The notes under the pieces were generated by a model. That model was not told where the DNA came from. It worked only from the letters and a program-made list of their open reading frames with translations, and did no database searches. Positions 1 through 64,000 of a stretch of 64,000 nucleotides of DNA are shown piece after piece; position 1 is the first letter of the stretch; each line of letters starts with the position of its first letter. The translations under genes were made by a program, and so were the position numbers. The DNA is from Squalus acanthias (Eukaryota). The DNA is taken from positions 61,690,001-61,754,000 of the forward strand of contig CM059430.1 in NCBI GenBank assembly GCA_030390025.1. The letters run 5' to 3'.

Positions 1-1376
1 ATGGAAGTATATCCTTCCTTAAATAAGGAGACCAAAACTGTACGCAGTACTCAAGGAGTGGTCTCACCAATACCCTGTAAAGTTGTAGCAGGGCTTCCCT
101 GCTTTTATACTCCAACCCCCTTGCAATAAAGTCCAACATTCCATTTGCCTTTTTGATTACCTGCTGTACCTGCATGCTAACTTTTTGTGTTTCATGCACA
201 AGGACCCCCAGGTCCCTCTGAATTGTAGCATTTTATAATCTCGCTCCATTTAAATACCAATTTGCTTTTTTATTTTTCCTGTCAAAGTGGATAACCTCGC
301 ACTTTCCCACATTATACTCCACCTGCCAAATGTTTGCCCACTCACTTAGCCTGTCTATATCCCTTTGCAGATTCTTTGAGTCCTCTGCATAACTTGCTTG
401 CCCACCCATCTTTGTATCATCCGCAATCTTGGCTTCAGTACACTCGATTCCTTCATCCAAGTCATTAATGTAGATTGTAAATAGTTGAGGCCCCAGCACC
501 GATCCCTGTGGCACCCCACTAGTTACCATTTGCCAACCGGAAAATTACCCATTCATCCCCACTCTCTGCTTCTGTTAGTTAGCCAATTCTCTATCCATGC
601 TAATATATTACCCCCAACTCCGTGAGCTCTTATCTTATGCAGTAACCTTTTATGTGGCACCTTATCGAATGCCTTCTGGAAATCGAGATACACCGCATCC
701 ACTGGCTCACCCTTATCCACCCTGCTCGTTACATCCTCAAAGAACTCCAGCAAATTTGTTAAGCATGATTTCCCTTTCATAAAACCATACTGACTCTGCT
801 TGACTGCATTATGATTTTCCAAATGTCCTGCTACTGCTTCCTTAATGAAGTACTCCAGCATTTTCCCAACGACAGATGTTATGCTAACTGGTCTATAGTT
901 TCCTGCTTTCTGTCTCCCTCCTTTCTTAAATAGGGGTGTTACATTTGCGGTTACCGATACGCTACGACCTCTCCAGAGTCCATGTAATTTTGGTATATTG
1001 CAAGCAATGCATTCACTATCTCTGCCGCCACTTCTTTTAAGACCGTGGGATGCAGGCCATCTGGTCCATGGGACGTGTCGTCTTTTAGTCCCATTATTTT
1101 ACCAAGTAGTTTTTCCTTAGTGATGGTGATTGTCTTTAGTTCCCCCCTCCCTGTGGCCCATCGATTATCCATTATTGGGATGTTGTTAGTGTCTTCTACC
1201 GTGAACACAGATACAAAATATATGTTCAGAGTCTCTGCCTTTTCCCTGTTCCCCATTATTAATTCACCATTCTCATCCTCTAAGGGCCCAACGTTTATTT
1301 TAGCTACTCTCTTCCTTTTTATATACATGTAGAAGCTCTTGATTTCTGTTTTAATATTTCTTGACAGTTTACTCAC
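1..1376 (-). mobile_element. CR1 LINE ORF2 fragment (reverse transcriptase), decayed; continues beyond the window start
   Basis: Minus-strand ORFs carry CR1 RT motifs GPDGLHP, YLDFQKAFDKVPH, GVPQGSVLGP, IADD; broken by stops and frameshifts. Confidence 0.93.
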
Positions 1377-2201
1377 TTTGCTGATTGAAAATTCATAAAT
1401 GCTTGAAAAAGTACTAACTACAATGGCATTCTACAATATAATGCTAAAATATGCGCAGAGTCAGATGGGTGGTAATCTTGGGCCAGTTTTTGGTCTCAGT
1501 GGAGAGATTACCAAGGTAAAGGAGACACAAGGAAATCCTGTCGGAGAGAAGAGCAGAAGTTGTTCAAGGTGGGCATTCCTAGAAGAGAAGTGGCAGTGAA
1601 TTAAACACTAATACAAAAGTAAAATACTTTTGATCTGGAAGTTATTCCAGCGAATACATGTTCGCGTCCACAAGTCATAGCAACCAAAGCAACCCCCACC
1701 ACGCGCACACATACACACACACATTGGCTGCTGATATACTGAATGGCCCACGAAGCGGCTACGAGATTTCATATGTCATATATGATTCAACCATTGAACT
1801 GCAACTTGAATTATAAACTATTGATTGTGAGGAAATAAAAATCATTAACTTTTACTATTTTTCCGAATTAACACCTTGTCCTTAATGTTAAAACTTTAGA
1901 TTTATCCAACTGGATTTATGTTGTATTCGCTGAAGGATTCAAAAGCTAACAGGAGAAACAATGTCAACAAATTGTTCGCACTCTCTTGGTCAGTTCAATG
2001 TGAGAACGACATATGATTTATATAGGATAATGTATAATTCAATAGGTTAAAATTTTCGCACAAATAAAGTTTATTACAGGGTAATTTGAATAGTGGGCTA
2101 CAGTGAAGATGAAAGTGCAGAAACCATCGACGTATATTAGAGGTGGACAAATGTGAGAAGTCACACAAAACCAGGTTTTAGTCCAACAGCTTTATTTGAA
2201 A

Positions 2202-2238
2202 TCACAAGCTTTCAGAGCGCTGCTCCTTCGTCAGGTGA
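2202..2238 (-). ncRNA. Minimal type I hammerhead ribozyme, left-arm copy
   Basis: Reverse complement reads tcac-CTGACGA-aggagcagcgctct-GAAA-gc-TT-gtga; one stem II G-C pair has become G-U. Confidence 0.85.
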
Positions 2239-2545
2239 AGTGAAGAGATGCATATATGCACAGCATATATAGTCAGAGAACACTGCCAGATGATTGCAGT
2301 TAATCTTTCCAACTGCCCTTTATCACACCTCGGCAGAGAGATAATCACTGCAATCAAAGGTGTGGATGGTGTCCAAACAGGTCAGTCAAGAAAACATTAC
2401 ATCAAAGACAATGTGGCAGATGCTGGGGTCAGTATGGAAAACAAAAAACTTTTTTTGCTGGAAATCACAGCAGGTCCGGACGCATCTGTGTAGAGAGAAC
2501 AAGCCAACAACGATTCCAGTCTGGATGACTCCAGGTCAGGTGGGG

Positions 2546-4756
2546 TTACATGTAGCGTGACATCAACCCAAGATCCCAGTTGAGGCCGTCCTCATGGGTG
2601 CGGTGCTTGGCTATCAGTTTCTGCTCGAAGATTTTGCATTGTCGTGTGTCTCGAAGGCCGCCTTGCAGAATGCTTACCGAAGATCGGAGGCTGAATGTCC
2701 TTGACTGCTGAAGTGTTCCCCGACTGGGAGGGAACACTCCTGCCTGGCGATTGTTGCGTGGTGTCCGTTCATACATTGTCACAGTGTCTGCATGGTCTCG
2801 CCGATGTACCATGCTCCGGGGCATCCTTTCCTGCAACGTATGAGGTAGACAACGTTGGCCGAGTCACATGAGTATGTACCATGTACCTGGTGGATGGTGT
2901 CCTCACGTGTGATGATGGTATCTGTGTTGATGATCTGGCATGTCTTGCAAAGGTTGCTGTGGCAGGGTTGTGTGGTGTCATGGTAGCTGTTCTCCTGAAA
3001 GCTGGGTAATTTGCTTCGAACAATGGTCTGTTTGAGGTTAGGCGGCTGTTTGAAGGTGAGTAGTGGGAGTGTGGGAATGGCCTTGGCGGGGTTTTCGTCG
3101 TCATCGATGACATGTTGAAGGCTGCGAAGATCATGGCGTAGTTTGTCTGCTCCGGGGAAGTACTGGACGACGTAGGGTACTCTGTTGGTTGTGCTCCGTG
3201 TTTGTCTTCTGAGGAGGTATATGCGATTTTTCGTTGTGGCCCGTCGGAACTGTCGATCGACGAGTTGAGCATCAAAGCCTGTTCTTACGAGGGTGTCTTT
3301 CAGCATCTGTAGGTGTCCATCGCGTTCCTCCTCGTCTGAGCAGATCCTGTGTATTCGCAGGGCTTGTGCATAGGGGATGGCTTCTTTAACGTGGTTAGGG
3401 TGGAAGCTGGAGAAGTGGAGCATCGTGAGGTGTCCGTCTTTGATGGAGATTCGTGTGTCCAAGAATGAAACCGATTCTGAGGAGTAGTCCATGGTGAGTT
3501 TGATGGTGGGATGGAACTTGTTGATGTTATCGTGTAGTCTTTTCAGTGATTCTTCGCCGTGGGTCCACAGGAAGAAAATGTCGTCGATGTATCTGGTGTA
3601 TAGCGTTGGTTGGAGATCCTGTGCAGTGAAGAAGTCTTGCTCGAACTTGTGCATGAAGATGTTGGCGTATTGGGGTGCGAATTTGGTCCCCATGGCTGTT
3701 TCGTGTGTTTGGGTAAAAAACTGTTTGTCGAAGGTGAAGCCATTATGGTCAAGGATGAAGCGGATGAGTTGTAGGATGGCGTCTGGAGATTGGCTGTTGT
3801 TGGTGTTGAGTACTGAGGCTGTCGCAGCGATGCCGTCATCGTGGGGGATACTGGTGTAGAGTGCTGAGACGTCCATCATGGTGAGGAGTGCGCCTGGTTC
3901 AAATGGTCCGTGGGTGCTGAGTTTCTGTAAGAAGTCTGTAGTGTCGCGACAGAAGCTGGGGGTTCCCTGTACGATGGGTTTCAGGATGCCCTCGATGTAT
4001 CCAGAGAGGTTCTCACACAGGGTTCCATTCCCTGATACGATAGGACGTCCGGGTGTGTTGGCTTTGTGGATCTTTGGGAGGCATTAGAAGTCTCCCCCGC
4101 GGGGAGTACGTGGGATGAGAGCGCGTAGGATGCTTTGAAGGTCTGGATCAAAGGTCTTGATAAGTCGAGTGAGTTGGCGGGTGTGTTCTTTGGTCAGATC
4201 TGCAGATAACTGTCTGTAGTTTTCCTGGTTGTCCAGTTGTCGGTATGCTTCTTTGCAATAGTCCATTCTATTCTGTATGACGATGGCTCCTCCTTTGTCC
4301 GCTGGTTTGATGATGATGTTGCGGTTGGTCTTGAGAGCATGGATGGCGTTGCATTGTGCTCGGGTGACATTCTGGACTATCTTGTGAGGGCGGCTGATGA
4401 ATCTGGCGATCATGCATCTCCTGACAGCTTGAGCATACATGTCAAGCTTAGGGCAGCGACCCTCTGGGGGGTCCAATTTGACTCTTTCTTCTTCGGTTGC
4501 TGCACTGCGGGTCCCTCTGTCTGCTGTTCCGGAGCATTGATTGTCTCATTGGGTTCACTGCTGACATCTTGGGATTCATCGAACAATTCCCAGAGCCTCA
4601 TTCTCCTGATGAATTCCTCTGTGTCTGCCGTGAGACCGATGGGGTCCATTTTGGTGTTGGGGCAGAAAATGAGCCCTCGGTTCAGAACTTCGATTTCGTC
4701 TGGTTGAAGGGTGTGGTCGGACAAGTTGACGATGGACTTCCCTGTGGTTGCAACCG
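2546..4756 (-). pseudogene. PLE RT-GIY-YIG ORF, left arm (5'-truncated, disrupted)
   Basis: ORFs 4410-4760, 4084-4476, 2779-3879 and 2546-2836 chain into RT plus GIY-YIG endonuclease with stops and frameshifts. Confidence 0.92.
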
Positions 4757-7076
4757 CCAAACAGATGAGGCAACGTAACTACGCTGCCTACATGCACACC
4801 AAGAACAGGAAGCTTGAGAACCTCGGCATCACCACCAGCAGCAACCAAGCCTCCCCCGGTAACATGATTGCAACAACAGGGAAGTCCATCGTCAACTTGT
4901 CCGACCACACCCTTCAACCAGATGAAATCGAAGTTCTCAGCCAAGGGCTCATTTTCTGCCCCACCACCAAAATGGACCCCATCGGTCTCGCGGCAGAAAC
5001 AGAGGAATTCATCAGGAGAATGAGGCTCCGGGAATTCTTCCATGAATCCCAAGATGTCAGCAGCGAACCCAATGAGACAATCAATGATCCAGAACAGCAG
5101 AGAGAGGGACCCGCAGTGCAGCAACCGAAGAAGAAAGAGTCAAATTGGACCCCTCCGGAGGGTCGCTGCACTAATCTTGACATGTATGCTCAAGCAGTCA
5201 GCAGATGCATGAACGCCAGATTCATCAGCCGCACTCACTAGACAATCCAGAATGTCACCCGAGCACAATGCAATGCCTTCCATGCTCTCAAGACCAACCG
5301 CAACATCGTCATCAAACCAGCGGACAAAGGAGGAGCCATCATCATACAGAATAGAATGGACTATTGCAAAGAAGCATACCGACAACAGGACAACCAGGAA
5401 CACTACAGACAGTTACCTGCAGATCCGACCAAAGAACACACCCGCCAACTCAATAGACTGATCAAGACCTTTGATCCAGATCTTCAAAGCATCCTACGCA
5501 GATTCATCCCACGTACTCCCCGCATGGGAGACTTCTACTGCCTCCCAAAGATACACAATGCCAACAGACCCGGACGTCCTATCGTCTCAGGCAATGGAAC
5601 CCTGTGTGAGAACCTCTCTGGATACGTCGATGGCATCCTGAAACCCATCGTACAGGGAACCCCCAGCTTCTGTCGCGACACTACAGACTTCTTACAGAAA
5701 CTTAGCACCCACGGACCATTTGAACCAGGCACACTCCTCACCAGGATGGACGTCTCGGCACTCTACACCAGTATCCCCCACGATGACGGCATCGCTGCGA
5801 CAGCCTCAGTACTCAACACCAACAACAGCCAATCTCCAGACGCCATCCTACAACTCATCCGCTTCATCCTTGACCACAATGTCTTCACCTTCGACAAACA
5901 GTTTTTTACCCAAACACACGAAACAGCCATGGGGACCAAATTCGCACCCCAATACGCCAACATCTTCATGCACATGTTCAAGTAAGACTTCTTCGCTGCA
6001 CAGGACCTGCAATCAACGCTATACACCAGATACATCGACGACATTTTCTTCCTGTGGACCCACAGCGAAGAATCACTGAAAAGACTACACGATAACATAA
6101 ACAAATTCCATCCCACCATCAAACTCACCATGGACTACTCCTCAGAATCGGTTTCATTCTTGGACACACGAATCTCCATCAAAGACGGACACCTCACGAT
6201 GCTCCACTTCTCCAGCTTCCACCCTAACCACGTTAAAGAAGCTATCCCCTATGGACAAGCCCTGCGAATACACAGGATCTGCTCAGACGAGGAGGAACGC
6301 GATGGACACCTACAGACGCTGAAAGATGCCCTCGTATGAACAGGATATGATGCTCGACTCGTCGATCGACAGTTCCGACGGGCCACAGCGAAAAATCGCA
6401 TAGACCTCCTCAGAAGACAAACATGGGACACAACCAACAGAGTACCCTACGTCGTCCAGTACTTCCCCGGAGCGGAGAAACTACGCCATGTTCTTCACAG
6501 CCTTCAACATGTCATCTATGATGACGAACACCTCGCTAAGGCCATCCCCACGCCCCCACTACTCACTTTCAAACAGGCGCCTAACCTCAAACAGACCATC
6601 GTTCGCAGCAAATTACCCAGCTTTCAGTAGAACAGCGACCACGACACCACACAACCCTGCCACAGCAACCTCTGCAAGACATGCCAGATCATCAACACAG
6701 ATATTATCATCACACATGAGGACACCACCCACCAGGTACATGGTACATACTTATGTGACTCGGCCAATGTTGTCTACCTCATACATTGCAGGAAAGGATG
6801 CCCCGGAGCATGGTACATCGGCGAGACCATGCAGACACTGCGACAACGTATGAATGGACACCATGCAACAATCGCCAGGCAGGAGTTTTCCCTCCCAGTA
6901 GGGGAACACTTCAGCAGTCAAGGAAATTCAGCCTCCGACTTCAGATAAGCATTCTCCAAGGCGGCCTTCGAGACACACGACAACGCAAAATCGTCGAGCA
7001 GAAACTGATAGCGAAGTTGTGCACCCATGAGCACGGCCTCAACCGGGATCTTGGGTTGATGTCACGCTACATGTAA
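4757..7076 (+). pseudogene. PLE RT-GIY-YIG ORF, right arm (5'-truncated, disrupted)
   Basis: ORFs 4711-5241, 5356-5985, 6130-6339 and 6786-7076 show the same motifs as the left arm with different stop codons. Confidence 0.92.
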
Positions 7077-7383
7077 CCCCACCTGACCTGGAGTCATCCA
7101 GGCTCGAATTGTCGTTGGCTTGTTCTCTCTGCACAGATGCGGCCGGACCTGCTGTGATTTCCAGCAAAAAAAGTTTTTTGTTTTCCATACAGTCCCCAGC
7201 ATCTGCCACAATGTCTTTGATATAATGTTTTCTTGACTGACCTGTTTGGACACCATACACACCTTTGATTGCCGTGATTATCTCTCTGCCGAGGTGTGAT
7301 AAAGGGCAGTTGGAAAGATTAACTGTAATCATCTGGCAGTGTTCTATGACTATATATGCTGTGCCTATATGCATCTCTTCACT

Positions 7384-7420
7384 TCACCTGACGAAGGAGC
7401 AGCGCTCCGAAAGCTTGTGA
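7384..7420 (+). ncRNA. Minimal type I hammerhead ribozyme in the PLE terminal repeat
   Basis: tcac-CTGACGA-a-GGAGC-agc-GCTCC-GAAA-gc-TT-gtga: core CUGANGA/GAAA/UH, stem I tcac/gtga, 5-bp stem II, palindromic AAGCTT stem III. Confidence 0.88.
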
Positions 7421-7677
7421 TTTCAAATAAAGCTGTTGGACTATACCTGGTGTTGTGCGACTTCTCACATTTGTCAACCCCAGTCCAACACCGGCATCTC
7501 CAAATCATAGCTACTATATTAGAGGTGATTCGGTAGAAAGCTTAGAACAACTGCGAGAATTAATGAAAATAGTTTAACATTACAGAAGTCAGCATTAATG
7601 TTTTTGTATTATGTGAATGTATTATGTGTGATAGTAGCTAACAGATGGCTTAGATTAGGCCATCAGGATTCTGCAAC

Positions 7678-9325
7678 ATCACTTGGAAGAAGCACTGAGA
7701 GTAGCAAGGGCACTGAATATACTCTGGGTGGGGAACTTCAATATCCATCACCAAGAGTGGCTCGGTAGCACCACTAATGACAGTGCTGGCCGAGTCCTGA
7801 AGGACATAGCTGCCAGTCTGGACCTGCGACAGGTGGTGAGAAAACCAACACGAGGGAAAAACCTACTTGACCTCATCTTCACCAATCTAGCTGTCGCAGA
7901 TGCAAGCCTCCATGACAGAATTGGTAACAGTGACCACCTCACAGTCATTTTTGAGACGACGTCCCATCTTCACACTGAGGACATCCTCCATCGTGTTGTG
8001 CTAATTGTGATAGATTCAGTTCATGCAGCACTTACTCATCAATTACCTGCTCACTGATGCTCAGTTTGGGTTCTGCCATGACCAATTGGCTCCCGACCTC
8101 ATTACAGCTCTGGTCCAAACATGGACAAAGGAGCTGAATTCCAGAGGAGAGGTGACAGTGACTGCCCTTGACATCAAGGCAGCATTTGACCGAGTGCGGC
8201 ATCAAGGAGACCGAGTAAAACTGAAGTCAATGGGAATCGGGGTGAAAACTCTCCATTGGCTGGAGTCATACCTAGCACAAAGAAAGATGGTTGTGGTGGT
8301 TTAAAGTCAATCAGCACAGCCCCAGGACATCGCTGCAGGTGTTCCTCAGGCCAGTGTCCTAGGCCCAAACATCTTCAAGTGCTTCATCAATGACCTTCCC
8401 TCCAACATAAGGTCAGAAATGGGGATGTTCGCTGATGATTGCGCAGTGTTCAGCACCATTCACAACTCCTCAGAAAATGAAGCTGTCCATGCCCGCATGC
8501 AACAAGACCTGGACAACGTTCAGGCTTGGGCTGATAAGTGGCAGGTAACATTCATGCCACACAAGTGCCAGGCAATGACTATCGCAAACAATCGAGAGTC
8601 TAACCACCGCCCCTTGACATTCAACGGTGTACCATCGCCGAATACCCCACCATCAACATCCTGGGGGTCACCATTGACCACAAACTTAACTGGACCAGCC
8701 ACATAAATACTGTGGCAACAAGAGCAGGTCAGAGGCTGGATATTCTGCAGTGAGTATATCACCTCCTGACTCCCCAAAGCCTTTCCACCATCTACAAGGC
8801 ACAAGTAAGGAGTGTGATGGAATACTCTCCACTTGCCTGGATGAGTGCAGCTCCAACAACACTCAAGAAGCTCGACACCATCCAGGACAAAGCAGCCCGC
8901 TTGATTGGCATCCCATCCACCACCTTAAATATTCACTCCCTCCACCACCGGCTTACTGTGCCTGCAATGTGTACCAACTACAAGATGCACTGCAGCAACT
9001 CGCCAAGGCTTGTTTGGTAGCACCTCCCAAACCCGCGTACTCTTCCACCTAGAAGGACAAGGGCAGCAGATGCATGGGAACACCACCACCTCCAAATTCC
9101 CCTCCAAGTCACAGACCATCCTGACTTGGAAATATATCGCCGTTCCTTCATCGTCGTTGGGTCAAAATGCTGGAACTCCCCCTACCTAACAGCACTGTGG
9201 GCGTACCTTCACCTCACAGACTGCAGCGGTTGAAGAAGGCGGCTCGCCACCACCTTCTCAATGGCAATTAGGAATGGGCAATAAATGCTGGCCTTGCCAG
9301 CGACGCCCACATCCCATAAATTAAT
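7678..9325 (+). mobile_element. CR1/Jockey-group LINE, second family (family B): endonuclease end, RT and 3' end, internally deleted
   Basis: LLDLIFTN...SDH, ALDIKAAFDRV, MFADD, MEYSPLAW; 3' end ggcaataaatgctggccttgccagcgacgcccacatcccat is shared with other copies in the window. Confidence 0.88.
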
Positions 9326-9404
9326 AACAACAATGTGGATTACCGAGTCATCTCGATAACCAATATTGTTTGAAGTGAACCCAAGCCCACACCAGACAAT
9401 CCCG

Positions 9405-9600
9405 TAATAAAACCAGACACTGCTGGAAACACTTAGCAGGTCCGGCAACGTCTGTGGAGATAGAAACAGAGTTAACATGAAGTCATCGACCTGAAACGTT
9501 AAATCTGTTTCTCTCCCCACAGAGCACTCCCGACCCGCTGAGTGTTACCAGCATTTTCTGTTTTTATTTCAGATTTCCAGACCACCGTATTTTGCTTTTG
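9405..9600. mobile_element. Short fold-back remnant of a second PLE-related terminal repeat with a partial hammerhead
   Basis: Inverted copies of the ctgctgag..ccagcattttctgtttttatt / acagatgctgcctgacc-type motif flank agtcatcgacctGAAAcgTT. Confidence 0.7.
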
Positions 9601-9779
9601 TTCAATCATTTCCGTATTCAGTATATCTGTTGGATGGTACAATGACTGAGAGAGAAAACAAGACACATCGGATACAGTGATTAGATAATGACATGGTTAT
9701 CAAATCCCTACGATTATTAGAGGAAGGAAAGACAGAACGATAAGTAATTGAAGAAAATGCTGGAAATACTCAGCAGATT

Positions 9780-10310
9780 ATGAACTGAAACTGTTGAACT
9801 CGATATTGAGTCCAGAAGGTTGTAAAGTGCCTAAGATGAGAGGCTGATCCTCGACCTTCCGTTGAGCTTTATTGAAACCGTGTAGGAGGCCGAGAGCAGA
9901 GAGAACATAGTGGGAGTGGGACAGATAATTAAAATGGCAAGCGGCCAGAAATTCAGTGTCATGTTAGTGGGCTGAATGGAGGTGTTCAACAAAGCGTTCA
10001 CCCAATCTGCGTTTGGTCTCCCCAATGTAGAGGAGACAACAACAGAAAATTCTGGAAACACTCAGCCGGTCAGGCAGCATCCACTCTCTCCAGGGAGTGT
10101 TTCCTGCATTTTCTGTTGGTACTTCAGATTTCCAGCAACCGCAGTATTTTGCTATTGTAGTGGAGTCCACATTGTTTGCAGCGAATACAGTATACTAAAT
10201 TGAGAGAAGTACAAGTAAATTGCTATTTCACCTGGAAGGAGTGTTGGGGCCTTGGATTGTGGGTAGGAGATGAATGGACAGGTGCTGCATCGCTCGTGCT
10301 TGCACGGGTA
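9780..10310 (-). mobile_element. Second PLE family, GIY-YIG endonuclease C-terminal remnant
   Basis: Minus strand reads NLVYCIRCKQCGL / LYIGETKRRLGERFVEHL ... LGTLQPSGLNIEFNSF; split by a 120-bp insert at 10036-10155. Confidence 0.82.
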
Positions 10311-10546
10311 ATGGTTCTGCTATTGTAATTTACACCTCCTCTAGACCCATCTTTTGTTTTTTTACTTTTTTACGTTTCCCATTACCACCCTTTATGCCTT
10401 GCACCATCATTCTTTTTGTCATTTAATCACTCCTGCCTTCCAATCTATCACGGACCTTCCCGTCCCCTTTGCCCGTTCACCGCCACTTGTATAAAAGCTT
10501 AAATCGCTAACTTTTTCCCGTTCTAACGAAAGGTAATCGACCTGAA

Positions 10547-11304
10547 TCGGCCGCTTGGGAGCGGGTCAGCTTGTTCCCGGGTTCCAGTCCCGCCCTCAAC
10601 TGCATCCGGCCCACAGTCGTGATTTTACGTTAAGTGGCCTTGTGAGTCAGATGAAGTCATTTGATGACGCGTTGTCCGCCGGTTTTCTTAAAGGGACCAC
10701 ACACAATTTTTTTTGACTGCTGATTTCTCAGTGTTTGACAGCATTGAGCTGCTGCAAACACTGACAATCACTGTACAAACGCGATCTCTTGCACCTAGGC
10801 TCTCCAGCGACACCCTCCTTAGGCTAGAACGGATGGCAGCTGCAAGTGAGGTTAGAGAAGCGACCTGTCACTAGTGAGAGAGGTTCTCCCAATGAGGTGG
10901 GACTAGACATCCAATTTAAAACTTGTTCCCTACATAAAACTGTAAATGCATTAAAAATGATTTCCCCAGCATTTTCTTACCTCTGAAACTCACCAGTGCA
11001 CCATTGAATCCTTCACACCACTTCTGCAGCTGTCATCAATGTAGAAACATTACAGCAGACTCACAACACGCCACACTTACCTGGCGTGGTGTCCAGACGT
11101 CGGGAAGCCCGAAGCAGAAGCGACAAAATTGAAAAAGAGCCTGTTAACAAGTATCAAGTACCTGTTAATAGGCAGGTAAGTGGCTATAATCCTCTTCCCG
11201 CTGCTCGGTGTCGGGTCCATGCGCAAATCGGGAACCAACACTTGGGAAGATTGATTGGAGGCGGGTTGACAGCGGGTTTCCTGAGCGCCGGCAAAATTTC
11301 GGCC
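10547..11304. mobile_element. MITE-like / non-autonomous DNA transposon inserted into a PLE terminal repeat
   Basis: The hammerhead-like gttctaacgaaaggtaatcgacctgaa stops at 10546 and the terminal repeat resumes at 11305 (aaatctgtttttctccacagatgctgcctgacc). The right end aaatttcggcc resembles the GGCC/GGGC..AAAT TIRs of other MITEs here; the left TIR is degenerate. Confidence 0.55.
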
Positions 11305-12137
11305 AAATCTGTTTTTCTCCACAGATGCTGCCTGACCTGCTGAGTATTTCCAACATTTTCTGCTTTTATTTCAGATTTCCCGTATCCGCAGTATTTTACT
11401 TTTTTAACAGTAAGCAATTACCTGGTTATGAGACCCTGGAAAAAACGAGTTGTTTGATGAGTCTGAAATTAAAAACAGCGAGAATATGGAAAAGAGAAAG
11501 AAATTCAGGATGCTGTGTTCTTATTTTGTATCAATGGAAGTGACTTTATAAAATATTAGTGTTGCATCCCAAACAAATCTTTATTGTTTTTGTGAATTAA
11601 AGGAAAGAGAGCGTTAATGTTACAATGTTAATATTCTGATCCAAGCAATGCAATTCAACCCCATAATTGCAGAAACGGAAGTGGACTAAAGAGACGCTTA
11701 TAGCACACAAGGACGCCATTTGGTCCATTGCTGGCTTAATGATAGAGCAAACCCAAAACATATCCGTCATCCTTTCGCTTCCTGTAACCCCTTATCTTCT
11801 TCTCCTTTGAATACTTATTAACGTTTCTCTTAAAATCAGATTATGATTTTCACTGTTATTCGGTGTTGTTGAAGGAGCAGAGGTACGTTTTAATACATTT
11901 ATTTGCACCTACCAATTGCAGACACATTTTATACCATGAGCGAATCCAATTGAAACGAAGGTCTGTTACGAAATCATATTTTAACAAGACAGAACTGAAT
12001 TTTCGCATATATTTGTAGAATAATTATTAGGTAACTGAAGTTCTTTGGAATAAACGTCCGCATTGTGGGATTCAATGATTACAAAGAAAATGTGAATCAG
12101 CTTTGTTTCCTGTATGCTTTATTTTTAAAAAGCATCG

Positions 12138-12417
12138 CAGGTGGACGTAAAAGATCCCATGGCATTATTTCGAAGCAGAGCAGGGGAATTATCCCCGTGT
12201 ACCTGCAATATTTATCCCTCAATCAACATCACTAAAACAGATTATCTGGTCATTATCACATTGCTGTTTGAGGGAGCCTGCAGTGAACAGATTGGCTGCC
12301 GCGTTTCCTACATTACAACAGTGACTACACCTCAAAAAGTAGTTCATTGGCTGTAAAGTGCTTTGGGACGTCCTGAGGTCGTGAAAGGCGCTATATAAAT
12401 GCAAGTCTTTCTTTTCC
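12138..12417 (+). mobile_element. Deu-domain SINE (AmnSINE1/SacSINE1-like), 5'-truncated
   Basis: ggtggacgtaaaagatcccatggca ... cattggctgtaaagtgctttgggacgtcctgaggtcgtgaaaggcgctatataaatgcaagt matches my recollection of the DeuSINE body and tail. Confidence 0.75.
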
Positions 12418-12974
12418 TTATTGAACCACCTGCTGAAATGGAGGCATTCCTGGAAATGGAGAAGGGAAGCTAGATTTTTACATTAAGGGAGGACCAGATT
12501 GCAATACATCCACAGCCTGGGTTGAAGTTTCTCCGACCAGTTGAATTAAAGACTGGATTCCAATGGCACCCTGTTATAAACAGCCTGGCATCCGTTGTAA
12601 ATGAGAACTAAGTTCTAGGTTCTATCTTAGACAGCTGTAATCATGAGAAACGTAGTAGGGTTTCCAAGCTTGTCTTTGGGTAGCGAGCGGAGTGCAACAC
12701 AGAAAGAAGAAGATTGCCAAAGTAGGGACTTGCGCTACTGGGTCCATTTTTTTTCTTGCTGTGACAGTCCACATCTAATGAGGACAACGGGGTTTGGAGC
12801 AACTGTGTAGAGCAATATTGCTGAGATTTACGATAGGCTTTGTAAAAAATTGACTGTTTAAGGAATAAAACAAGGAAGCAAGTGCCTTAAAACTGGCACT
12901 GAAATTATGATGAGTATTTGGCGCATATTTAAATTAAATATGGGAAAAAGGTAGAACAATCAACATTTTATTTT

Positions 12975-13060
12975 TAAAAAAAGCAAATACCGCAGATGCT
13001 GGAAATATGAAATAAAAACAGAAAATGCTGGAAATACTGAGCAGGTCAGGCAGCATCTGT
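12975..13060 (-). repeat. PLE-family-2 terminal repeat fragment
   Basis: aaagcaaataccgcagatgctggaaat...gaaaatgctggaaatactgagcaggtcaggcagcatctgt, the same motif as at 9405-9600, 11305-11410 and 28832-28964. Confidence 0.75.
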
Positions 13061-13819
13061 CGGCTGTTTGAAACAGTTGTCCAATTAGTCCCCCTCCCCT
13101 GCTCTCTTCCGGTAGCTCTGCAATTGTTTTCTTTTTTAATTAATAAATACATAAATACTTGTGTTTATGTGCGTTTGTGTTTATATGAACAGAGTCATAG
13201 GCAACGTGTTCTTAATGTAGAATCTGTGCCTTACTCCTATAATGTTATAAAGGAAAATACTTGCACCCTAAGTGTTGTCTTCCATTCAACCCTTGTTTTG
13301 ATGTTCAACTGCTGAATACAGGCAGCCTGTGAACAGACGACTTATCTGGAAGTACCTCCACAGTTATGTTCCAGATAAATCACTCTTGTCTGCATCGTAA
13401 ACAGGATACATCCCGTCTACTTCCTCATCCTTTCCCCACAAATCAGAATATTGTCCAATTCATCACACTTGTTGCGCTTTTTAACTATAATTTGAATTGC
13501 AGACCTGTCTTCTGCCCAGTGTCCTTTTGCTGAGATTATTAGGGGGCGTGTCATGATGTTCGTAAGCTGAACTACACAAAATCTCCTCCATGATCGCCTC
13601 ACACCTGCAGTTCGATGGTTCAACATACTGTAACAAGGGATATCATTAATTAGCAGCATTCCTCTTTAAATAATTAAAATTATGGGGAAATTCAAGAAAA
13701 AATTCTTCACTTTAGCTAAATTCTGTATACGTTTTAACTAACTGGCCGTAAATTACATTTTGGGATCCCGCATGACCAGCAGAACATTGTCGGAGTACAT
13801 GGAGACACTTCGTGGAAGG

Positions 13820-14577
13820 TGTAGCTTTTAAAAGCTCTTTATAATAATATGTCCGGGACTACACAACCCACTCTGTGTACAGGTATATTGTGTATAAGTA
13901 AAACAGGTTTCTTAAGCATTAAACATCCAGTACAAAGAAGTAATACTTAACAAGAAGATAGTCGGAGTTTGTTCATTGAACCCCGGCATTCCTTCTGAGT
14001 GACTGTGGCGTGGTCTCTTTAACTCTCGCTATGTTCTGTTGACTGAAGCTTCTCATCCTCTGGTTTCGAGCTGCTTTCAGTGTTCAACAGCTGTTTCTTT
14101 ATACCTTTTTTTCCTTCATAAACATAGCAATTTGCAGCTGCTTGGGCCGTCTCACCATTCTGACCTTCACAAGTACGGTCTATGATTCCCTCCCCTTTTC
14201 TGCTGTGAGCTTTGAGTATGAGAACTTTTACATCTTTTGCCTTTCCCATAGCCCATTATCTAGACTGGTCTGAAACTTCAGCGATAAGGGATGTTAGGTA
14301 TTGAAAACCCTTTATCTTACTTTGAGACTTAATTAATGTTTTGTCCTCTGGTTTCTTGTTTTTAATATAACAGAAAATCTACACTACCTCAGCACTATTC
14401 TTGCAGTTAACATAATGTTGGCTTAATTTCACCATCATGCTTTTGTCGCAGCCATTCGCCATTTTATACAGGCTTTTTAGGTTTTTAACACACAATTTCA
14501 CATATTATAGTTATTTCAAAATGGCTATAGAATCTTAATAATGTTTACTAAATCCTACAGGTAAACTCTATCCTACA
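13820..14577 (-). repeat. 3' LTR
   Basis: Begins tgtagcttttaaaagc and ends ctctatcctaca (TGTAG/CTACA inverted termini); colinear with 20334-21859. Confidence 0.93.
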
Positions 14578-14620
14578 GATCCCTACGTTGAGGGCGAGGC
14601 ATTTTGCCGACCCCTCAAAA

Positions 14621-16080
14621 TTAAAATCTTACATATGGGTTTGTTCTCCCACGTTTATGTAACTCTAAGATATTCTGGGTTGTGATCATATTTAAACGCG
14701 ATCGGGTTTTGTACATTAGGTGTTTCAGGTGGCAGGTGTAAACTAGTAAACGTATCAGTACTACAAGTTGGGTGATGACAAGTACATGGGAAATTATCCT
14801 AATACAAGAGGAATTTCCATGTTTGTCCCTATGTTGCATTATTAGTCCTAACAAGTTTTGACTCCCTACCTTTTGGCATTTATGTTTAACTGGGTAGATC
14901 CTAATCAAACTTCTGATCTTACATCGTTCAAAGTCTTACTACATGCGTTACATATATCAAATACACCATCATTACAAGTTGGAGAACTACCAGAGCGTGT
15001 GAAATAACATGGACCTGTGGGCGTGCTGATATATTAACCCCAATATCCCACCAGTGTGAGTTGTCCCTTTTGCTATCAATTTCAATATCTATTCTCGAGT
15101 TGTCTTGTTTCAAAACATAAAAATACTTTAGGGAGGAGTTCAGTCGCATCACGAGCTCACTGAAGCCCTCAGACAACAAGGGAATGTATTACCCGAATTG
15201 TGCCACATAATTTTGCAGCTCATACTTAAGTATCTCATTTACTGTCAGTTTCACTTGAGCATAGGTTTTGATATTGATTAAAACGTGTTGGTTGATGGGA
15301 CAGGCCCTGTTAGACCCGTAAAGCATGGTAGTTGCAGAAGTAGTGACACAGGAGGCACCACCAACATCATCTCATAGTGGATCCGTACTGGTTTTCCCCA
15401 TGCTCTGTTATCTACAAAACATAATTATTACAGTTACACGTTATAATTCAGTCTTACAATCATTTCACGTGACATTATAGTTTAACATCTAATCCACAAA
15501 TCATGGACTTAAAAGATTCCCCAGATCTCTTTCACTCGTATCCATCTTGTGGATAATTGTTGCTAAACATGATTTCTCCTTAGCCTTCAATTATCCCAAT
15601 CCAAATTCCTCAACTTCAATTTCAATCCCTCTAACAGGTACCAGTGTGTACCTCTATTCTGATTGTTTCATTACTTGGATAGTTTCTCGATGGAGTATGT
15701 GTCAATGCTTTAAAAGTTGTCTCGCTCTCCTGAGCCACATAAACCATTTCATGTCTTGCCGTTGTCAAGTAACTGAGTATGTCTGAGAGCCGTTCTTCAG
15801 TGCAGATTCACCACGCATTTGCGGATGGAACTAGCTTCATATGTAACAAATCACATTTGCACACTCATAGCGGTACCTCAATATCGTGCCACATGTGTCC
15901 TCCAATACAAACCATTCTCGGGCTTTCAAGTATCTTAACAAAAGATTGTAGTCGTCTGAACATCTTTGCTCATCTTCCTCTGCAGGTTCCCGATGTCTTG
16001 GGTAGTGGCCCGACTATCAAATTCAGTTTTCCTAAAAGGTTAATTATACACAGGCACAAAAATGTCTCCAAGAGAAAGCT
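14621..16080 (-). pseudogene. env-like remnant with C-terminal transmembrane segment
   Basis: Lies just upstream of the 3' LTR; Cys-containing GGASCVTT..Y..CP segment, heptad-like helix, then WWDIGVNIS and hydrophobic VISHALVVLQLVMMVYLIYV. Heavily decayed. Confidence 0.55.
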
Positions 16081-17654
16081 ATCAATTTACTATTCTTAGC
16101 GACACTATCCTGACTTTCATTAGAAAGTTTTGAAAATTCCCAATCAGTAGTGTAATTCTCCTGTTTCTATCTTACACCATCAATCACTTCCTCTCTCCAT
16201 TTTACACAACCCATTAATTACCATTCATAGCTCATTCATGAGCCCTGGAGGAACTTTACTGTCCAGTACGATATTTAAAATTGAAAACATAGATCAAATG
16301 TTCTCACTTATTCCAAGTTATTATCACTTTTTACGTATCATTATTTTCGAGGATCTTTTATTTTCCCAAAAGTAACCAAATATATAGTGTCTGAGTTCAT
16401 TTTGTCATTTAAAAACTATCCCAAAATCCAAACAGCAGTACTGTTGAACTGATAGGTTTTGTCAACGTTCAATTTCATTTCTATCCAATTTATCTTATAA
16501 TTTCCAATTTCAGAAACAAGTGATTGCCAGGCTAGATGGCTTACACAGTGTTTTAACATTAGAGACAGAAGTGCTGCAAATAGTTTACAAGGTAACTTCC
16601 ATATAACAAAAGAAAGAAGAGAATCCATTGTGACTCTGCTTAAGAGCCTTGCGGTTAATTTTTCAAATCATAATTTTCCTTCTGTCACTGTGGGGAAATA
16701 TTAACTTAAAATTAAGAAACTTAAATTTAATAATGCCCAATATATTTAAATTTAATTTAGCAATACGAAAGTTGTTGCTTGGTGAACTTAAACAACTGTC
16801 AGTGGAAAGGGTTAATTCGTTTGCAGGTTTTAAGAAGGCAGAGTGAAACATTGTCAGGCGCACGCAATTGTGTCACATCACGTAAATTTAAAAATCTTTC
16901 CCAATCGAAAAAGACAGTTGTGTTTTCACACTTTAACTAAACACGAACAGAACAGATAAAACAAAACAAAGTAGCCCATGCTTGCAGGAAACAGTAAATT
17001 ACGTCATATTTCTGATTGTCCTTTCTTCAGATGCCTTTCCAAATGACTGTAAAAACATTGAATACAACTGGAGAAAAATTAGTTTTTCACATTTAAAAAA
17101 ACAAATCAAGCTGCCTTGGAAATTTCACCACAGCAACCACGACTCCAAGGTTAAATTTTAGACTGAAACTTAATCTTTTGTTAAACAAACTTTTTGTTGT
17201 TCTCCTCAGTTTTTACACACCAGCTTAACTTAAATTGCAGTTCAAAGTTTTTTTTTAAATTCTGGGTGCACAATCTTATTCGCACATTCTTAAACTTCCA
17301 AAATCCAAGAAAAGATAAAAGTTTTTAAATGCATTTGTTTTACACAGAGAAGTGGGTGGAGCTAAAATACACACAACAGACATTCTTTTAAAGACAGACT
17401 TTTCAGACAAAAGGAATACTGTAACTTCTTAAACATTTATAGTCAGGAAAACCTTCACACTTTAACACACACTTTCACACACACTGAAATTCCAGATTTT
17501 TTTTTCAGGTTCCTTAACTCAGCAATCTTGTGTTTTATTTGTCTCGGCACTGATGATAATACCGTCCATGTCGGTAAAACTTTAGGTTTCTCTCTCTTTT
17601 CTTTTCTTTTTTTAAATAGATGTCTCAGCAACTTAGGGGTTACTTGAGTTCAAG

Positions 17655-18250
17655 TTAGGACACCAACTGATTTCTCAATATATGCGGCACCGTCAAGCGG
17701 GGGTTTTCCATGTCACTGCTGACATAGGCTACGGGGGCTGCTGTAGGATGAGGTGGTAAGGGACGATATAATTCTCCCTCAGACGGAGGTAGGGAATATG
17801 TCGGCAGTGCTATCTGCTCAGGCTTCTTTATAGCAAACACCGAGTGGTCGTCTGAAATTTGCCCTATATCTCCCGGTTTAGACTCAACCCAAAAACAGTT
17901 CTGATTGTAATCTATAATGGCTGTCATTCCCCGTAGGGTGTCATTGCCAAGTATTCCCATTTCGTTGATCATACACATATATAACGGATCAGTGATTTTT
18001 ATGGGGAAGGCCTCAAGGGAAATACTAACTTCCTCTCCTGGGTCTGCTGGTGCCTGTGAGCCGGTGACTCCTGTTTTTATGAAGCTACTTTTGTCTATTT
18101 TAAGCTGGCGTTCAGGGTCTGGGGAATGCAGGATTGTAACAGATGAACCTGGTGTCTATTAGCATAGTCTGCTGTCGGCCCCCAGGCAGCAAAGCTGAGA
18201 CCACCGGTCGACCATGGCCATCTCGTCTGAACCCCACTTCAGACTAGGCC
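17655..18250 (-). pseudogene. pro: Retropepsin aspartic protease
   Basis: Minus strand near 18135-18170 gives MLIDT(+1 nt)GSSVTIL, the DTG active site with a frameshift; downstream GILGNDTL motif in ORF 17655-17978. Confidence 0.82.
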
Positions 18251-18319
18251 GATTGGACCAGATCCCGTCTAAATGGCAGTTGGGTTGTTGGAGCAATGGT
18301 GGAGGCGGGAATGACGAGC

Positions 18320-20279
18320 TCATATTTGGAGCCACGAGCACCCCGACATCTGGGTCGATGCAAGAGTTTGCATAATACATGACAATTTCTCCATACATGA
18401 GCCTAGGGCGTCTATTTTACTTTCCATTGGATCAGGTGAATGGGACGGACCATATCGCGAGTAATTATTATTATTCCTCCCACCTCCAGAGCCTATCTGT
18501 CTAGGACCTCGGCAATCCATTGCAAAGTGTCCCACCTTTCCACAGTTACACCAGATCAAGGTTGCTTACGGGGTGGTGACGCTGGGAAGGCCTGGGGTCC
18601 CTCAACCACATGCACTGGCGACTCTGTTGTTGGTACCTGAACCTGAGTTTTAGCGTAGTCCCATGCAGCGTTAGCATCTCTTTAAAGATCTGTCCATTGC
18701 GAATGTGGCTGACAGTGTGCCTTAAGGCTGCTCGCAGTGAGGCCTGAATATTCTTTAAGTATATTTTCTTAAATTCTGCCTCATTCTTCCCGTTTAAGAC
18801 ATTATCATTGGGGCGTGCCTGCATCATCTCATAAACAGTGTACAACCGATCCCCGAATACAGCAGGGGTCTCATGAGGCCCTTGTTCAGACTGGTTTACT
18901 TTATGAACCAGATCAATAGTGTCCAAGCCCAGAGCTGTTTGTATAGTTGTGATTAATTTATTCAGGGGGTACCACACATTAAAGGCCTTGAAGGGCAGAC
19001 TGGTCCGTAGGTCTGGGGTCAAGGCAGACAGTATAACATTTTTCTTGCCACTGTCCTCAAATTAGGATGGTTGCCTTAGCTCTATGGGGCATGTTCGTGG
19101 GTTAACTGGTCCGAATTGCTGGACACATGCCTATAGTTCTGCATAGTTCAGGGGCTGGGATCGTTCATAAGTACCCGCCCATAGCATTCCTGGGTGGGCT
19201 GCCGCTGGTTGTGCTCCTGCTTTTGCCTGGTCACCGTCAACAGCTGGTGGCGCGTTAGGAGTCACCTGGGTGCGAGTCAGAACATTAACTGGGGCTTTAA
19301 AGGGTGCAGGTTCGTCCACTGAGGCTTTTATGATATTGTTATCAGCATAGGCTGGGGGCCTCTCAGCTAGGTCGATGGCGGTATACAAAACGGGGGCCTT
19401 TTGGGAAGGGTGTAGTAAGGGAGGATATAGTTCTCCGCTGAACCCCTCGCATTGTTTATCATAACTCGCGGGCGTGGGGGTGGTGGGGGTCTACTCCCGT
19501 GACTGCCGCTATTAAAGACCGTTGTTGACTCAGCTGGTTTTCCAACTGTTGTATAGTAAGATGACACTGCCTGTGGCCCGACTGCCCTTTGGGGCTGCTG
19601 AAGAGCCTCTCTTCGGGCTCCTCGTGAATCGTTTAATTGTCTGGTGAGACCGTCATTGTCTTTTGTTAAGGAGGCTACCTGACACCTAGCCTCCTCAAGT
19701 TTCTGCACTGCAGTGCCGGCGTGAACTGCATTAATACTCTGTTGCTGTATTATTGCTGTCGATGCAGCGACCAGGCACTGAAGAACTTCATTTTTACTTT
19801 TTAAACTCTACAGCCTCTTTTTCCAAGTTTGTCTTCTCGCCTGTTAACGTTTTTGTTATCTCCGTTAACGTTAGATTCTCTTCTATCAGCCGTAGCTTGT
19901 CTTTTTCTAATGTATCTAACTTGGTTTTATTATTTTCCATCTCGAGGAGGGTCTACTTATCTTGCTCTACACAATACACTGCCGCATCGGCCATTATTTG
20001 CACTGTCCTATCTGACTTCCATTTCTTCTCCTTAACTTGTTTCTCAATGAACACAACAACGTCCTCAAAGGATACTCTCTTATCCTTTATTAGACATTCT
20101 ACTAGTAACTTCTGTAACTGTGCAACCTTGCACTTCATCATTAACTTCGTTATAAAGTTTACAAAAAAAATCTCACTTGACATTCTGCTGTACGTTAAAG
20201 AGACACTATCTGTTAGATAACCTAACTTTCCACAAGGACATTCATAGTAAATCATAGAAAAATCCAAGCAAAAATCCAA
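18320..20279 (-). pseudogene. gag: gag-like region: N-terminal coiled coil, Pro-rich linker, capsid-like segment, CCHC knuckle
   Basis: Heptad-like LEMENNKTKLDTLEKDKLRLIEENLTL and QKLEEARCQVASLTKDNDGLTRQL; PPAY motif; capsid-like QGPHETPAVFGDRLY; degenerate knuckle WCNCGKVGHFAMDC. Multiple stops and frameshifts. Confidence 0.78.
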
Positions 20280-20312
20280 GTGCCTGCCTTATGCACAATA
20301 GGCCTGGTTTCA

Positions 20313-20331
20313 GGCCCACGTTGGGTGCAAA
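20313..20331 (-). other. Primer binding site, tRNA-Lys1,2-like
   Basis: Minus strand TTGCACCCAACGTGGGCC lies a few nt downstream of the 5' LTR and matches TGGCGCCCAACGTGGGGC at 15 of 18 positions. Confidence 0.8.
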
Positions 20332-20333
20332 TC

Positions 20334-21859
20334 TGAAGCTTTTAAAAGCTTTTTATAATAATTTGTCCGTGACTACACAAACCACTCTGGGTACAGGTAT
20401 ATTGGCCCAGAAATTCGGGTTGGAGGCTTCCCGCGGGCACAAGCCCCCAACCTGCACTTACATAGCGCGCCTGCCATTGTGCTGTGGGCCCACGTGGGAT
20501 TCCGATCCTGGGCCTCCTCCAGCTGCCAGTGTGCAGTGCTCGCGTATCCCTGCAGCGCAACTAGTTTGCAGCGTCCCCTGGGATCACGTGCACCATGGGG
20601 AGCCAATCAGACCAGGGAATCTCCATTCATAGATTTGACAGGAAAACCTGTCAAATCTATGAATAGAGATCGGCCGCAAAACATAAGTAAAACTTCAAAT
20701 AAATTTAAAAAAGCAATCACATTTTTAAAATAACTATACATTACATAAATTAACTATTTTAAACAAAAATTTAAATTTTTGAAAAATTAAATTAAAAGTT
20801 TTTAACGGGGCTAAAAATAAACTTACCTTGCTTTAAAGTATTTAAAAATGATAAACCTGTGGAAAAAATGTTTCAATTTTACTTAATTCACCTCTTACCT
20901 TGTTAAAAGCAGGCCTTGCACCTGCTTTTTCCACGCGCAGCTGCTAGGGACTTAGCCGCACTGAGAAACCTGTAAAAAAAGCTGAAGTTCCAGGTCTACG
21001 CGTTGCCTCTCCAGCGCACGCATTTGACCTGTGAACCCCTTCCTTCAAGGGAACAGAAGTTCCGGTTTCCAGCGCACGTGCAGTGCATGCGCGAAAGCGG
21101 CACTTTCGTTGGCCTTACGGGTGAGTACACAGCGCGTACTCACCTGTGGGGACCCGGATTTCTGGGCCATTGTGTATAAGTAAAACAGGTTTATTAAGCA
21201 TTAAACATCCAGTACAAAGAAGTAATACTTAACAAGAAGATAGTCACAGTTTGTTCATTGAACCACGGCGTTCCTTCTGAGTGACTGTGGCGCAGTCTCT
21301 TTAACTCTTGCTGTGTTCTGTTGTCTGAAGCTTCTCATCTGCTGGTTTCGTGCTGCTTTCAGTGTTCAATAGCAGTTCCTTTATACCTTTTTTTCCTTCA
21401 AAATACATAGGAACTTGCAGCTGCTTGGGCTATCTCACCATTCTGAGCTTCATAAGTACGGTCTATGATACCCTCCCATTTTCTGCTGTGAGCTTTGAGT
21501 ATGAGAACTTTTACATCTTTTGCCTTTCCCATAGCCCATTATCTAGACTGGTCTGAAACTTCAGCGCAAGGGATGTTAGGTATTGAAAACCCTCTATCTT
21601 ACTTTGAGACTTAATTAATGTTTGGTCCTCTGGTTTCTTGTTTTTAACAAAGCAGAATATCTATGCTACCTCAGCACTATTCTTGTAGTTAACATAATGT
21701 TGGCTTAATTTTACCAACATACTTTGGTCTCAGCCATTCGCCATTTTATACAGGCTTTTTAGGTTTTTAACATACAATTTCACATATTATAGTTATTTAA
21801 AAATGGTTATAGAATCTTAATAATATTTTCTAAATCCTACAGGTACACTCTATCCTACA
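20334..21859 (-). repeat. 5' LTR (interrupted by a 765-bp MITE)
   Basis: Matches 13820-14577 on both sides of the 20404-21168 insertion. Confidence 0.93.
20404..21168. mobile_element. MITE, PIF/Harbinger-like
   Basis: TIRs GGCCCAGAAAT/ATTTCTGGGCC; ATT duplicated at 20401-20403 and 21169-21171; the empty site ggtatATTgtgtataag is present in the other LTR near 13882-13898. Confidence 0.9.
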
Positions 21860-22399
21860 AAGGGATCTGACCTATTTCGCTGTCGTAGAAGTGTAGGCGA
21901 AATAAAGTAAAGCGCCAGTATTTAGAAGTACACACCTGCTGTTTGATCGAGATTTTGTATAATGTGGATACATATAAAGAATGGATCAGATATAGCGTCT
22001 TCAGGCGAAGCCATTGTACATTCTAGATGTTAAGAAATGTTACAGGGCAAATATGACGTTTAGTTGCGGTTTTTGTGACCATTACGCGTATGCGGCGCTT
22101 TCACAGGCTTTTGTAAAGGACAGAGCTAAACTTAACACTTGAACTGCTGCTGTGTAGAGGTGAATTGATGAGCCACATTCTTCATTTAGCTGGAGAACGT
22201 GGTGCGCTCGTGTCACTATTTCCGAACATGTTTAAGTACTGCAATAACCACACGGCCAAAAGCTTCGCTATTTCCTTAAATTTCATCAGACTACGTGATA
22301 AGTCGAACATACAGGCATTTCACGCTGCTATATCTGAACTGCTTACTATTCCGGTATCGGGTTATTAAATTAATCCTTATCCCAATTATAGATTATCCA

Positions 22400-22727
22400 A
22401 TTTGGAAGCAGTTGGTCGGTAACCAAATGTCACAGACTTAAAATAATTGGCAAAAGAGCTAGAGGGTAAATTAGGAGAACTGTTTTCATACAGAGGTTTT
22501 TTAAGAGCTGGAATACACTACCGGAAAGACTGGTGGAAGCAGATTCCATATTAACTTTCAAAAGGCACTTGGAGATGTACTTGAAGAAGACTAATTTGCA
22601 GGGTTATGAGGAAAAAGCTGGGGTGCGGGAGTAAATTGGACAACTCTTTCAAAGAGCCGGCACAGGCACACCCGGCCGAATGGCCTCCTTCTGATCTTAA
22701 GATTGTATGATTGCACGATTCTATGAC
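22400..22727 (+). mobile_element. CR1 3'-end fragment
   Basis: CR1 ORF2 C-terminus and 3' UTR ggccgaatggcctcct followed by degenerate attctatg repeats. Confidence 0.8.
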
Positions 22728-23049
22728 TATTATTAGATGTGGAAATCGAATGTAAAAGATAACACAATTACAGTTAAAGGTTTCCTGAAAACTTGCTGCA
22801 TTTTTTCGGACTGTGTCACAGGGGAACATTTGGTATTGCAAGTATGAGCATTCTTGAAGATGGCTACAGTCATCCAACCCAGAGAGTTAGGGAAACTATT
22901 CTGTTCACCTTACCACGTTTAAATTCAGAGTAAAACTTCGCATTCAAACGCCACAAGGGGAATACGAGGCAATCAGTTAAAAGTTCGCTTTCAGTCTAGC
23001 GGACGCATTTATAGGTCCAAAATCATACCCGAATTATATTATTTTTTGT

Positions 23050-24587
23050 ATTCGTTTATGGGATGTGGGCGTCGCTGGCAAGGCCAGCATTTATTGCCCA
23101 TCCCTAATTGCCCTTGAGAAGGTGGTGGTGAGCCGCCTTCTTGAACCGCTGCAGTCCGCGTGGTGAAGGTACTCCCACAGTGCTGTTAGGCAGGGAGTTC
23201 CAGGATTTTGATCCAGTGACGATGAAGGATTGGCGATATACTTTTAAGTCAGGATGGTCTGTGACTTGGAGGGGAACTTGGAAGTGGTGGCGTTCCCATG
23301 CGTCTGCTGCCCTTGTCCTTCTAGCTGAAAGAGGTCGCGGGTTTGGGAGGTGCTGCCGAAGAAGCCTTGGTGAGTTGCTGCAGTGCATCTTGTAGAAGCT
23401 ACACATTACAGCTACAGTACGCCGGTGGTGGAGAGAGTGAATGTTTCATGTCGTAGATGGGGTACCAATCAAGCGGGCTGCTTTGTCCTGGATGGTGTCG
23501 AGCTTCTTGAGTGTTGTTGGAGCTGCACTCATCCAGGCAACTGGAGAGTATTCCATTACACTCCTTGCTTGTGCCGTTGTAGATGGTGGAAAGTCTTTAG
23601 GGAGGCAGGAGGTGAGACACTCACCGCAGAATACCTAGCCTCTGACCTGCTCTTGTTGCCACAGTATTTATGTGGCTGGTCCAGTTAAGTTTCTCGGTGA
23701 ATGGTGACCCCCCAGGATGTTGATGATAGGGGATTCAGTGATGGTAAATGCCATTGAATGTCAAGGGGCGGTGGTTAGACTCTCGCTTGTTGAAGATAGT
23801 CATTGCCTGGCACTTCTGTGGCGCGAATGTTACCTGCCACTTAACAGCCCAAGCCTGAACGTCGTCCAGGTCTTGTTGAATGCGGACATGGACTACTTCA
23901 TTATGTGAGGATTTGTGAATGGCACTGAACACTGTGCAGTCATCAGCGAACATCCCCTTTCTGACCTGATGTTGGAGGGAAGTTCATTGATGAAGCAGCT
24001 GAAGATGGTTCGGCCTAAGCCACTGCCCTGAGGAATTCCTGCAGCGATGTCCTGGGGCTATGATGATTGATTTTCAATCTCCACAACCATCTTCCTTTGT
24101 GTTAGGTATGACTCCAGCCAGTGGAGAGATTCTCGCCCCCAATTCCCATTGACTTCAGTTTTAATAGGGCTCCTTGATACCACACTCGGTCAAATGCTGC
24201 CTTGATGTCAAGGGCAGTCACTCTCACTTCTCCTCTGGAATTCAACTCCTTTGTCCTTGTTTGGACCAAGGCTTTAATGAGGTCGGGAGCCGAGTGGTCT
24301 TGGCAGAACCCAAACTGGACATCAGTGAGCAGTTTGTTGGTAAGTGTCGCTTGATAGCACTGTCGATGCCACCTTCCATCACTTTGCTGAAGATTGAAAG
24401 TAGACTGCTGCGGTGGTAATTGGTTGGATTACATTTGTCCTGCTTCTTGTGGACAGGACATACCTGGGCAGTTTACCACATTGTCGGATAGATGCCAATG
24501 TTGCATCTGTACTGGAACAGCTTGGCTAGAGTCGCAGCTAGTTCTGGAGCACACGTCTTCAGCACGATAGCCGGGATGTTGTCAAGT
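23050..24587 (-). mobile_element. Family B LINE (RT + 3' end)
   Basis: Reverse-complement homolog of 7678-9325; MFADD, YKMHCSNSPRLL. Confidence 0.88.
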
Positions 24588-24911
24588 GCCTATCCAGTCT
24601 CCCCTTGAAAACATCGTGGGCTGGATTTTGTCTTGGGGTCGGGTTGGGGTCGTGTCATCCGCATTTCGTGTTTCCCCCCCCAACTCCAGATTAATGTGGG
24701 TGCCTGATGCAATTTTCACTTCATTGGGCAATTGAGTTGGAGCATGTTGGAACCCATGAACTAATTAGTGTTTTCAGTCTGAAAGTCGCCTCTGATGATG
24801 TCATCATTACTGACTGCCTAGTCTCAGAGACTGTTGGTGAGAGAGGACTTGTCTGGCTTTTGATGTGAGCGGACCTGGATTAATGCAAAACTGGGGTGGC
24901 GGGGGGGGGGG

Positions 24912-24949
<38 letters not shown>

Positions 24950-26237
24950 TAATTTTGTGCCAAGTAAGTCCTCCCAGGCAGTCTCTTAAGACATTCAATG
25001 CAGCATCATCAGAGGCAATGTTCAGACCTAATACAACTAGTACCACCTTCATCACATCTCCGTTGTAATAGTGGACTTGCATCCGATAGTCAGCTATCCA
25101 CTTGTGCTCACACCAGATTTCACTGGAGTGTTTCACACCAGGCGTGCTTCACGCCAAAAGAGGGTTAAACGAGCTACAGCGTTTCAAAATGGCATTACAG
25201 AGCCAATTTAGAGCTTGTTAAGGGCTTTAATGGCCTCTCCCGCCTCTTGGAGGCGGGACGGAATCGGGAACCGCGCGACTGATTATGTCAAAATTGCGTG
25301 GAGGCGGGATGGAGTCGGCATAGGGTCGGAAACCCCGACCGCGCAAATTTAACCCCCCACACGCCTCCAAACCCGACTCCATGGGTCATTCAAAATCCAG
25401 CCCTGTGTGTCTCCGCTTCCACCACGTCCGTCGGCAGCGAATTCCAGGTTATCACCACTCGCTGTGTAAAAAAACGTTTCCTCACCCCCCCCGGATCTCT
25501 TGCCCAAAACCTTAAATCTGTGCCACTAGTCCTTGTACCATCAACTAGTGGGAACAGCCTTTCCCAGTCTAGCCTATCCAAACCCGTCAAAATCTTGTAC
25601 ACATCTATCAAATCACCCCTCAACCTCCTTTGCATAATGAAAACAAATCCTTTTTCCCCAACCTGTCCTTGTAGCTAAGATCCCCCATCCCTAGAACCAT
25701 TCTGGTAATTCTCCTCTGCACCCTCTCAAGGGCCTTCACATCCTTCCTAAAGATTGTTGAACAGAACTGGATGCAATACTCCATTTGTTGCCTAACCAGC
25801 GCTTTATAAATGCTCAGCATAACTTCACTACATTTGTACTGAATACCTCGTTTTATGAAGCCCAAGATCCCATATGCTTTGTTAACCAATGTCTCAATAT
25901 GCCCTGCCACCTTCAGGGAACTATGCACATTAACTCCCAGGTCCCTCTGTCCCTGCACACTCTTTAAAACTGTGCCATTAATTGTATATTGCCTCTCCCT
26001 GTTCTTTCTGCCAAAATGCATCACCTCACACTTCTCTGTATTAAATTCCATCTGCCACTTGTCTGCCCATTCTGCTAGCCTTTCAATTTCCTGTTGCAGT
26101 CGATTGATATCATCATCACTGTTCGTCACGCCACCAAGTTTGGTGTCATCTGTAAATTTAGAAATTCTACTCTATATTCCAATATCCAGGTCATTTATGT
26201 ATATCAAAAGAAGCAGTGGCCCCAGCTCTGACCCTAG
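24588..26237 (-). mobile_element. CR1 RT C-terminal fragment, interrupted by the MITE at 24618-25403
   Basis: WADKWQMEFNTEKCEVMHFG, RLRGDLI, RFFTQRVV..WNSLP. Confidence 0.88.
24618..25403. mobile_element. MITE with 12-bp perfect TIRs, containing a poly-G/(GA)n tract
   Basis: GGGCTGGATTTT ... AAAATCCAGCCC; flanks cgt/tgt (imperfect 3-bp TSD); CR1 sequence continues on both sides. Confidence 0.82.
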
Positions 26238-27006
26238 TCGTGGGAAATGAAGTGGGTCAAGTGGATAATGTCAGTCGAGGAACATCTCGAGAATACTGGT
26301 CATGGTATTGTAAGGTTTAGATTGTTATGGAGAATGACAAGGAGCAATCTAGAATAAAAATATGTAACTGGAGGAGGGCTAATTTCAGCGAATTGAGGAG
26401 GGATCTGGCCCAGGTAAATTGGAGTCAAAGACTGACAGGCATAAATGTAATGGCTCAATGGACGGCCTTTAAAGAAGAGATCGTTCGAGTACAGTTTAAG
26501 TACATTCTCACAAGGAGGAAAGTGAGGGCAACCGAAGCCAGAGCTCCCGAGATGACAAAGGAGTTAGAGAGTAGGACGAAGTTGAAAAAAGGGGCGTATG
26601 ACAAATGTCAGCTTGATAATACAAGGGAGAATCAGGCTGAATATAAAACGTATAGAGGAGAAGTGAAAGAGGAAATAAGAGGGGCAAAGAGACAATAAGA
26701 GAATAGATCGGCGGCTAGGATAAACGAGAATCCAAAGATCTGCTATAGGCGTATTAACAGTAAAAGGTTTATCAGCGAAGCGGTGGGGCCAATTAGGGAC
26801 CAAAGTTGAAGTCTATTGGTGGAGGCAGAAGGTATGGCTTAGGTACTAAATGAGGACTTTACATCGGTGTTAAACAAAGAAGATGACTTTGCCAAAGCTA
26901 TGGTAAACGCCGAGGTTGCCAGGATACTGGATGAGATAAAAAAATAGATAAAGTTGAGGTACTAGAAAGGCTGGCCGAACTTAAAGTGGATACTTCACCC
27001 GGTCCG
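26238..27006 (+). mobile_element. CR1 ORF2 fragment (endonuclease end and linker), opposite orientation to the adjacent CR1
   Basis: NWRRANFSELRRDLAQVNW, then GPIRDQ, ending near the SPGP motif. Confidence 0.8.
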
Positions 27007-27949
27007 AACACTTTTCCTGTAATGATTCCCTGTGATGCTTGTAGATAATATTGTAATAGGGTTTCCAATGTTACTCGAGTCGCTGAGTTCTAACAACTCC
27101 CTGCAAATCATCATGTGTTGCCCACAAGTCACTCAAATATTTTCTAATACATAATCTATAATTGTTCCCATTTATGAAAAATAAAAGAAACAATTGAAAA
27201 TACACATTTCATGATAACATTATTAAATCTACCCGTCGAATTTTCTCTTGTATTCTTTAACGTCTTCATTAAATGTTTACTTGAAGACCTCAGTCTATCC
27301 CAAAAGTCATGCTCCAACTTGATATTTTTGCCGACAGCTGTGATTCTGTTCGGTGAAAGCAGATTCTGAGGATGTGCAGTGTATCTAATTTCCTAGGATG
27401 CATCAGTACCATTCAATCAACAGTAATGGGGAATATGTTTCTTTAACCTCAGGCAATTTATTCTCTGTTGTTTATCAAAGTTATTTAAAGGAAAGCTAGG
27501 GGACGTTTATTCTGCGTATTTATGTTATAACAATGTGTGCGTTTGTAACTATGAGAGAAACAGAAAGAGAGTAGAGTAAAAATGTGGAGATTAGACATCT
27601 GTTGAAGCTTTTATTTTGTGTTTCTATAAACTTTGGAAAGCACATTGAGCTGATCTAGAAGCTCTTTTCTCACCCGAAGTTTTGTAAAAGATTCAAAGAT
27701 TGTTAAATTTTGAAGCCAACAGAAGGCGTCTCTCCTGTGTTATTTTGACAGGTAGAAAATGAAATATTCTAATTTCTGACACTTATGTAAAGCACAGAAG
27801 CCAGAGACACATATGTACACAAATTGATAGAGAGACAGACAGAAATATTTCCTTTTCTGTACAACCCGCACGTGAAACTGCAGACATCAGCAGCTTATTT
27901 TCCAGGTTAACATATCACCCCACGTCTGAAAAGAAATAATGGAAGAAGT

Positions 27950-28170
27950 AAATGGCAGAGAAGCAGAAGACACGAGGGAGAGAGATGGGGAGAGAACGAG
28001 AGAGAGAGAGAAAGAAAGAAAGGCACAGCGTGTGTCCGCGTTTATGTGAGAGAGAGAGAGGCAAAGAGAAGATTTAGGGTGAGAGAAACAAGAGAAGAGA
28101 AAGAGAGACAAAAGCAGAGAAGCAGAGACGGAGAGAAATAGCAACACGAAGATAACAGAGACAGGTAAAG
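27950..28170. repeat. Degenerate GA-rich microsatellite / low-complexity tract
   Basis: Runs of (ga)n, gaaa and gaca. Confidence 0.8.
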
Positions 28171-28831
28171 CAGATATCATATATTCTGACTTCACATATG
28201 CAACCCCACGGGAAATTGACTAGTTCGTATAAAATCGTATAGCTTAGCTGAGGCTGAAACGCTCCCAGTCCATTGAAATCAATGGGTAATGTGGCAAAGT
28301 TAACAGTAACACCTGCTATCTTCCCGCTTTCCACAGGATGGCACTGCATCCGCTTAAAACAGTTATACAAGAAACCGAGCTATTCCAAACTTGTTCCAGA
28401 GGTGGAGCTATGAATTTCCTCAGCCTGTTACAACAATGCAGCTTAAAGACATACCATTTCCTCTCAGTAGGAGCGAGCCTGGTCAGGGGAGATCCACTAT
28501 AATCAGTCTATATTTATCAGTTATGTTTGAATGGGCTATGGGTTTGTTGACTGAAGAATGCTGTGGTATATGACTGTACTGTCTTCATTTAACGGAAAGC
28601 TCAGATGTATAAAGGATTCATTTGTGTTTATATTTCAATTTGAAAAAAACACTATATCTGAGCTTTGAAATCTGGCCATGTGATTATACAAACGTTTCAG
28701 GCATTGCGATCGAATTCTTTTTTCACTATTTTATGAAATGCTTTAATTCGTTTAGTTAAACGTAACGCTTCTGCTACAAAATCGCAGACTCAATAATTTA
28801 AACCAATATGATAAGGATTGATACTTAGATA

Positions 28832-28964
28832 ATAAAGCGAAATACTGCAGATGCTGGAAATCTGAATTAAAAGAGAAAATGCTGGAAATAGTCAGCAGGT
28901 CAGGCAGTATCTGTGGAGAGAGAAACAGAGTTAACTTTTCAGGTCGTTGACCTTTCTTCAGAAC
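28832..28964 (-). mobile_element. PLE-family-2 terminal repeat with a complete minimal hammerhead (28930-28964)
   Basis: Minus strand gtt-CTGAAGA-a-AGGTC-aac-GACCT-GAAA-ag-TT-aac followed by the ctccacagatactgcctgacctgctg motif. Confidence 0.8.
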
Positions 28965-29884
28965 TGGCCAGATACTTGGATAATACCATGGAATTCTGAA
29001 GCTATGCTTCCAAGGAGAACTAAAGCCAATTGTCTCTCAATTGAAATTGTTCGCATTGAATCATTCAAATACAAATTATATTTATTTCAAAAAATAACAT
29101 TTTGCGACACAGTATATGATTAATTTGAGACAGGATCTGTGGTAAGTGTAGCATGCTTGGGAGGAACAGGAGACTTTGACACTTTGGTTCCCAAAGCTCT
29201 CTACCACTGGGGTTTTCCTCGCGCCGTGAATCATGTATCATGCGACAACCAGGATGGTAGAAGGGGAGCTGTGATAATTTTTCGTCTAGCAATTCCTACG
29301 TTCCTATGTAAATAACCAATTAACTTATAGGGCTACCATCTAATACAGTTATCTTCATATCAATTAAATGAAGTTACATATAACATTTCAGTTTTGCCTT
29401 TATTTTATATAACCTGCCGGGCGATGCAAGTTATTCTGTTGGCTCTACACCACATTCAAGCGGAGCAAAGTGCTGCTTCGATGTTACGCAAAGAATTCCA
29501 CTCCCCGTCCAGCTAAAATCGGTTAACTCGATGATAGTGTAGGTTAAGCATTGGTTCTTTGCCAAAGTTAGAAGACGCCAAAAGAAATTAGAAAGTTCAA
29601 AAATTTCACTTTGTTCTACTTGTATTTAACTACAGCAGGCACTAATCCAACGCTCCGTGGTTTTAATGAGCACCAATGTTGCTTGCTGGAATGTGAAACT
29701 CTATTCATTCGGAGACTTGAGGTTTTGGATGTAATCGGATCGTCTCAAACTTCATTTACAACTTTTTTTGGTCTTGATAAAGAGCAGAATAACCAATACA
29801 AACTTTGCTAATATTGAACCAAGCTTTAGAGACAGGTGAACTGAGCTTTTCCAATACGGACAGTCAGGCACATGTTTTTTTAAA

Positions 29885-30676
29885 TTATTCGATCATGGGA
29901 TGTGGGCGCCGCTGACAAGGCCAGCATTTATTGCCCATCCCCTGTTGCCATTGAGAAGGTGGTGGTGAGCAACCTTCTTCAATGGCTGCAGTCCGTGTGC
30001 TAAAGGTACTCCCACAGTACTGTTAGGGAGGGAGTTTGACACAGTGCCGATGAAGGAACGGCGATATACTTCCAAGTCAGGATGGTGTGTGACTTGGAGG
30101 GAAACTTGGAGGTGTTGGTGTTCCCATGCGCCTGCTGCCCTTGTCCTTCCAGATAGTAGAGGTCGTGAGTTTGGGAGGTGCTACCGACTAAGGCTTGGCG
30201 AGTTGCTGCAGTGCATCTTGTAGATGATACACACTGCAGCCACGGTACGCCGGTGGTGGAGGGAGTGCATGATTAAAGTGGTGGGTGGGATGCCAATCAA
30301 GTGGGCTGCTTTGTCTTGGATGGTGTCGAGCTTCTTGAGTGTTGTTGGAGCTGCACTCATCCAAGCAAGTGGAGAGTATTCCATCACACTCCTGACTTGT
30401 GCCTTGTAGATGGTGGAAAGTCTTTGGGGAGTCAGGAGGTGAGACACTCGCTGCAGAATGCCCAGCCTCTGACCTGCTCTTGTTGCCACAGTGTTTAGGT
30501 GGCTGGTCCATTTAAGTTTCTGATGAATGGTGACCCCCAGGATGTTGATGGTTGTGGATTCGGCGGTGGCAATGCCGTTGAATGTCAAGGGGCGGTGGTT
30601 AGACGCTCGCTTGTTCGAGATAGTCATTCCCTGGCACTTGTGTGGCACGAATGTTTCCTGGCACTTATCAGCCCAT
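29885..30676 (-). mobile_element. Family B LINE 3' fragment
   Basis: ORF 30181-30648 (PHKCQ..MEYSPLAW..YKMHCSNSP) and the shared 3' end. Confidence 0.88.
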
Positions 30677-31189
30677 TCAGGACATTCAGGACAATTTCCG
30701 CTTTACCTGACCAGCGAACAGTGTGCAGCTACAGTCCTTTAATGCACTAAGTGGCTTTTAGTCTCAAATATGTACCTAAAGTTTAAAAGCGACACAATAG
30801 CTCTCAATTCAGTTAAAAGCTGTAGTTCGAGCGAGCGCCATTGCAAGTCACCAGTTAGTTGTTTTACTTTGAAAATTATATTTCAATTTACTTGGATGTA
30901 AATACTGTTTGTTTAACATTGATAACCAGCTTTATCCCTTTTTAAAATCTTGTTTCTGTATCGCTCACAGGTACTGTTAATTCGGATCTGAATGAATCGG
31001 AAACAGGTAAGTTACATGTACATGCTACATACAACTGTTTGAGACTTTGAGATGAGGCATAGTTTAGCTTGTATTCATGTTTCACCTTCCTGAAAACGTA
31101 CATGAGCTCACAGCTTTTCATAAAATGTCCAGAACAGAAAAACAAAAAGTCCCCAAAACAAGGAGTTATGTGCAAACAGTCCATTTTTA

Positions 31190-31700
31190 ATGCTTATACC
31201 CCTGGTTCTAGTTTTCCCTAACATTGGGAACATTCTGCCCGCATCTAATTTGTCTAAACCAGTCAGGATTTTAAATGTCTCTATAAGATCCCCCCTCATT
31301 CTTCTGAACTCCAGAGGATACAAGTTCAGTTGACCCAATCTTTCTTGATATGTCAGTCCGGCCATCCCAGGAATCAATCTAGTGAACCTTCGCTGCACTC
31401 CCTCAATAGCAAGAATGTCCTTCCTCAAGTTAGGAGACCAAAACTGCGCACAATACTCCAGGTGTGGCCTCACCAAGGCCCTGTACAACTGCAGCATCAC
31501 CTCCCTACTCCTGTACTCAAATCCCCTTACTATGAAGGCCATCATTCCGTTTGCTTTCTTGACTGCCTGCTGCACTTGCATTCCCACCTTCAGTGACTGA
31601 TGTACCATGACGCCCAGGTCTCGTTGCACCTCCACTTTCCCTAATCTGCCACCATTCAGGTAATAGTCCGCCTCTCTATTTTTACCACCAAAGTGGATTC
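31190..31700 (-). mobile_element. CR1 RT C-terminal fragment
   Basis: QRDLGV, LYRALVRPHLEYC, RRMRGDLIET. Confidence 0.9.
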
Positions 31701-34700
31701 GATTTTGTAATTTTGCCACCGATGATTACATTGATTGTACACAAACCGCATCAGACGCACACAAGAGCAAGAGTCACATAGAGATACTGCAATAAGATAA
31801 GATTCCTCCCAATTTAAATTAGCTTTTATTCTGAAAATTGCCCTGTGTGATATCAACACAGGATCGCCGAAGGTGTGCATATTAAATTCCTTGCCCATTA
31901 TTTTACTGGAGACAGCAACTTCTTTGAAGTAAATTGTTTAATGTCTGTATTGAAATAACCGATGGAAGAAGTTGCTATGAATTCTTAAGGATTCGTAACC
32001 GAATGTTGTACTGCATAAACTCAAGGGCCTTATTCAAGCGTCCGTAAATAGCTGGGTCTCCAGTTATGCTGTGAGACAGTAGCTTTGGAACTCGGAATGC
32101 GTTCGTCCAAAATGTCTCTCTTTCTTATTTCACCGGATGCACGATTCCATTTAAAACAGAATGGCAAACGCCTCCTCTAAAAGAGGGAAGAGACAAATTG
32201 TAGATAATACCTCAATTGTTCTCAGGGAGTAACCTCAGGGCCTATTTGTACAAACCACGTTTATGGATGGGGTTGGATTTGAGAAAAGTTATTACCCTGT
32301 TTCGAATAGTTTTATGTGGCAGTAATGGTCGAACATCAGATAAAACTAGAATCCTGGTTACGTTCAAAGTGAGAGCTATGGTGTATTCTTCATTACCCAA
32401 ACACTGCCTAATTTTCTGGATCCTATTTGAATCAGTGATGAAGCCAAATCAAACAGCTGCTGTGACTAACACCGCTGTATTAAAAAAATGCATCTGTTCA
32501 TGCTTACATGGCTGAAAGCACATTTAATCACTTAACCCTAATTATATCGAATTGAAATATTGGACAGGACGTCAACTGTGAGTTCTCAACTTCACTGCAA
32601 GGTCAAACATCTCACCTTCCAACTGGAGATATTCCTTTTCATTCTGCTCTGCATTTAGCAGCTGGAGAAATTTCAGGGAGGCAAAAAATCGATTTATAAA
32701 GAAAAAAAGATTAACCTGCATTTGCATTCTTGATCCTTACCCTCTGCTAGAAATTGCTCCTTAGCGGATACCGATAGGGGACAGGATGGGTTACAGCTAT
32801 GTTGACCCTCACAATCGAAAAGCCTACCGCCACTCTAGGCCACTTGGGTGAGCTTGTAGAGGGTAGCCGGCAGCCGTGGATTTTAACCCAAACATAATTC
32901 AACAATTTCGGAGAGCAGGGGAGGAGACTGAAGGGATACAAGTCAGAAAGAAATGTCTGAAGTTCAATAGCAACACATTTAAATATGTTTTAACTCTGAC
33001 GAGGTGAAAAGACAGGCAGCAAACTGAATTGTTTACTGAATTGCTGGTAGGCACATACCAAATACCCACTGGAAAATGCAGTTGAAAATTATATATTACC
33101 AAACAGCAATTATAACTTTAGTCGAAATTGAGAGAATGTAATGTTGTAATATGTATTACACAACTTTTCAATTAAATATCTTCTGGTCATGTAATTAAAT
33201 AAAGAGTAGATGTGTATCTGGGATAGCAATGTATTTTTTAAAACTCATTTCATTGGGTATGCAGGATCCTGCTTGGGATTAAACCAAAGAATGAAAACAA
33301 GTAGCGGAAGAATGATGACGATTTCTACATTGTGTTTTTTTTATATACAGTCCATGTAATGGGCAACTCATGAGGAGTGAACTTGTGCGGGTGCCTCTGA
33401 ACTTTAACTGAACATCTCAAAGACATTAAGATGTGTACCTCGATGACGCATAGAATCAGGAGCAGTTAAACAAAGATTGTATACACGGCACAACATCATT
33501 GTCACCTAAGATACATATTTAAATGCTATTTTGTAGCTTCGCCTATGCTTCACGTCGCATAATATCGTTTATTTTTGCTCTGCATAATTTTAAATGATTC
33601 GTTATAGACTAGAAATGAATCGGTAAACGGAAATAGCTACGATTTAACAGTTGATCATTGTTGTGTCTCTCTGTGCAATCTTTATTCTCCAATTGAGCTT
33701 CTAGGTTAAGTCGCATTCCCACTTCACCTACATGACATGTCTCATCGTGAGTTGTCTCCCTCACAGCCCCTTACCTATCTTACCTAGAACAGAGATGCCT
33801 CAATGAAAAGGACCGCCTTGAACTAATTCATGTCAATCTTAGTGTCATCTTAAAATTGATTAATTGTCGAAAAATAAAGCAGATGCTAACACATTTATCC
33901 CAGCCCATTAAACCATTTGCAAAAAACCCGGCCCTGTCCAATACCCCGACATAATGTACACCATTTACTCACTGGACTAGTTTCGAGCGATCGATAGATA
34001 CTGAGAGGTGTCTCAGGCCTTAATTTTATATTTGGTCCTGGGAATTACGTTTGGACGGCTTTCCAAATTGCGTACATGCATGTAAAATAAAAAAGCATAA
34101 ATTAGAAAGTAACCTGATTGAAAAAATGACAGGTTATAACAAAACGTTTAAACGGTATAAATAATACATAAGAAAGTAGAAATAGCCGGGGTGGTAATTC
34201 GTTACTCAAACAAAGCAGGCTAGCTTGATCTTTCACTGCAAGCGTTAGACCAATCATTGATGTTCTTTTGATTTGAATGTTGCAAAATGAGCAAACGAAC
34301 TTGCACAATAAGGTGTTAAATTTATCTCCTTCAACCTGTTGCAGTGACAGGGCGAGTGTTTCGCAATGTGATTAATACGGCTGTGCGGCGGCGATAGGCT
34401 GTTTACGGTCCTTTCAATTTAATCAGATACTCGAGATATTTCTGCTCAGGAAGCTTCGGTTGCATTAGTGCAGGTGTTAATATTAAGCCACGCAGTAAAC
34501 CTCACTACCAAAATATACCGAATATAATACACCATGTATTCTTTATGTATGAATGTGCTGTATGTCAAATGGTAATAATCGCAATAAAATAAATAGGTGA
34601 ATTGGGATTGATCAGCGGTTTTGCAAGCAAGCACTTTCCCAAGAGGAAATATAATCACAGCCTTATGACTCGGGATTGTGTGACCCACAGAAGATTAATC

Positions 34701-34726
34701 TGCTGTTTTCTGAAGAAGGAAATGCA

Positions 34727-35145
34727 ATGGGTACGGTAGTATAGTGGTTATGTTACTGGAATTGTAACCCAGCCAGCGTGAGTTAAAATTTCAACATAGC
34801 AGTTTGAGAATTTTAATTCAGTTTGAAAAAAAATGCATGATAATCAAAAAATGTTTCAGATAAATCTCTTTATGGATGTGATTGAAGGAATAAAAATCTG
34901 GTAGCAGTAAAATTGACAATCAAGCTGTTGGATTGTTTTAAAACCCCAGCGGTTAACTATTGACTAACGATCAAATAACGGCTCATTCCTTTAGACAAGG
35001 AAAACTGCCACCCGGCCTATATATGTCTCCAGTCTCGCACCAATGTGGTTCACTCTGAACTGTACTCTGAAAAGGCCTAGGAAGTCATCCAGTTGTAAAA
35101 AAAAACCTTCAAGAACAAGGCCCGGCACCATCACCTTCTCATGTC
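34727..35145 (+). mobile_element. Degenerate tRNA-headed SINE with family-B-LINE-like body and tail
   Basis: A-box-like ggtagtatagtgg head; body similar to 61090-61290; tail caagaacaaggcccggcaccatcaccttctc resembles family B aagaaggcggctcaccaccaccttctc. Confidence 0.6.
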
Positions 35146-35789
35146 AAAGGGTTGAGCCCAAAACCACTTAGAAAATAAAGATGGAAAACCTACTCTGTAA
35201 ACGAGACAAATCACTTATATTTAAACTATTTTACCTGTTTTCGAAAATGCAGAAGCAGATTTAAAACAATGTTGCCGACTTTCCTTCCCATTTCCCGTCT
35301 GTTCTTGAAAGTGAATCAGTTAAGCGGCAACATGCACATTTAGCCCTCCTGTACCATTCACCCTCACCCAACTGACCATTCTTCAAGCATCAGTGCTAAT
35401 GGTGACTGGCGGTGGAACATGGAAATGCAGCCAGAATTGGGCCATAGGGTACATGCACGCATAAAGACACAGCCTGTAGTAGGCGTCACGAGTGCAAAGT
35501 AGATATAGGTGAGTAAATAAGTTGGTCCGTGCTCCCTGAAAGACGCTACATATTCCGAACAGAGTATCCAATTGTTTTCGAAATTATTCCATGGATTATT
35601 TTTTATCTCCACTACTCTAACTGGAAGTCCCTTCCACATGGTCACCACTCCTGTGTGAAAATAAATCTTCCTGATATCAGTCTTAAATTTACCTTCTGCT
35701 CGTTTGCACTCGTGAAAACTTGTCCTACAGTCACTGCTTAGCTGTCAGTAGTATTTACAAATTACGTTTACCATCCTATTTTATACATA

Positions 35790-38425
35790 AGCATCGTAGA
35801 ATTATCGAAACTTTCAGCACAGAAGGAGGCCATTCGGCCCGTCCTGCATGTGCTGCCTCTTTGTAAAAGCATCCGTGCTTAGTCCCACATCCCTGCTTTT
35901 TCTCCGTAACAATGTAAGTTCCTCATCCTCAAGTAGCTGCCAACAACCTTTTAAAATTATTTATGGCATCAGCTTCCACCATCTTCGAGTGAAAAGAAAA
36001 CTCCTCATCGCCCCTCTAGATCTTTTGTCAATGATTTTTAACCTATGGCCTGTAGTTATTGCACCGCTCGCCAGAGGGAATATTTTTCTCTACTCTATCA
36101 AAATCTACCTTTTCCAACTTCTCCTCATAACTGAAGTCCCTCATCCCTGGTAATATCCTAGTAAACCTCCTCTGTATCCTTTCTAAGATCTTTACATCTT
36201 TCATGAAGTGTGGTGCCCAGAATTATCCACAATAATCCGGCTGAGGCCGAAGCAGTGATTATAAAGTTCGAGCATGATCTCTTTGCTTTTTATAATCTAT
36301 TCCTCTCTTTATAAACCCAAGTAACCCATCTGATTTTTAACCATCTTATCAAGTTGCCCTGCATCATTTAAGGATTTGTGTATAAGGACACCACGGTCTC
36401 TCTGCTCATCTACACTTTTCAAAATCGTGCCGTTTTCACTATAAAGTCTTTCCATATAAGCGCTCCCAAAGTGCATCACTTCACATTTCTCCGCATTGAA
36501 CTCCATCTGCCATACATCTTCACATTTCACAATCCTGTCTATGTAATCTCGAAGCCTATAACAATCCTCATCTCGATCTAATACTTTATCAAGTTCCGCA
36601 TCATCTGCAAACATTAAAATTATCCTCCCTACAGCCGAATTTAGGTCGTTTATAAGAATTGAATAGAGTAATGGACCCAAACCTGATCCTTGGGAACACC
36701 ACTGCAAACCATCTCCAAGTCTGAAAAACATCTATCTACCACTACCCTTTGCTTCCTGTCACTGAGCCAATCTTGTATCCATACCGCCAGTTTCCCCTTA
36801 ATTCCATGGGCATTCATCTTCTTAACAAGCCTCCTGTGCGCAATTTGTCAAATACCTTCCAAAGGTCCATTCAAACAACATCTACTGCACTACCTTGATC
36901 AACCATCTCTGTTACCTCATCAAACAATTCAAACAAGTTAGTCAGACAAGATTTGCCTTTAACAAATCCATGCTGACTCACCTTGGTTAACCCATGCCTT
37001 TCCAAATGAAAGTTTATTTTATCCCTGGTAATGGTTTCTAATAACTTCTCCACTACCGATGTTAGGCTGACTGGCCTGTAGTTTCCTGGTTTATCCCTCT
37101 CCCCTAACCTGAATAGAGGTATAACATTAGCAACCCTCCAGCAATACTCCTGTATCCAATGATAATTGAAAGATTTTGACCAATGCCTCTGCTATTTCTA
37201 CCTTTGCTTCTTTCAGCAACCATTGTGAAGACAGATGCAATGTATACATTTAATAGTTTAGCCATGTCCACTGCCTCGTCATGAAGATTTCCCTGTGGTC
37301 CATTAATAGCCCAACTTTGTCCCTACCTAAATACTTACACTTTATATGTATATAACAAGTTTGAGGGTTCATTTCAACATTGCTTGCTAATCTTTTCTCG
37401 TAAGCTCTCTTTGCCTCCTGAAGTAACTTTTTCCAATTCCCTCCTGTAATTTCCATAATCCTCCTGATTAATAATTGAATCTTGCTCCTGAAATTTGTCA
37501 TAAGCCTCTTTTTTCTGTTTTATTTTAACTTGTATTTCCTTTGTCATCCACGGCGCATTAACTTTGGATGCGCGACCTTTTCCCTTCGAAGGAAGAGGCT
37601 TAGTTCGCACCTGAACTATTTCTTCCTGAATGACTTCCATTGCTCCGTTACTGCTTTACCCTGCAATCGCCTTTACAATCTATCTGTGCTAGGTCGCTCC
37701 TTAAACCACTGGAATTAGCTCTTCCCCAGTTGAGCACATTTGTCTTCGATATTTTCTGGTCTCCTTCCATGCTTATTTTAAACCGAATTATGTTGTGGTC
37801 AATTTTAGCTAGATGATCTCCTACGGTAATGCACACCACTTGCCCTACTTCATTGCCCAGAACCAGATCCAACACTGCTTCCTTCCTTGTTGGACTGGAG
37901 ATATATTGATCGAGAAAGTTCTCCTGTACACGTATCAGAAATTGCTCTCCTTCCCTACCCTCAGCACTATGTTTTCCGCAATCTATATTGGGGTAATTAA
38001 AGTCTCCTAATATTACTACTCTATTTTTGTTAAACGCCTTTGAAATCTGCCGACAAATATGCTCATCTATCTCCTTCCCACTGTTTGGAGCTCTATATAA
38101 TAAACTTCCAACCTTGTAACAGGTCCCCCTCTGTTCCTCAACTCAAGACAAATAAATTCAGTCCTAGAAACATCGAGTATGTACTTTCTAATTAGAACTG
38201 TAACATCATCTTCAATCAATGCTGCCACGCCCCCTGCTCTTTATCCTTCTCTATCGTTCCTGAATACTTGGTAACCAGGAATATTAAGAACCAATTCCTG
38301 GCCTTGTTTTAGCCAGGTCTCTATTAATGCAACCACTTCACAATCCCATGCAGCAATTTGTTCCTGCAGCTCAACAACCTTATTAATTACACTGCGGATA
38401 TTGGCCAACATACAAAACTTCATTT
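35790..38425 (-). mobile_element. CR1 ORF2 (APE endonuclease through RT and 3' UTR), decayed
   Basis: NIRSVINK..ETWL, LDLVLGNE..DHN, QHGFVKGKSCLTNL, MFADD; 3' hairpin gaaggaggccattcggccc. Confidence 0.9.
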
Positions 38426-39567
38426 CAGTTGGCTGCTTCAGATATGGATGACAACCTAAGCCTAATTGATTACTATTCTCTCCAATGCAGGAACACTCAG
38501 CTCAATCATGCCACTACTGTAATAGTTGTTTCTGAGGTCACCTAATACAGAAGACTGCAAGGACGATGGCTTCACCAAATAAGCGAACAGGTCATGGTAA
38601 GCAACCATACAATCTGAAACAATACAGATATATAGTGAATGGGTTTAGTGTCAGCATGAATATTCAATGAACGTACATATGTAAACCAAACTCATACCGG
38701 ACATTTGATCGGAGGATGGTGCTAATGGGATACGCATAGGCTGTGGTAGACACTGCAGTCATTTAATAGAAGCCACGAGGACAGCACTTGTGAATTCAGG
38801 TGGATCTGGGAGCTATGATCGGGCAACAGGATGAGGGGATTCACTATAACGCACAACAAAATATAGCTCACACGATCTGCCGTTCCACTTTCACTCTTGT
38901 TTTCTCATTTGTTAGTTTCAACGTTCATAGGAAATAATACCAGAAGGTTAATAGGGATGAGGTTGGCCAGTCTGTTCATCCGACAGCTCACCATCACAGC
39001 TGAAGTCAAGCGTGTTGTTACATTTGCACAACCATGGATCAGACAAATATGCTCCTTTATTTACAACAGAACGTGAGTCGCTGGATGTTGACATATGCAT
39101 TTAATCTCATTAACATGGCGAACTCGATTGGTTAGCGTAATGGCGCTCGGGCATTCAATGCACAGACAGGATTTTTTTTACACTGATCAGGGTTTGCTGT
39201 AGTAATAGGCGGAACAAAATACGCCACAGGAACAAGAAAGGAGCACTCACAGTCTTGAGTTTTCTCCGTGTTTCCGCCAAGAGAGAAGTGCAATCTGGAG
39301 GCAAACAAGTTACATGGCTTTAAAGATGGCGCATTTTTGCGTAAGTGAGCTGCACGAGTAGCTGCAATACACCTAAGTATCCTAGATCTATTAAGTGGAT
39401 GCATTAAACCCTGAGTCTGCACGACTCTCCGCCCACAATGCTTTCGAACAATGGAAATATATCAATTGAAATTGTACATTTAGGCACGTGATATTACATG
39501 CCACTCTAGATCACGTGCAAACCCCTGGCTTCCAAAGCCCCAGGAACTTGGTGGCTCCTTGCAGCTT

Positions 39568-39601
39568 ATGGCCAGTCTAATGTTCGTCACTCAGAATGGC
39601 G
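39568..39601 (+). CDS. Putative leader exon of the VJ-C1 receptor gene
   Basis: ATG GCC..GGC G|GTGAGC: MASLMFVTQNG with a phase-1 donor that matches the V exon 263 bp downstream. The hydrophobic core is short, so the true start may differ. Confidence 0.55.
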
Positions 39602-39864
39602 GTGAGCTCCGCGCTTTTGTGCATATCTTTGGTTGGAGTTCTTTACAGAGGTGTGTTTGTTTATCTTACCGCTCCAAGCTTATCCAAAAAAAGTTAATAT
39701 TAACTAAAGACGTTATGCTTTGTGCACAATTCTTTCTTCCGTTTTTCTCATAGTTTTATTAATGTGGTTACTTTTCTTGTTTTTTTCATTTCTAAGTCAT
39801 AATATTTGTTCTTTTTCTAAAGTATGCAAACTATTATGACAACATTTTTTTAATTTTCTGATAG

Positions 39865-40170
39865 CCGCTGAAGTAACTTCGAGCAAAGTGGATCAATTCC
39901 CTAAATTAATGGAGGTTGCAAGCGGTACAAATGTTTCCATGTTCTGCACATTTCCCATATTTCAAGATGCCCCTGATGTTTATTGGTGGAGACGGGGCGA
40001 GGAGACATTTCTGGAGCCAGACAGCAGAAAGCAATTTAATGTAAAAAAGGGAAGTGGGTCATTTGATGTCCTGAATGCGAGTGTCGCCGACTCCGGAATG
40101 TATTATTGTAAAGTAAAACATCATCAAAAATCTATTGGAGATGGAAGTGGCTCCCAGCTTACTGTGTACG
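39865..40170 (+). CDS. Ig V-set exon with germline-joined J-like G strand (VJ)
   Basis: Acceptor ttttctgatag|, donor G|GTAAGT, 306 nt, open. AAEVTSSKVDQFPKLMEVASGTNVSMFCTFPIFQDAPDVYWWRRGEETFLEPDSRKQFNVKKGSGSFDVLNASVADSGMYYCKVKHHQKSIGDGSGSQLTVY contains the B-strand Cys, C-strand Trp, DSGxYYC and GxGSxLxV. Confidence 0.93.
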
Positions 40171-40789
40171 GTAAGTGTCATTGTGCCGGGGAGTGGGAGA
40201 TTCTTAGCAGAGTGCGATATATGTAAAACTCAGTAGTGAGGGTAATTTGAACTTTTATCACTTAACGAAAACCAGGTGATAGCAAATTCGTTTTACACTT
40301 CTCCCGATTATCTTTTCCATTGACCCCGGTGGACAACGGCCCGCCGATTCGCTAGCGCCCGGTTTGCACTACTGCCCCAGATCAATTTCACCCCTTCATT
40401 GTCCGCACGACATTCCAAAGTGCTTTGCATCCAATGATTTCTTTTGGAAGTGCAGTTACAATTGTTATGGAGGCAAGATACTTAAATAGTATAAATGTTT
40501 AAATATTGGCTTGAAATTAATAACTCGGATTAGATAGCCAAATTCCTTCTCACCAAAATAACGGTGCCAAGGAGCGACAATGGGAACAATTTTAACACTT
40601 CCGAGGTCAGGTATTTTATACTTCATTAAAGGCCAGCTTCTGCAACCGAACAAGGTGTCTTCATTACAAATTCAGCAGAACAATGTCCTGCTACAATCGT
40701 GGTTATTGCATGAACCAGGGCACATTTTGGCCCCACTGCTTGAAATTTCCAATCAAATATTTTCTGTACAGAATTGTCCAAAATCTGGA

Positions 40790-40980
40790 ATTCTCTCTCC
40801 CAGAATGCTGTGGGACAATTGAAGCTTTCAAGATTGAGATGGATAGATTTTTGTTAGGTGCGGGTATCAAAGGATATGGAGTTAAGTGGTCAAATGGATT
40901 TGAGGTACAGTTTAACAATCATCTAACTGAATGGCGGGGCAGACTCGAGGAGCTAAATGGACTCCTCCTGTTCCTATATC
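40790..40980 (+). mobile_element. CR1 3'-end fragment in the V-C1 intron
   Basis: FKIEMDRFL..GIKGYG followed by CR1 3' UTR-like sequence. Confidence 0.75.
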
Positions 40981-42198
40981 CGCAGTTTAGGCTGTGTACT
41001 TGCTTCCACTGAAAACTTATTTGAGACTGCCAAACTCATTTCAAAAAGGAATCGTATAGCCCATTGAGAGGGGAAATGTTGGTCCTACCCTCAATGCTGG
41101 ATTCCACCCCAAGTCCTAGATCTTGCAAGAAAGTGTATCAACGCAATGCCCCTGTTTGAACCTCTGTTTTACGCCAATTGGACTCTCATACACTTACAAT
41201 CTGTAAAGTACGGGCAGATTCTCGCCGAAATTACTATATACTCGTGAGCTCCCTTGTTTGTAATTCATGATTTCCATTTACAATCTTCCAATCCCAGACT
41301 GAAGTTACTGCAGGAGATTAAGTCAACACTTTCGTCCTCTTCCTCCACGGAAATTCTACCGCATTACATTTTATACCTAAACAGATCAGTGGTAAAGGAA
41401 TGGAGGAATTCTAAGCTTTGGTTGGGCAGTCAACACGGTACTGCTGGGAATAAAGGCTAACATAACTTTCCAAGTTAATAATGCCCCTGATTTAAAAGAT
41501 TGGTATTACTACAAAGTCGGGAAAGTAAACATTTAAAGAAAAGATGTTAAGGAGATTGTTTGGAATAAACTGACGAAAGAATGCAAACCTAATAAGGGAC
41601 TCTACTTTCAGCTAAAGAGTGACTCTTACTCCAGCTGACAAAGCTTCACATTAGTATAAGCCGATTGTAGGACTGATATAAGCAAAATCTTCTTCAGGCA
41701 AAACGTGTTCAACAGACCGAATAGACTTGGGGAAGGACAAAACCCCTGGAATTATATAAGACGTGCACTCTGAGTTAGGAATTCCAATTCGGTTTCTCTC
41801 ATCTGTATGGATGTTGTGATCTACACAGAGATACATCATCACCCATATAATTCTTTCATGACGTGAAAAATATTCTAGCCCACGGTTCGCGCTCTGGAGA
41901 AAGTACATTTAGTGCAAGCTGCACAATCTGAAATCTCCACCGCAGAAACTGAAATGCTGAGTTCGCAACTGTAATGCATGAATTCTAATCTATAGATATG
42001 CCAACATCCTGTCTGCAATCTGTGTAGACATCAGAGATATTTCGATATATTGGTAAGAATTCTTCTTCTCAATATTCACCATTTATATAAAATATGTTTG
42101 CAATATATGAAATACCTAAAAAGCTACCAATTTTGAAATAAACACACAAAATGAGAATGTGCTCCTTTAAGTTGAAAAATACTTTTTTTCTGTTAAAG

Positions 42199-42495
42199 TT
42201 CCCCCCATTCCCCTGAAAATCGCTCCTGTCGAAGGGATTTCAGCGACTTCTCTAAAACTCGAGTGTAAAACGGCTGCCTTTTACCCGGAGCATTTAGAAA
42301 TCTCCTGGCGAAGAGATGGTGTCGAAATTCTGACCGGAATAGCAACTGTGAAAAACAAGAGCGTGGAGGGACTGTTTGAGGTTTCCAGCTCATTCGAAGA
42401 AGCACAGCCTGCCCAGAGCGGAATTGTTTATACGTGTCTAGTATCTCATGTCTCTCTTCTGGTGCCCGCCAGTGTCAGCTACACCGTCAAGCAAG
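42199..42495 (+). CDS. Ig C1-set exon
   Basis: Acceptor tttttttctgttaaag|, donor G|GTAAGA, 297 nt, open, phase 1-1. VPPIPLKIAPVEGISATSLKLECKTAAFYPEHLEISWRRDG...GLFEVSSSF...VYTCLVSHVSLLVPASVSYTVKQ contains the C1 hallmarks LxCxxxxFYP, W and YxCxVxH. Confidence 0.93.
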
Positions 42496-43777
42496 GTAAG
42501 ATTTGGACATATTATGCGTGGAACTGCCGCGAACATCTTTCAAGGGCATTTCTTCGATGACTCAGATTTCTTTGAGTGTTATTAATCTACATCTCTTCTA
42601 TCTATGTATTGACGCCATCAGCACAACTAGGACTATTACTGGAAGTGGCTTCTCCAAATAGTTCATCAATAGACGAGACAGCATTGAACCTAAAATAGAC
42701 CAGGTAGAGCTGTCTAGAAATCTACTGCTCCCCAGACAGAGCCTTTATTTATCACTTTCCAATTCTCCCCGAATGTCATGAGGTTGAATTTACTTCAAAA
42801 GCCTCACGCGCAAAACTTTTGCAAATATCTTCCAAAAATATAAAGAAATTATTACCTGGATTTCCTCCATCCACTGAGCAATTCCTCTCCTCAATTTCTT
42901 GTAGATTGATGGAGCAACACGCATTGCTTCTAAATCTACTCTGGCTACCGGTATAGCTATGGACTCTTTAGACCAATAAATAACAGTTTATGAAGTTTTC
43001 GGAACCGTTTTTTATCACTATGGACGTTAGAGTAAAATTATGGAATGGTGGAAATTACCGTGCAGATGGAAACAATTTGGCACTTGGCCCCTGTGCTGGT
43101 GAGAACCAATCTCCCATGAAGGGAGTCTACGCCAGGCTACTTGTATGAAAATGAGGAACCTTAAGGCAGATAAGACAGCAGGATACACTTCGCAGGTCTC
43201 TGGAGACAGCCCAGTGGGCAGCAAGCTAAACCGGGAGTGTCATGATCAGGTCGTGGTGAAGGGGTTGCGGGGTGGGGCGGCGGTGCCCGGGTTGCAGTAT
43301 CCCAGATTATCGTCATGGGGCACTCTTGCTTTTCCTATTCAAGCAAAAATAATGTAAATGTACATGTTCAGATCTCTTTATCTCTGTCGCTAGCAAAAGT
43401 GGCCACAGAGTGCAGGGCGTACCAGTTATATCTTGAAATGGCCATCGGGATCCCATGTTCACCATAGAACCTCGATTTGGATATGAAGAGTAGCCTACTG
43501 CCTGAGACAAAGGAGATAGCCCCTAGCAACAGGCCCTCTGACAGTGGAAGGCGCCGCTGTCGGCGTTAAAATGCTGCTAAGTCTACCGACCCCGTTTTGA
43601 GGCCATTATAGCACCGTTAACGCCGATTTAGGCAAGTTCAAATCGATCCCCATGGAGTTCGGTTTAAAGTAACTATTTAATGGGCCCATGGCTTTGTATA
43701 AACCAATCATTGTTGCTTCCATACGATAATATTTATATACAACAGTTTTATATCTTGCTTTTAATCCAACATTGTAG

Positions 43778-43891
43778 GTCACAGTTTCAGCATCCGGGTC
43801 CTCATGATTGCTCGGCTTGTTCTGGGTTTTTTGATAATTCTTGCACTGACGGGAATTATTGTGGACCATCTGAAAATAACTTCCAATGAAG
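43778..43891 (+). CDS. Transmembrane exon with intramembrane Arg
   Basis: Acceptor attgtag|, donor G|GTAAGA, 114 nt, phase 1-1; GHSFSIRVLMIARLVLGFLIILALTGIIVDHLKITSNE. Confidence 0.85.
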
Positions 43892-45260
43892 GTAAGAAAA
43901 CACATTATTAATTCAGGAAATCACATATGAAGTATACACACAGATAGGATTGGTTTTATGGAGATGAGAAATGTATTTTTGCCAGCTGTTTGTTTGTAAG
44001 CAGCGGCACAGAGCAGCAGCTGATTAAAAAGAGCAGGATCCCGAACACCAGTGATTAAAAGGAGCGGGGCAGAGAGCAGCAGCTGATATCAGACAAACGG
44101 AGGGAAAAACTCAAAAAATGACATCATTATCCGTATAGAGTGAGGAGTGGCGGGAGCCGAGGAATCATAGTTAATTGTTTAATTTCTCATGAATCAAAGT
44201 ATTACGACCATAGAATGCTTAAGGTAAACAAATAGATCTCAGATCTGAGAAAACGTCGAGGTCGAGAGCGGCATGAAGTAAATGGGTATGATGTAATTGC
44301 CATTACGAGAGACATGGTTTCAGGGTAACCAAAGCTAAGAACTGAATGTTCCAGGGTACTCAACATTTAGGAAGGACAGACAAAAAGGAAAAGGTGGTGG
44401 CGTAGCGCTGTTAATAAGGGAAACGGTCGGTACGGCAGAGATAAAAGATCTTGCCTTGGCAGATCGTGATGTAGAACTGGAATCATTTTGCGTGGAGCTA
44501 AGAAACAGCAAAGTGCGGAAAACATTGGTGGGATAGACCACCAAATAGTAATGGTAATGTAGGGCACAGTATCAATCAAGAGATTAGAACTGCATGTAAC
44601 AAGAGCAATACGGTAATCATGGGGGACTTTAATCTACATATTGACTGGGCAAATCAAATTACCACTAATGGTGTGGAGGATGAATTCTTGGAATGCATGC
44701 GAGATGGTTTCCTGGACCAGAATGTGGAGGAACCAAACAGGGAACAGGCTATTCTGGATCTGGTACTGTGTAATGAGAAAGGGCTAATCAATAATCTTTT
44801 GGTAAAGGGGCCTTTAGGGAAAAGTGACCATAATATGATTGAATTTTACATTAAGTTTGAGCGTAATGTTGTCCAATCTGAAACTGAGGTCTTCAATCTA
44901 AACAGAGGAAACTACAAGGGTATGAGGGACAAGTTGGCCATGGTAGATTGGAAAACTACACTAAAAGGTATGAAGGTGGACATACAATGGCAAAGATTCC
45001 AGTAAATAATGCATAATTTGCAACAAACATATATTTCTCTAGGGCATAAAAAGCCAAAAGGAAAAGTGATCCAACTATGGCAAACAAAAGTAATTAAGGC
45101 TAGTATTAAGTCAAAGGAGGAAGCTTATAAAGTTTCCAGAAAAAGCGGTCAGCCTGAGGATTGGGATCTTTTCAGAAATCAGCAAAGGGGGACCAAGAAA
45201 TTGATACAGAAAGGAAGAATGGAATATTGGCTCAAACTAGCGAAAAATATAAAAACGGAT

Positions 45261-45566
45261 TCACAGAACCCCCACAATGCAGATAGAGGCCATTTCGGCC
45301 CATCGAGCCTGCACCGACACATATCCCACCCTATCCCCGTAACCCCATGTATTTAATCCCCCCTAACACTAAGGGTCAATTTAGCATAGCCAAATCAACC
45401 TAACCCGCACATCTTTGGACAGTAGGAGGAAACCGGAGCACCCGGAGAAAACCCACGCAGACACGGGGAGAATGTGCAAACTCCACACAAACAGTCACCC
45501 GGGGCCGGGTTCGAACCCGAGTCTCTGGCGCTGTGAGGCAACAGTGCTAACCACTATGCCACCGTG
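45261..45566 (-). mobile_element. HE1-like V-SINE (tRNA head, V domain, CR1-derived tail)
   Basis: Minus strand A box TGGCATAGTGG, B box GTTCGAACC, central gtgtggagtttgcacattctccccgtgtctgcgtgggtttt, CR1-type tail gatgggccgaaatggcctct. Confidence 0.85.
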
Positions 45567-46510
45567 TTAGACCGAATTGTAAAAGCTTCTATAGGTATGT
45601 GAAAAGGAAAAGACTGGCAAAGATAAATGTAGGTCCTTTACAGTCAGAGACGGGAGAATCTATAATGGAGAATGAGGAAATGGCCGAGAAATTAAATAAA
45701 TACTTTGTTTCTGTCTTCACGGAGGAAGACACAAAAAACCTCCCAGAAATACGAGAAAACCAAGGGTGTGAGGAGAATGAGGAACTTAAAGAAATTATTA
45801 ATAGCAAATAAACAGTACTAGCAAAATTAATGGGACTAAAAGTCGATAAATCCCAAGGACCAAATGACCTACATCCTAGGGTTTTGAAAGAGGAGGCCAT
45901 TGGAATAGTGGACGCACTGGTTGTCATCTTCCAAAATTCTATAGATTCTGGAACGGTTCCTGCAGATTGGAGGATAGCAAATGTAACGTCACTATTTAAG
46001 AAAGGAGGGAGAGAGATAACGGGGAACTACAGACCTGTTAGCCTCACATCAGTAGTTGGGAAAATGCTGGAATCTATTATAAAGGATGCAATAACTGCGC
46101 ACTTAGAAACTAATAGTAAGATTGGGCAGAGTCAACATGGATTTATGAAAGCGAAATCCTGTTTGACAAACTTATTTGAGATCTTTGAGGATGTAACTAG
46201 TGGAGTAGACAAAGGGGAACCGGTAGATGTGGTGTATCTGGATTTTCAGAAGGCCTTCGATAAGGTCCCACAGAAGAGGTTAGTGAACAAAATTAGGGCA
46301 CATGGAATTGGAGGTAATATACTAGCATGGATTGAGAATTGGTTAACCGACAGAAAACAAAGAGTAGGGATAAACGGGTCTTTTTCAGTATGGCAGGCTG
46401 TGACTAGTGGGGTACCGCAGTGATCGGTGCTTGGGCGCCAGCTATTCACAATCTCTATCAATGCTTTGCATGAGGGGTCTAAATATAATATTTCCAAATT
46501 TGCTGATACC

Positions 46511-48160
46511 TAGAAACATAGAACATAGGAGCGGGAGTAGGCCATTCGGCCCCTCGAGCCTGCTCCGCCTTTCAATGCGATCATGGCTGATCATCAAAAT
46601 TTAGTACCCTGTCCCTGCTTTCTCCCCATATCCCTTGATCCGCATAGCCTTAAGAAATATATCTAACTCCTTCTTGAATGTATTTAATGAATTGGACTCA
46701 ACTGTCTTCTGTGGTAGAGAATTCCACCGATTCAACACTCTCTGGGTGAAGAAATTCCTTCTCATCTCAGTCCTACATGGCTTACCCCTTATCTTTAGAC
46801 TGTGATCCCTGGTTCTGCACTCCCCTGCCATCGGGAACATCCTTCCTGCATCAAGTCTATCTAGTCCTGTTAGAATTTTATAAGTTTCAATGAGATCCCC
46901 TCTCATTCTTCTAAACTCTAGCGAATACAAGCCCATTCGACCCAATCTCTCTTTTTCGTCATTACTGCCATCCCAGGTATCAGTCTGGTGAATCTTCGCT
47001 GCACTCCCTCCATGGCAAGAACATCCTTCCTCAGATAAGGCGACCAAAACTGCACTCAATACTCAAGGTGTGGTCTCACCAAGGCCCTGTACAACTGCAG
47101 CAAGACATCCTTGTTCCTGTACTCGAATCCTCTCGCTATGAAGGCCAACATACCATTTGCCTTCTTAACAGCCTGCTTCACCTGCCTGCTTACCTTCAGC
47201 GAGTGGTGAACAAGGACACCCAGATCGCGTTGCACTTCCCCTGACTGAGCCAAAGTATGTATTTAATTGTTCTGCCATTTCTTTGTTCCCCATTATAAAT
47301 TCCCCTGATTCTGACTGCAAGGGATCTACGCTTGACTTCAGCAATCTTTTTCTCTTCACATAGCTATAGCAGTTTTTACAGTCAGTTTTTATGTTACCTG
47401 CAAGCTTACTCTCATAATCTATTTCCCCCCTCTTAATTAACCCCTTTGTCCTCCTTTGCTGAATCCTAAACTGCTCCCAATCCTCAGGTTTGCTGCTTTT
47501 TCTGGCCAATTTATATGTCTTGGATCTTATGCTATCCCTAATTTCCCTTGTTAGCCACGGTTGAGTCACCTTTTTTGTTTTATTTTTATGCCAAACAGGG
47601 ATGAACACATTCTGTAGTTCATCCATGCGATCTTTAAATGTTTGCCATTGCCTATCCACCGTCAACCCTTTAAGTAACGTTCCCCAATGCATCTTAGCCA
47701 ACTCGCGCCTCAAACCATCATAGTTTCCTTTATTTGAATGCAGGACCCGAGTCTCTGAGTCAACTACTTCACTCTCCATCTTAATGAAGAATTCTATCAT
47801 GATATGATCGCTCCTCCCCAAGGGGCCTCGCACAACAAGATTGCTAATTAATCCTTTCTCATTACATAATACCCAGTCTAAGATGGCCTGATCTCTAGTT
47901 GGTTCATCGACATATTGGTCCAGGAAATCATCCCGTATACACTCTAGGAATTCCTCCTCCACAGTATTGTTACTAATTTAATTAGCCCAATCTATATGTC
48001 GATTAAAATCACCCATGATAACTGCAGTGCCCTTATTGCACGCATCTCTAATTTCCCATTTAATGCCATTCCCAACCTCAGCATTACTGTTAGGGGGTCT
48101 GAAAACAAATCCCACGAACGTTTTCTGCCCCTTGGTATTTCTCAACTCTACCCATACAGA
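46511..48160 (-). mobile_element. Antisense CR1, internally deleted, with intact 3' end
   Basis: ORFs 47165-47962, 47056-47253 and 46601-47059; RT core missing at about 47240; tail ctatgttctatgtttcta. Confidence 0.88.
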
Positions 48161-48384
48161 TTGCAGATTCCAGATGATACAACGCTAGTTGACAGTGTTA
48201 GTTGCGAAGAGGATGTGAAGAGGCTTCAAGGGGATCTCAACAGGCTCAGAAGGTGGGCAAGAACATGGCAGATGGAATATAATGTGGAAAAATGTGAAGT
48301 TATCCACAATGGTAGAAAAAACAAAAAAGCAGATTATTTCCTAATGGTGAAAGATTGGGGAATGCCGATGCACAAATGGACCTG

Positions 48385-49340
48385 AGTGCTTTGCTAACCA
48401 CTCTCTCAATATGTCTTGCCACTTTCAGGGACCTATGCACAGTAACTCCCAGGTCCCTCTGTCCCTGCACACTCTTTAAAACTGTGAAAATAAGTGTATA
48501 TTGCCTCTCCCTGTTCCTTCTGCCAGAATGCATCAACTCACAGTTCTCTGTATTAAATTCCATAAAGGTGCCATACAAGAGGCTATTAAACAAAATTAGG
48601 GCTCATGAGATTCGGGGTAATATACTAGTATGGATTGATGATTAGTTAATTGACAGACACCAGAGAGTAATAAAGGGCTCATTTTCGGGTTGGCAGGCTG
48701 TAACTAGTGGCTTACCACAAGGATCAGTGCCTGGGCCTCAGCTATTCACAATCTACATCAATGATTTGGATGAGGGGACCAAATGTACTATATCCAATTT
48801 TCCTGATGATACAAAGCTGGGTAGGAATGCAAGTTGTGAGGACGATGCGAGGAGGCTTCAAGGGGATATAGGCAGGCTAAGTGAGTGGGCAAGAACATGG
48901 CAAATGTAATATAATGTGGATAAATGTGAAGTTATCCGCTTTGGTAGGAAAAATAGAAAAGCAGAGTATTTATTAAATGGTGAGAGATTGGGAAATGTTG
49001 ATGTTCAGAGGAACCTGGGTGTCCCTGTATACGAATCACTGAAAGTTAACATGCAGGTACATCAAGCAATTAGGAAAGCAAATGGTATGTTGGCATTTAT
49101 TACAAGAGGATTTGAGTATAAGAGTAAAGACGTCTTTCTGCAATTATATGGGCCCTGGTGACACCACACATGGAGTATTGTGTGCAGTTTTGGTCTCCCT
49201 AACTAAGGAAGGATATGCTTGCCATAGAGGGAGTGCAGACTGACTGGTTCCTGGGATGGGGGGATTGTCCTATGAGGAGAGATTGAGTAGATTAGGCTTA
49301 TATTCTCTAGAGTTTGGAAGAATGAGAGGTGATCTCATGT
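48385..49340. mobile_element. Two further CR1 RT fragments (- 48385-48562, + 48563-49340)
   Basis: EFNTENCELMH..QRDLGV on the minus strand; KVPYKRLL..GPQLFTIYINDL..FPDD on the plus strand. Confidence 0.8.
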
Positions 49341-49599
49341 GGGCATAGAGAGTGAGTACCGACAGGCATCACATGGTCGATCCCGATCCCGTCCGCATTA
49401 GACTGGCAATTTCCAGCAGCGGCCCCTGGGTAACAGTCAGATGCAGGATTTAATGCTAACTGCCCTCTTCCTCTCCCTGGTCTCTCAGGCCACTTTTAGC
49501 ATTTTAACTGCTGCCGGAACTTGGATCATTTAACACAACACAGACAGGCAATCCAACCTGGCATCTTCTGGTTTGTATGGCTCGGTGCTATACCCATGG

Positions 49600-52500
49600 G
49601 TTCGTTAAGATGTGGATTCTTTGCAGCCGAGAGCGAGAGTCCCGAAGGTTGTGTTGCCTGCCCGGTGCCAGGGTTAAGGACATCTCCTCTGGGCTGGAGA
49701 GAAACTTGGAATGAGAGGGGGAGGATCCAGTTGTCGTGGTCCATGTTGGTACCAACGACATAGATAGGACAAGGAAAGAGGTTCTGCTGAGGGAGTATGA
49801 GCAGCTAGGGGCCAAATTAAAAAGCAGAACCACAAGGGTAATAATCTCTGGATTACTACCTGAGCCACGAGCAAATTTGCATAGGGTAAATAAAATCAGA
49901 GAGTTAAATGCGTGGCTCAAAGTCTGGTGTGGGAGAAATGGGTTTTGCTTCTTGGGACACTGGCACCAGTACTGGGACGGGAGAGAGCTGTTCCGTTGGG
50001 ACGGACCTCATTGGCCAGTGCTGGGACTAGATTCCTGGCGAATCGAATAACTAGGGCTGTAGAGAGGGCTTTAAACTAATTAGTGGGGGGCGGGGGGGGG
50101 GCGGGTTTCAGGAGAGCGAAGAATAAAAATGTCAGCAGAGAAGGCAATAGAGCAAATTAGCAGTGGGGAAATTAAAAACCAGAGCGTGTCAGGAATGGAC
50201 AGAATAGATAAAGATAAAGTTAAAGTAGTAAAGGGGGTAAAAGCAGGAATAAATTGTCACAAACCATGTTTAAAAGTTCTTTATCTGAATGCACGCAGCA
50301 TTCGTAACAAAATAGACGAGTTGACGGTACAAATAACTACACATGGGTATGATCTGGTGGCCATTACAGAAACATGGCTGCGAGGTGACCATGACTGGGA
50401 ACTAAACATCCAGGGGTATTTGACTATTAGGAAGGACAGACAGGAAGGAAAGGGAGTTGGGGTGGCTATGTTAATAAAGGATGGAATCACTGCAATATTG
50501 AGAAATGATATTGGGTCAAAGGATCAGGATAGTGAAACAGTTTGGGTGGAGATAAGGAATAATAAGGGGAAAAAGTCACTAGTGGGCGTAGTCAAAAGGC
50601 CTCCTAACAGTTGTAGCTCTGTTGGTCGGAGTATAAATCAGGAAATAGTTGGGGCTTGTAATAAGGGAACAGCTATAATCATGGGAGATTTAACTTTCAT
50701 ATTGACTGGACAAATCAAATTGGGCAGGGCAGCCTTGAGGAAGAGTTCATAGAGTGTATTAGGGATGGGTTCCTTGAGCATTATGTTACTGAACCAACCA
50801 GGGGGCAGGCAATGTTAGATCTGGTCCTGTGTAATGAGACAGGATTAATAAAAAATGTCCTAGTAAAGGATCCCCTTGGAATGAGTGACCATAACATGGT
50901 TGAATTCCAAATTCAGTTGGAGGGTGAGAGAGTTAGATCTCAAACCAGCGTACTAAGCTTAAATAAAGGAGATTTTGAAGGTATGAGAGCAGAGTTGACT
51001 AAAGTGGACTGGGAAAATAGATTAAGGTGTAAGACAGTACAGGAGCAGTGGTGTACATTCAAGGAGGTATTTCACAACTTTCAAGAAAAATATATTCCAC
51101 TGAGGAAAAAGGGGCGTTAAACAAAAGACAGCCATCCGTGGCTAAGTAAAGTAATAAAGGATAGTATCCGACTGAAAAAAGGGCATATAAAGTAGCCAAA
51201 TCTAGTGGGAGGATAGAAGATTGGGAAGCATTTAAAAGCCAGCAAAGAATAACTAAAAGATTAATTAAGAAGGGGAAGATAGATTTTGAAAGTAAACTAG
51301 CAAAAAATATAAAAACAGATAGCAAGAGTTTCTAAAGTTACATAAAAAGAAAAAGGGTGGCTAAAGTGAATGTTGGTCCCTTAGAGGACGAGACCGGGAA
51401 ATTAGTAGTGGGTGACACGGAGATGGCAAATACGCTGAACAAATATTTTCTATCAGTCTTTACAGTAGAGGATAGTAAAAATATCCCAACACTGGAAAAA
51501 AGGGGGGCAATAGGGGGAGAGGAGCTAAACACGATCAAAATCACTAAGGAGATGGTACTCGGTAAGATAATGGGACTTAGGGTGGATAAATCCCCTGGAC
51601 CTGATGGCTTACATCCTAGGGTCTTGAGAAAAGCAGCGGTAGGGATTGCGGATGCATTGGTGGTAATTTTCCAAAACTCCCTGGATTCGTGAAAGGTCAA
51701 AGCAGATTGGAAAACTGCTAATGTAACACCCTTATTTAAAAAGGGAGGAAGACAAAAGGCTGGAAACTATAGACCAGTTAGCCTAACATCTGTGGTTGGT
51801 AAAATGTTGGAGTCCATTATTAAGGAAGCAGTAACAGGACATTTGGATAAGCATAATTTAATCGGACAGATTCAGCATGGTTTTATGGAGGGGAAATCAT
51901 GCTTGACAAATTTGCTCAAATTCTTTAAGGACGTAACAAACAGGCTGGATAAAGGGGAACCAGTGGATGTGGTGTATTTGAACTTCCAAAAGGCACTTGA
52001 TAAGGTGCCACACAAAAGACTACTGCACAAGATAAAAAAATCACGGCATTGGGGTTAATATACTGGCATGGGTGGAAGATTGGCTATCTAACAGAAAACA
52101 GAGAGTTGGGATAAATGGTTCATTCTCGGGTTGGCAATCAGTAACTAGTAGTGTTCTGCAAGGGTCAGTGCTGGGACCCCAACTCTTTACAATCTATATT
52201 AACGATTTGGAGGAGGGGATCAAGTGCAACGTATCCAAGTTTGCTGACGATACAAAGATGGGAGGAAAAGCAGTGAGTGAGGAGGACATCAAAAACCTGC
52301 AAAAGGACATAGACAGGCTAAGTGAGTGGGCAGAAATTTGGCAGATGGAATATAATGTTGGAAAGTGTGAGGATATTCACTTTGGCAGAAAAAATCAAAG
52401 AGCAAGTTATTATCTAAATGGAAAGAAACTGCAAAGTGCTACAGTACAAAGGGATCTGGGGGTCCTAGTGCATGAAACACAGAAGGTTAGCATGCAGGTA

Positions 52501-53180
52501 CAACTGGTGATCAGGAAGGCCAATGGAATCTTGGCTTTTATTGCAAGGGGGAAGAAGTATAAAAGCAGGGAAGTCTTGCTTCAGTTATACAAGGTACTGG
52601 TGAGGTCACACCTGGAATACTGCATGCAATTTTGGTTTCCATATTTAAGAAAAGATATACTTGCTCTCGAGGCATTTCAGAGAAGGTTCACTCGATTGAT
52701 TCTGGAGATGAGGGGGTTGATTTATGAGGAATGTTTGAGTAGGTTGGGCCTCTACTCATTGGAATTCAGAAGAATGAGAGGCGATCTTATCGAAACATAT
52801 AAGATTGTGAGGGGGCTTGATCGGGTGGAGGCGGGGAGGATGTTTCCACTGATGGGTGAGACTAGAACTAGGGGCATAATCTTAGAATAAGGGGCTGCCG
52901 TTTCAAAACTGAGATGAGGAGAAACGTCTTCACTCAGAAGGTAGTAAATCTATGGAATTTGCTACCTCAGAGAGCTGTGGAAGCTGCGACATTAAACAAA
53001 TTTAAAACGGAATAGACAGTTTCCTAGCTGATAAGGGAATTAAGGGTTATGGGGAGCGGGCAGGGAAGTGGACGTGAGTCTAGGTTCGGATCAGCCATGA
53101 TCCTATTGAATGGCAGAGCAGGCCCGAGGGGACATATGGCCTACTCCTGCTCATACTTCTTATGTTCTTATGTTCTTATG
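49600..53180 (+). mobile_element. Near full-length CR1: ORF1 SGNH-esterase part, ORF2 APE endonuclease + RT, 3' UTR
   Basis: VVHVGTND..IISGLLP..WDGPH (ORF1); YLNARSI..TETWL, SDHN, QGSVLGP, KFADD (ORF2); tail (ttcttatg)n; several stops and frameshifts. Confidence 0.93.
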
Positions 53181-53835
53181 AAATGTAATTATATGTGTGC
53201 AAAAGATTATTCGACATCAGGTGAGTGCAGACGGTTCGAAGGTTTTCATTCAGATATTCATATAACTAAGAAGCCTATTTTTCTTTCAATTCTACATTAA
53301 GTGCAGTGCAAACGATTCAGTGCGACATCGGTTATGATTTAGGTAATCGGTTGTTAATTTTTATATTAGTTAATTCTAATATGGAAAAGATAAAGTACAC
53401 AATTACACATACACAATCATCATGAGTGAAAGAATATCGCCGAATGAAAGTTATTAAAAACAAATGAAAATTTTGCACCCTAATATTTTGGGACATCCTG
53501 AGATGACGGCATATTTATTTAAAATTGAGGAAACTTTGTCTTCGTCCTAGAATGATTTACTTTGATAATTATTGTCGAATCACAATGAAATGATATAATT
53601 GAAGAACGTTCCGTTAATTTAATAGTTGGATATTTATGCAGTTGTGAGTGTGTCTGTGAATCTGTTTATATTGATGCTGACGTGCTCTAAAGAGCACCGC
53701 GTGTGATGGAAAATAGAAAAAATAAACAAGGTAATGACATTATTTAAAAACACAGACACGATGGGCCGAATGCCCTCATTCTGTGTCGTAGATTTCTATG
53801 ATTCTATGATTCTGAATGTTGTTTTTAATGGCCAG

Positions 53836-53897
53836 GTAAAGAACTGCTGATCATTTCTGCCTCCGCTGCTCAAAATTCCACGAGAGCAATAGGTTAG
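53836..53897 (+). CDS. Candidate terminal cytoplasmic exon
   Basis: gtttttaatggccag| in phase 1 gives GKELLIISASAAQNSTRAIG-stop; unique sequence just after the CR1 block; AATAAA at about 54244. Confidence 0.4.
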
Positions 53898-54967
53898 CCT
53901 TTGGGAAAGAATAACGCGTGTCCAGGCACAGCTGGGAAAGAAAAACAGAAACATACGAAAGCAGGGAACGCGATGAAGGAGCCGCAATCGAAACGGATAA
54001 AGGGTTCCTGCAGCACTCGCTTACAGCCGGGTTCCATTATACTCCGCTACACACTCTTTCTGCAGCATTAGATTATACAAAGGTAACTGGTAGTTGGCTC
54101 CTGTATATAATGAGCTTATTGCAATCTATGTAAATGCAGTATTAAGAAGGGGGAGAGGGTTATAGCTGACACTTCATGTGATTATTTTTTGCGGGCTGAC
54201 ATGTATCTTGATGGATGAATGTTTCCAGCTGACGATATTTTTCAATAAATCTAAGTGTTGATATTTATACGTGTCAAGTTGTATCGAGTGTTTAAACCTT
54301 CCATATGTCTTATATTTTACTGATGTAAAATGAACTGCCTTAGAGAGAAAGTTCCTTTCATAGAATTATAAATACCGAACGCATTGGAGGACCATTAACA
54401 TCTGACATTGATTTGTACTCAAAGTCCACCATCAGAATTTATGCCATGGGCGAAACCAATTCAAATGAAAGTTTGCTCCTTGAAGAGAAAGTTGGACACT
54501 GTGAACCTGGAATGGTTAAAAATACGCGGTCACATTGCGGGATACACCGTATTCAGCATTTAGACGGAAACAAATGGGAGGAGCGAAGCAGTAATTGCGA
54601 CGAGTAAAGTGAAATAATATTCGTCCGACCGTATTCTTTCTTCGACTAAACTTGAGAGGCTCTAAACATTTGGACCCAAAGCCATCTTATTGCAATGGGC
54701 AATTTAAAGAAAATAATGACTGTGAAATAGCTAATTAGTTAATCACGGTAACTAACTGCTAATTTACTTAACATCGAGCTGAAGCCACCTATTTAATCAA
54801 ACTAGACCTCAAGTGACCAAATAGTTCAAGAAATAAACTACAGATTACCAACAAATAAAGAAGTTAATTAATTAACTAAATAATTAATTAAGACTTGGCA
54901 GTAATTGCACTGTGTCGGGATTTTAGTATGTGGCAGTTTGTGGACAACGAGACTACCCCAGACTGCC

Positions 54968-56133
54968 ACAGTGAGGTGAGAGTAATTACCCTTGACAGAC
55001 ATCAAGACAGCATTTGAACGAGTGTGGCATCAAGGAGCCCCAGTAAAATTGAATAAATGGGAATCTGGGGAAAATTCTCCATTGGCTGGAGTCATGCCTA
55101 GCAAAAAGGAAGATGGTTGTGGTTATTGGAGGTCAATCATCACAGCCCCAGGATATCGCTGAACGAGTTCCACAGGGCAGTGTCTTAGGCCCAACCATCT
55201 TCAAATGCTTCATCAATAACCTTCCCTCCACCATAAGGTCAGAAGTGGGGATGTTCACTGATGATTGCACAGTATTCAGTTCCACTCGCAAATCCTCACA
55301 TAATGAAGCAGTCCATGCCCGCATGCAAGGACAACATTCAGGCTTGACAAGCAATATTTGCGCCACACAATTGCCAGGCAATGACTATCTCTAACAAGAT
55401 AGCGTCTAACCACGCCCAACCTTGACGTTCAATGGCATTATCTTCGCCGAAGCCGACACCATCAAAATCCTGGGGGTCACCATTAACCAGAAACTTTACT
55501 GGACCAGCCACATAAATACTGTGGCTACGAGAGCAGAACAGAGGCTGGGTATTCTGTGGCGAGTGTCTCACCTGCTGACTCCTCAAAGACTTCCCACTAT
55601 CTGCAAGGCACAAATCAGGAGTATGATGGAATACTCTCCACTTGCCTGCATCAGTGCAGTTCCAACAAACCTTAACAAGTTCGACACCATCCAGGACAAA
55701 GCATCCCGCTTGATTGTCACCACATTCACCACCTTAAACATTCACACCCTCCACCACCGGTGCACCATGGCTGCGATGTATGCCATCTACAAGATACATT
55801 GCAGCAACTCGCCGAGGCTTCTTCAACAGCACCTCCCAAACCCGTGACCTCTACCGCTTAGAAGGACAGGAGCAGCAGGCTCACGGGAACACCATCACCT
55901 GCAAGGTCCCCTTCAAGTTACACACCATCCTGACTTGGAAATATATCGATGTTCCTTCATCGTTACTGCGTCAAATTCCTGGAACTCCCTCCCAAACAGT
56001 TATGTGGGAGTACATTCACCACACGGAATGCAGCAGTTCAAGAAGGCGGCTCACCACCACCTTCTCAATTAGGGATGCATAATAAATGTTGACCATGCCA
56101 GCGACGCCCACATCCCAGAAACTAATAAAAAAA
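54968..56133 (+). mobile_element. Family B LINE (RT + 3' end)
   Basis: VPQGSVLGP, MFTDD, MEYSPLA, shared 3' end with A-rich tail. Confidence 0.88.
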
Positions 56134-56134
56134 A

Positions 56135-57630
56135 TTGCAAGAAATGTCTCTTCTTAGAGACACTCTGGCTCAGAGTCTTTGAGCAGGAATGTGAGCTAGA
56201 AACACTCCGACACATAAGGGAGGAGGAGGAATTACTGCATAATATACGCCAGAATACAGTTACACACCAGAGGAAAGATTAGGTACAGGAAGGGGAGAGT
56301 GTGACTGTCAGTCAACTGAGTAAGAGCAACGTAGGAGAGGTAGTGAAGGAGGTCCATCGAATTATCCAATCAGTACAAAGTAGATGATGCCTGTGAGGAT
56401 AAGGAGAAATACTGTGGGAAGGACAGCCAGAATGCCGGCCAAGGTAGCAGATGCAGATAAGAAATGTTGAAGTTTTGGGGGATTCTATAATTAGGTGGAT
56501 AGCGAGTATTATTTGCAGTCAGAGATCGAGATTCCCGAAGGTTATGTTGCCTACGTGGTAAGGGAAATCTCGAAATGGATAGTAAATAATGTGGAAGGGG
56601 AGAGGAGGATCTCCTTGTTGTGCTCCATGTCGGAACCAACAACAGAAAATCATAGGTATTTACGGCATTGGAGGAGACTATTCGGACCATTGTGCCTGTG
56701 CCGGATGAAAAGGAGCTGTCCAGCCTAATCCCACTTTCCAGCTCTTGGTCCGGAGCCCTCTAGGTTCTGGCACTTCAAAAGCATATCCAAGTACTTTTCA
56801 AATGTGAATAGGGTTTCTGCCTCAACCACCCTTTCAAGCAGTGAGTTCCAGACCCCCAACACCCTCAGAGTGTAATCCTTCGACAAATATTTTTAATCTG
56901 TGCCCCGTGGTTATTGATCTCTCTGCTAAAGGAAATAGGCCCTTCCTATCCACTCCATCTAGGCTCCTCATAATTGTATACACCTCAATCAAGTCGCCTA
57001 TCAGCCTCCTCTGTTCCAAAGAAAACAATCTCACCTTATCCAATCTCTCCTCATGGATGAAATTCTCCAGTTCTGGCAACATCCTCGTAAATCTCTCCTG
57101 TCCCCTCTCCAGAGCAATCACATCCTTCCTGTAATTTGGTGACCAAAACTGTACGCAGTACTCCAGCTGTGGCCTAACTAGTATTTTATACAGTTTAAGC
57201 ATAACCTCCCGGCTCTTATATTCCATGCTTTAGTTAATAAAGGAAAGATTAGGTGATTGTTGGGTGAGTATTAGTGTTTTAGTCTCTCTAATTTAACTGC
57301 GTGAATAAAGACTTTATCTAAGAGAGTATCAGGAGTGAGGAGCTAATTTGAAAAGCAGGACTTCACTGGTAATAATCTCGGGATTACTACGTGTGAGGTC
57401 CGGTTTTTCGCTTTTGTTCGGATTATTGCCTGAACCACGTGGTAATTGGTATAGAGACAAACAGATTAGAAAAGTCAATACTTAGCTATAGGAGTTGTGT
57501 TGGACACTGGCACCAGTATTGAAGCAGGACGGAGCTGCACCATTGGGACGGGCTGCACCTGAAGTTGGCTGGGACCAAGGTCCTAGTCGAAAGGATAACC
57601 AGGACTGTAAATAAGACTTTAAAATATTAA
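56135..57630 (+). mobile_element. CR1 ORF1 remnant with a nested antisense CR1 3' fragment (about 56655-57243)
   Basis: Esterase-like GDSIIR..HVGTN before the insert and IISGLL..WDGLHL after it; the nested piece encodes LYKILVRPQLEYCVQFW on the minus strand. Confidence 0.75.
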
Positions 57631-57969
57631 CTTGGAGGGGTGGGGCGCGGGGGGGGGGGGGGGGGGGCGGGGGGCGGGGAGGTGACTGCTAGAACCTGCA
57701 GTATTCTAACAATAAAAGAATCAAGAAAAGAGAGAAAAGGACAAACTAAAGGAAATAATAAAGATAACACGAATAGCCAGAGATCGGATAAATTCTTAGA
57801 CAATAAAGGTAAAATCAATGAGTGACGTCACAGGACAGATGGTAGGTGACTGTTGGGTGAGTATTAGCGTTTTAGTCTCTCCAACTTAACTGCCTGAATA
57901 AAGACTTTATCTAAGAGAGCCAGAGAAGCAGTCGGAAATAAAGGTAGACCCGACTTTTAAGACTCTTGA

Positions 57970-59481
57970 GGGGAGAAATTCAATGGGCCGGATATTCCGA
58001 TTCCTACGGGTGGGTAGGCGCTGTGTACCCACCCCCAGGGACATCGGAAATGCCGGTTTTAGGCGTGCACTACGCATGCGCTGGAAAGCGGCATTTCCGA
58101 TCTGTCAAGAAAGCTCTTGACAGATCCACCCGCGGCCTTGGAGCAGGGCCTCTGCAGGCGGATAGTTCCGCTTTTTGGAGACCCTCACCCCGCAGAAAAC
58201 ACAATTCTTGCGCCTGGTAAAAGCAGGCTTAAGGCCTGCTTTTACCAGGATAAGAGTTGAAAAAATTAAATAAAAACATTTCCACTGATTTATCATTTAA
58301 AAATAATTTAAAAAAAGGTACGTTTATTTTTAGCCCCGTAAAAAACTTCAATTATTTTTTTCAAAAATTTAAAGTTTTGCTTAAAATAGTTAATTTATTG
58401 GACGTTCAAGTCATTTTAAAAATGTGATTTTTAAAAAAAAATTTATTGAAAATTTTACTATGTTTTGGGGGAGATGTCCATTCATATATTTGACAGGTCT
58501 TCCTGTCAAATGTATGAAGGGAGATTCCCTTCTTTGATTGGCTCCCTACGGCCAACGTGATCCCAGGGACCCTGCGAACTACCTGCGCCTCTGGGATACG
58601 TGGGCCCTGCGCACTGGAAGTTTGGAGAGGCCCAGCAGTGGAATTGTGCGCCTCCGGGGAACACTCAGGTCAGGGCGCAGATTTTTCCAGAACGCGGTCC
58701 TCCGCCCGTGGGAGGCCTGCAATCGGAATATCTGGGCCATTATAGCCCAATTTGGGGCCCTAAAACATCAGAAGCAGAAACATTATCGCCAGGTATTAGT
58801 GATGAGCGGCTCCCGCGAAATTCAGTTGTAACGCTCCAAAAGGGAAGTGGAGCGCTAAATTTAGAACTACCACTTCCCTTAGCGGAAGGGAGTGAGAGGG
58901 GCATTATCGTCAGAGCGCTCATCAATGTTCCATGCATCACTGCCGGATTCGCAGGATCCTTCGCACCCTTAAAGGGAAGGGCCAATGCTCACAGCAGTTT
59001 AATCGAGGCTGGGGATGGGTCGGCGAATGCACGTGCGATCCGCAAGGAGAAACCCCAAGCACTGTAAGAGAGTGCAAGGCTGATCAATTGCACCAATTAA
59101 AATGTAAAAAAACACAGCACTTAGGGGTGAGAATTTTTTTTTGGCGTACCTGACCATCAATCCCTTTCATTGCCGCTCCCCAAACAGCCAGCCAAGGACA
59201 CTACTGCTCCTGCAGCTGCCGTTGCTGACCTCCGGCAAAGCTGCAGGGTGCGTAAGTGAATTTGGGAACCGTGGTATTAACAGGGTGATGCACACCGGAT
59301 GTCTTCACGATCTCCGAGGCACAGGAGATCGAGGCGGTAAGATTTACCACCAGCGCTAGCCCCCGATTGAATTTCACGGGAGTTGTTTCTTTCACCCCGC
59401 CCGGGCAGTAAGTCGTTAGTGCCCCGTTATCACTCCCCGGATATGATAACAGGAGGCGCAAAGGAGGCCAATTTCTAGCCC
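57970..59481. mobile_element. Outer MITE-like element hosting the 57985-58738 MITE
   Basis: Ends ggggagaaatt and aatttctagccc are imperfect inverted repeats; GC-rich non-coding interior. Confidence 0.5.
57985..58738. mobile_element. MITE related to 20404-21168, opposite orientation
   Basis: TIRs gggccggatattccgatt / aatcggaatatctgggcc, flanks aat/att; shares the tttgacagg..cctgtcaaa hairpin and the gattggctcc motif. Confidence 0.85.
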
Positions 59482-59499
59482 TAGGTCTTAAGTTTATTT

Positions 59500-61089
59500 C
59501 TCTAAGTTAGTTCATAGTTGAATAAATAGAGGCATGGCAGGGCACCTCAGTCCCATGGAATGCACATCTTGTGTCATGCGGGAAATCCAGGATGCTTCCC
59601 GTGTCCTGGACAATCACATGTGCAGGAAGTGTCGTCAACTCGAGGAGCTCAAGCTCTAGGTTTTGGAGCTTGAGCTGCAGCTGGCGCCACTGCGGTGCAT
59701 CCTTGAGGCTGACAGCTACGTGGATAGCACGTTTCAGTTGTTGGTCACCCGGCAGCATAAGAGTGTGCAGGCAGATAGTGACTTGGTGACCGTCAAACAG
59801 ACAAGGAGGACCAGGCAGGCAGGCAGGGAGAGACAGATGGCACTATAGGAAGAAATAGTAAGGTATTAGCTGGGGTCAGAATCAGAGAGAGTACAAGAAG
59901 ATCTAAGACAGGTTTACAGTGCATGTGTGTAAACGCATGAAGCATGGCAAATAATGTTGGTGAGCTGCAGGCGCAAATAGCCACATGGGAATATGATGTC
60001 GTGGCGATAATGGAGACCTGGCTCAAAAAAGGGCAGGATTGGTTTTTAAATATTCCTGGATATAATGTGTTCAGGAAAGATAGGGAAGGAAAGAAAGGAG
60101 GTGGGTGGCAGTATTGGTGAAGGAGAATGTTACAGTGCTGGAGAGAGAGGACGTGCTGGAGGGGTGAAGGACATAATCTATTTGGTTAGAGTTATGAAGT
60201 AAGAGAGGTGCCATTACACTACTATGTGTATTTTATAGACCACCAACTAGTGGGAAAGATATAGAGGAGCAAATTTGCAGCGAAATTACAGACAGGCAGA
60301 TGAAATTTAATGCAGAAAAGTGCGAAGTCATACATTTTGGTAGGAAGAAGGAGGAAAGGCAATATAAACTAAACGGTACGATCCTAAAGTGGGTGCAGGA
60401 ACAGAGAGACCTGGGGTTATGTGTGCGCAAATCGTTGATGGTGGCAGGACAGGTTGATAAATCAGTTAAAAATGCAAACGGGATATTGGACTTCATAAAT
60501 CGAGGCATAGAGTACAAAAGCAAGGAAGTTATGATGAACCCTTATAAAACACTGGCTCGGCCTCAACTGCAGTATTGTGTCCAACTCTGAGCGCTGCACT
60601 TTAGGAAGGATGTGAAGAGAGTACAGAAAAGATTTACGAGAATGAAACCAGGGATGAGGGACTTCAGTTACGTGGACAGAATAGAAAAGCTGGGGTTGTT
60701 CTCCTTAGAGCAGAAAAGGTTGAGGAGAGATTTGATAGAGGTATTAAAAATCATGAGGGGTCTAGACAATGTAAATAGTGAGAAACTGTTCCCATTGGCG
60801 GAGGTGTCGAGACCCAGAGGACACAGATTTAAGGTGATTGGCAAAGGAATCAACGGTGACATGAGGAAAAACATTTTTACACAGCGAATGGTTAGGATCT
60901 GGAATGCACTGCCTGAATGGGTGGTGGAGGCAGACTCAATCGTAGCTTTCACAAGGGAATTGGATAAGTACCAGAAGGAAAAATATTTGCAGGGCTTTGG
61001 GGAAGGGGCGTGGGAGTGGGACTAGCTGAAGTGCTCTTGCAGAGAGCCAGCACGGGCTCGGCTGGCCGAATGGCCTCCTTCTGTGCTGT
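59500..61089 (+). mobile_element. CR1 with ORF1 zinc-finger/leucine-zipper start, endonuclease start, large internal deletion and 3' end
   Basis: MAGHLSPMECTSC..CRKC..LELELQL; jumps at about 60293 to MKFNAEKCEVIHFG; ends in attctatg repeats. Confidence 0.88.
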
Positions 61090-62905
61090 AACAATTCTAT
61101 GATTCTATGAAGCTATCGGATTGTCGTAAAAACCCAGCTGGTACACTAATGACCTCTAGGGAAGGAAACCTGTTGTTTTTACCCTGTCTGGCCCACAAGT
61201 GACTCCGGACCCATGTGCCGGGGAATATAGAATGTAGTTAACTCTGCACTCTGAAATGGCATAGCAAGCCACTCAGTTGTATCAAACTGCTACAAAAAAC
61301 TATAATAAGAATAAAGCAGCAGGACCACTTGGCATTGTATTTAGACATGACCAAGGAACACCCAGGCCAATCAACCCTGCCAAGTCCTTCCCACTAACAT
61401 CTGGGGACTTGTGCCAAAATTGAGAGAGCTCTCACACCGACTACACTGACCTATCAGCCAAAGTCTTTGGGTATGGCCTGTCCCACCGGCCGGAGAGAAC
61501 CATCAGTGGAAGGGAGTGGCATTCCTCAACATTGACTCCTGCTGATTACCGCTCTTAGCTGATGAATTTTGAACTTCACTTGGAAAAAACACTGAGGGCA
61601 CAGAATATACTGCTAGGGGCTTCAATCACCAAGAGTGACTCGGTAGCACCACTACTGACCAAGCTGGCTGACTGGGATTGTGGCAGCTGGTGAGAGAACC
61701 AACACGAGGGGAAATCCTTTGGACAAGTAAAACTTGAAAAACTCACCATGACATTGGCAGGAGTGACCAACAAAATCCCGTCTTCACACTGAGGACACGT
61801 GTTATGCAAAATTATATCTGAACAGATCTAGCAGCTCAAAACTGGCATCCATAAGCAGCACCAGAACAGTATTCTACCATAATGTGTAACCTCATGCTCC
61901 AGCATATCCCGCACTCTAATATTACAATCAAGCCAGGCCACCACCCCTGTTTCAAGGAGTACTGTACGAAAGCCAGGAGCAGCACCAGGCATACCTAAAA
62001 ATGAGGTGCCAACCTGGGAAGCTACAACATTCTGAACAGCAGAAGCAGCATGCGATAGAGAAAGCTAAGCGATCCCATAACCATCATATCAGATCAAAGC
62101 TCTGAAGTCCTGCAACACCCAGTCGTGAATGGTGGTGGACAATTAAACAACTAACAGGAGGAGATGCCTCCATGAACAACGTCAGCCTCAACGACGGCGG
62201 AGCCCAGCACGTGAGTGCAAGAGATAAGGGTGAATCATTGGCAACCATCTTCAGCCAGAAGTTCCCAAATGACGATCCATCTCTGCCTCCTCCTGAGATT
62301 CCCACCATTATAGGTGTCAGTCTTCTGCCAATTCGACTCATTCCACGTGATATCAAGAAATGGCTGAGTGCATTGGATGCAGCAGTGGCTTTGGGTCCCT
62401 GCAAAGTCCCGGCTATCGTGCTGAAGCCTTGTGCTCCAGAATCAGCCGCGCCTCTGGCCAAGCTGTTCCAGTACAGCTGCAGCACTGACATCTCCCCAAT
62501 AATGTGGACAATTGCCCAGGTATGACCTGGCCACAAAAAGTTGGACAGATTAGTCCGCCCATTTACTGCCTCATCAGCCTATTCTCAATCATCAGCATCG
62601 TGATGTAAGGTGTCGTCGGCAGTGCTGTCATGCGGCACTTACTCACAAATAACCTGCTCACTGATGCTCAGTTTGGGTTCTGCCAGGACCACTTAGCTCC
62701 AGACCTCACAAAAGACTTTGTCCAAACATGGATAAAATAGCTAAATTCCAAAGGTGAGGTGAGACTGAATGTCCTTGACATCAAGGCTGCATTTGACCGA
62801 AATCGGCACCAAGAAGCCCTAATAAAATTGAAGTTAATGAGATCGGGGGCAAACTTTCCACTGGCTGGAGTCATACAAAGGAAGATGGTTGTGGTTGTCG
62901 GAGGT
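61090..62905 (+). mobile_element. Family B LINE 5' portion (5' region, endonuclease, RT start), decayed
   Basis: Homology to 7678-8300 and 24000-24587; KGESLATIFSQK, VLKPCAPESAAPLAKLFQYS. Confidence 0.8.
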
Positions 62906-62929
62906 TAGGGCTTTTTGGCCGGTAAGGAG

Positions 62930-63320
62930 AACATTTAGAGGTGATCTGACAGAGCTTTTTTAAATTATGAATGGGTTAGACAGGGTACATGTGGAATGAT
63001 TGTTTCCACTTGTGGGAAAATCCAAATCTAGGGGCCATAAATACAAGATAGTTACAAATAAATACAATAGAGAAATAAGGAGAAATTTATTTACTCAGAG
63101 AGTGGTTATAATGTGGAACTGTCTACCACAGGAATTGGTTGACGCAAATAGCTTAGAGGCTTTCAAAAGGAAACGTGACAAGTATATGAGAGAAAACAGA
63201 ATAGCAAGATATGCTGAAAGGCTGAGATGAGGTCGCTGGAATGGGAGGAGGCTCGTTTGGAGTATAAACACCAGCACAGACTAGTTGGGCTAAATGGCCT
63301 GTTTCTGTGCTGTATATTCT
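62930..63320 (+). mobile_element. CR1 3'-end fragment
   Basis: FPLVGKSKSRGHKYKI..FTQRVVIMWNCLP. Confidence 0.85.
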
Positions 63321-64000
63321 TTTTAGGACATGGAGAGAATAACCCACAGGATAGCTATACAACCAAGGCGATGCATTTGTGCGAATATGCGGTTTTTAAT
63401 TTAAAAAAAGCCAGCTTTCAATAATGAACCATTTCTTTATTTAACAGTGGCATTTTTTATTAAAGCCAATGATACCTTTTGCCATAAAAACGTGGCGCTC
63501 AGCGGGAATCGTTGAATCTTTGAGAATTAACAGATTTTTCTGGGTCTTTCAAACACAACATGGTTCATAGGTAATGATCATACACCGTCAGATATCATTG
63601 TCGCCCAATTTCGCTCCAGGTGAAGTGGTTTCCGTTTGCCAGCCATGCTAAACTTGCAGCATGAATCCAAGTCACGGCCTGTCCAGGTGGAGTAGGTCTC
63701 ACAGGGATGTGGTTTGATATCGCTCTAAGTGTAACTACAGTGGGATGGGAAATTATGTAAAAAAGATAAAGTTCCCAGGGAAACCATTGTGGTGTTCTTT
63801 ATTTCCTCATTTTGTACTGACCTACATCAGCATATGTGTTTCGCAGTGAAAACAAATGTTTCGTAGCTACAAATACAGTCTTCATCATGTAAGGCAGCAG
63901 AGAATCTTATTGATAGTGGTTTTAATGTGAACAGTGCTTATATCGAGTGTTACCAATATAAAACGATACATCCCATAGAGTTAGCTACATCTCCTTTTTC

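Follow-up and report, generated by a model that had tools for sequence, protein, structure and literature searches.

The minus-strand provirus analyzed here, located in a 64,000-nucleotide stretch of the Squalus acanthias genome (GCA_030390025.1, CM059430.1, positions 61,690,001 to 61,754,000; hereafter the window), is best read as one dead copy among the many of a recombinant endogenous retrovirus (ERV) that lacks polymerase. Relatives that carry pol and share its LTR and primer site likely did the copying in trans, and we put the probability of this whole reading at about three in four. The family that contributed its LTRs, primer site, gag, and protease belongs to the canonical retroviruses, at the class III, or snakehead-like, grade, and a 2.7-kb module replaces pol and most of env. 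The initial annotation had proposed descent from a deep-branching retrovirus, as a non-autonomous element in a cartilaginous fish; our data support this descent, and the host assignment agrees with the origin of the env homologues, seven of the ten looked up being from sharks or rays.

Organization of the provirus

The anatomy first read from the letters, namely paired LTRs, a 4-bp target-site duplication (TSD), a Lys primer-binding site (PBS), and gag and protease without pol, was confirmed in the sequence (Table 1). The two LTRs have TG..CA ends and are 92-93% alike, but the 5' LTR is interrupted by a MITE. This MITE, which we take to be Harbinger-like, was inserted after integration of the provirus and does not occupy this place in the 5' LTRs of the duplicates L002 and L004. 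The tRNA of this genome that matches the PBS is Lys-CTT, and the PBS of L004 matches it in 18 of 18 letters.

Table 1. Features of the provirus (positions in the window)
Feature	Position	Strand	Remarks
Target-site duplication AAGG, left	13816..13819		
3' LTR, 758 bp, TG..CA	13820..14577	-	
Polypurine-tract (PPT) region	14578..14592	-	3 letters between purines and LTR TG; foamy GGG-TG junction absent
End of parent family's own env (membrane anchor) and 3' untranslated part	14593..14834	-	TM aa 399-426, 80-87%
Scrap of parent family's own env	14835..14929	-	TM aa 143-176, 73%
Second, diverged env: C-terminal third of TM subunit, 3' end of shared module	14934..15399	-	E 4e-21; profile E 9e-29
Shared module, AT-rich part	15400..17634	-	Common to several LTR types; without protein or Rfam match
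152-bp linker	17635..17786	-	Only in Lys-primed copies; weak likeness to gag piece
Protease	17787..18252	-	Frameshift near catalytic motif
gag	18341..20207	-	Heptad-rich N-part, capsid, one CCHC at ~18512-18550; several frameshifts and stops
Primer-binding site, tRNA-Lys(CTT)	20313..20330	-	15/18 letters match
5' LTR, split by later insertion	20334..21859	-	
MITE, 765 bp	20404..21168		Terminal inverted repeats, 3-bp ATT duplication; interrupts 5' LTR
Target-site duplication AAGG, right	21860..21863		

Within gag, the zinc knuckle was detected at E 0.0014 and Gag_p30 weakly (E 0.058). In two relatives that are less broken, the coiled coil attributed to this gene passed a heptad test (p 0.005 and 0.02), but it failed in all three fragments from the window (p 0.055-0.38). 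The protease shares 74-80% identity with that of the pol-bearing relatives, and homology to them stops at 17787. The linker that follows weakly resembles a piece of gag: it is 73% identical to L025 over 72 nt, and a separate comparison gave 4.6 bits against 0.7 for the control. The AT-rich non-coding DNA reported in place of pol is indeed present, with a GC content of 0.34 over 17786-16300 compared to 0.43 for the window, but the part without protein homology measures ~2.2 kb rather than 1.5 kb. The natural frames of the pol-bearing relatives, used as queries, found no RT, RNase H, or integrase match inside the element. The env-like remnant likewise proved real, yet it consists of pieces of two envelopes instead of one: the parent family's own env, whose scrap is fused to the anchor through an internal deletion also present in L009, and a second env only 34% identical to it. 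Gag and protease are broken, and RT, RNase H, and integrase are absent; the window copy is a dead fossil.

Recurrence and mobilization of the pol-less form

The replacement of pol is found in other copies. The protease-to-module junction was identical in 7 of 80 loci searched, and five of the seven are independent of the window insertion, with their own 4-bp TSDs where these were resolved; because these five insertions have exactly the same protease junction, the pol-less form itself must have been copied. From the absent pol and the intact cis ends we infer trans-mobilization by a helper: a helper Pol would have served packaging, reverse transcription, and integration of the pol-less RNA, in which gag, protease, and env pieces would be passengers. 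The module would have entered by template switching of reverse transcriptase between co-packaged RNAs. Later, the window copy gained the MITE and was duplicated together with its flanks. The dN/dS ratio was 0.13-0.23 among pol-bearing copies, 0.58-0.61 for pol-less gag and protease, and 0.64-0.77 for the env piece; CpG decay may be a cause of values below 1. Dating was attempted as well, and the LTR distance of 0.072 corresponds to 16 to 160 Myr depending on the rate; owing to this spread, and to the distance of 0.124 in a duplicate of the same insertion, no date is claimed.

The element resembles non-autonomous mosaic ERVs such as human Harlequin (PMC4724089, PMC5753468), which have a recombinant internal region from several families between LTRs of one type, recur at differently flanked sites, and have intact 'midwife' relatives as movers, as intact relatives would also be for the shark element. 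Judged by the criteria of PMC4724089, the shark mosaic also recurs at sites with different flanks and has one LTR at both ends. It differs from Harlequin in being of class III grade rather than class I, in having one module behind three primer types, and in its mostly non-coding cargo.

Pol-bearing relatives and phylogenetic position

Of 60 loci, 19 (18 insertions) carried an RT of the same family, together with tether, RNase H, and integrase. In these relatives gag is followed in frame by UGA and pro-pol, and they possess a CCHC knuckle (zf-CCHC, E 8e-7), dual RNase H (tether and RNase H), and env; the junction pattern matched in 12 of the 26 loci examined, and every one of the 12 had TGA between gag and pro. 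They represent a canonical retrovirus outside gamma/epsilon with a gag-stop-pro-pol read-through layout. In an RT tree of 403 columns, which comprised no alpha, beta, or lenti rows, no fish foamy-like rows, and no named ERV-L/S references, the family fell inside canonical retroviruses (99/99), forming a clade with Xenopus, Rhinophrynus, and Latimeria Pol (95/95). RT identity to frog and coelacanth ERVs was 56-58%, with 58% for frog ERVs, and the closest Pol proteins are auto-named NYNRIN-like. An initial viral search using one RT as query returned nothing, and a phage collection gave no match.

Snakehead retrovirus (SnRV; 10,688 nt), recognized by its length and RT motifs, scored best of 15 viral records in RT (47% identity); it is the nearest exogenous RT and not a resolved sister. 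Union of the family with SnRV, absent from the best trees, was not rejected (p-AU 0.10-0.11) in a tree without a named ERV-L/S reference, with scores similar to those for union with foamy viruses; when grouping of the family's Pol with SnRV and class III was tested, the sister was an ostrich and a caecilian Pol (88/77), and an 18-row 'Huo' set was rejected as a single clade (p-AU 0.017). Scores of the other domains varied: the family's RNase H gave 67 bits with REV, 53-58 with loki loci, and 34 with SnRV, and its integrase 124-136 with gamma/epsilon viruses versus 102 with SnRV. SnRV and the clade Huo, or class III, ERVs (PMC6001957), including elephant shark CmiERV lineage I (PMC4422223), are the closest known systems, sharing with the shark family a coiled-coil Gag with one CCHC, YVDD, pro-pol in frame with gag after a stop codon, and a basic cleavage site in a long env. 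The stop context is UGA-CGG in the shark family and UAG-GGC in SnRV, the two envelopes are unalignable beyond the cleavage site, and the frog and coelacanth ERVs are closer relatives.

A lokiretrovirus origin, raised in the initial annotation, would make the element a non-autonomous relative of zebrafish BHIKHARI, which has a coiled-coil gag and no pol, and the first loki lineage in cartilaginous fish. Lokiretroviruses and BHIKHARI (PMC7947760; bioRxiv 10.1101/2024.03.25.586437) share with the shark family an F-like Env, predicted here, a coiled-coil or heptad-rich Gag, pol-less derivatives, and dual RNase H, although tether and second RNase H are common to all retroviruses. Loki integrase lies near CGIN1 and loki RNase H groups with foamy viruses; the NYNRIN-like names of the closest Pol proteins and the RNase H score with loki loci would point the same way, the RNase H scores as a whole being mixed. 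However, the RT lies outside the loki clade, which is sister to all other retroviruses, lacks the loki CPFGY-NSPAEF motif, and is only 36-37% identical to loki loci; union with three loki RTs, labelled by motif, was rejected on 403 columns (p-AU 0.0005) but not on 240 columns (0.055). Moreover, the Gag has a CCHC knuckle in contrast to the glycine-rich patch described in BHIKHARI Gag, and none of three chondrichthyan genomes had loki elements in the survey of Wang and Han. We therefore regard this origin as very improbable.

Derivation from a foamy-like (spuma) retrovirus of cartilaginous fish is somewhat less remote but still improbable. The Lys primer and 4-bp TSD are those of foamy viruses, whose Pol is the best PDB match of the family's RT (E 4.5e-44) and whose Env (PMC11468914; PDB 8RM1) has an F-like (class Ib) TM fold, as predicted here; the tree leaves a union unrejected (p-AU 0.07-0.11), with the family outside foamy viruses in the best trees, which had no fish foamy-like reference. 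Against this, RT identity to foamy viruses is only 35-40%, the family nests among frog and coelacanth ERVs in that same tree, the LTR is 758 bp long, and the GGG-TG junction of PPT and LTR is missing. The Gag has a CCHC, whereas foamy and fish foamy-like Gag have no Cys-His box (PMC5210030, also for the junction motif), and pol is read in frame with gag behind UGA, whereas foamy Pol has its own start in a different frame (PMC8278194).

The third candidate, an env-bearing Gypsy (Metaviridae) element, agrees with Gypsy-type Pfam labels on the tether and the integrase zinc finger, and F-type env does occur in invertebrate Ty3/gypsy elements. It is practically eliminated by the RT tree, which places the family inside canonical retroviruses and apart from the Gypsy/caulimovirus outgroup (100/99), and by the second, retroviral RNase H; YVDD and an RT identity of just 37% to the Gypsy-type P0031 also speak against it.

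Predicted fold of the envelope

The suspicion of an F-type env was supported by structure prediction. For the TM model of a relative's Env, tied to the window by homology to the window's env piece, all Foldseek matches listed at E<=0.001 were pneumo- or paramyxovirus F or foamy Env (best 2.9e-7), and the best VIA match was foamy Env (Z 7.9, 229 aligned). Model quality was middling (pLDDT 68, pTM 0.34, TM-scores 0.21-0.32, Z < 8). The prediction for the relatives' envelope is a fold similar to that of measles-type (paramyxo/pneumovirus) fusion proteins; the parent family's Env would be an F-type (class Ib) membrane-fusing protein. Sequence and profile searches of the env TM in Pfam and PDB returned no fusion-protein family; among 42 env members, Pfam assigned neither F (PF00523) nor a foamy Env family, and one matched Baculo_F at 0.0011. 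Comparison with SnRV was little informative: profiles of the two envelopes aligned at the cleavage site alone (E 0.14), a homologue search with SnRV env gave one, near-identical sequence, and a poor single-sequence model of SnRV TM (pLDDT 42) had measles F as its best match at E 0.49, a value that carries no weight.

Separate acquisition of envelopes by loki and by canonical retroviruses was a question that Wang and Han did not decide. The F-type Env predicted on a canonical non-foamy RT lineage, taken with the solved F-like foamy Env, favours an F-type ancestral retroviral Env, replaced later in gamma- and beta-type viruses.

The shared module

The module (17634-14928) is made up of ~2.2 kb without homology and the end of the second env. 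Its AT-rich part gave no SU, gag, or Rfam match, and a 105-aa frame within it had no homologue (weak evidence); no parent of the second env was found among 18 pol-bearing loci. At least 1 kb of the module was present in 64 of 100 loci, with an upstream primer site for Lys in 11, Leu in 12, Arg in 7, and none found in 34. The three LTR types that carry it have no blastn match to one another, and yet synonymous divergence of its env piece is 0.084-0.094 between primer types compared to 0.088 within Lys copies. First-look candidates in the genome numbered 1298 for the 3' LTR, 8476 for the second env piece, and 3198 and 2066 for the module against 281 for gag-pro, a roughly tenfold excess.

We considered, and set aside, the idea of the module as a decayed provirus, with RT still present in some of its copies. 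A 930-bp RT piece shares 86-87% identity with a different family (L146, L160), and the env of that family is just 30% like the module's; capture of this piece, in one direction or the other, is therefore likelier than a relic of the module's own provirus. In one run that we guess to be RNA, contig depth summed over the module reached ~1e5 versus ~1e3 in another run of the study and in that organism's DNA; contig depth cannot rank expression, and we note it as a lead only.

In a bolder reading, the module would be no mere passenger: it would act in cis as a selfish RNA segment (a putative packaging, dimerization, or export signal) favouring any LTR element that acquires it. Its excess over gag-pro and its single divergence across three LTR types are consistent with this, but many different parts are deleted or interrupted across copies, the cis-acting role is putative and has no Rfam counterpart, and one very active donor family could explain the abundance. 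We consider it doubtful.

Implications

Taken at its widest, in a reading that we likewise consider doubtful, the analysis would mean that the 2.7-kb module is a selfish RNA, present in shark genomes probably in thousands of copies, which passes from one retrovirus family to another, across differing LTRs and primer tRNAs, through a cis-acting replication advantage, as a satellite-like parasite of ERVs, and that the F-type env of its host family, outside loki and foamy viruses, is the ancestral retroviral envelope. We found no paper stating that SnRV-like or class III ERVs have an F-type Env. PBS, TSD length, coiled-coil Gag, and F-like env are unfit to classify such elements, and the roaming module provides ample natural material for studying how ERV families that use different primers recombine.

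Structure of the element

The initial annotation described a provirus with paired LTRs, a TSD, a Lys primer site, gag and protease and without RT, RNase H or integrase, and this anatomy was borne out. The LTRs of the minus-strand element (window 13816-21863) are 92-93% identical, with AAGG on both outer sides. The primer site agrees with the Lys site at 15 of 18 letters, the matching tRNA of the genome being Lys-CTT; gag contains a zinc knuckle and a weak capsid match, and searches with natural frames of relatives found no RT, RNase H or integrase within the element. The proposed env-like remnant proved to be env sequence, not from a single env but as three scraps of two. One scrap, from a second env (34% identity, profile E 9e-29), is its C-terminal third; the other two belong to the env of the family itself (73-87% identity). 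The element is an ordinary-looking, dead fossil of a non-autonomous mosaic endogenous retrovirus (ERV).

Features of the pol-less provirus, in window positions
Feature	Position	Strand	Length	Remarks
5' LTR	20334-21859	-		TG..CA ends; interrupted by MITE
MITE inside 5' LTR	20404-21168		765 bp	inverted ends and ATT duplication
gag	20207-18341	-		broken; mapped by natural frames of relatives
protease	18252-17787	-		mapped by natural frames of relatives
module	17634-14928			mostly non-coding; includes end of second env
3' LTR	13820-14577	-		TG..CA ends

The MITE has an internal 24-bp palindrome (20619-20670) and is very abundant, with relatives in many fetched loci. Elsewhere, window 553-5985 and 25620-52890 contain decayed RT frames, which we take to be LINE- and Penelope-like; no host gene was found among 25 frames of at least 150 aa in the rest of the window.

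Pol-bearing relatives and pol-less copies

First-look searches of the 3.7-Gb genome yielded 1298 candidates with the LTR as query, 281 with gag-pro, 8476 with the env piece as a protein query, and 2066 and 3198 with the element's 3' part split into two halves; these figures do not equal copy numbers. From these searches 100 loci were fetched. Pol-bearing relatives, anticipated in the initial annotation, were recovered: among the 60 loci examined first, 19 (18 insertions) leave homology to the element at 17787 and continue into RT. Their coding content comprises protease, RT with a YVDD motif, tether, RNase H, integrase and an env bearing an RQKR site; in all 12 loci, of 26, in which the junction pattern matched, UGA is followed by pro-pol in the frame of gag. 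UGA-CGG stands at the gag-pro junction of L033, L035-L037, L039, L040, L059 and other loci; PMC13517186 lists this type II read-through context for alphavirus and coltivirus and does not give it among the retroviral ones. Immediately outside a family LTR, L006:7811-8947 is an intronless frame of 379 aa with Vanin/CN-hydrolase domains, and the genome carries several young retrovirus families at many sites, whose open pol frames are long (about 1185 aa).

The replacement of pol is shared by other copies, the junction between protease and downstream sequence being identical to the letter in 7 of 80 loci. Two of these (L002 and L004) agree with the window copy in flanks and TSD and are duplicates of its integration; the other five are independent, so the pol-less form itself was copied. 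Among pol-less copies dN/dS is about 0.6, similar to the env scrap, and among pol-bearing copies it is 0.13 (RT) to 0.23 (capsid), a contrast that fits selection on helpers and none on passengers. LTR distances are 0.023-0.044 in eight independent module-bearing copies, 0.072 in the window copy and 0.124 in one duplicate; because they disagree even between duplicates of one integration, no date is assigned.

Window 7515-23605, with the insertion and its flanks, occurs in three copies on contig G000:C6 (61.70, 62.13 and 68.00 Mb; L002, L004 and L116-L119), with flanks 85-93% alike and an identical TSD; this is a single integration with later segmental duplication. A MITE at window-equivalent 13552 is common to both other copies and missing in the window. 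A tandem array at L009 (G000:C8:127.44 Mb) repeats a unit of about 3.7 kb, in which an LTR and a MITE accompany an env that has lost internal sequence and has an open frame of 362-379 aa.

The module in place of pol

At least 1 kb of the module is present in 64 of the 100 loci, 79-92% alike, and hence it is not peculiar to the Lys family. Upstream primer sites in these loci are Lys (11), Leu (12) or Arg (7), with none found in 34; the three LTR types carrying the module show no mutual blastn match, and each has 4-bp TSDs. Synonymous divergence of its env piece (0.084-0.094) is equal within and between types, which places the exchanges close together in time. Where the primer site is Arg, the env piece runs on into a longer 3' part and a short gag-like start precedes the module, which suggests that these elements are its older home. 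About 2.2 kb of the module matched no env, SU, gag or Rfam entry, its source was not found among the sequences compared, and literature searches returned nothing on such a module in sharks.

Some module copies have probably acquired RT pieces from further families. In one subfamily (L131, L132, L135, L136), a 930-bp piece with decayed RT, 86-87% like family L146/L160, lies between window-equivalent 17351 and 17276, with shorter forms in L127, L129, L133 and L134. L127 and L128 carry a protease-RT-integrase scrap that lacks RNase H, at another place, and also one more env piece; L112, another mosaic, combines a Leu primer site with a leader of Arg type that lies 1 kb downstream. In sequencing run X17, assumed to be RNA, summed contig depth over window 14884-17322 was about 100-fold that of sister runs; this may be a sign that a family bearing the module is transcribed in a tissue-specific way.

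Phylogenetic placement

The proteins nearest to the family Pol are those of Xenopus, Rhinophrynus, Pyxicephalus and Latimeria (55-58%). The best of 15 viral records (47%), L061, is taken as snakehead retrovirus (SnRV) from its RT motifs and 10,688-nt length. RT identity is 35-40% to foamy viruses and 36-37% to three loki-motif RTs, which represented lokiretroviruses in the tree (403 columns, 36 rows, LG+G4; named ERV-L/S, fish foamy-like and alpha/beta/lenti rows absent; two short rows dropped from the first tree and 24 from later ones). The family fell within canonical retroviruses (99/99), where it forms a 95/95 clade with Pol of frogs and coelacanth, and outside gamma/epsilon (100/100), lokiretroviruses (100/100) and the Gypsy-type outgroup.

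The lokiretroviral affinity initially suggested is rejected, with a p-AU for that union of 0.0005 on 403 columns (0.055 on 240). Unions with foamy viruses (p-AU 0.07-0.11) and SnRV (0.10-0.11) were neither recovered in the trees nor rejected, and a wide 'Huo' set as one clade was rejected (0.017). The foamy-like alternative is decided against by anatomy: the family has a CCHC knuckle and lacks the GGG-TG junction, unlike foamy viruses as described in PMC5210030, and its in-frame read-through to pol is likewise not a foamy feature in the description of PMC8278194. Coiled-coil Gag, a single knuckle and the stop-codon layout are common to SnRV and the family; neither the RNase H nor the integrase scores of the family favour SnRV. 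We class the family among canonical retroviruses, in the class III or SnRV-like grade and without firm sister; SnRV-related ERVs occur in elephant shark (PMC4422223).

Predicted envelope fold

The natural 427-aa TM frame of L040, a family locus, had 36 homologues, of which 10 looked up were seven shark or ray, two frog and one unnamed. Its model (pLDDT 68, pTM 0.34) places a long helix, a beta-rich middle, a second helix and an anchor in that order. At E<=0.001 Foldseek returned 31 matches, and all the listed ones are F of metapneumovirus, RSV, measles, parainfluenza and henipavirus or foamy Env; VIA ranked foamy Env top (Z 7.9, 229 aligned) and plain coiled coils lower. Since TM-scores are low and no sequence-profile search agreed, an F-type fold stays a prediction. 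F-like Env is published for lokiretroviruses (PMC7947760) and foamy viruses (PMC11468914); our literature searches found no paper reporting it in SnRV-like or class III ERVs.

Origin and implications

We infer that template switching between co-packaged RNAs would have produced a recombinant RNA retaining the Lys-family LTRs, primer site and PPT, which the Pol of that family would have packaged, reverse-transcribed and integrated; we put this whole mechanism at roughly 75%. Observed are the shared junction, the TSDs and the selection pattern; from these, co-packaging and a helper role of the pol-bearing copies are deduced. Replicating mosaic ERVs are known in humans, e.g., Harlequin (PMC4724089, PMC5753468), and pol-less ERVs in zebrafish (bioRxiv 2024.03.25.586437). 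That the module helps its carrier appears unlikely. Of interest are a non-coding module common to three ERV types and the predicted F-type envelope of a lineage whose RT is canonical.

What the first reader, a model, noticed from the sequence alone, without database searches (positions are those of the whole stretch)
39568..53897. Intact non-rearranging antigen-receptor-like gene: leader - germline-joined VJ - C1 - TM(Arg) - short tail
Seen: three open exons (39865-40170, 42199-42495, 43778-43891) with canonical splice sites, all phase 1, encode a V domain ending in a J-like GDGSGSQLTV strand, a true C1-set domain and a TM helix. There is no RSS heptamer between YYC and the GxG motif. The ORF track only shows pieces of this. 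Known: C1-set domains are largely confined to Ig/TCR, MHC, B2M, tapasin and SIRP-type proteins, and a single-exon VJ followed by C1 is the architecture proposed for the pre-RAG ancestor of Ig/TCR chains (compare the non-rearranging VJ-C1 genes described in amphibians, birds and sharks, and VJ-only NKp30). Inference: this is a TCR-chain-shaped innate receptor of about 270 aa, possibly an undescribed chondrichthyan family. I cannot assign an ortholog.
Basis: partly seen in the sequence, partly recalled or inferred. Interest (0 to 1): 0.9.

Follow-up and report, generated by a model that had tools for sequence, protein, structure and literature searches.

The report
Shark activating VJ-C1 immune receptor gene
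This is an intact shark gene for a small cell-surface immune receptor built like one chain of a T-cell receptor but needing no gene rearrangement; it belongs to a large, little-studied family of paired "on" and "off" receptors found across sharks, rays and chimaeras.

Summary
Five + strand coding exons, all phase 1 with AG/GT sites, encode a leader (39596-39650), a short V domain ending in a J-like GxGxxLxV strand (39865-40170), a true C1-set domain (42199-42495), a TM helix with Arg (43778-43891) and a 20-residue tail end (53836-53897).

The gene is not an orphan. RefSeq models from 20 chondrichthyan species form a multigene family, auto-named SIRP-alpha-like, B7-H6-like, Ig-lambda-like and so on. 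Of 124 stored relatives, 100 have V plus C1.

The family is paired:
- Some members carry this gene's R-x17-[D/E][H/Y] helix and a short tail.
- Others have near-identical ectodomains (82% V identity to this gene; 92.7% within one catshark pair) with an uncharged TM, and many of these carry ITIM tails.

I read this gene as the activating, adaptor-coupled type.

Deeper kinship is unresolved. Full-length profiles reach SIRPs first. The V profile scores higher on shark V-NAR, TCR and IgL V than on SIRP or NKp30. AU tests do not separate the options.

No RNA evidence was obtained. I could not read the shark NCR3-family paper, which may cover relatives. First-stage notes report VJ-C1-TM-ITIM clusters on other pieces of this genome.

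The parts
39596..39650 (+). Leader exon: ATG, 18 codons plus 1 base, phase 1, donor GT at 39651
   Evidence: Translation is a hydrophobic signal-like peptide. Splice context. It has the same length and split-leader position as family models. Assignment is inferred; there is no RNA evidence.
39865..40170 (+). V(J) exon, germline-joined: short V/I-type Ig domain ending in a GDGSGSQLTV J-like strand
   Evidence: Pfam V-set 2.3e-10 and I-set 4.1e-8. 77-82% identical to shark homologues. No RSS heptamer.
42199..42495 (+). C1-set Ig domain exon
   Evidence: Pfam C1-set 4.1e-8. FYP, LVSH and the 13-residue Cys-Trp spacing are present (criteria from PMC2785349). 73-76% identical to homologues.
43778..43891 (+). 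Stalk and transmembrane exon with conserved Arg, then 17 apolar residues, then Asp-His; start of the cytoplasmic tail
   Evidence: Translation. The R-x17-[D/E][H/Y] motif is shared by 17 stored proteins, 16 with R and 1 with Q, including Callorhinchus milii. 72.5% identical to P0162.
53836..53897 (+). Terminal coding exon: 19 codons plus a split codon, stop TAG at 53895-53897
   Evidence: tblastn of P0160 gives 15 of 19 identical at 53835-53891. The same tail ends P0162, P0169 and P0157. Acceptor context.
43892..53835 (.). Intron 4, about 9.9 kb, filled with LINE fragments on both strands
   Evidence: RVT_1 hits for ORFs at 45830-46420 and 52072-52887. An endonuclease-type hit (23.7 bits, just under the 24.5 cut-off) for 50129-50749.
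54244..54249 (+). First AATAAA after the stop codon, a candidate poly(A) signal 347 nt downstream
   Evidence: Pattern search and sequence. Inferred only.
39153..39339 (+). Upstream block conserved with the 5' part of a Heptranchias perlo gene model (probably 5' flank or UTR, not coding here)
   Evidence: tblastn of P0169 gives 58% and 44% identity in two pieces, with an in-frame stop in the window copy.

Best explanation
This is an intact gene for a type I membrane protein of about 277 residues. It is the activating-type member of a chondrichthyan multigene family of non-rearranging V(J)-C1 paired receptors.

Shown:
- The five-exon structure.
- The V-set/I-set and C1-set identity of the two Ig exons.
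- The conserved TM exon with Arg, and a tail without tyrosine.
- Homologues in 20 cartilaginous-fish species.
- Sister genes with near-identical ectodomains but an uncharged TM, many of them with ITIM-bearing tails.

Inferred mechanism: the membrane-distal V domain binds a ligand, still unknown, through its CDR-like loops. The C1 domain serves as a stalk and possibly as a cis-pairing surface. The Arg lies about six residues into the helix and recruits an ITAM adaptor with a TM Asp, of the FcR-gamma/CD3-zeta type. Engagement would therefore activate the cell, counterbalanced by the ITIM-bearing paralogues that see the same or similar ligands.

Deeper ancestry relative to SIRP, NKp30/NCR3, UrIg and rearranging Ig/TCR is unresolved.
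For: Gene structure and domains.

Family:
- A V-exon search of 1.84 billion representatives gave single-V hits of 40-88% identity in proteins of 220-420 aa.
- 100 of 124 stored relatives of 600 aa or less have both a V and a C1 match.

Same architecture and tail in other species: P0162 and P0169 (Heptranchias) and P0157 (Scyliorhinus).

Pairing:
- The window V is 82% identical to the ITIM-bearing Heterodontus P0151.
- Catshark P0157 (Arg TM) and P0159 (uncharged TM) are 92.7% identical over 219 ectodomain residues, then diverge completely.

TM motif: 17 stored proteins (13 genes after collapsing isoforms), 16 with Arg, from sharks and a chimaera.

Clade: the window V sits in a 16-row elasmobranch clade with support 100/99.

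Arg position: primate NKp30 carries its Arg at a similar depth in the helix.
Against: - There is no transcript evidence. The only 3 runs offered held none of the exons; their contigs covered only an intronic repeat.
- Adaptor coupling is inferred from the charged TM alone. The conserved Asp-His at the cytoplasmic end of the helix is unexplained.
- One family member has Gln in place of Arg.
- A Heterodontus model (P0160) joins C1 directly to the last exon. The TM exon may therefore be skipped in some transcripts, giving a soluble form.
- No inhibitory partner lies in this window.
Confidence: 0.7

Rival explanations
1. It is a direct (co-)orthologue of tetrapod SIRPs: a SIRP-beta-like activating member of the chondrichthyan SIRP family that has one C1 domain instead of two.
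For: - The full-length family profile (A1) finds rodent SIRP-alpha (1.6e-34) and a bird SIRP-beta-like protein (2.2e-25) as its first non-chondrichthyan hits.
- BLASTP of the ITIM paralogue P0151 against SIRP-alpha aligns V plus D2 (3e-13), and C1/D3 plus TM plus tail with matching tyrosine motifs (2e-12).
- 18 of the 50 chondrichthyan hits carry SIRP-type automatic names.
- The paired ITIM/charged-TM organisation is the same.
- An AU test does not reject SIRPs joined to the window's clade (p = 0.088).
Against: - By domain, SIRP is not the nearest. The V profile gives SIRP D1 only 19-24 bits, against 59 for shark V-NAR, 42-47 for TCR and about 41 for IgL V.
- The C1 profile gives SIRP D3 30-38 bits and D2 about 20, against about 49-52 for MHC II beta, IgL C and IgNAR C.
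- The V is 12 or more residues shorter than SIRP D1 (gaps).
- There is one C1 domain, not two, and Arg rather than Lys in the TM.
- ITIM motifs of the LTYAxL type recur in many unrelated receptors (recalled).
- The word prefilter may have kept Ig/TCR chains out of the candidate set.
Confidence: 0.2
2. It belongs to the already published shark NCR3 (NKp30) family as one of its divergent subtypes. In that case it is described in print and is a paralogue of NKp30.
For: - Family members without C1 are auto-named NCR3-like (P0130).
- Primate NKp30 is picked up by the V profile (9e-3).
- BLASTP of primate NKp30 hits 77 family proteins, best P0211 at 36% identity and 9e-11.
- NKp30 has a single-exon VJ domain, a TM Arg and a short tail (plus recalled knowledge).
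- Kinlein et al. 2021 report eight highly divergent shark NCR3 subtypes. This is recalled from the abstract; the paper was not held.
Against: - NKp30's best matches lie in another subclade (P0211, P0218, P0130, P0212-P0216), not in the window's clade.
- An AU test disfavours NKp30 joined to the window's clade (p = 0.020) but not NKp30 joined to that other subclade (p = 0.40). The groups were named after seeing a first tree.
- PMC12227049 refers to NCR3 only as a VJ-domain gene and does not mention a C1.
Confidence: 0.25
3. It is a germline-joined derivative of a rearranging shark antigen-receptor gene (IgL, IgNAR or TCR) that later acquired a new TM and tail.
For: - The V profile's best single-domain PDB matches are shark V-NAR (59 bits), TCR and IgL V.
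- It has a split leader and a J-like end.
- Unchecked first-stage notes place related VJ-C1-TM-ITIM genes inside Ig light-chain clusters of this genome.
- Germline joining is known in sharks (recalled).
Against: - The family is old and broad: elasmobranchs and a holocephalan, with subfamilies only 32-45% identical.
- It has V-only and ITIM forms.
- The C1 is no closer to IgL C than to MHC II beta.
- Identity to any PDB Ig/TCR V or C is about 30% or less.
- There is no RSS remnant.
Confidence: 0.06
4. The gene is an unexpressed relic: intact by chance, or recently silenced, with the 9.9-kb LINE-filled intron 4 disrupting its 3' end.
For: No RNA support was obtained. Intron 4 carries several LINE fragments. 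A first-stage note reports a neighbouring gene with a dead ectodomain just beyond the window (unchecked).
Against: All five exons are open, with canonical splice sites, conserved Cys/Trp cores and conserved TM and tail motifs. The terminal exon is conserved despite the long intron. Long repeat-filled introns are usual in shark genomes (recalled).
Confidence: 0.1

Closest known systems
SIRP family (SIRP-alpha/beta/gamma; PTPNS1)
   Same: N-terminal V domain with a J-like strand in one exon, followed by true C1-set domain(s). Paired members with ITIM tails or a basic TM residue and a short tail. First non-chondrichthyan hit of the full-length family profile.
   Different: One C1 instead of two. 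The V is about 12 or more residues shorter (I-set-like). Arg high in the helix instead of a mid-helix Lys. Per-domain profile scores are lower for SIRP than for Ig/TCR/MHC domains. Synteny and CD47 binding were not tested.
NKp30 / NCR3
   Same: Non-rearranging VJ exon, TM Arg about six residues into the helix, short tail without tyrosine, activating receptor logic. Primate NKp30 detects the family.
   Different: NKp30 of mammals has no C1 domain. Its nearest shark relatives are a different subclade of the family, whose members also carry a C1.
UrIg and UrIg2 (shark non-rearranging antibody-like genes)
   Same: Split leader, single-exon VJ and C1-type constant domains in cartilaginous fish. UrIg2 (PDB 9dmx) is the top PDB match of the C1 exon (3.4e-15) and of the C1 profile.
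   Different: UrIg has three C domains and is secreted. UrIg2 has nine or more C domains (PMC12227049, sections 4 and 7). The high PDB score is a sum over three C domains; the best single domain scores 27.3 bits. No paired ITIM/charged-TM forms are described for UrIg.
TCR chains
   Same: V(J)-C1-TM with a basic residue and a very short tail, so one chain has the same outline. TCR V domains are among the better V-profile matches (42-47 bits).
   Different: No V/J segments or RSS. No membrane-proximal Cys for an interchain disulfide. The family has ITIM-bearing paralogues, which TCR chains lack.
IgNAR V domain (V-NAR)
   Same: Short V lacking the C'' region. Best single-domain PDB match of the V profile (4hgk_C, 59 bits over the whole domain including the J strand).
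   Different: V-NAR is assembled by rearrangement and sits on a five-C-domain secreted or membrane heavy chain. The similarity may partly reflect shared shortness and shark origin. No tree was possible.

Membership tests
SIRP family | N-terminal V-set domain with a J-like G-x-G-x-x-L-x-V strand encoded in one exon | tested here: met
   The domain is short and I-set-like, unlike SIRP D1.
SIRP family | Two membrane-proximal C1-set domains (D2, D3) | tested here: not met
   There is one C1 exon only between the V and TM exons. Most family members also have one.
SIRP family | Paired inhibitory (ITIM) and activating (basic TM residue, short tail) members with similar ectodomains | tested here: met
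SIRP family | Closest sequence relationship to SIRPs, domain by domain | tested here: inconclusive
   The full-length profile reaches SIRPs first. The V and C1 profiles score Ig/TCR/MHC domains higher. AU p = 0.088.
SIRP family | Synteny with the SIRP cluster; CD47 binding | not testable with these tools
NKp30 / NCR3 | Single non-rearranging VJ domain as the only Ig domain | tested here: not met
   A C1 exon is present.
NKp30 / NCR3 | TM Arg with a short signalling-motif-free tail | tested here: met
NKp30 / NCR3 | Orthology: mammalian NKp30 closest to this gene's clade | tested here: not met
   The best BLASTP hits are P0211, P0218 and P0130 in another subclade. AU p = 0.020 against joining the window's clade.
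UrIg / UrIg2 | VJ followed by three or more C1-type domains | tested here: not met
   One C1. The definition is from PMC12227049, sections 4 and 7.
Rearranging Ig/TCR (germline-joined copy) | V nested within a rearranging V clade; C within the matching C clade | not tested
   No shark Ig/TCR reference sequences could be obtained as stored proteins. Only PDB score ranks are available.
C1-set Ig domain | (F/Y)(F/Y/H)P at the B-C loop, xVxH after the F-strand Cys, and 13 residues from the B-strand Cys to the C-strand Trp | tested here: met
   read against the criteria in PMC2785349. Pfam C1-set is above its cut-off.

The most novel reading that the evidence does not exclude
The family is a surviving non-rearranging lineage of the antigen-receptor chain itself, not a SIRP or NKp30 offshoot. 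It would be a V(J)-C1 chain that kept TCR-style signalling through a basic TM residue and an ITAM adaptor. Its short V would be the closest living non-rearranging relative of the IgNAR/TCR-type V, and its genes would still sit among Ig light-chain clusters. This would give a membrane-bound counterpart to UrIg/UrIg2 and a concrete model for what the RAG transposon invaded.
Probability: 0.12. Interest if true: 0.85.

Novelty: new variant of a known kind. Interest (0 to 1): 0.45.

Why it matters
Non-rearranging VJ-C1 genes are the material from which the origin of antibodies and T-cell receptors is reconstructed. Cartilaginous fish are the oldest lineage with both.

This gene shows that sharks carry a TCR-chain-shaped, charged-TM receptor within a large paired activating/inhibitory family. 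That family exists only as automatic gene predictions under at least eight conflicting names.

Characterising it would do two things:
- Clarify how SIRP, NKp30 and antigen-receptor chains are related.
- Provide candidate NK- or myeloid-type receptors for shark immunology.

On its own, this single member is an ordinary representative of that family.

Tried and rejected
RNA support: the look-up of sequencing runs listed only 3 small runs of the same species label, with about none of the words. Laying them on 39500-44000 covered only an intronic repeat at 40805-40971, at 90-95% likeness. There is therefore no evidence either way.

Paralogues in the window: tblastn of the four exon peptides found only themselves. 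The next best hit, 25281-25322 (14 residues, E = 0.022), I take as chance. The ITIM paralogue P0151 matched only the V and C1 exons, so the window holds no alternative inhibitory tail exons.

Outgroup placement: a quick V tree put a partial primate NKp30 isoform inside a shark subclade. The careful tree with the full V joined NKp30 to a frog TCR-alpha-like chain, and the tool flagged this as long branches meeting. AU tests left three options open: NKp30 joined to subclade II (p = 0.40), SIRPs joined to the window's clade (p = 0.088), and a monophyletic chondrichthyan family (p = 0.30). I therefore do not claim a sister group.

ESM Atlas neighbours of homologue P0162 were mixed (Ig kappa-like, SIRP, tapasin-related, CD80, CD200, B7/butyrophilin) and are leads only.

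Literature: seven searches found no paper describing a shark V-C1 paired family. This is not proof of absence. These papers were not held and are known to me only by recall or from reference lists:
- Kinlein 2021
- Flajnik 2012
- Ohta 2019
- Flajnik 2023 (UrIg)
- Ohta and Flajnik 2015

Supplements were not consulted.

Full report
**What is in the sequence.**

On the + strand there are five coding exons with canonical AG/GT boundaries:
- 39596-39650: leader, 55 nt.
- 39865-40170: 306 nt.
- 42199-42495: 297 nt.
- 43778-43891: 114 nt.
- 53836-53897: 59 coding nt plus TAG.

All junctions are phase 1. The summed coding length is 831 nt, or about 277 codons.

The ATG at 39596 gives a phase-1 exon with a hydrophobic leader.

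The first AATAAA lies 347 nt after the stop. Intron 4 (9.9 kb) is packed with LINE reverse-transcriptase and endonuclease fragments. The rest of the window holds no other cellular gene and no paralogous exon.

**Domain identity.**

Exon 2 passes Pfam V-set (2.3e-10) and also I-set (4.1e-8). Exon 3 passes C1-set (4.1e-8).

The C1 exon has the three hallmarks listed by Hatherley et al. (PMC2785349, passages read): FYP, xVxH after the second Cys, and 13 residues between Cys and Trp.

The V domain ends in GDGSGSQLTV directly before the donor. No RSS-type heptamer lies in or near the exon. It is short, with 41 residues from Trp to the second Cys. This fits its I-set score and the fact that its best single-domain PDB match is shark V-NAR.

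Exon 4 encodes a helix in which an Arg is followed by 17 apolar residues and then Asp-His. The tail (12 residues, plus 20 from the last exon) has no tyrosine.

**It is not an orphan.**

A search of 1.84 billion cluster representatives with the V exon alone returned many giant multi-Ig proteins. It also returned a series of single-V proteins of about 220-420 aa at 40-88% identity.

Their records are RefSeq or UniProt predictions from 20 chondrichthyan species: sharks, rays and the chimaera Callorhinchus milii.

Of the 57 hits to a 25-member family profile, 50 are chondrichthyan. Their automatic names disagree:

| Automatic name | Hits |
|---|---|
| SIRP-type | 18 |
| B7-H6-like | 9 |
| Tapasin-related-like | 2 |
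| Ig lambda-like | 2 |
| TCR-beta-like | 2 |
| MHC II beta-like | 2 |
| PD-L1-like | 1 |
| CDON-like | 1 |
| Uncharacterised or unnamed | 13 |

Of the 124 stored relatives of 600 aa or less, 100 have V plus C1, 19 have V only and 5 have C1 only.

Three models have exactly this gene's plan: Heptranchias perlo P0162 and P0169, and Scyliorhinus canicula P0157. All three include the TM exon and the small terminal exon. tblastn puts their exon ends on the window's splice sites, with 77% (V), 76% (C1) and 72.5% (TM) identity for P0162.

In a careful V tree the window falls in a 16-row elasmobranch clade with support 100/99.

**A paired family.**

The nearest V domains (81-82%) belong to Heterodontus francisci models. 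Several of these continue into an uncharged TM and a long tail with several ITIM-like tyrosines (P0151, P0163, P0164).

In the catshark, P0157 (Arg TM, short tail) and P0159 (uncharged TM, different tail) are 92.7% identical over 219 ectodomain residues and then diverge completely.

The R-x17-[D/E][H/Y] helix occurs in 17 stored proteins, which is 13 genes after collapsing isoforms. Sixteen have Arg and one has Gln. They span several subfamilies and include the chimaera, so this activating-type TM exon is ancient.

This is the classic signature of paired activating/inhibitory immune receptors.

**How it probably works.**

Shown: the architecture, the conserved basic TM residue, the tyrosine-free tail and the ITIM paralogues.

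Inferred from established knowledge of NKp30, NKp46, Fc-alpha-RI and SIRP-beta (recalled): an Arg near the outer third of the helix pairs with the TM Asp of an ITAM adaptor such as FcR-gamma or CD3-zeta. Ligand binding by the V domain would then activate the cell, and the inhibitory paralogues would set the threshold.

The ligand is unknown. The role of the conserved Asp-His at the inner end of the helix is also unknown.

The exons contain no Cys beyond the two intradomain pairs, so a disulfide-linked dimer is unlikely. C1 domains usually pair in cis (PMC2785349), so a non-covalent partner is possible.

A Heterodontus model (P0160) joins C1 directly to the last exon. Both junctions are phase 1, so a soluble isoform is possible.

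**Relationship to known families.**

*SIRP.*
- The full-length profile reaches rodent SIRP-alpha (1.6e-34) and a bird SIRP-beta-like protein (2.2e-25) before any other non-chondrichthyan protein.
- An ITIM paralogue aligns with SIRP-alpha through V-D2 and through C1/D3-TM-tail.
- That search prefilters by shared words, and domain by domain SIRP is not nearest.
- With the same V profile the scores are: SIRP D1 19-24 bits, primate NKp30 26-34 bits, shark V-NAR 59, TCR 42-47 and IgL V about 41.
- With the C1 profile the scores are: SIRP D3 30-38 and D2 about 20, while MHC II beta, IgL C and IgNAR C each score about 48-52.

*NKp30.*
- Primate NKp30 hits 77 family proteins, best in a different subclade (P0211, 36%, 9e-11).
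- The members of that subclade also carry a C1 domain.
- AU tests do not reject NKp30 joined to that subclade (p = 0.40). They disfavour NKp30 joined to the window's clade (p = 0.020).

*UrIg2.* PDB 9dmx tops the C1 searches only by summing three domains. UrIg and UrIg2 have three to eleven C domains and no paired forms (PMC12227049, sections 4 and 7).

I could not build trees with shark Ig/TCR references, because no such sequences could be obtained as stored proteins.

**Literature.**

Seven searches found no description of a shark V-C1 paired family. PMC12227049 (sections 4 and 7, plus passages) and PMC10751288 (passages) discuss UrIg, NKp30 and VJ-C1 genes but not this family.

The paper most likely to overlap is Kinlein et al. 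2021 on eight shark NCR3 subtypes. It was not held, and what I say of it is recalled from its abstract.

**Earlier notes of this scan (unchecked).**

- One note on this window reads the charged TM and tiny tail as I do.
- Another reports a gene with a dead ectodomain 2.7 kb beyond the window's end.
- Several report clusters of VJ-C1-TM-ITIM genes on other pieces of this genome, some inside Ig light-chain clusters.

The scan has therefore met this family before on other DNA.

**Limits.**

- No RNA evidence was obtained: 3 of the 3 listed runs held none of the exons.
Synteny, dN/dS and a 3-D model are therefore missing.
- The joined protein was never searched.

**Verdict.**

This is a real, intact, well-conserved gene. 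It is the activating-type member of a chondrichthyan V(J)-C1 paired receptor family related to SIRP, NKp30 and antigen-receptor chains.

It is a new variant of a known kind rather than a lone pre-RAG relic. Interest is moderate. It would be higher if proper trees or synteny tie the family to the antigen-receptor lineage itself.

Noticed in passing
window 43892-53835: Intron 4 is a stack of LINE fragments on both strands. There are RVT_1 hits at 45830-46420 and 52072-52887 and an endonuclease-type ORF at 50129-50749. The tiny terminal exon beyond it is nevertheless conserved.
   Followed up: partly
window 40805-40971: A short interspersed repeat in intron 2 is the only part of 39500-44000 covered by contigs of the three runs. 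About 100 contigs per run cover it at 90-95% likeness, at high summed depth.
   Followed up: no
window 39153-39339: The stretch just upstream of the leader exon resembles the N-terminal 'coding' part of the Heptranchias perlo model P0169 (58% and 44% identity), with a stop in the window copy. It is probably a conserved 5' flank or UTR that was mis-annotated as coding in that model.
   Followed up: partly
stored proteins P0211-P0216, P0130, P0218 (other species): The shark and ray proteins most like mammalian NKp30 share its CRVE...TGNGT...L.V end of the V domain. Six of the eight carry a C1 domain, which mammalian NKp30 lacks. They also have a basic, tyrosine-free tail.
   Followed up: partly
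stored protein P0160 (Heterodontus francisci) against window 42495/53836: One annotated homologue joins the C1 exon directly to the terminal exon, with no TM exon. In the window both junctions are phase 1, so the same skip would give a soluble form.
   Followed up: no
V profile A2 against PDB: The V-domain profile also matches the constant (CL) domain of bovine lambda chains at about 44-46 bits. This underlines that the 'V' is unusually short and intermediate between V, I and C1 types.
   Followed up: no
window 2133-7527: There are inverted reverse-transcriptase ORFs (RVT_1 at 2779-3879 on the minus strand and similar ORFs on the plus strand). This fits the first-stage note of a Penelope-like palindrome.
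   Followed up: no
window 43778-43891 and 17 stored homologues: An acidic residue followed by His or Tyr is conserved at the cytoplasmic end of the activating-type TM helix in 17 of 17 proteins. I have no explanation for it.
   Followed up: partly
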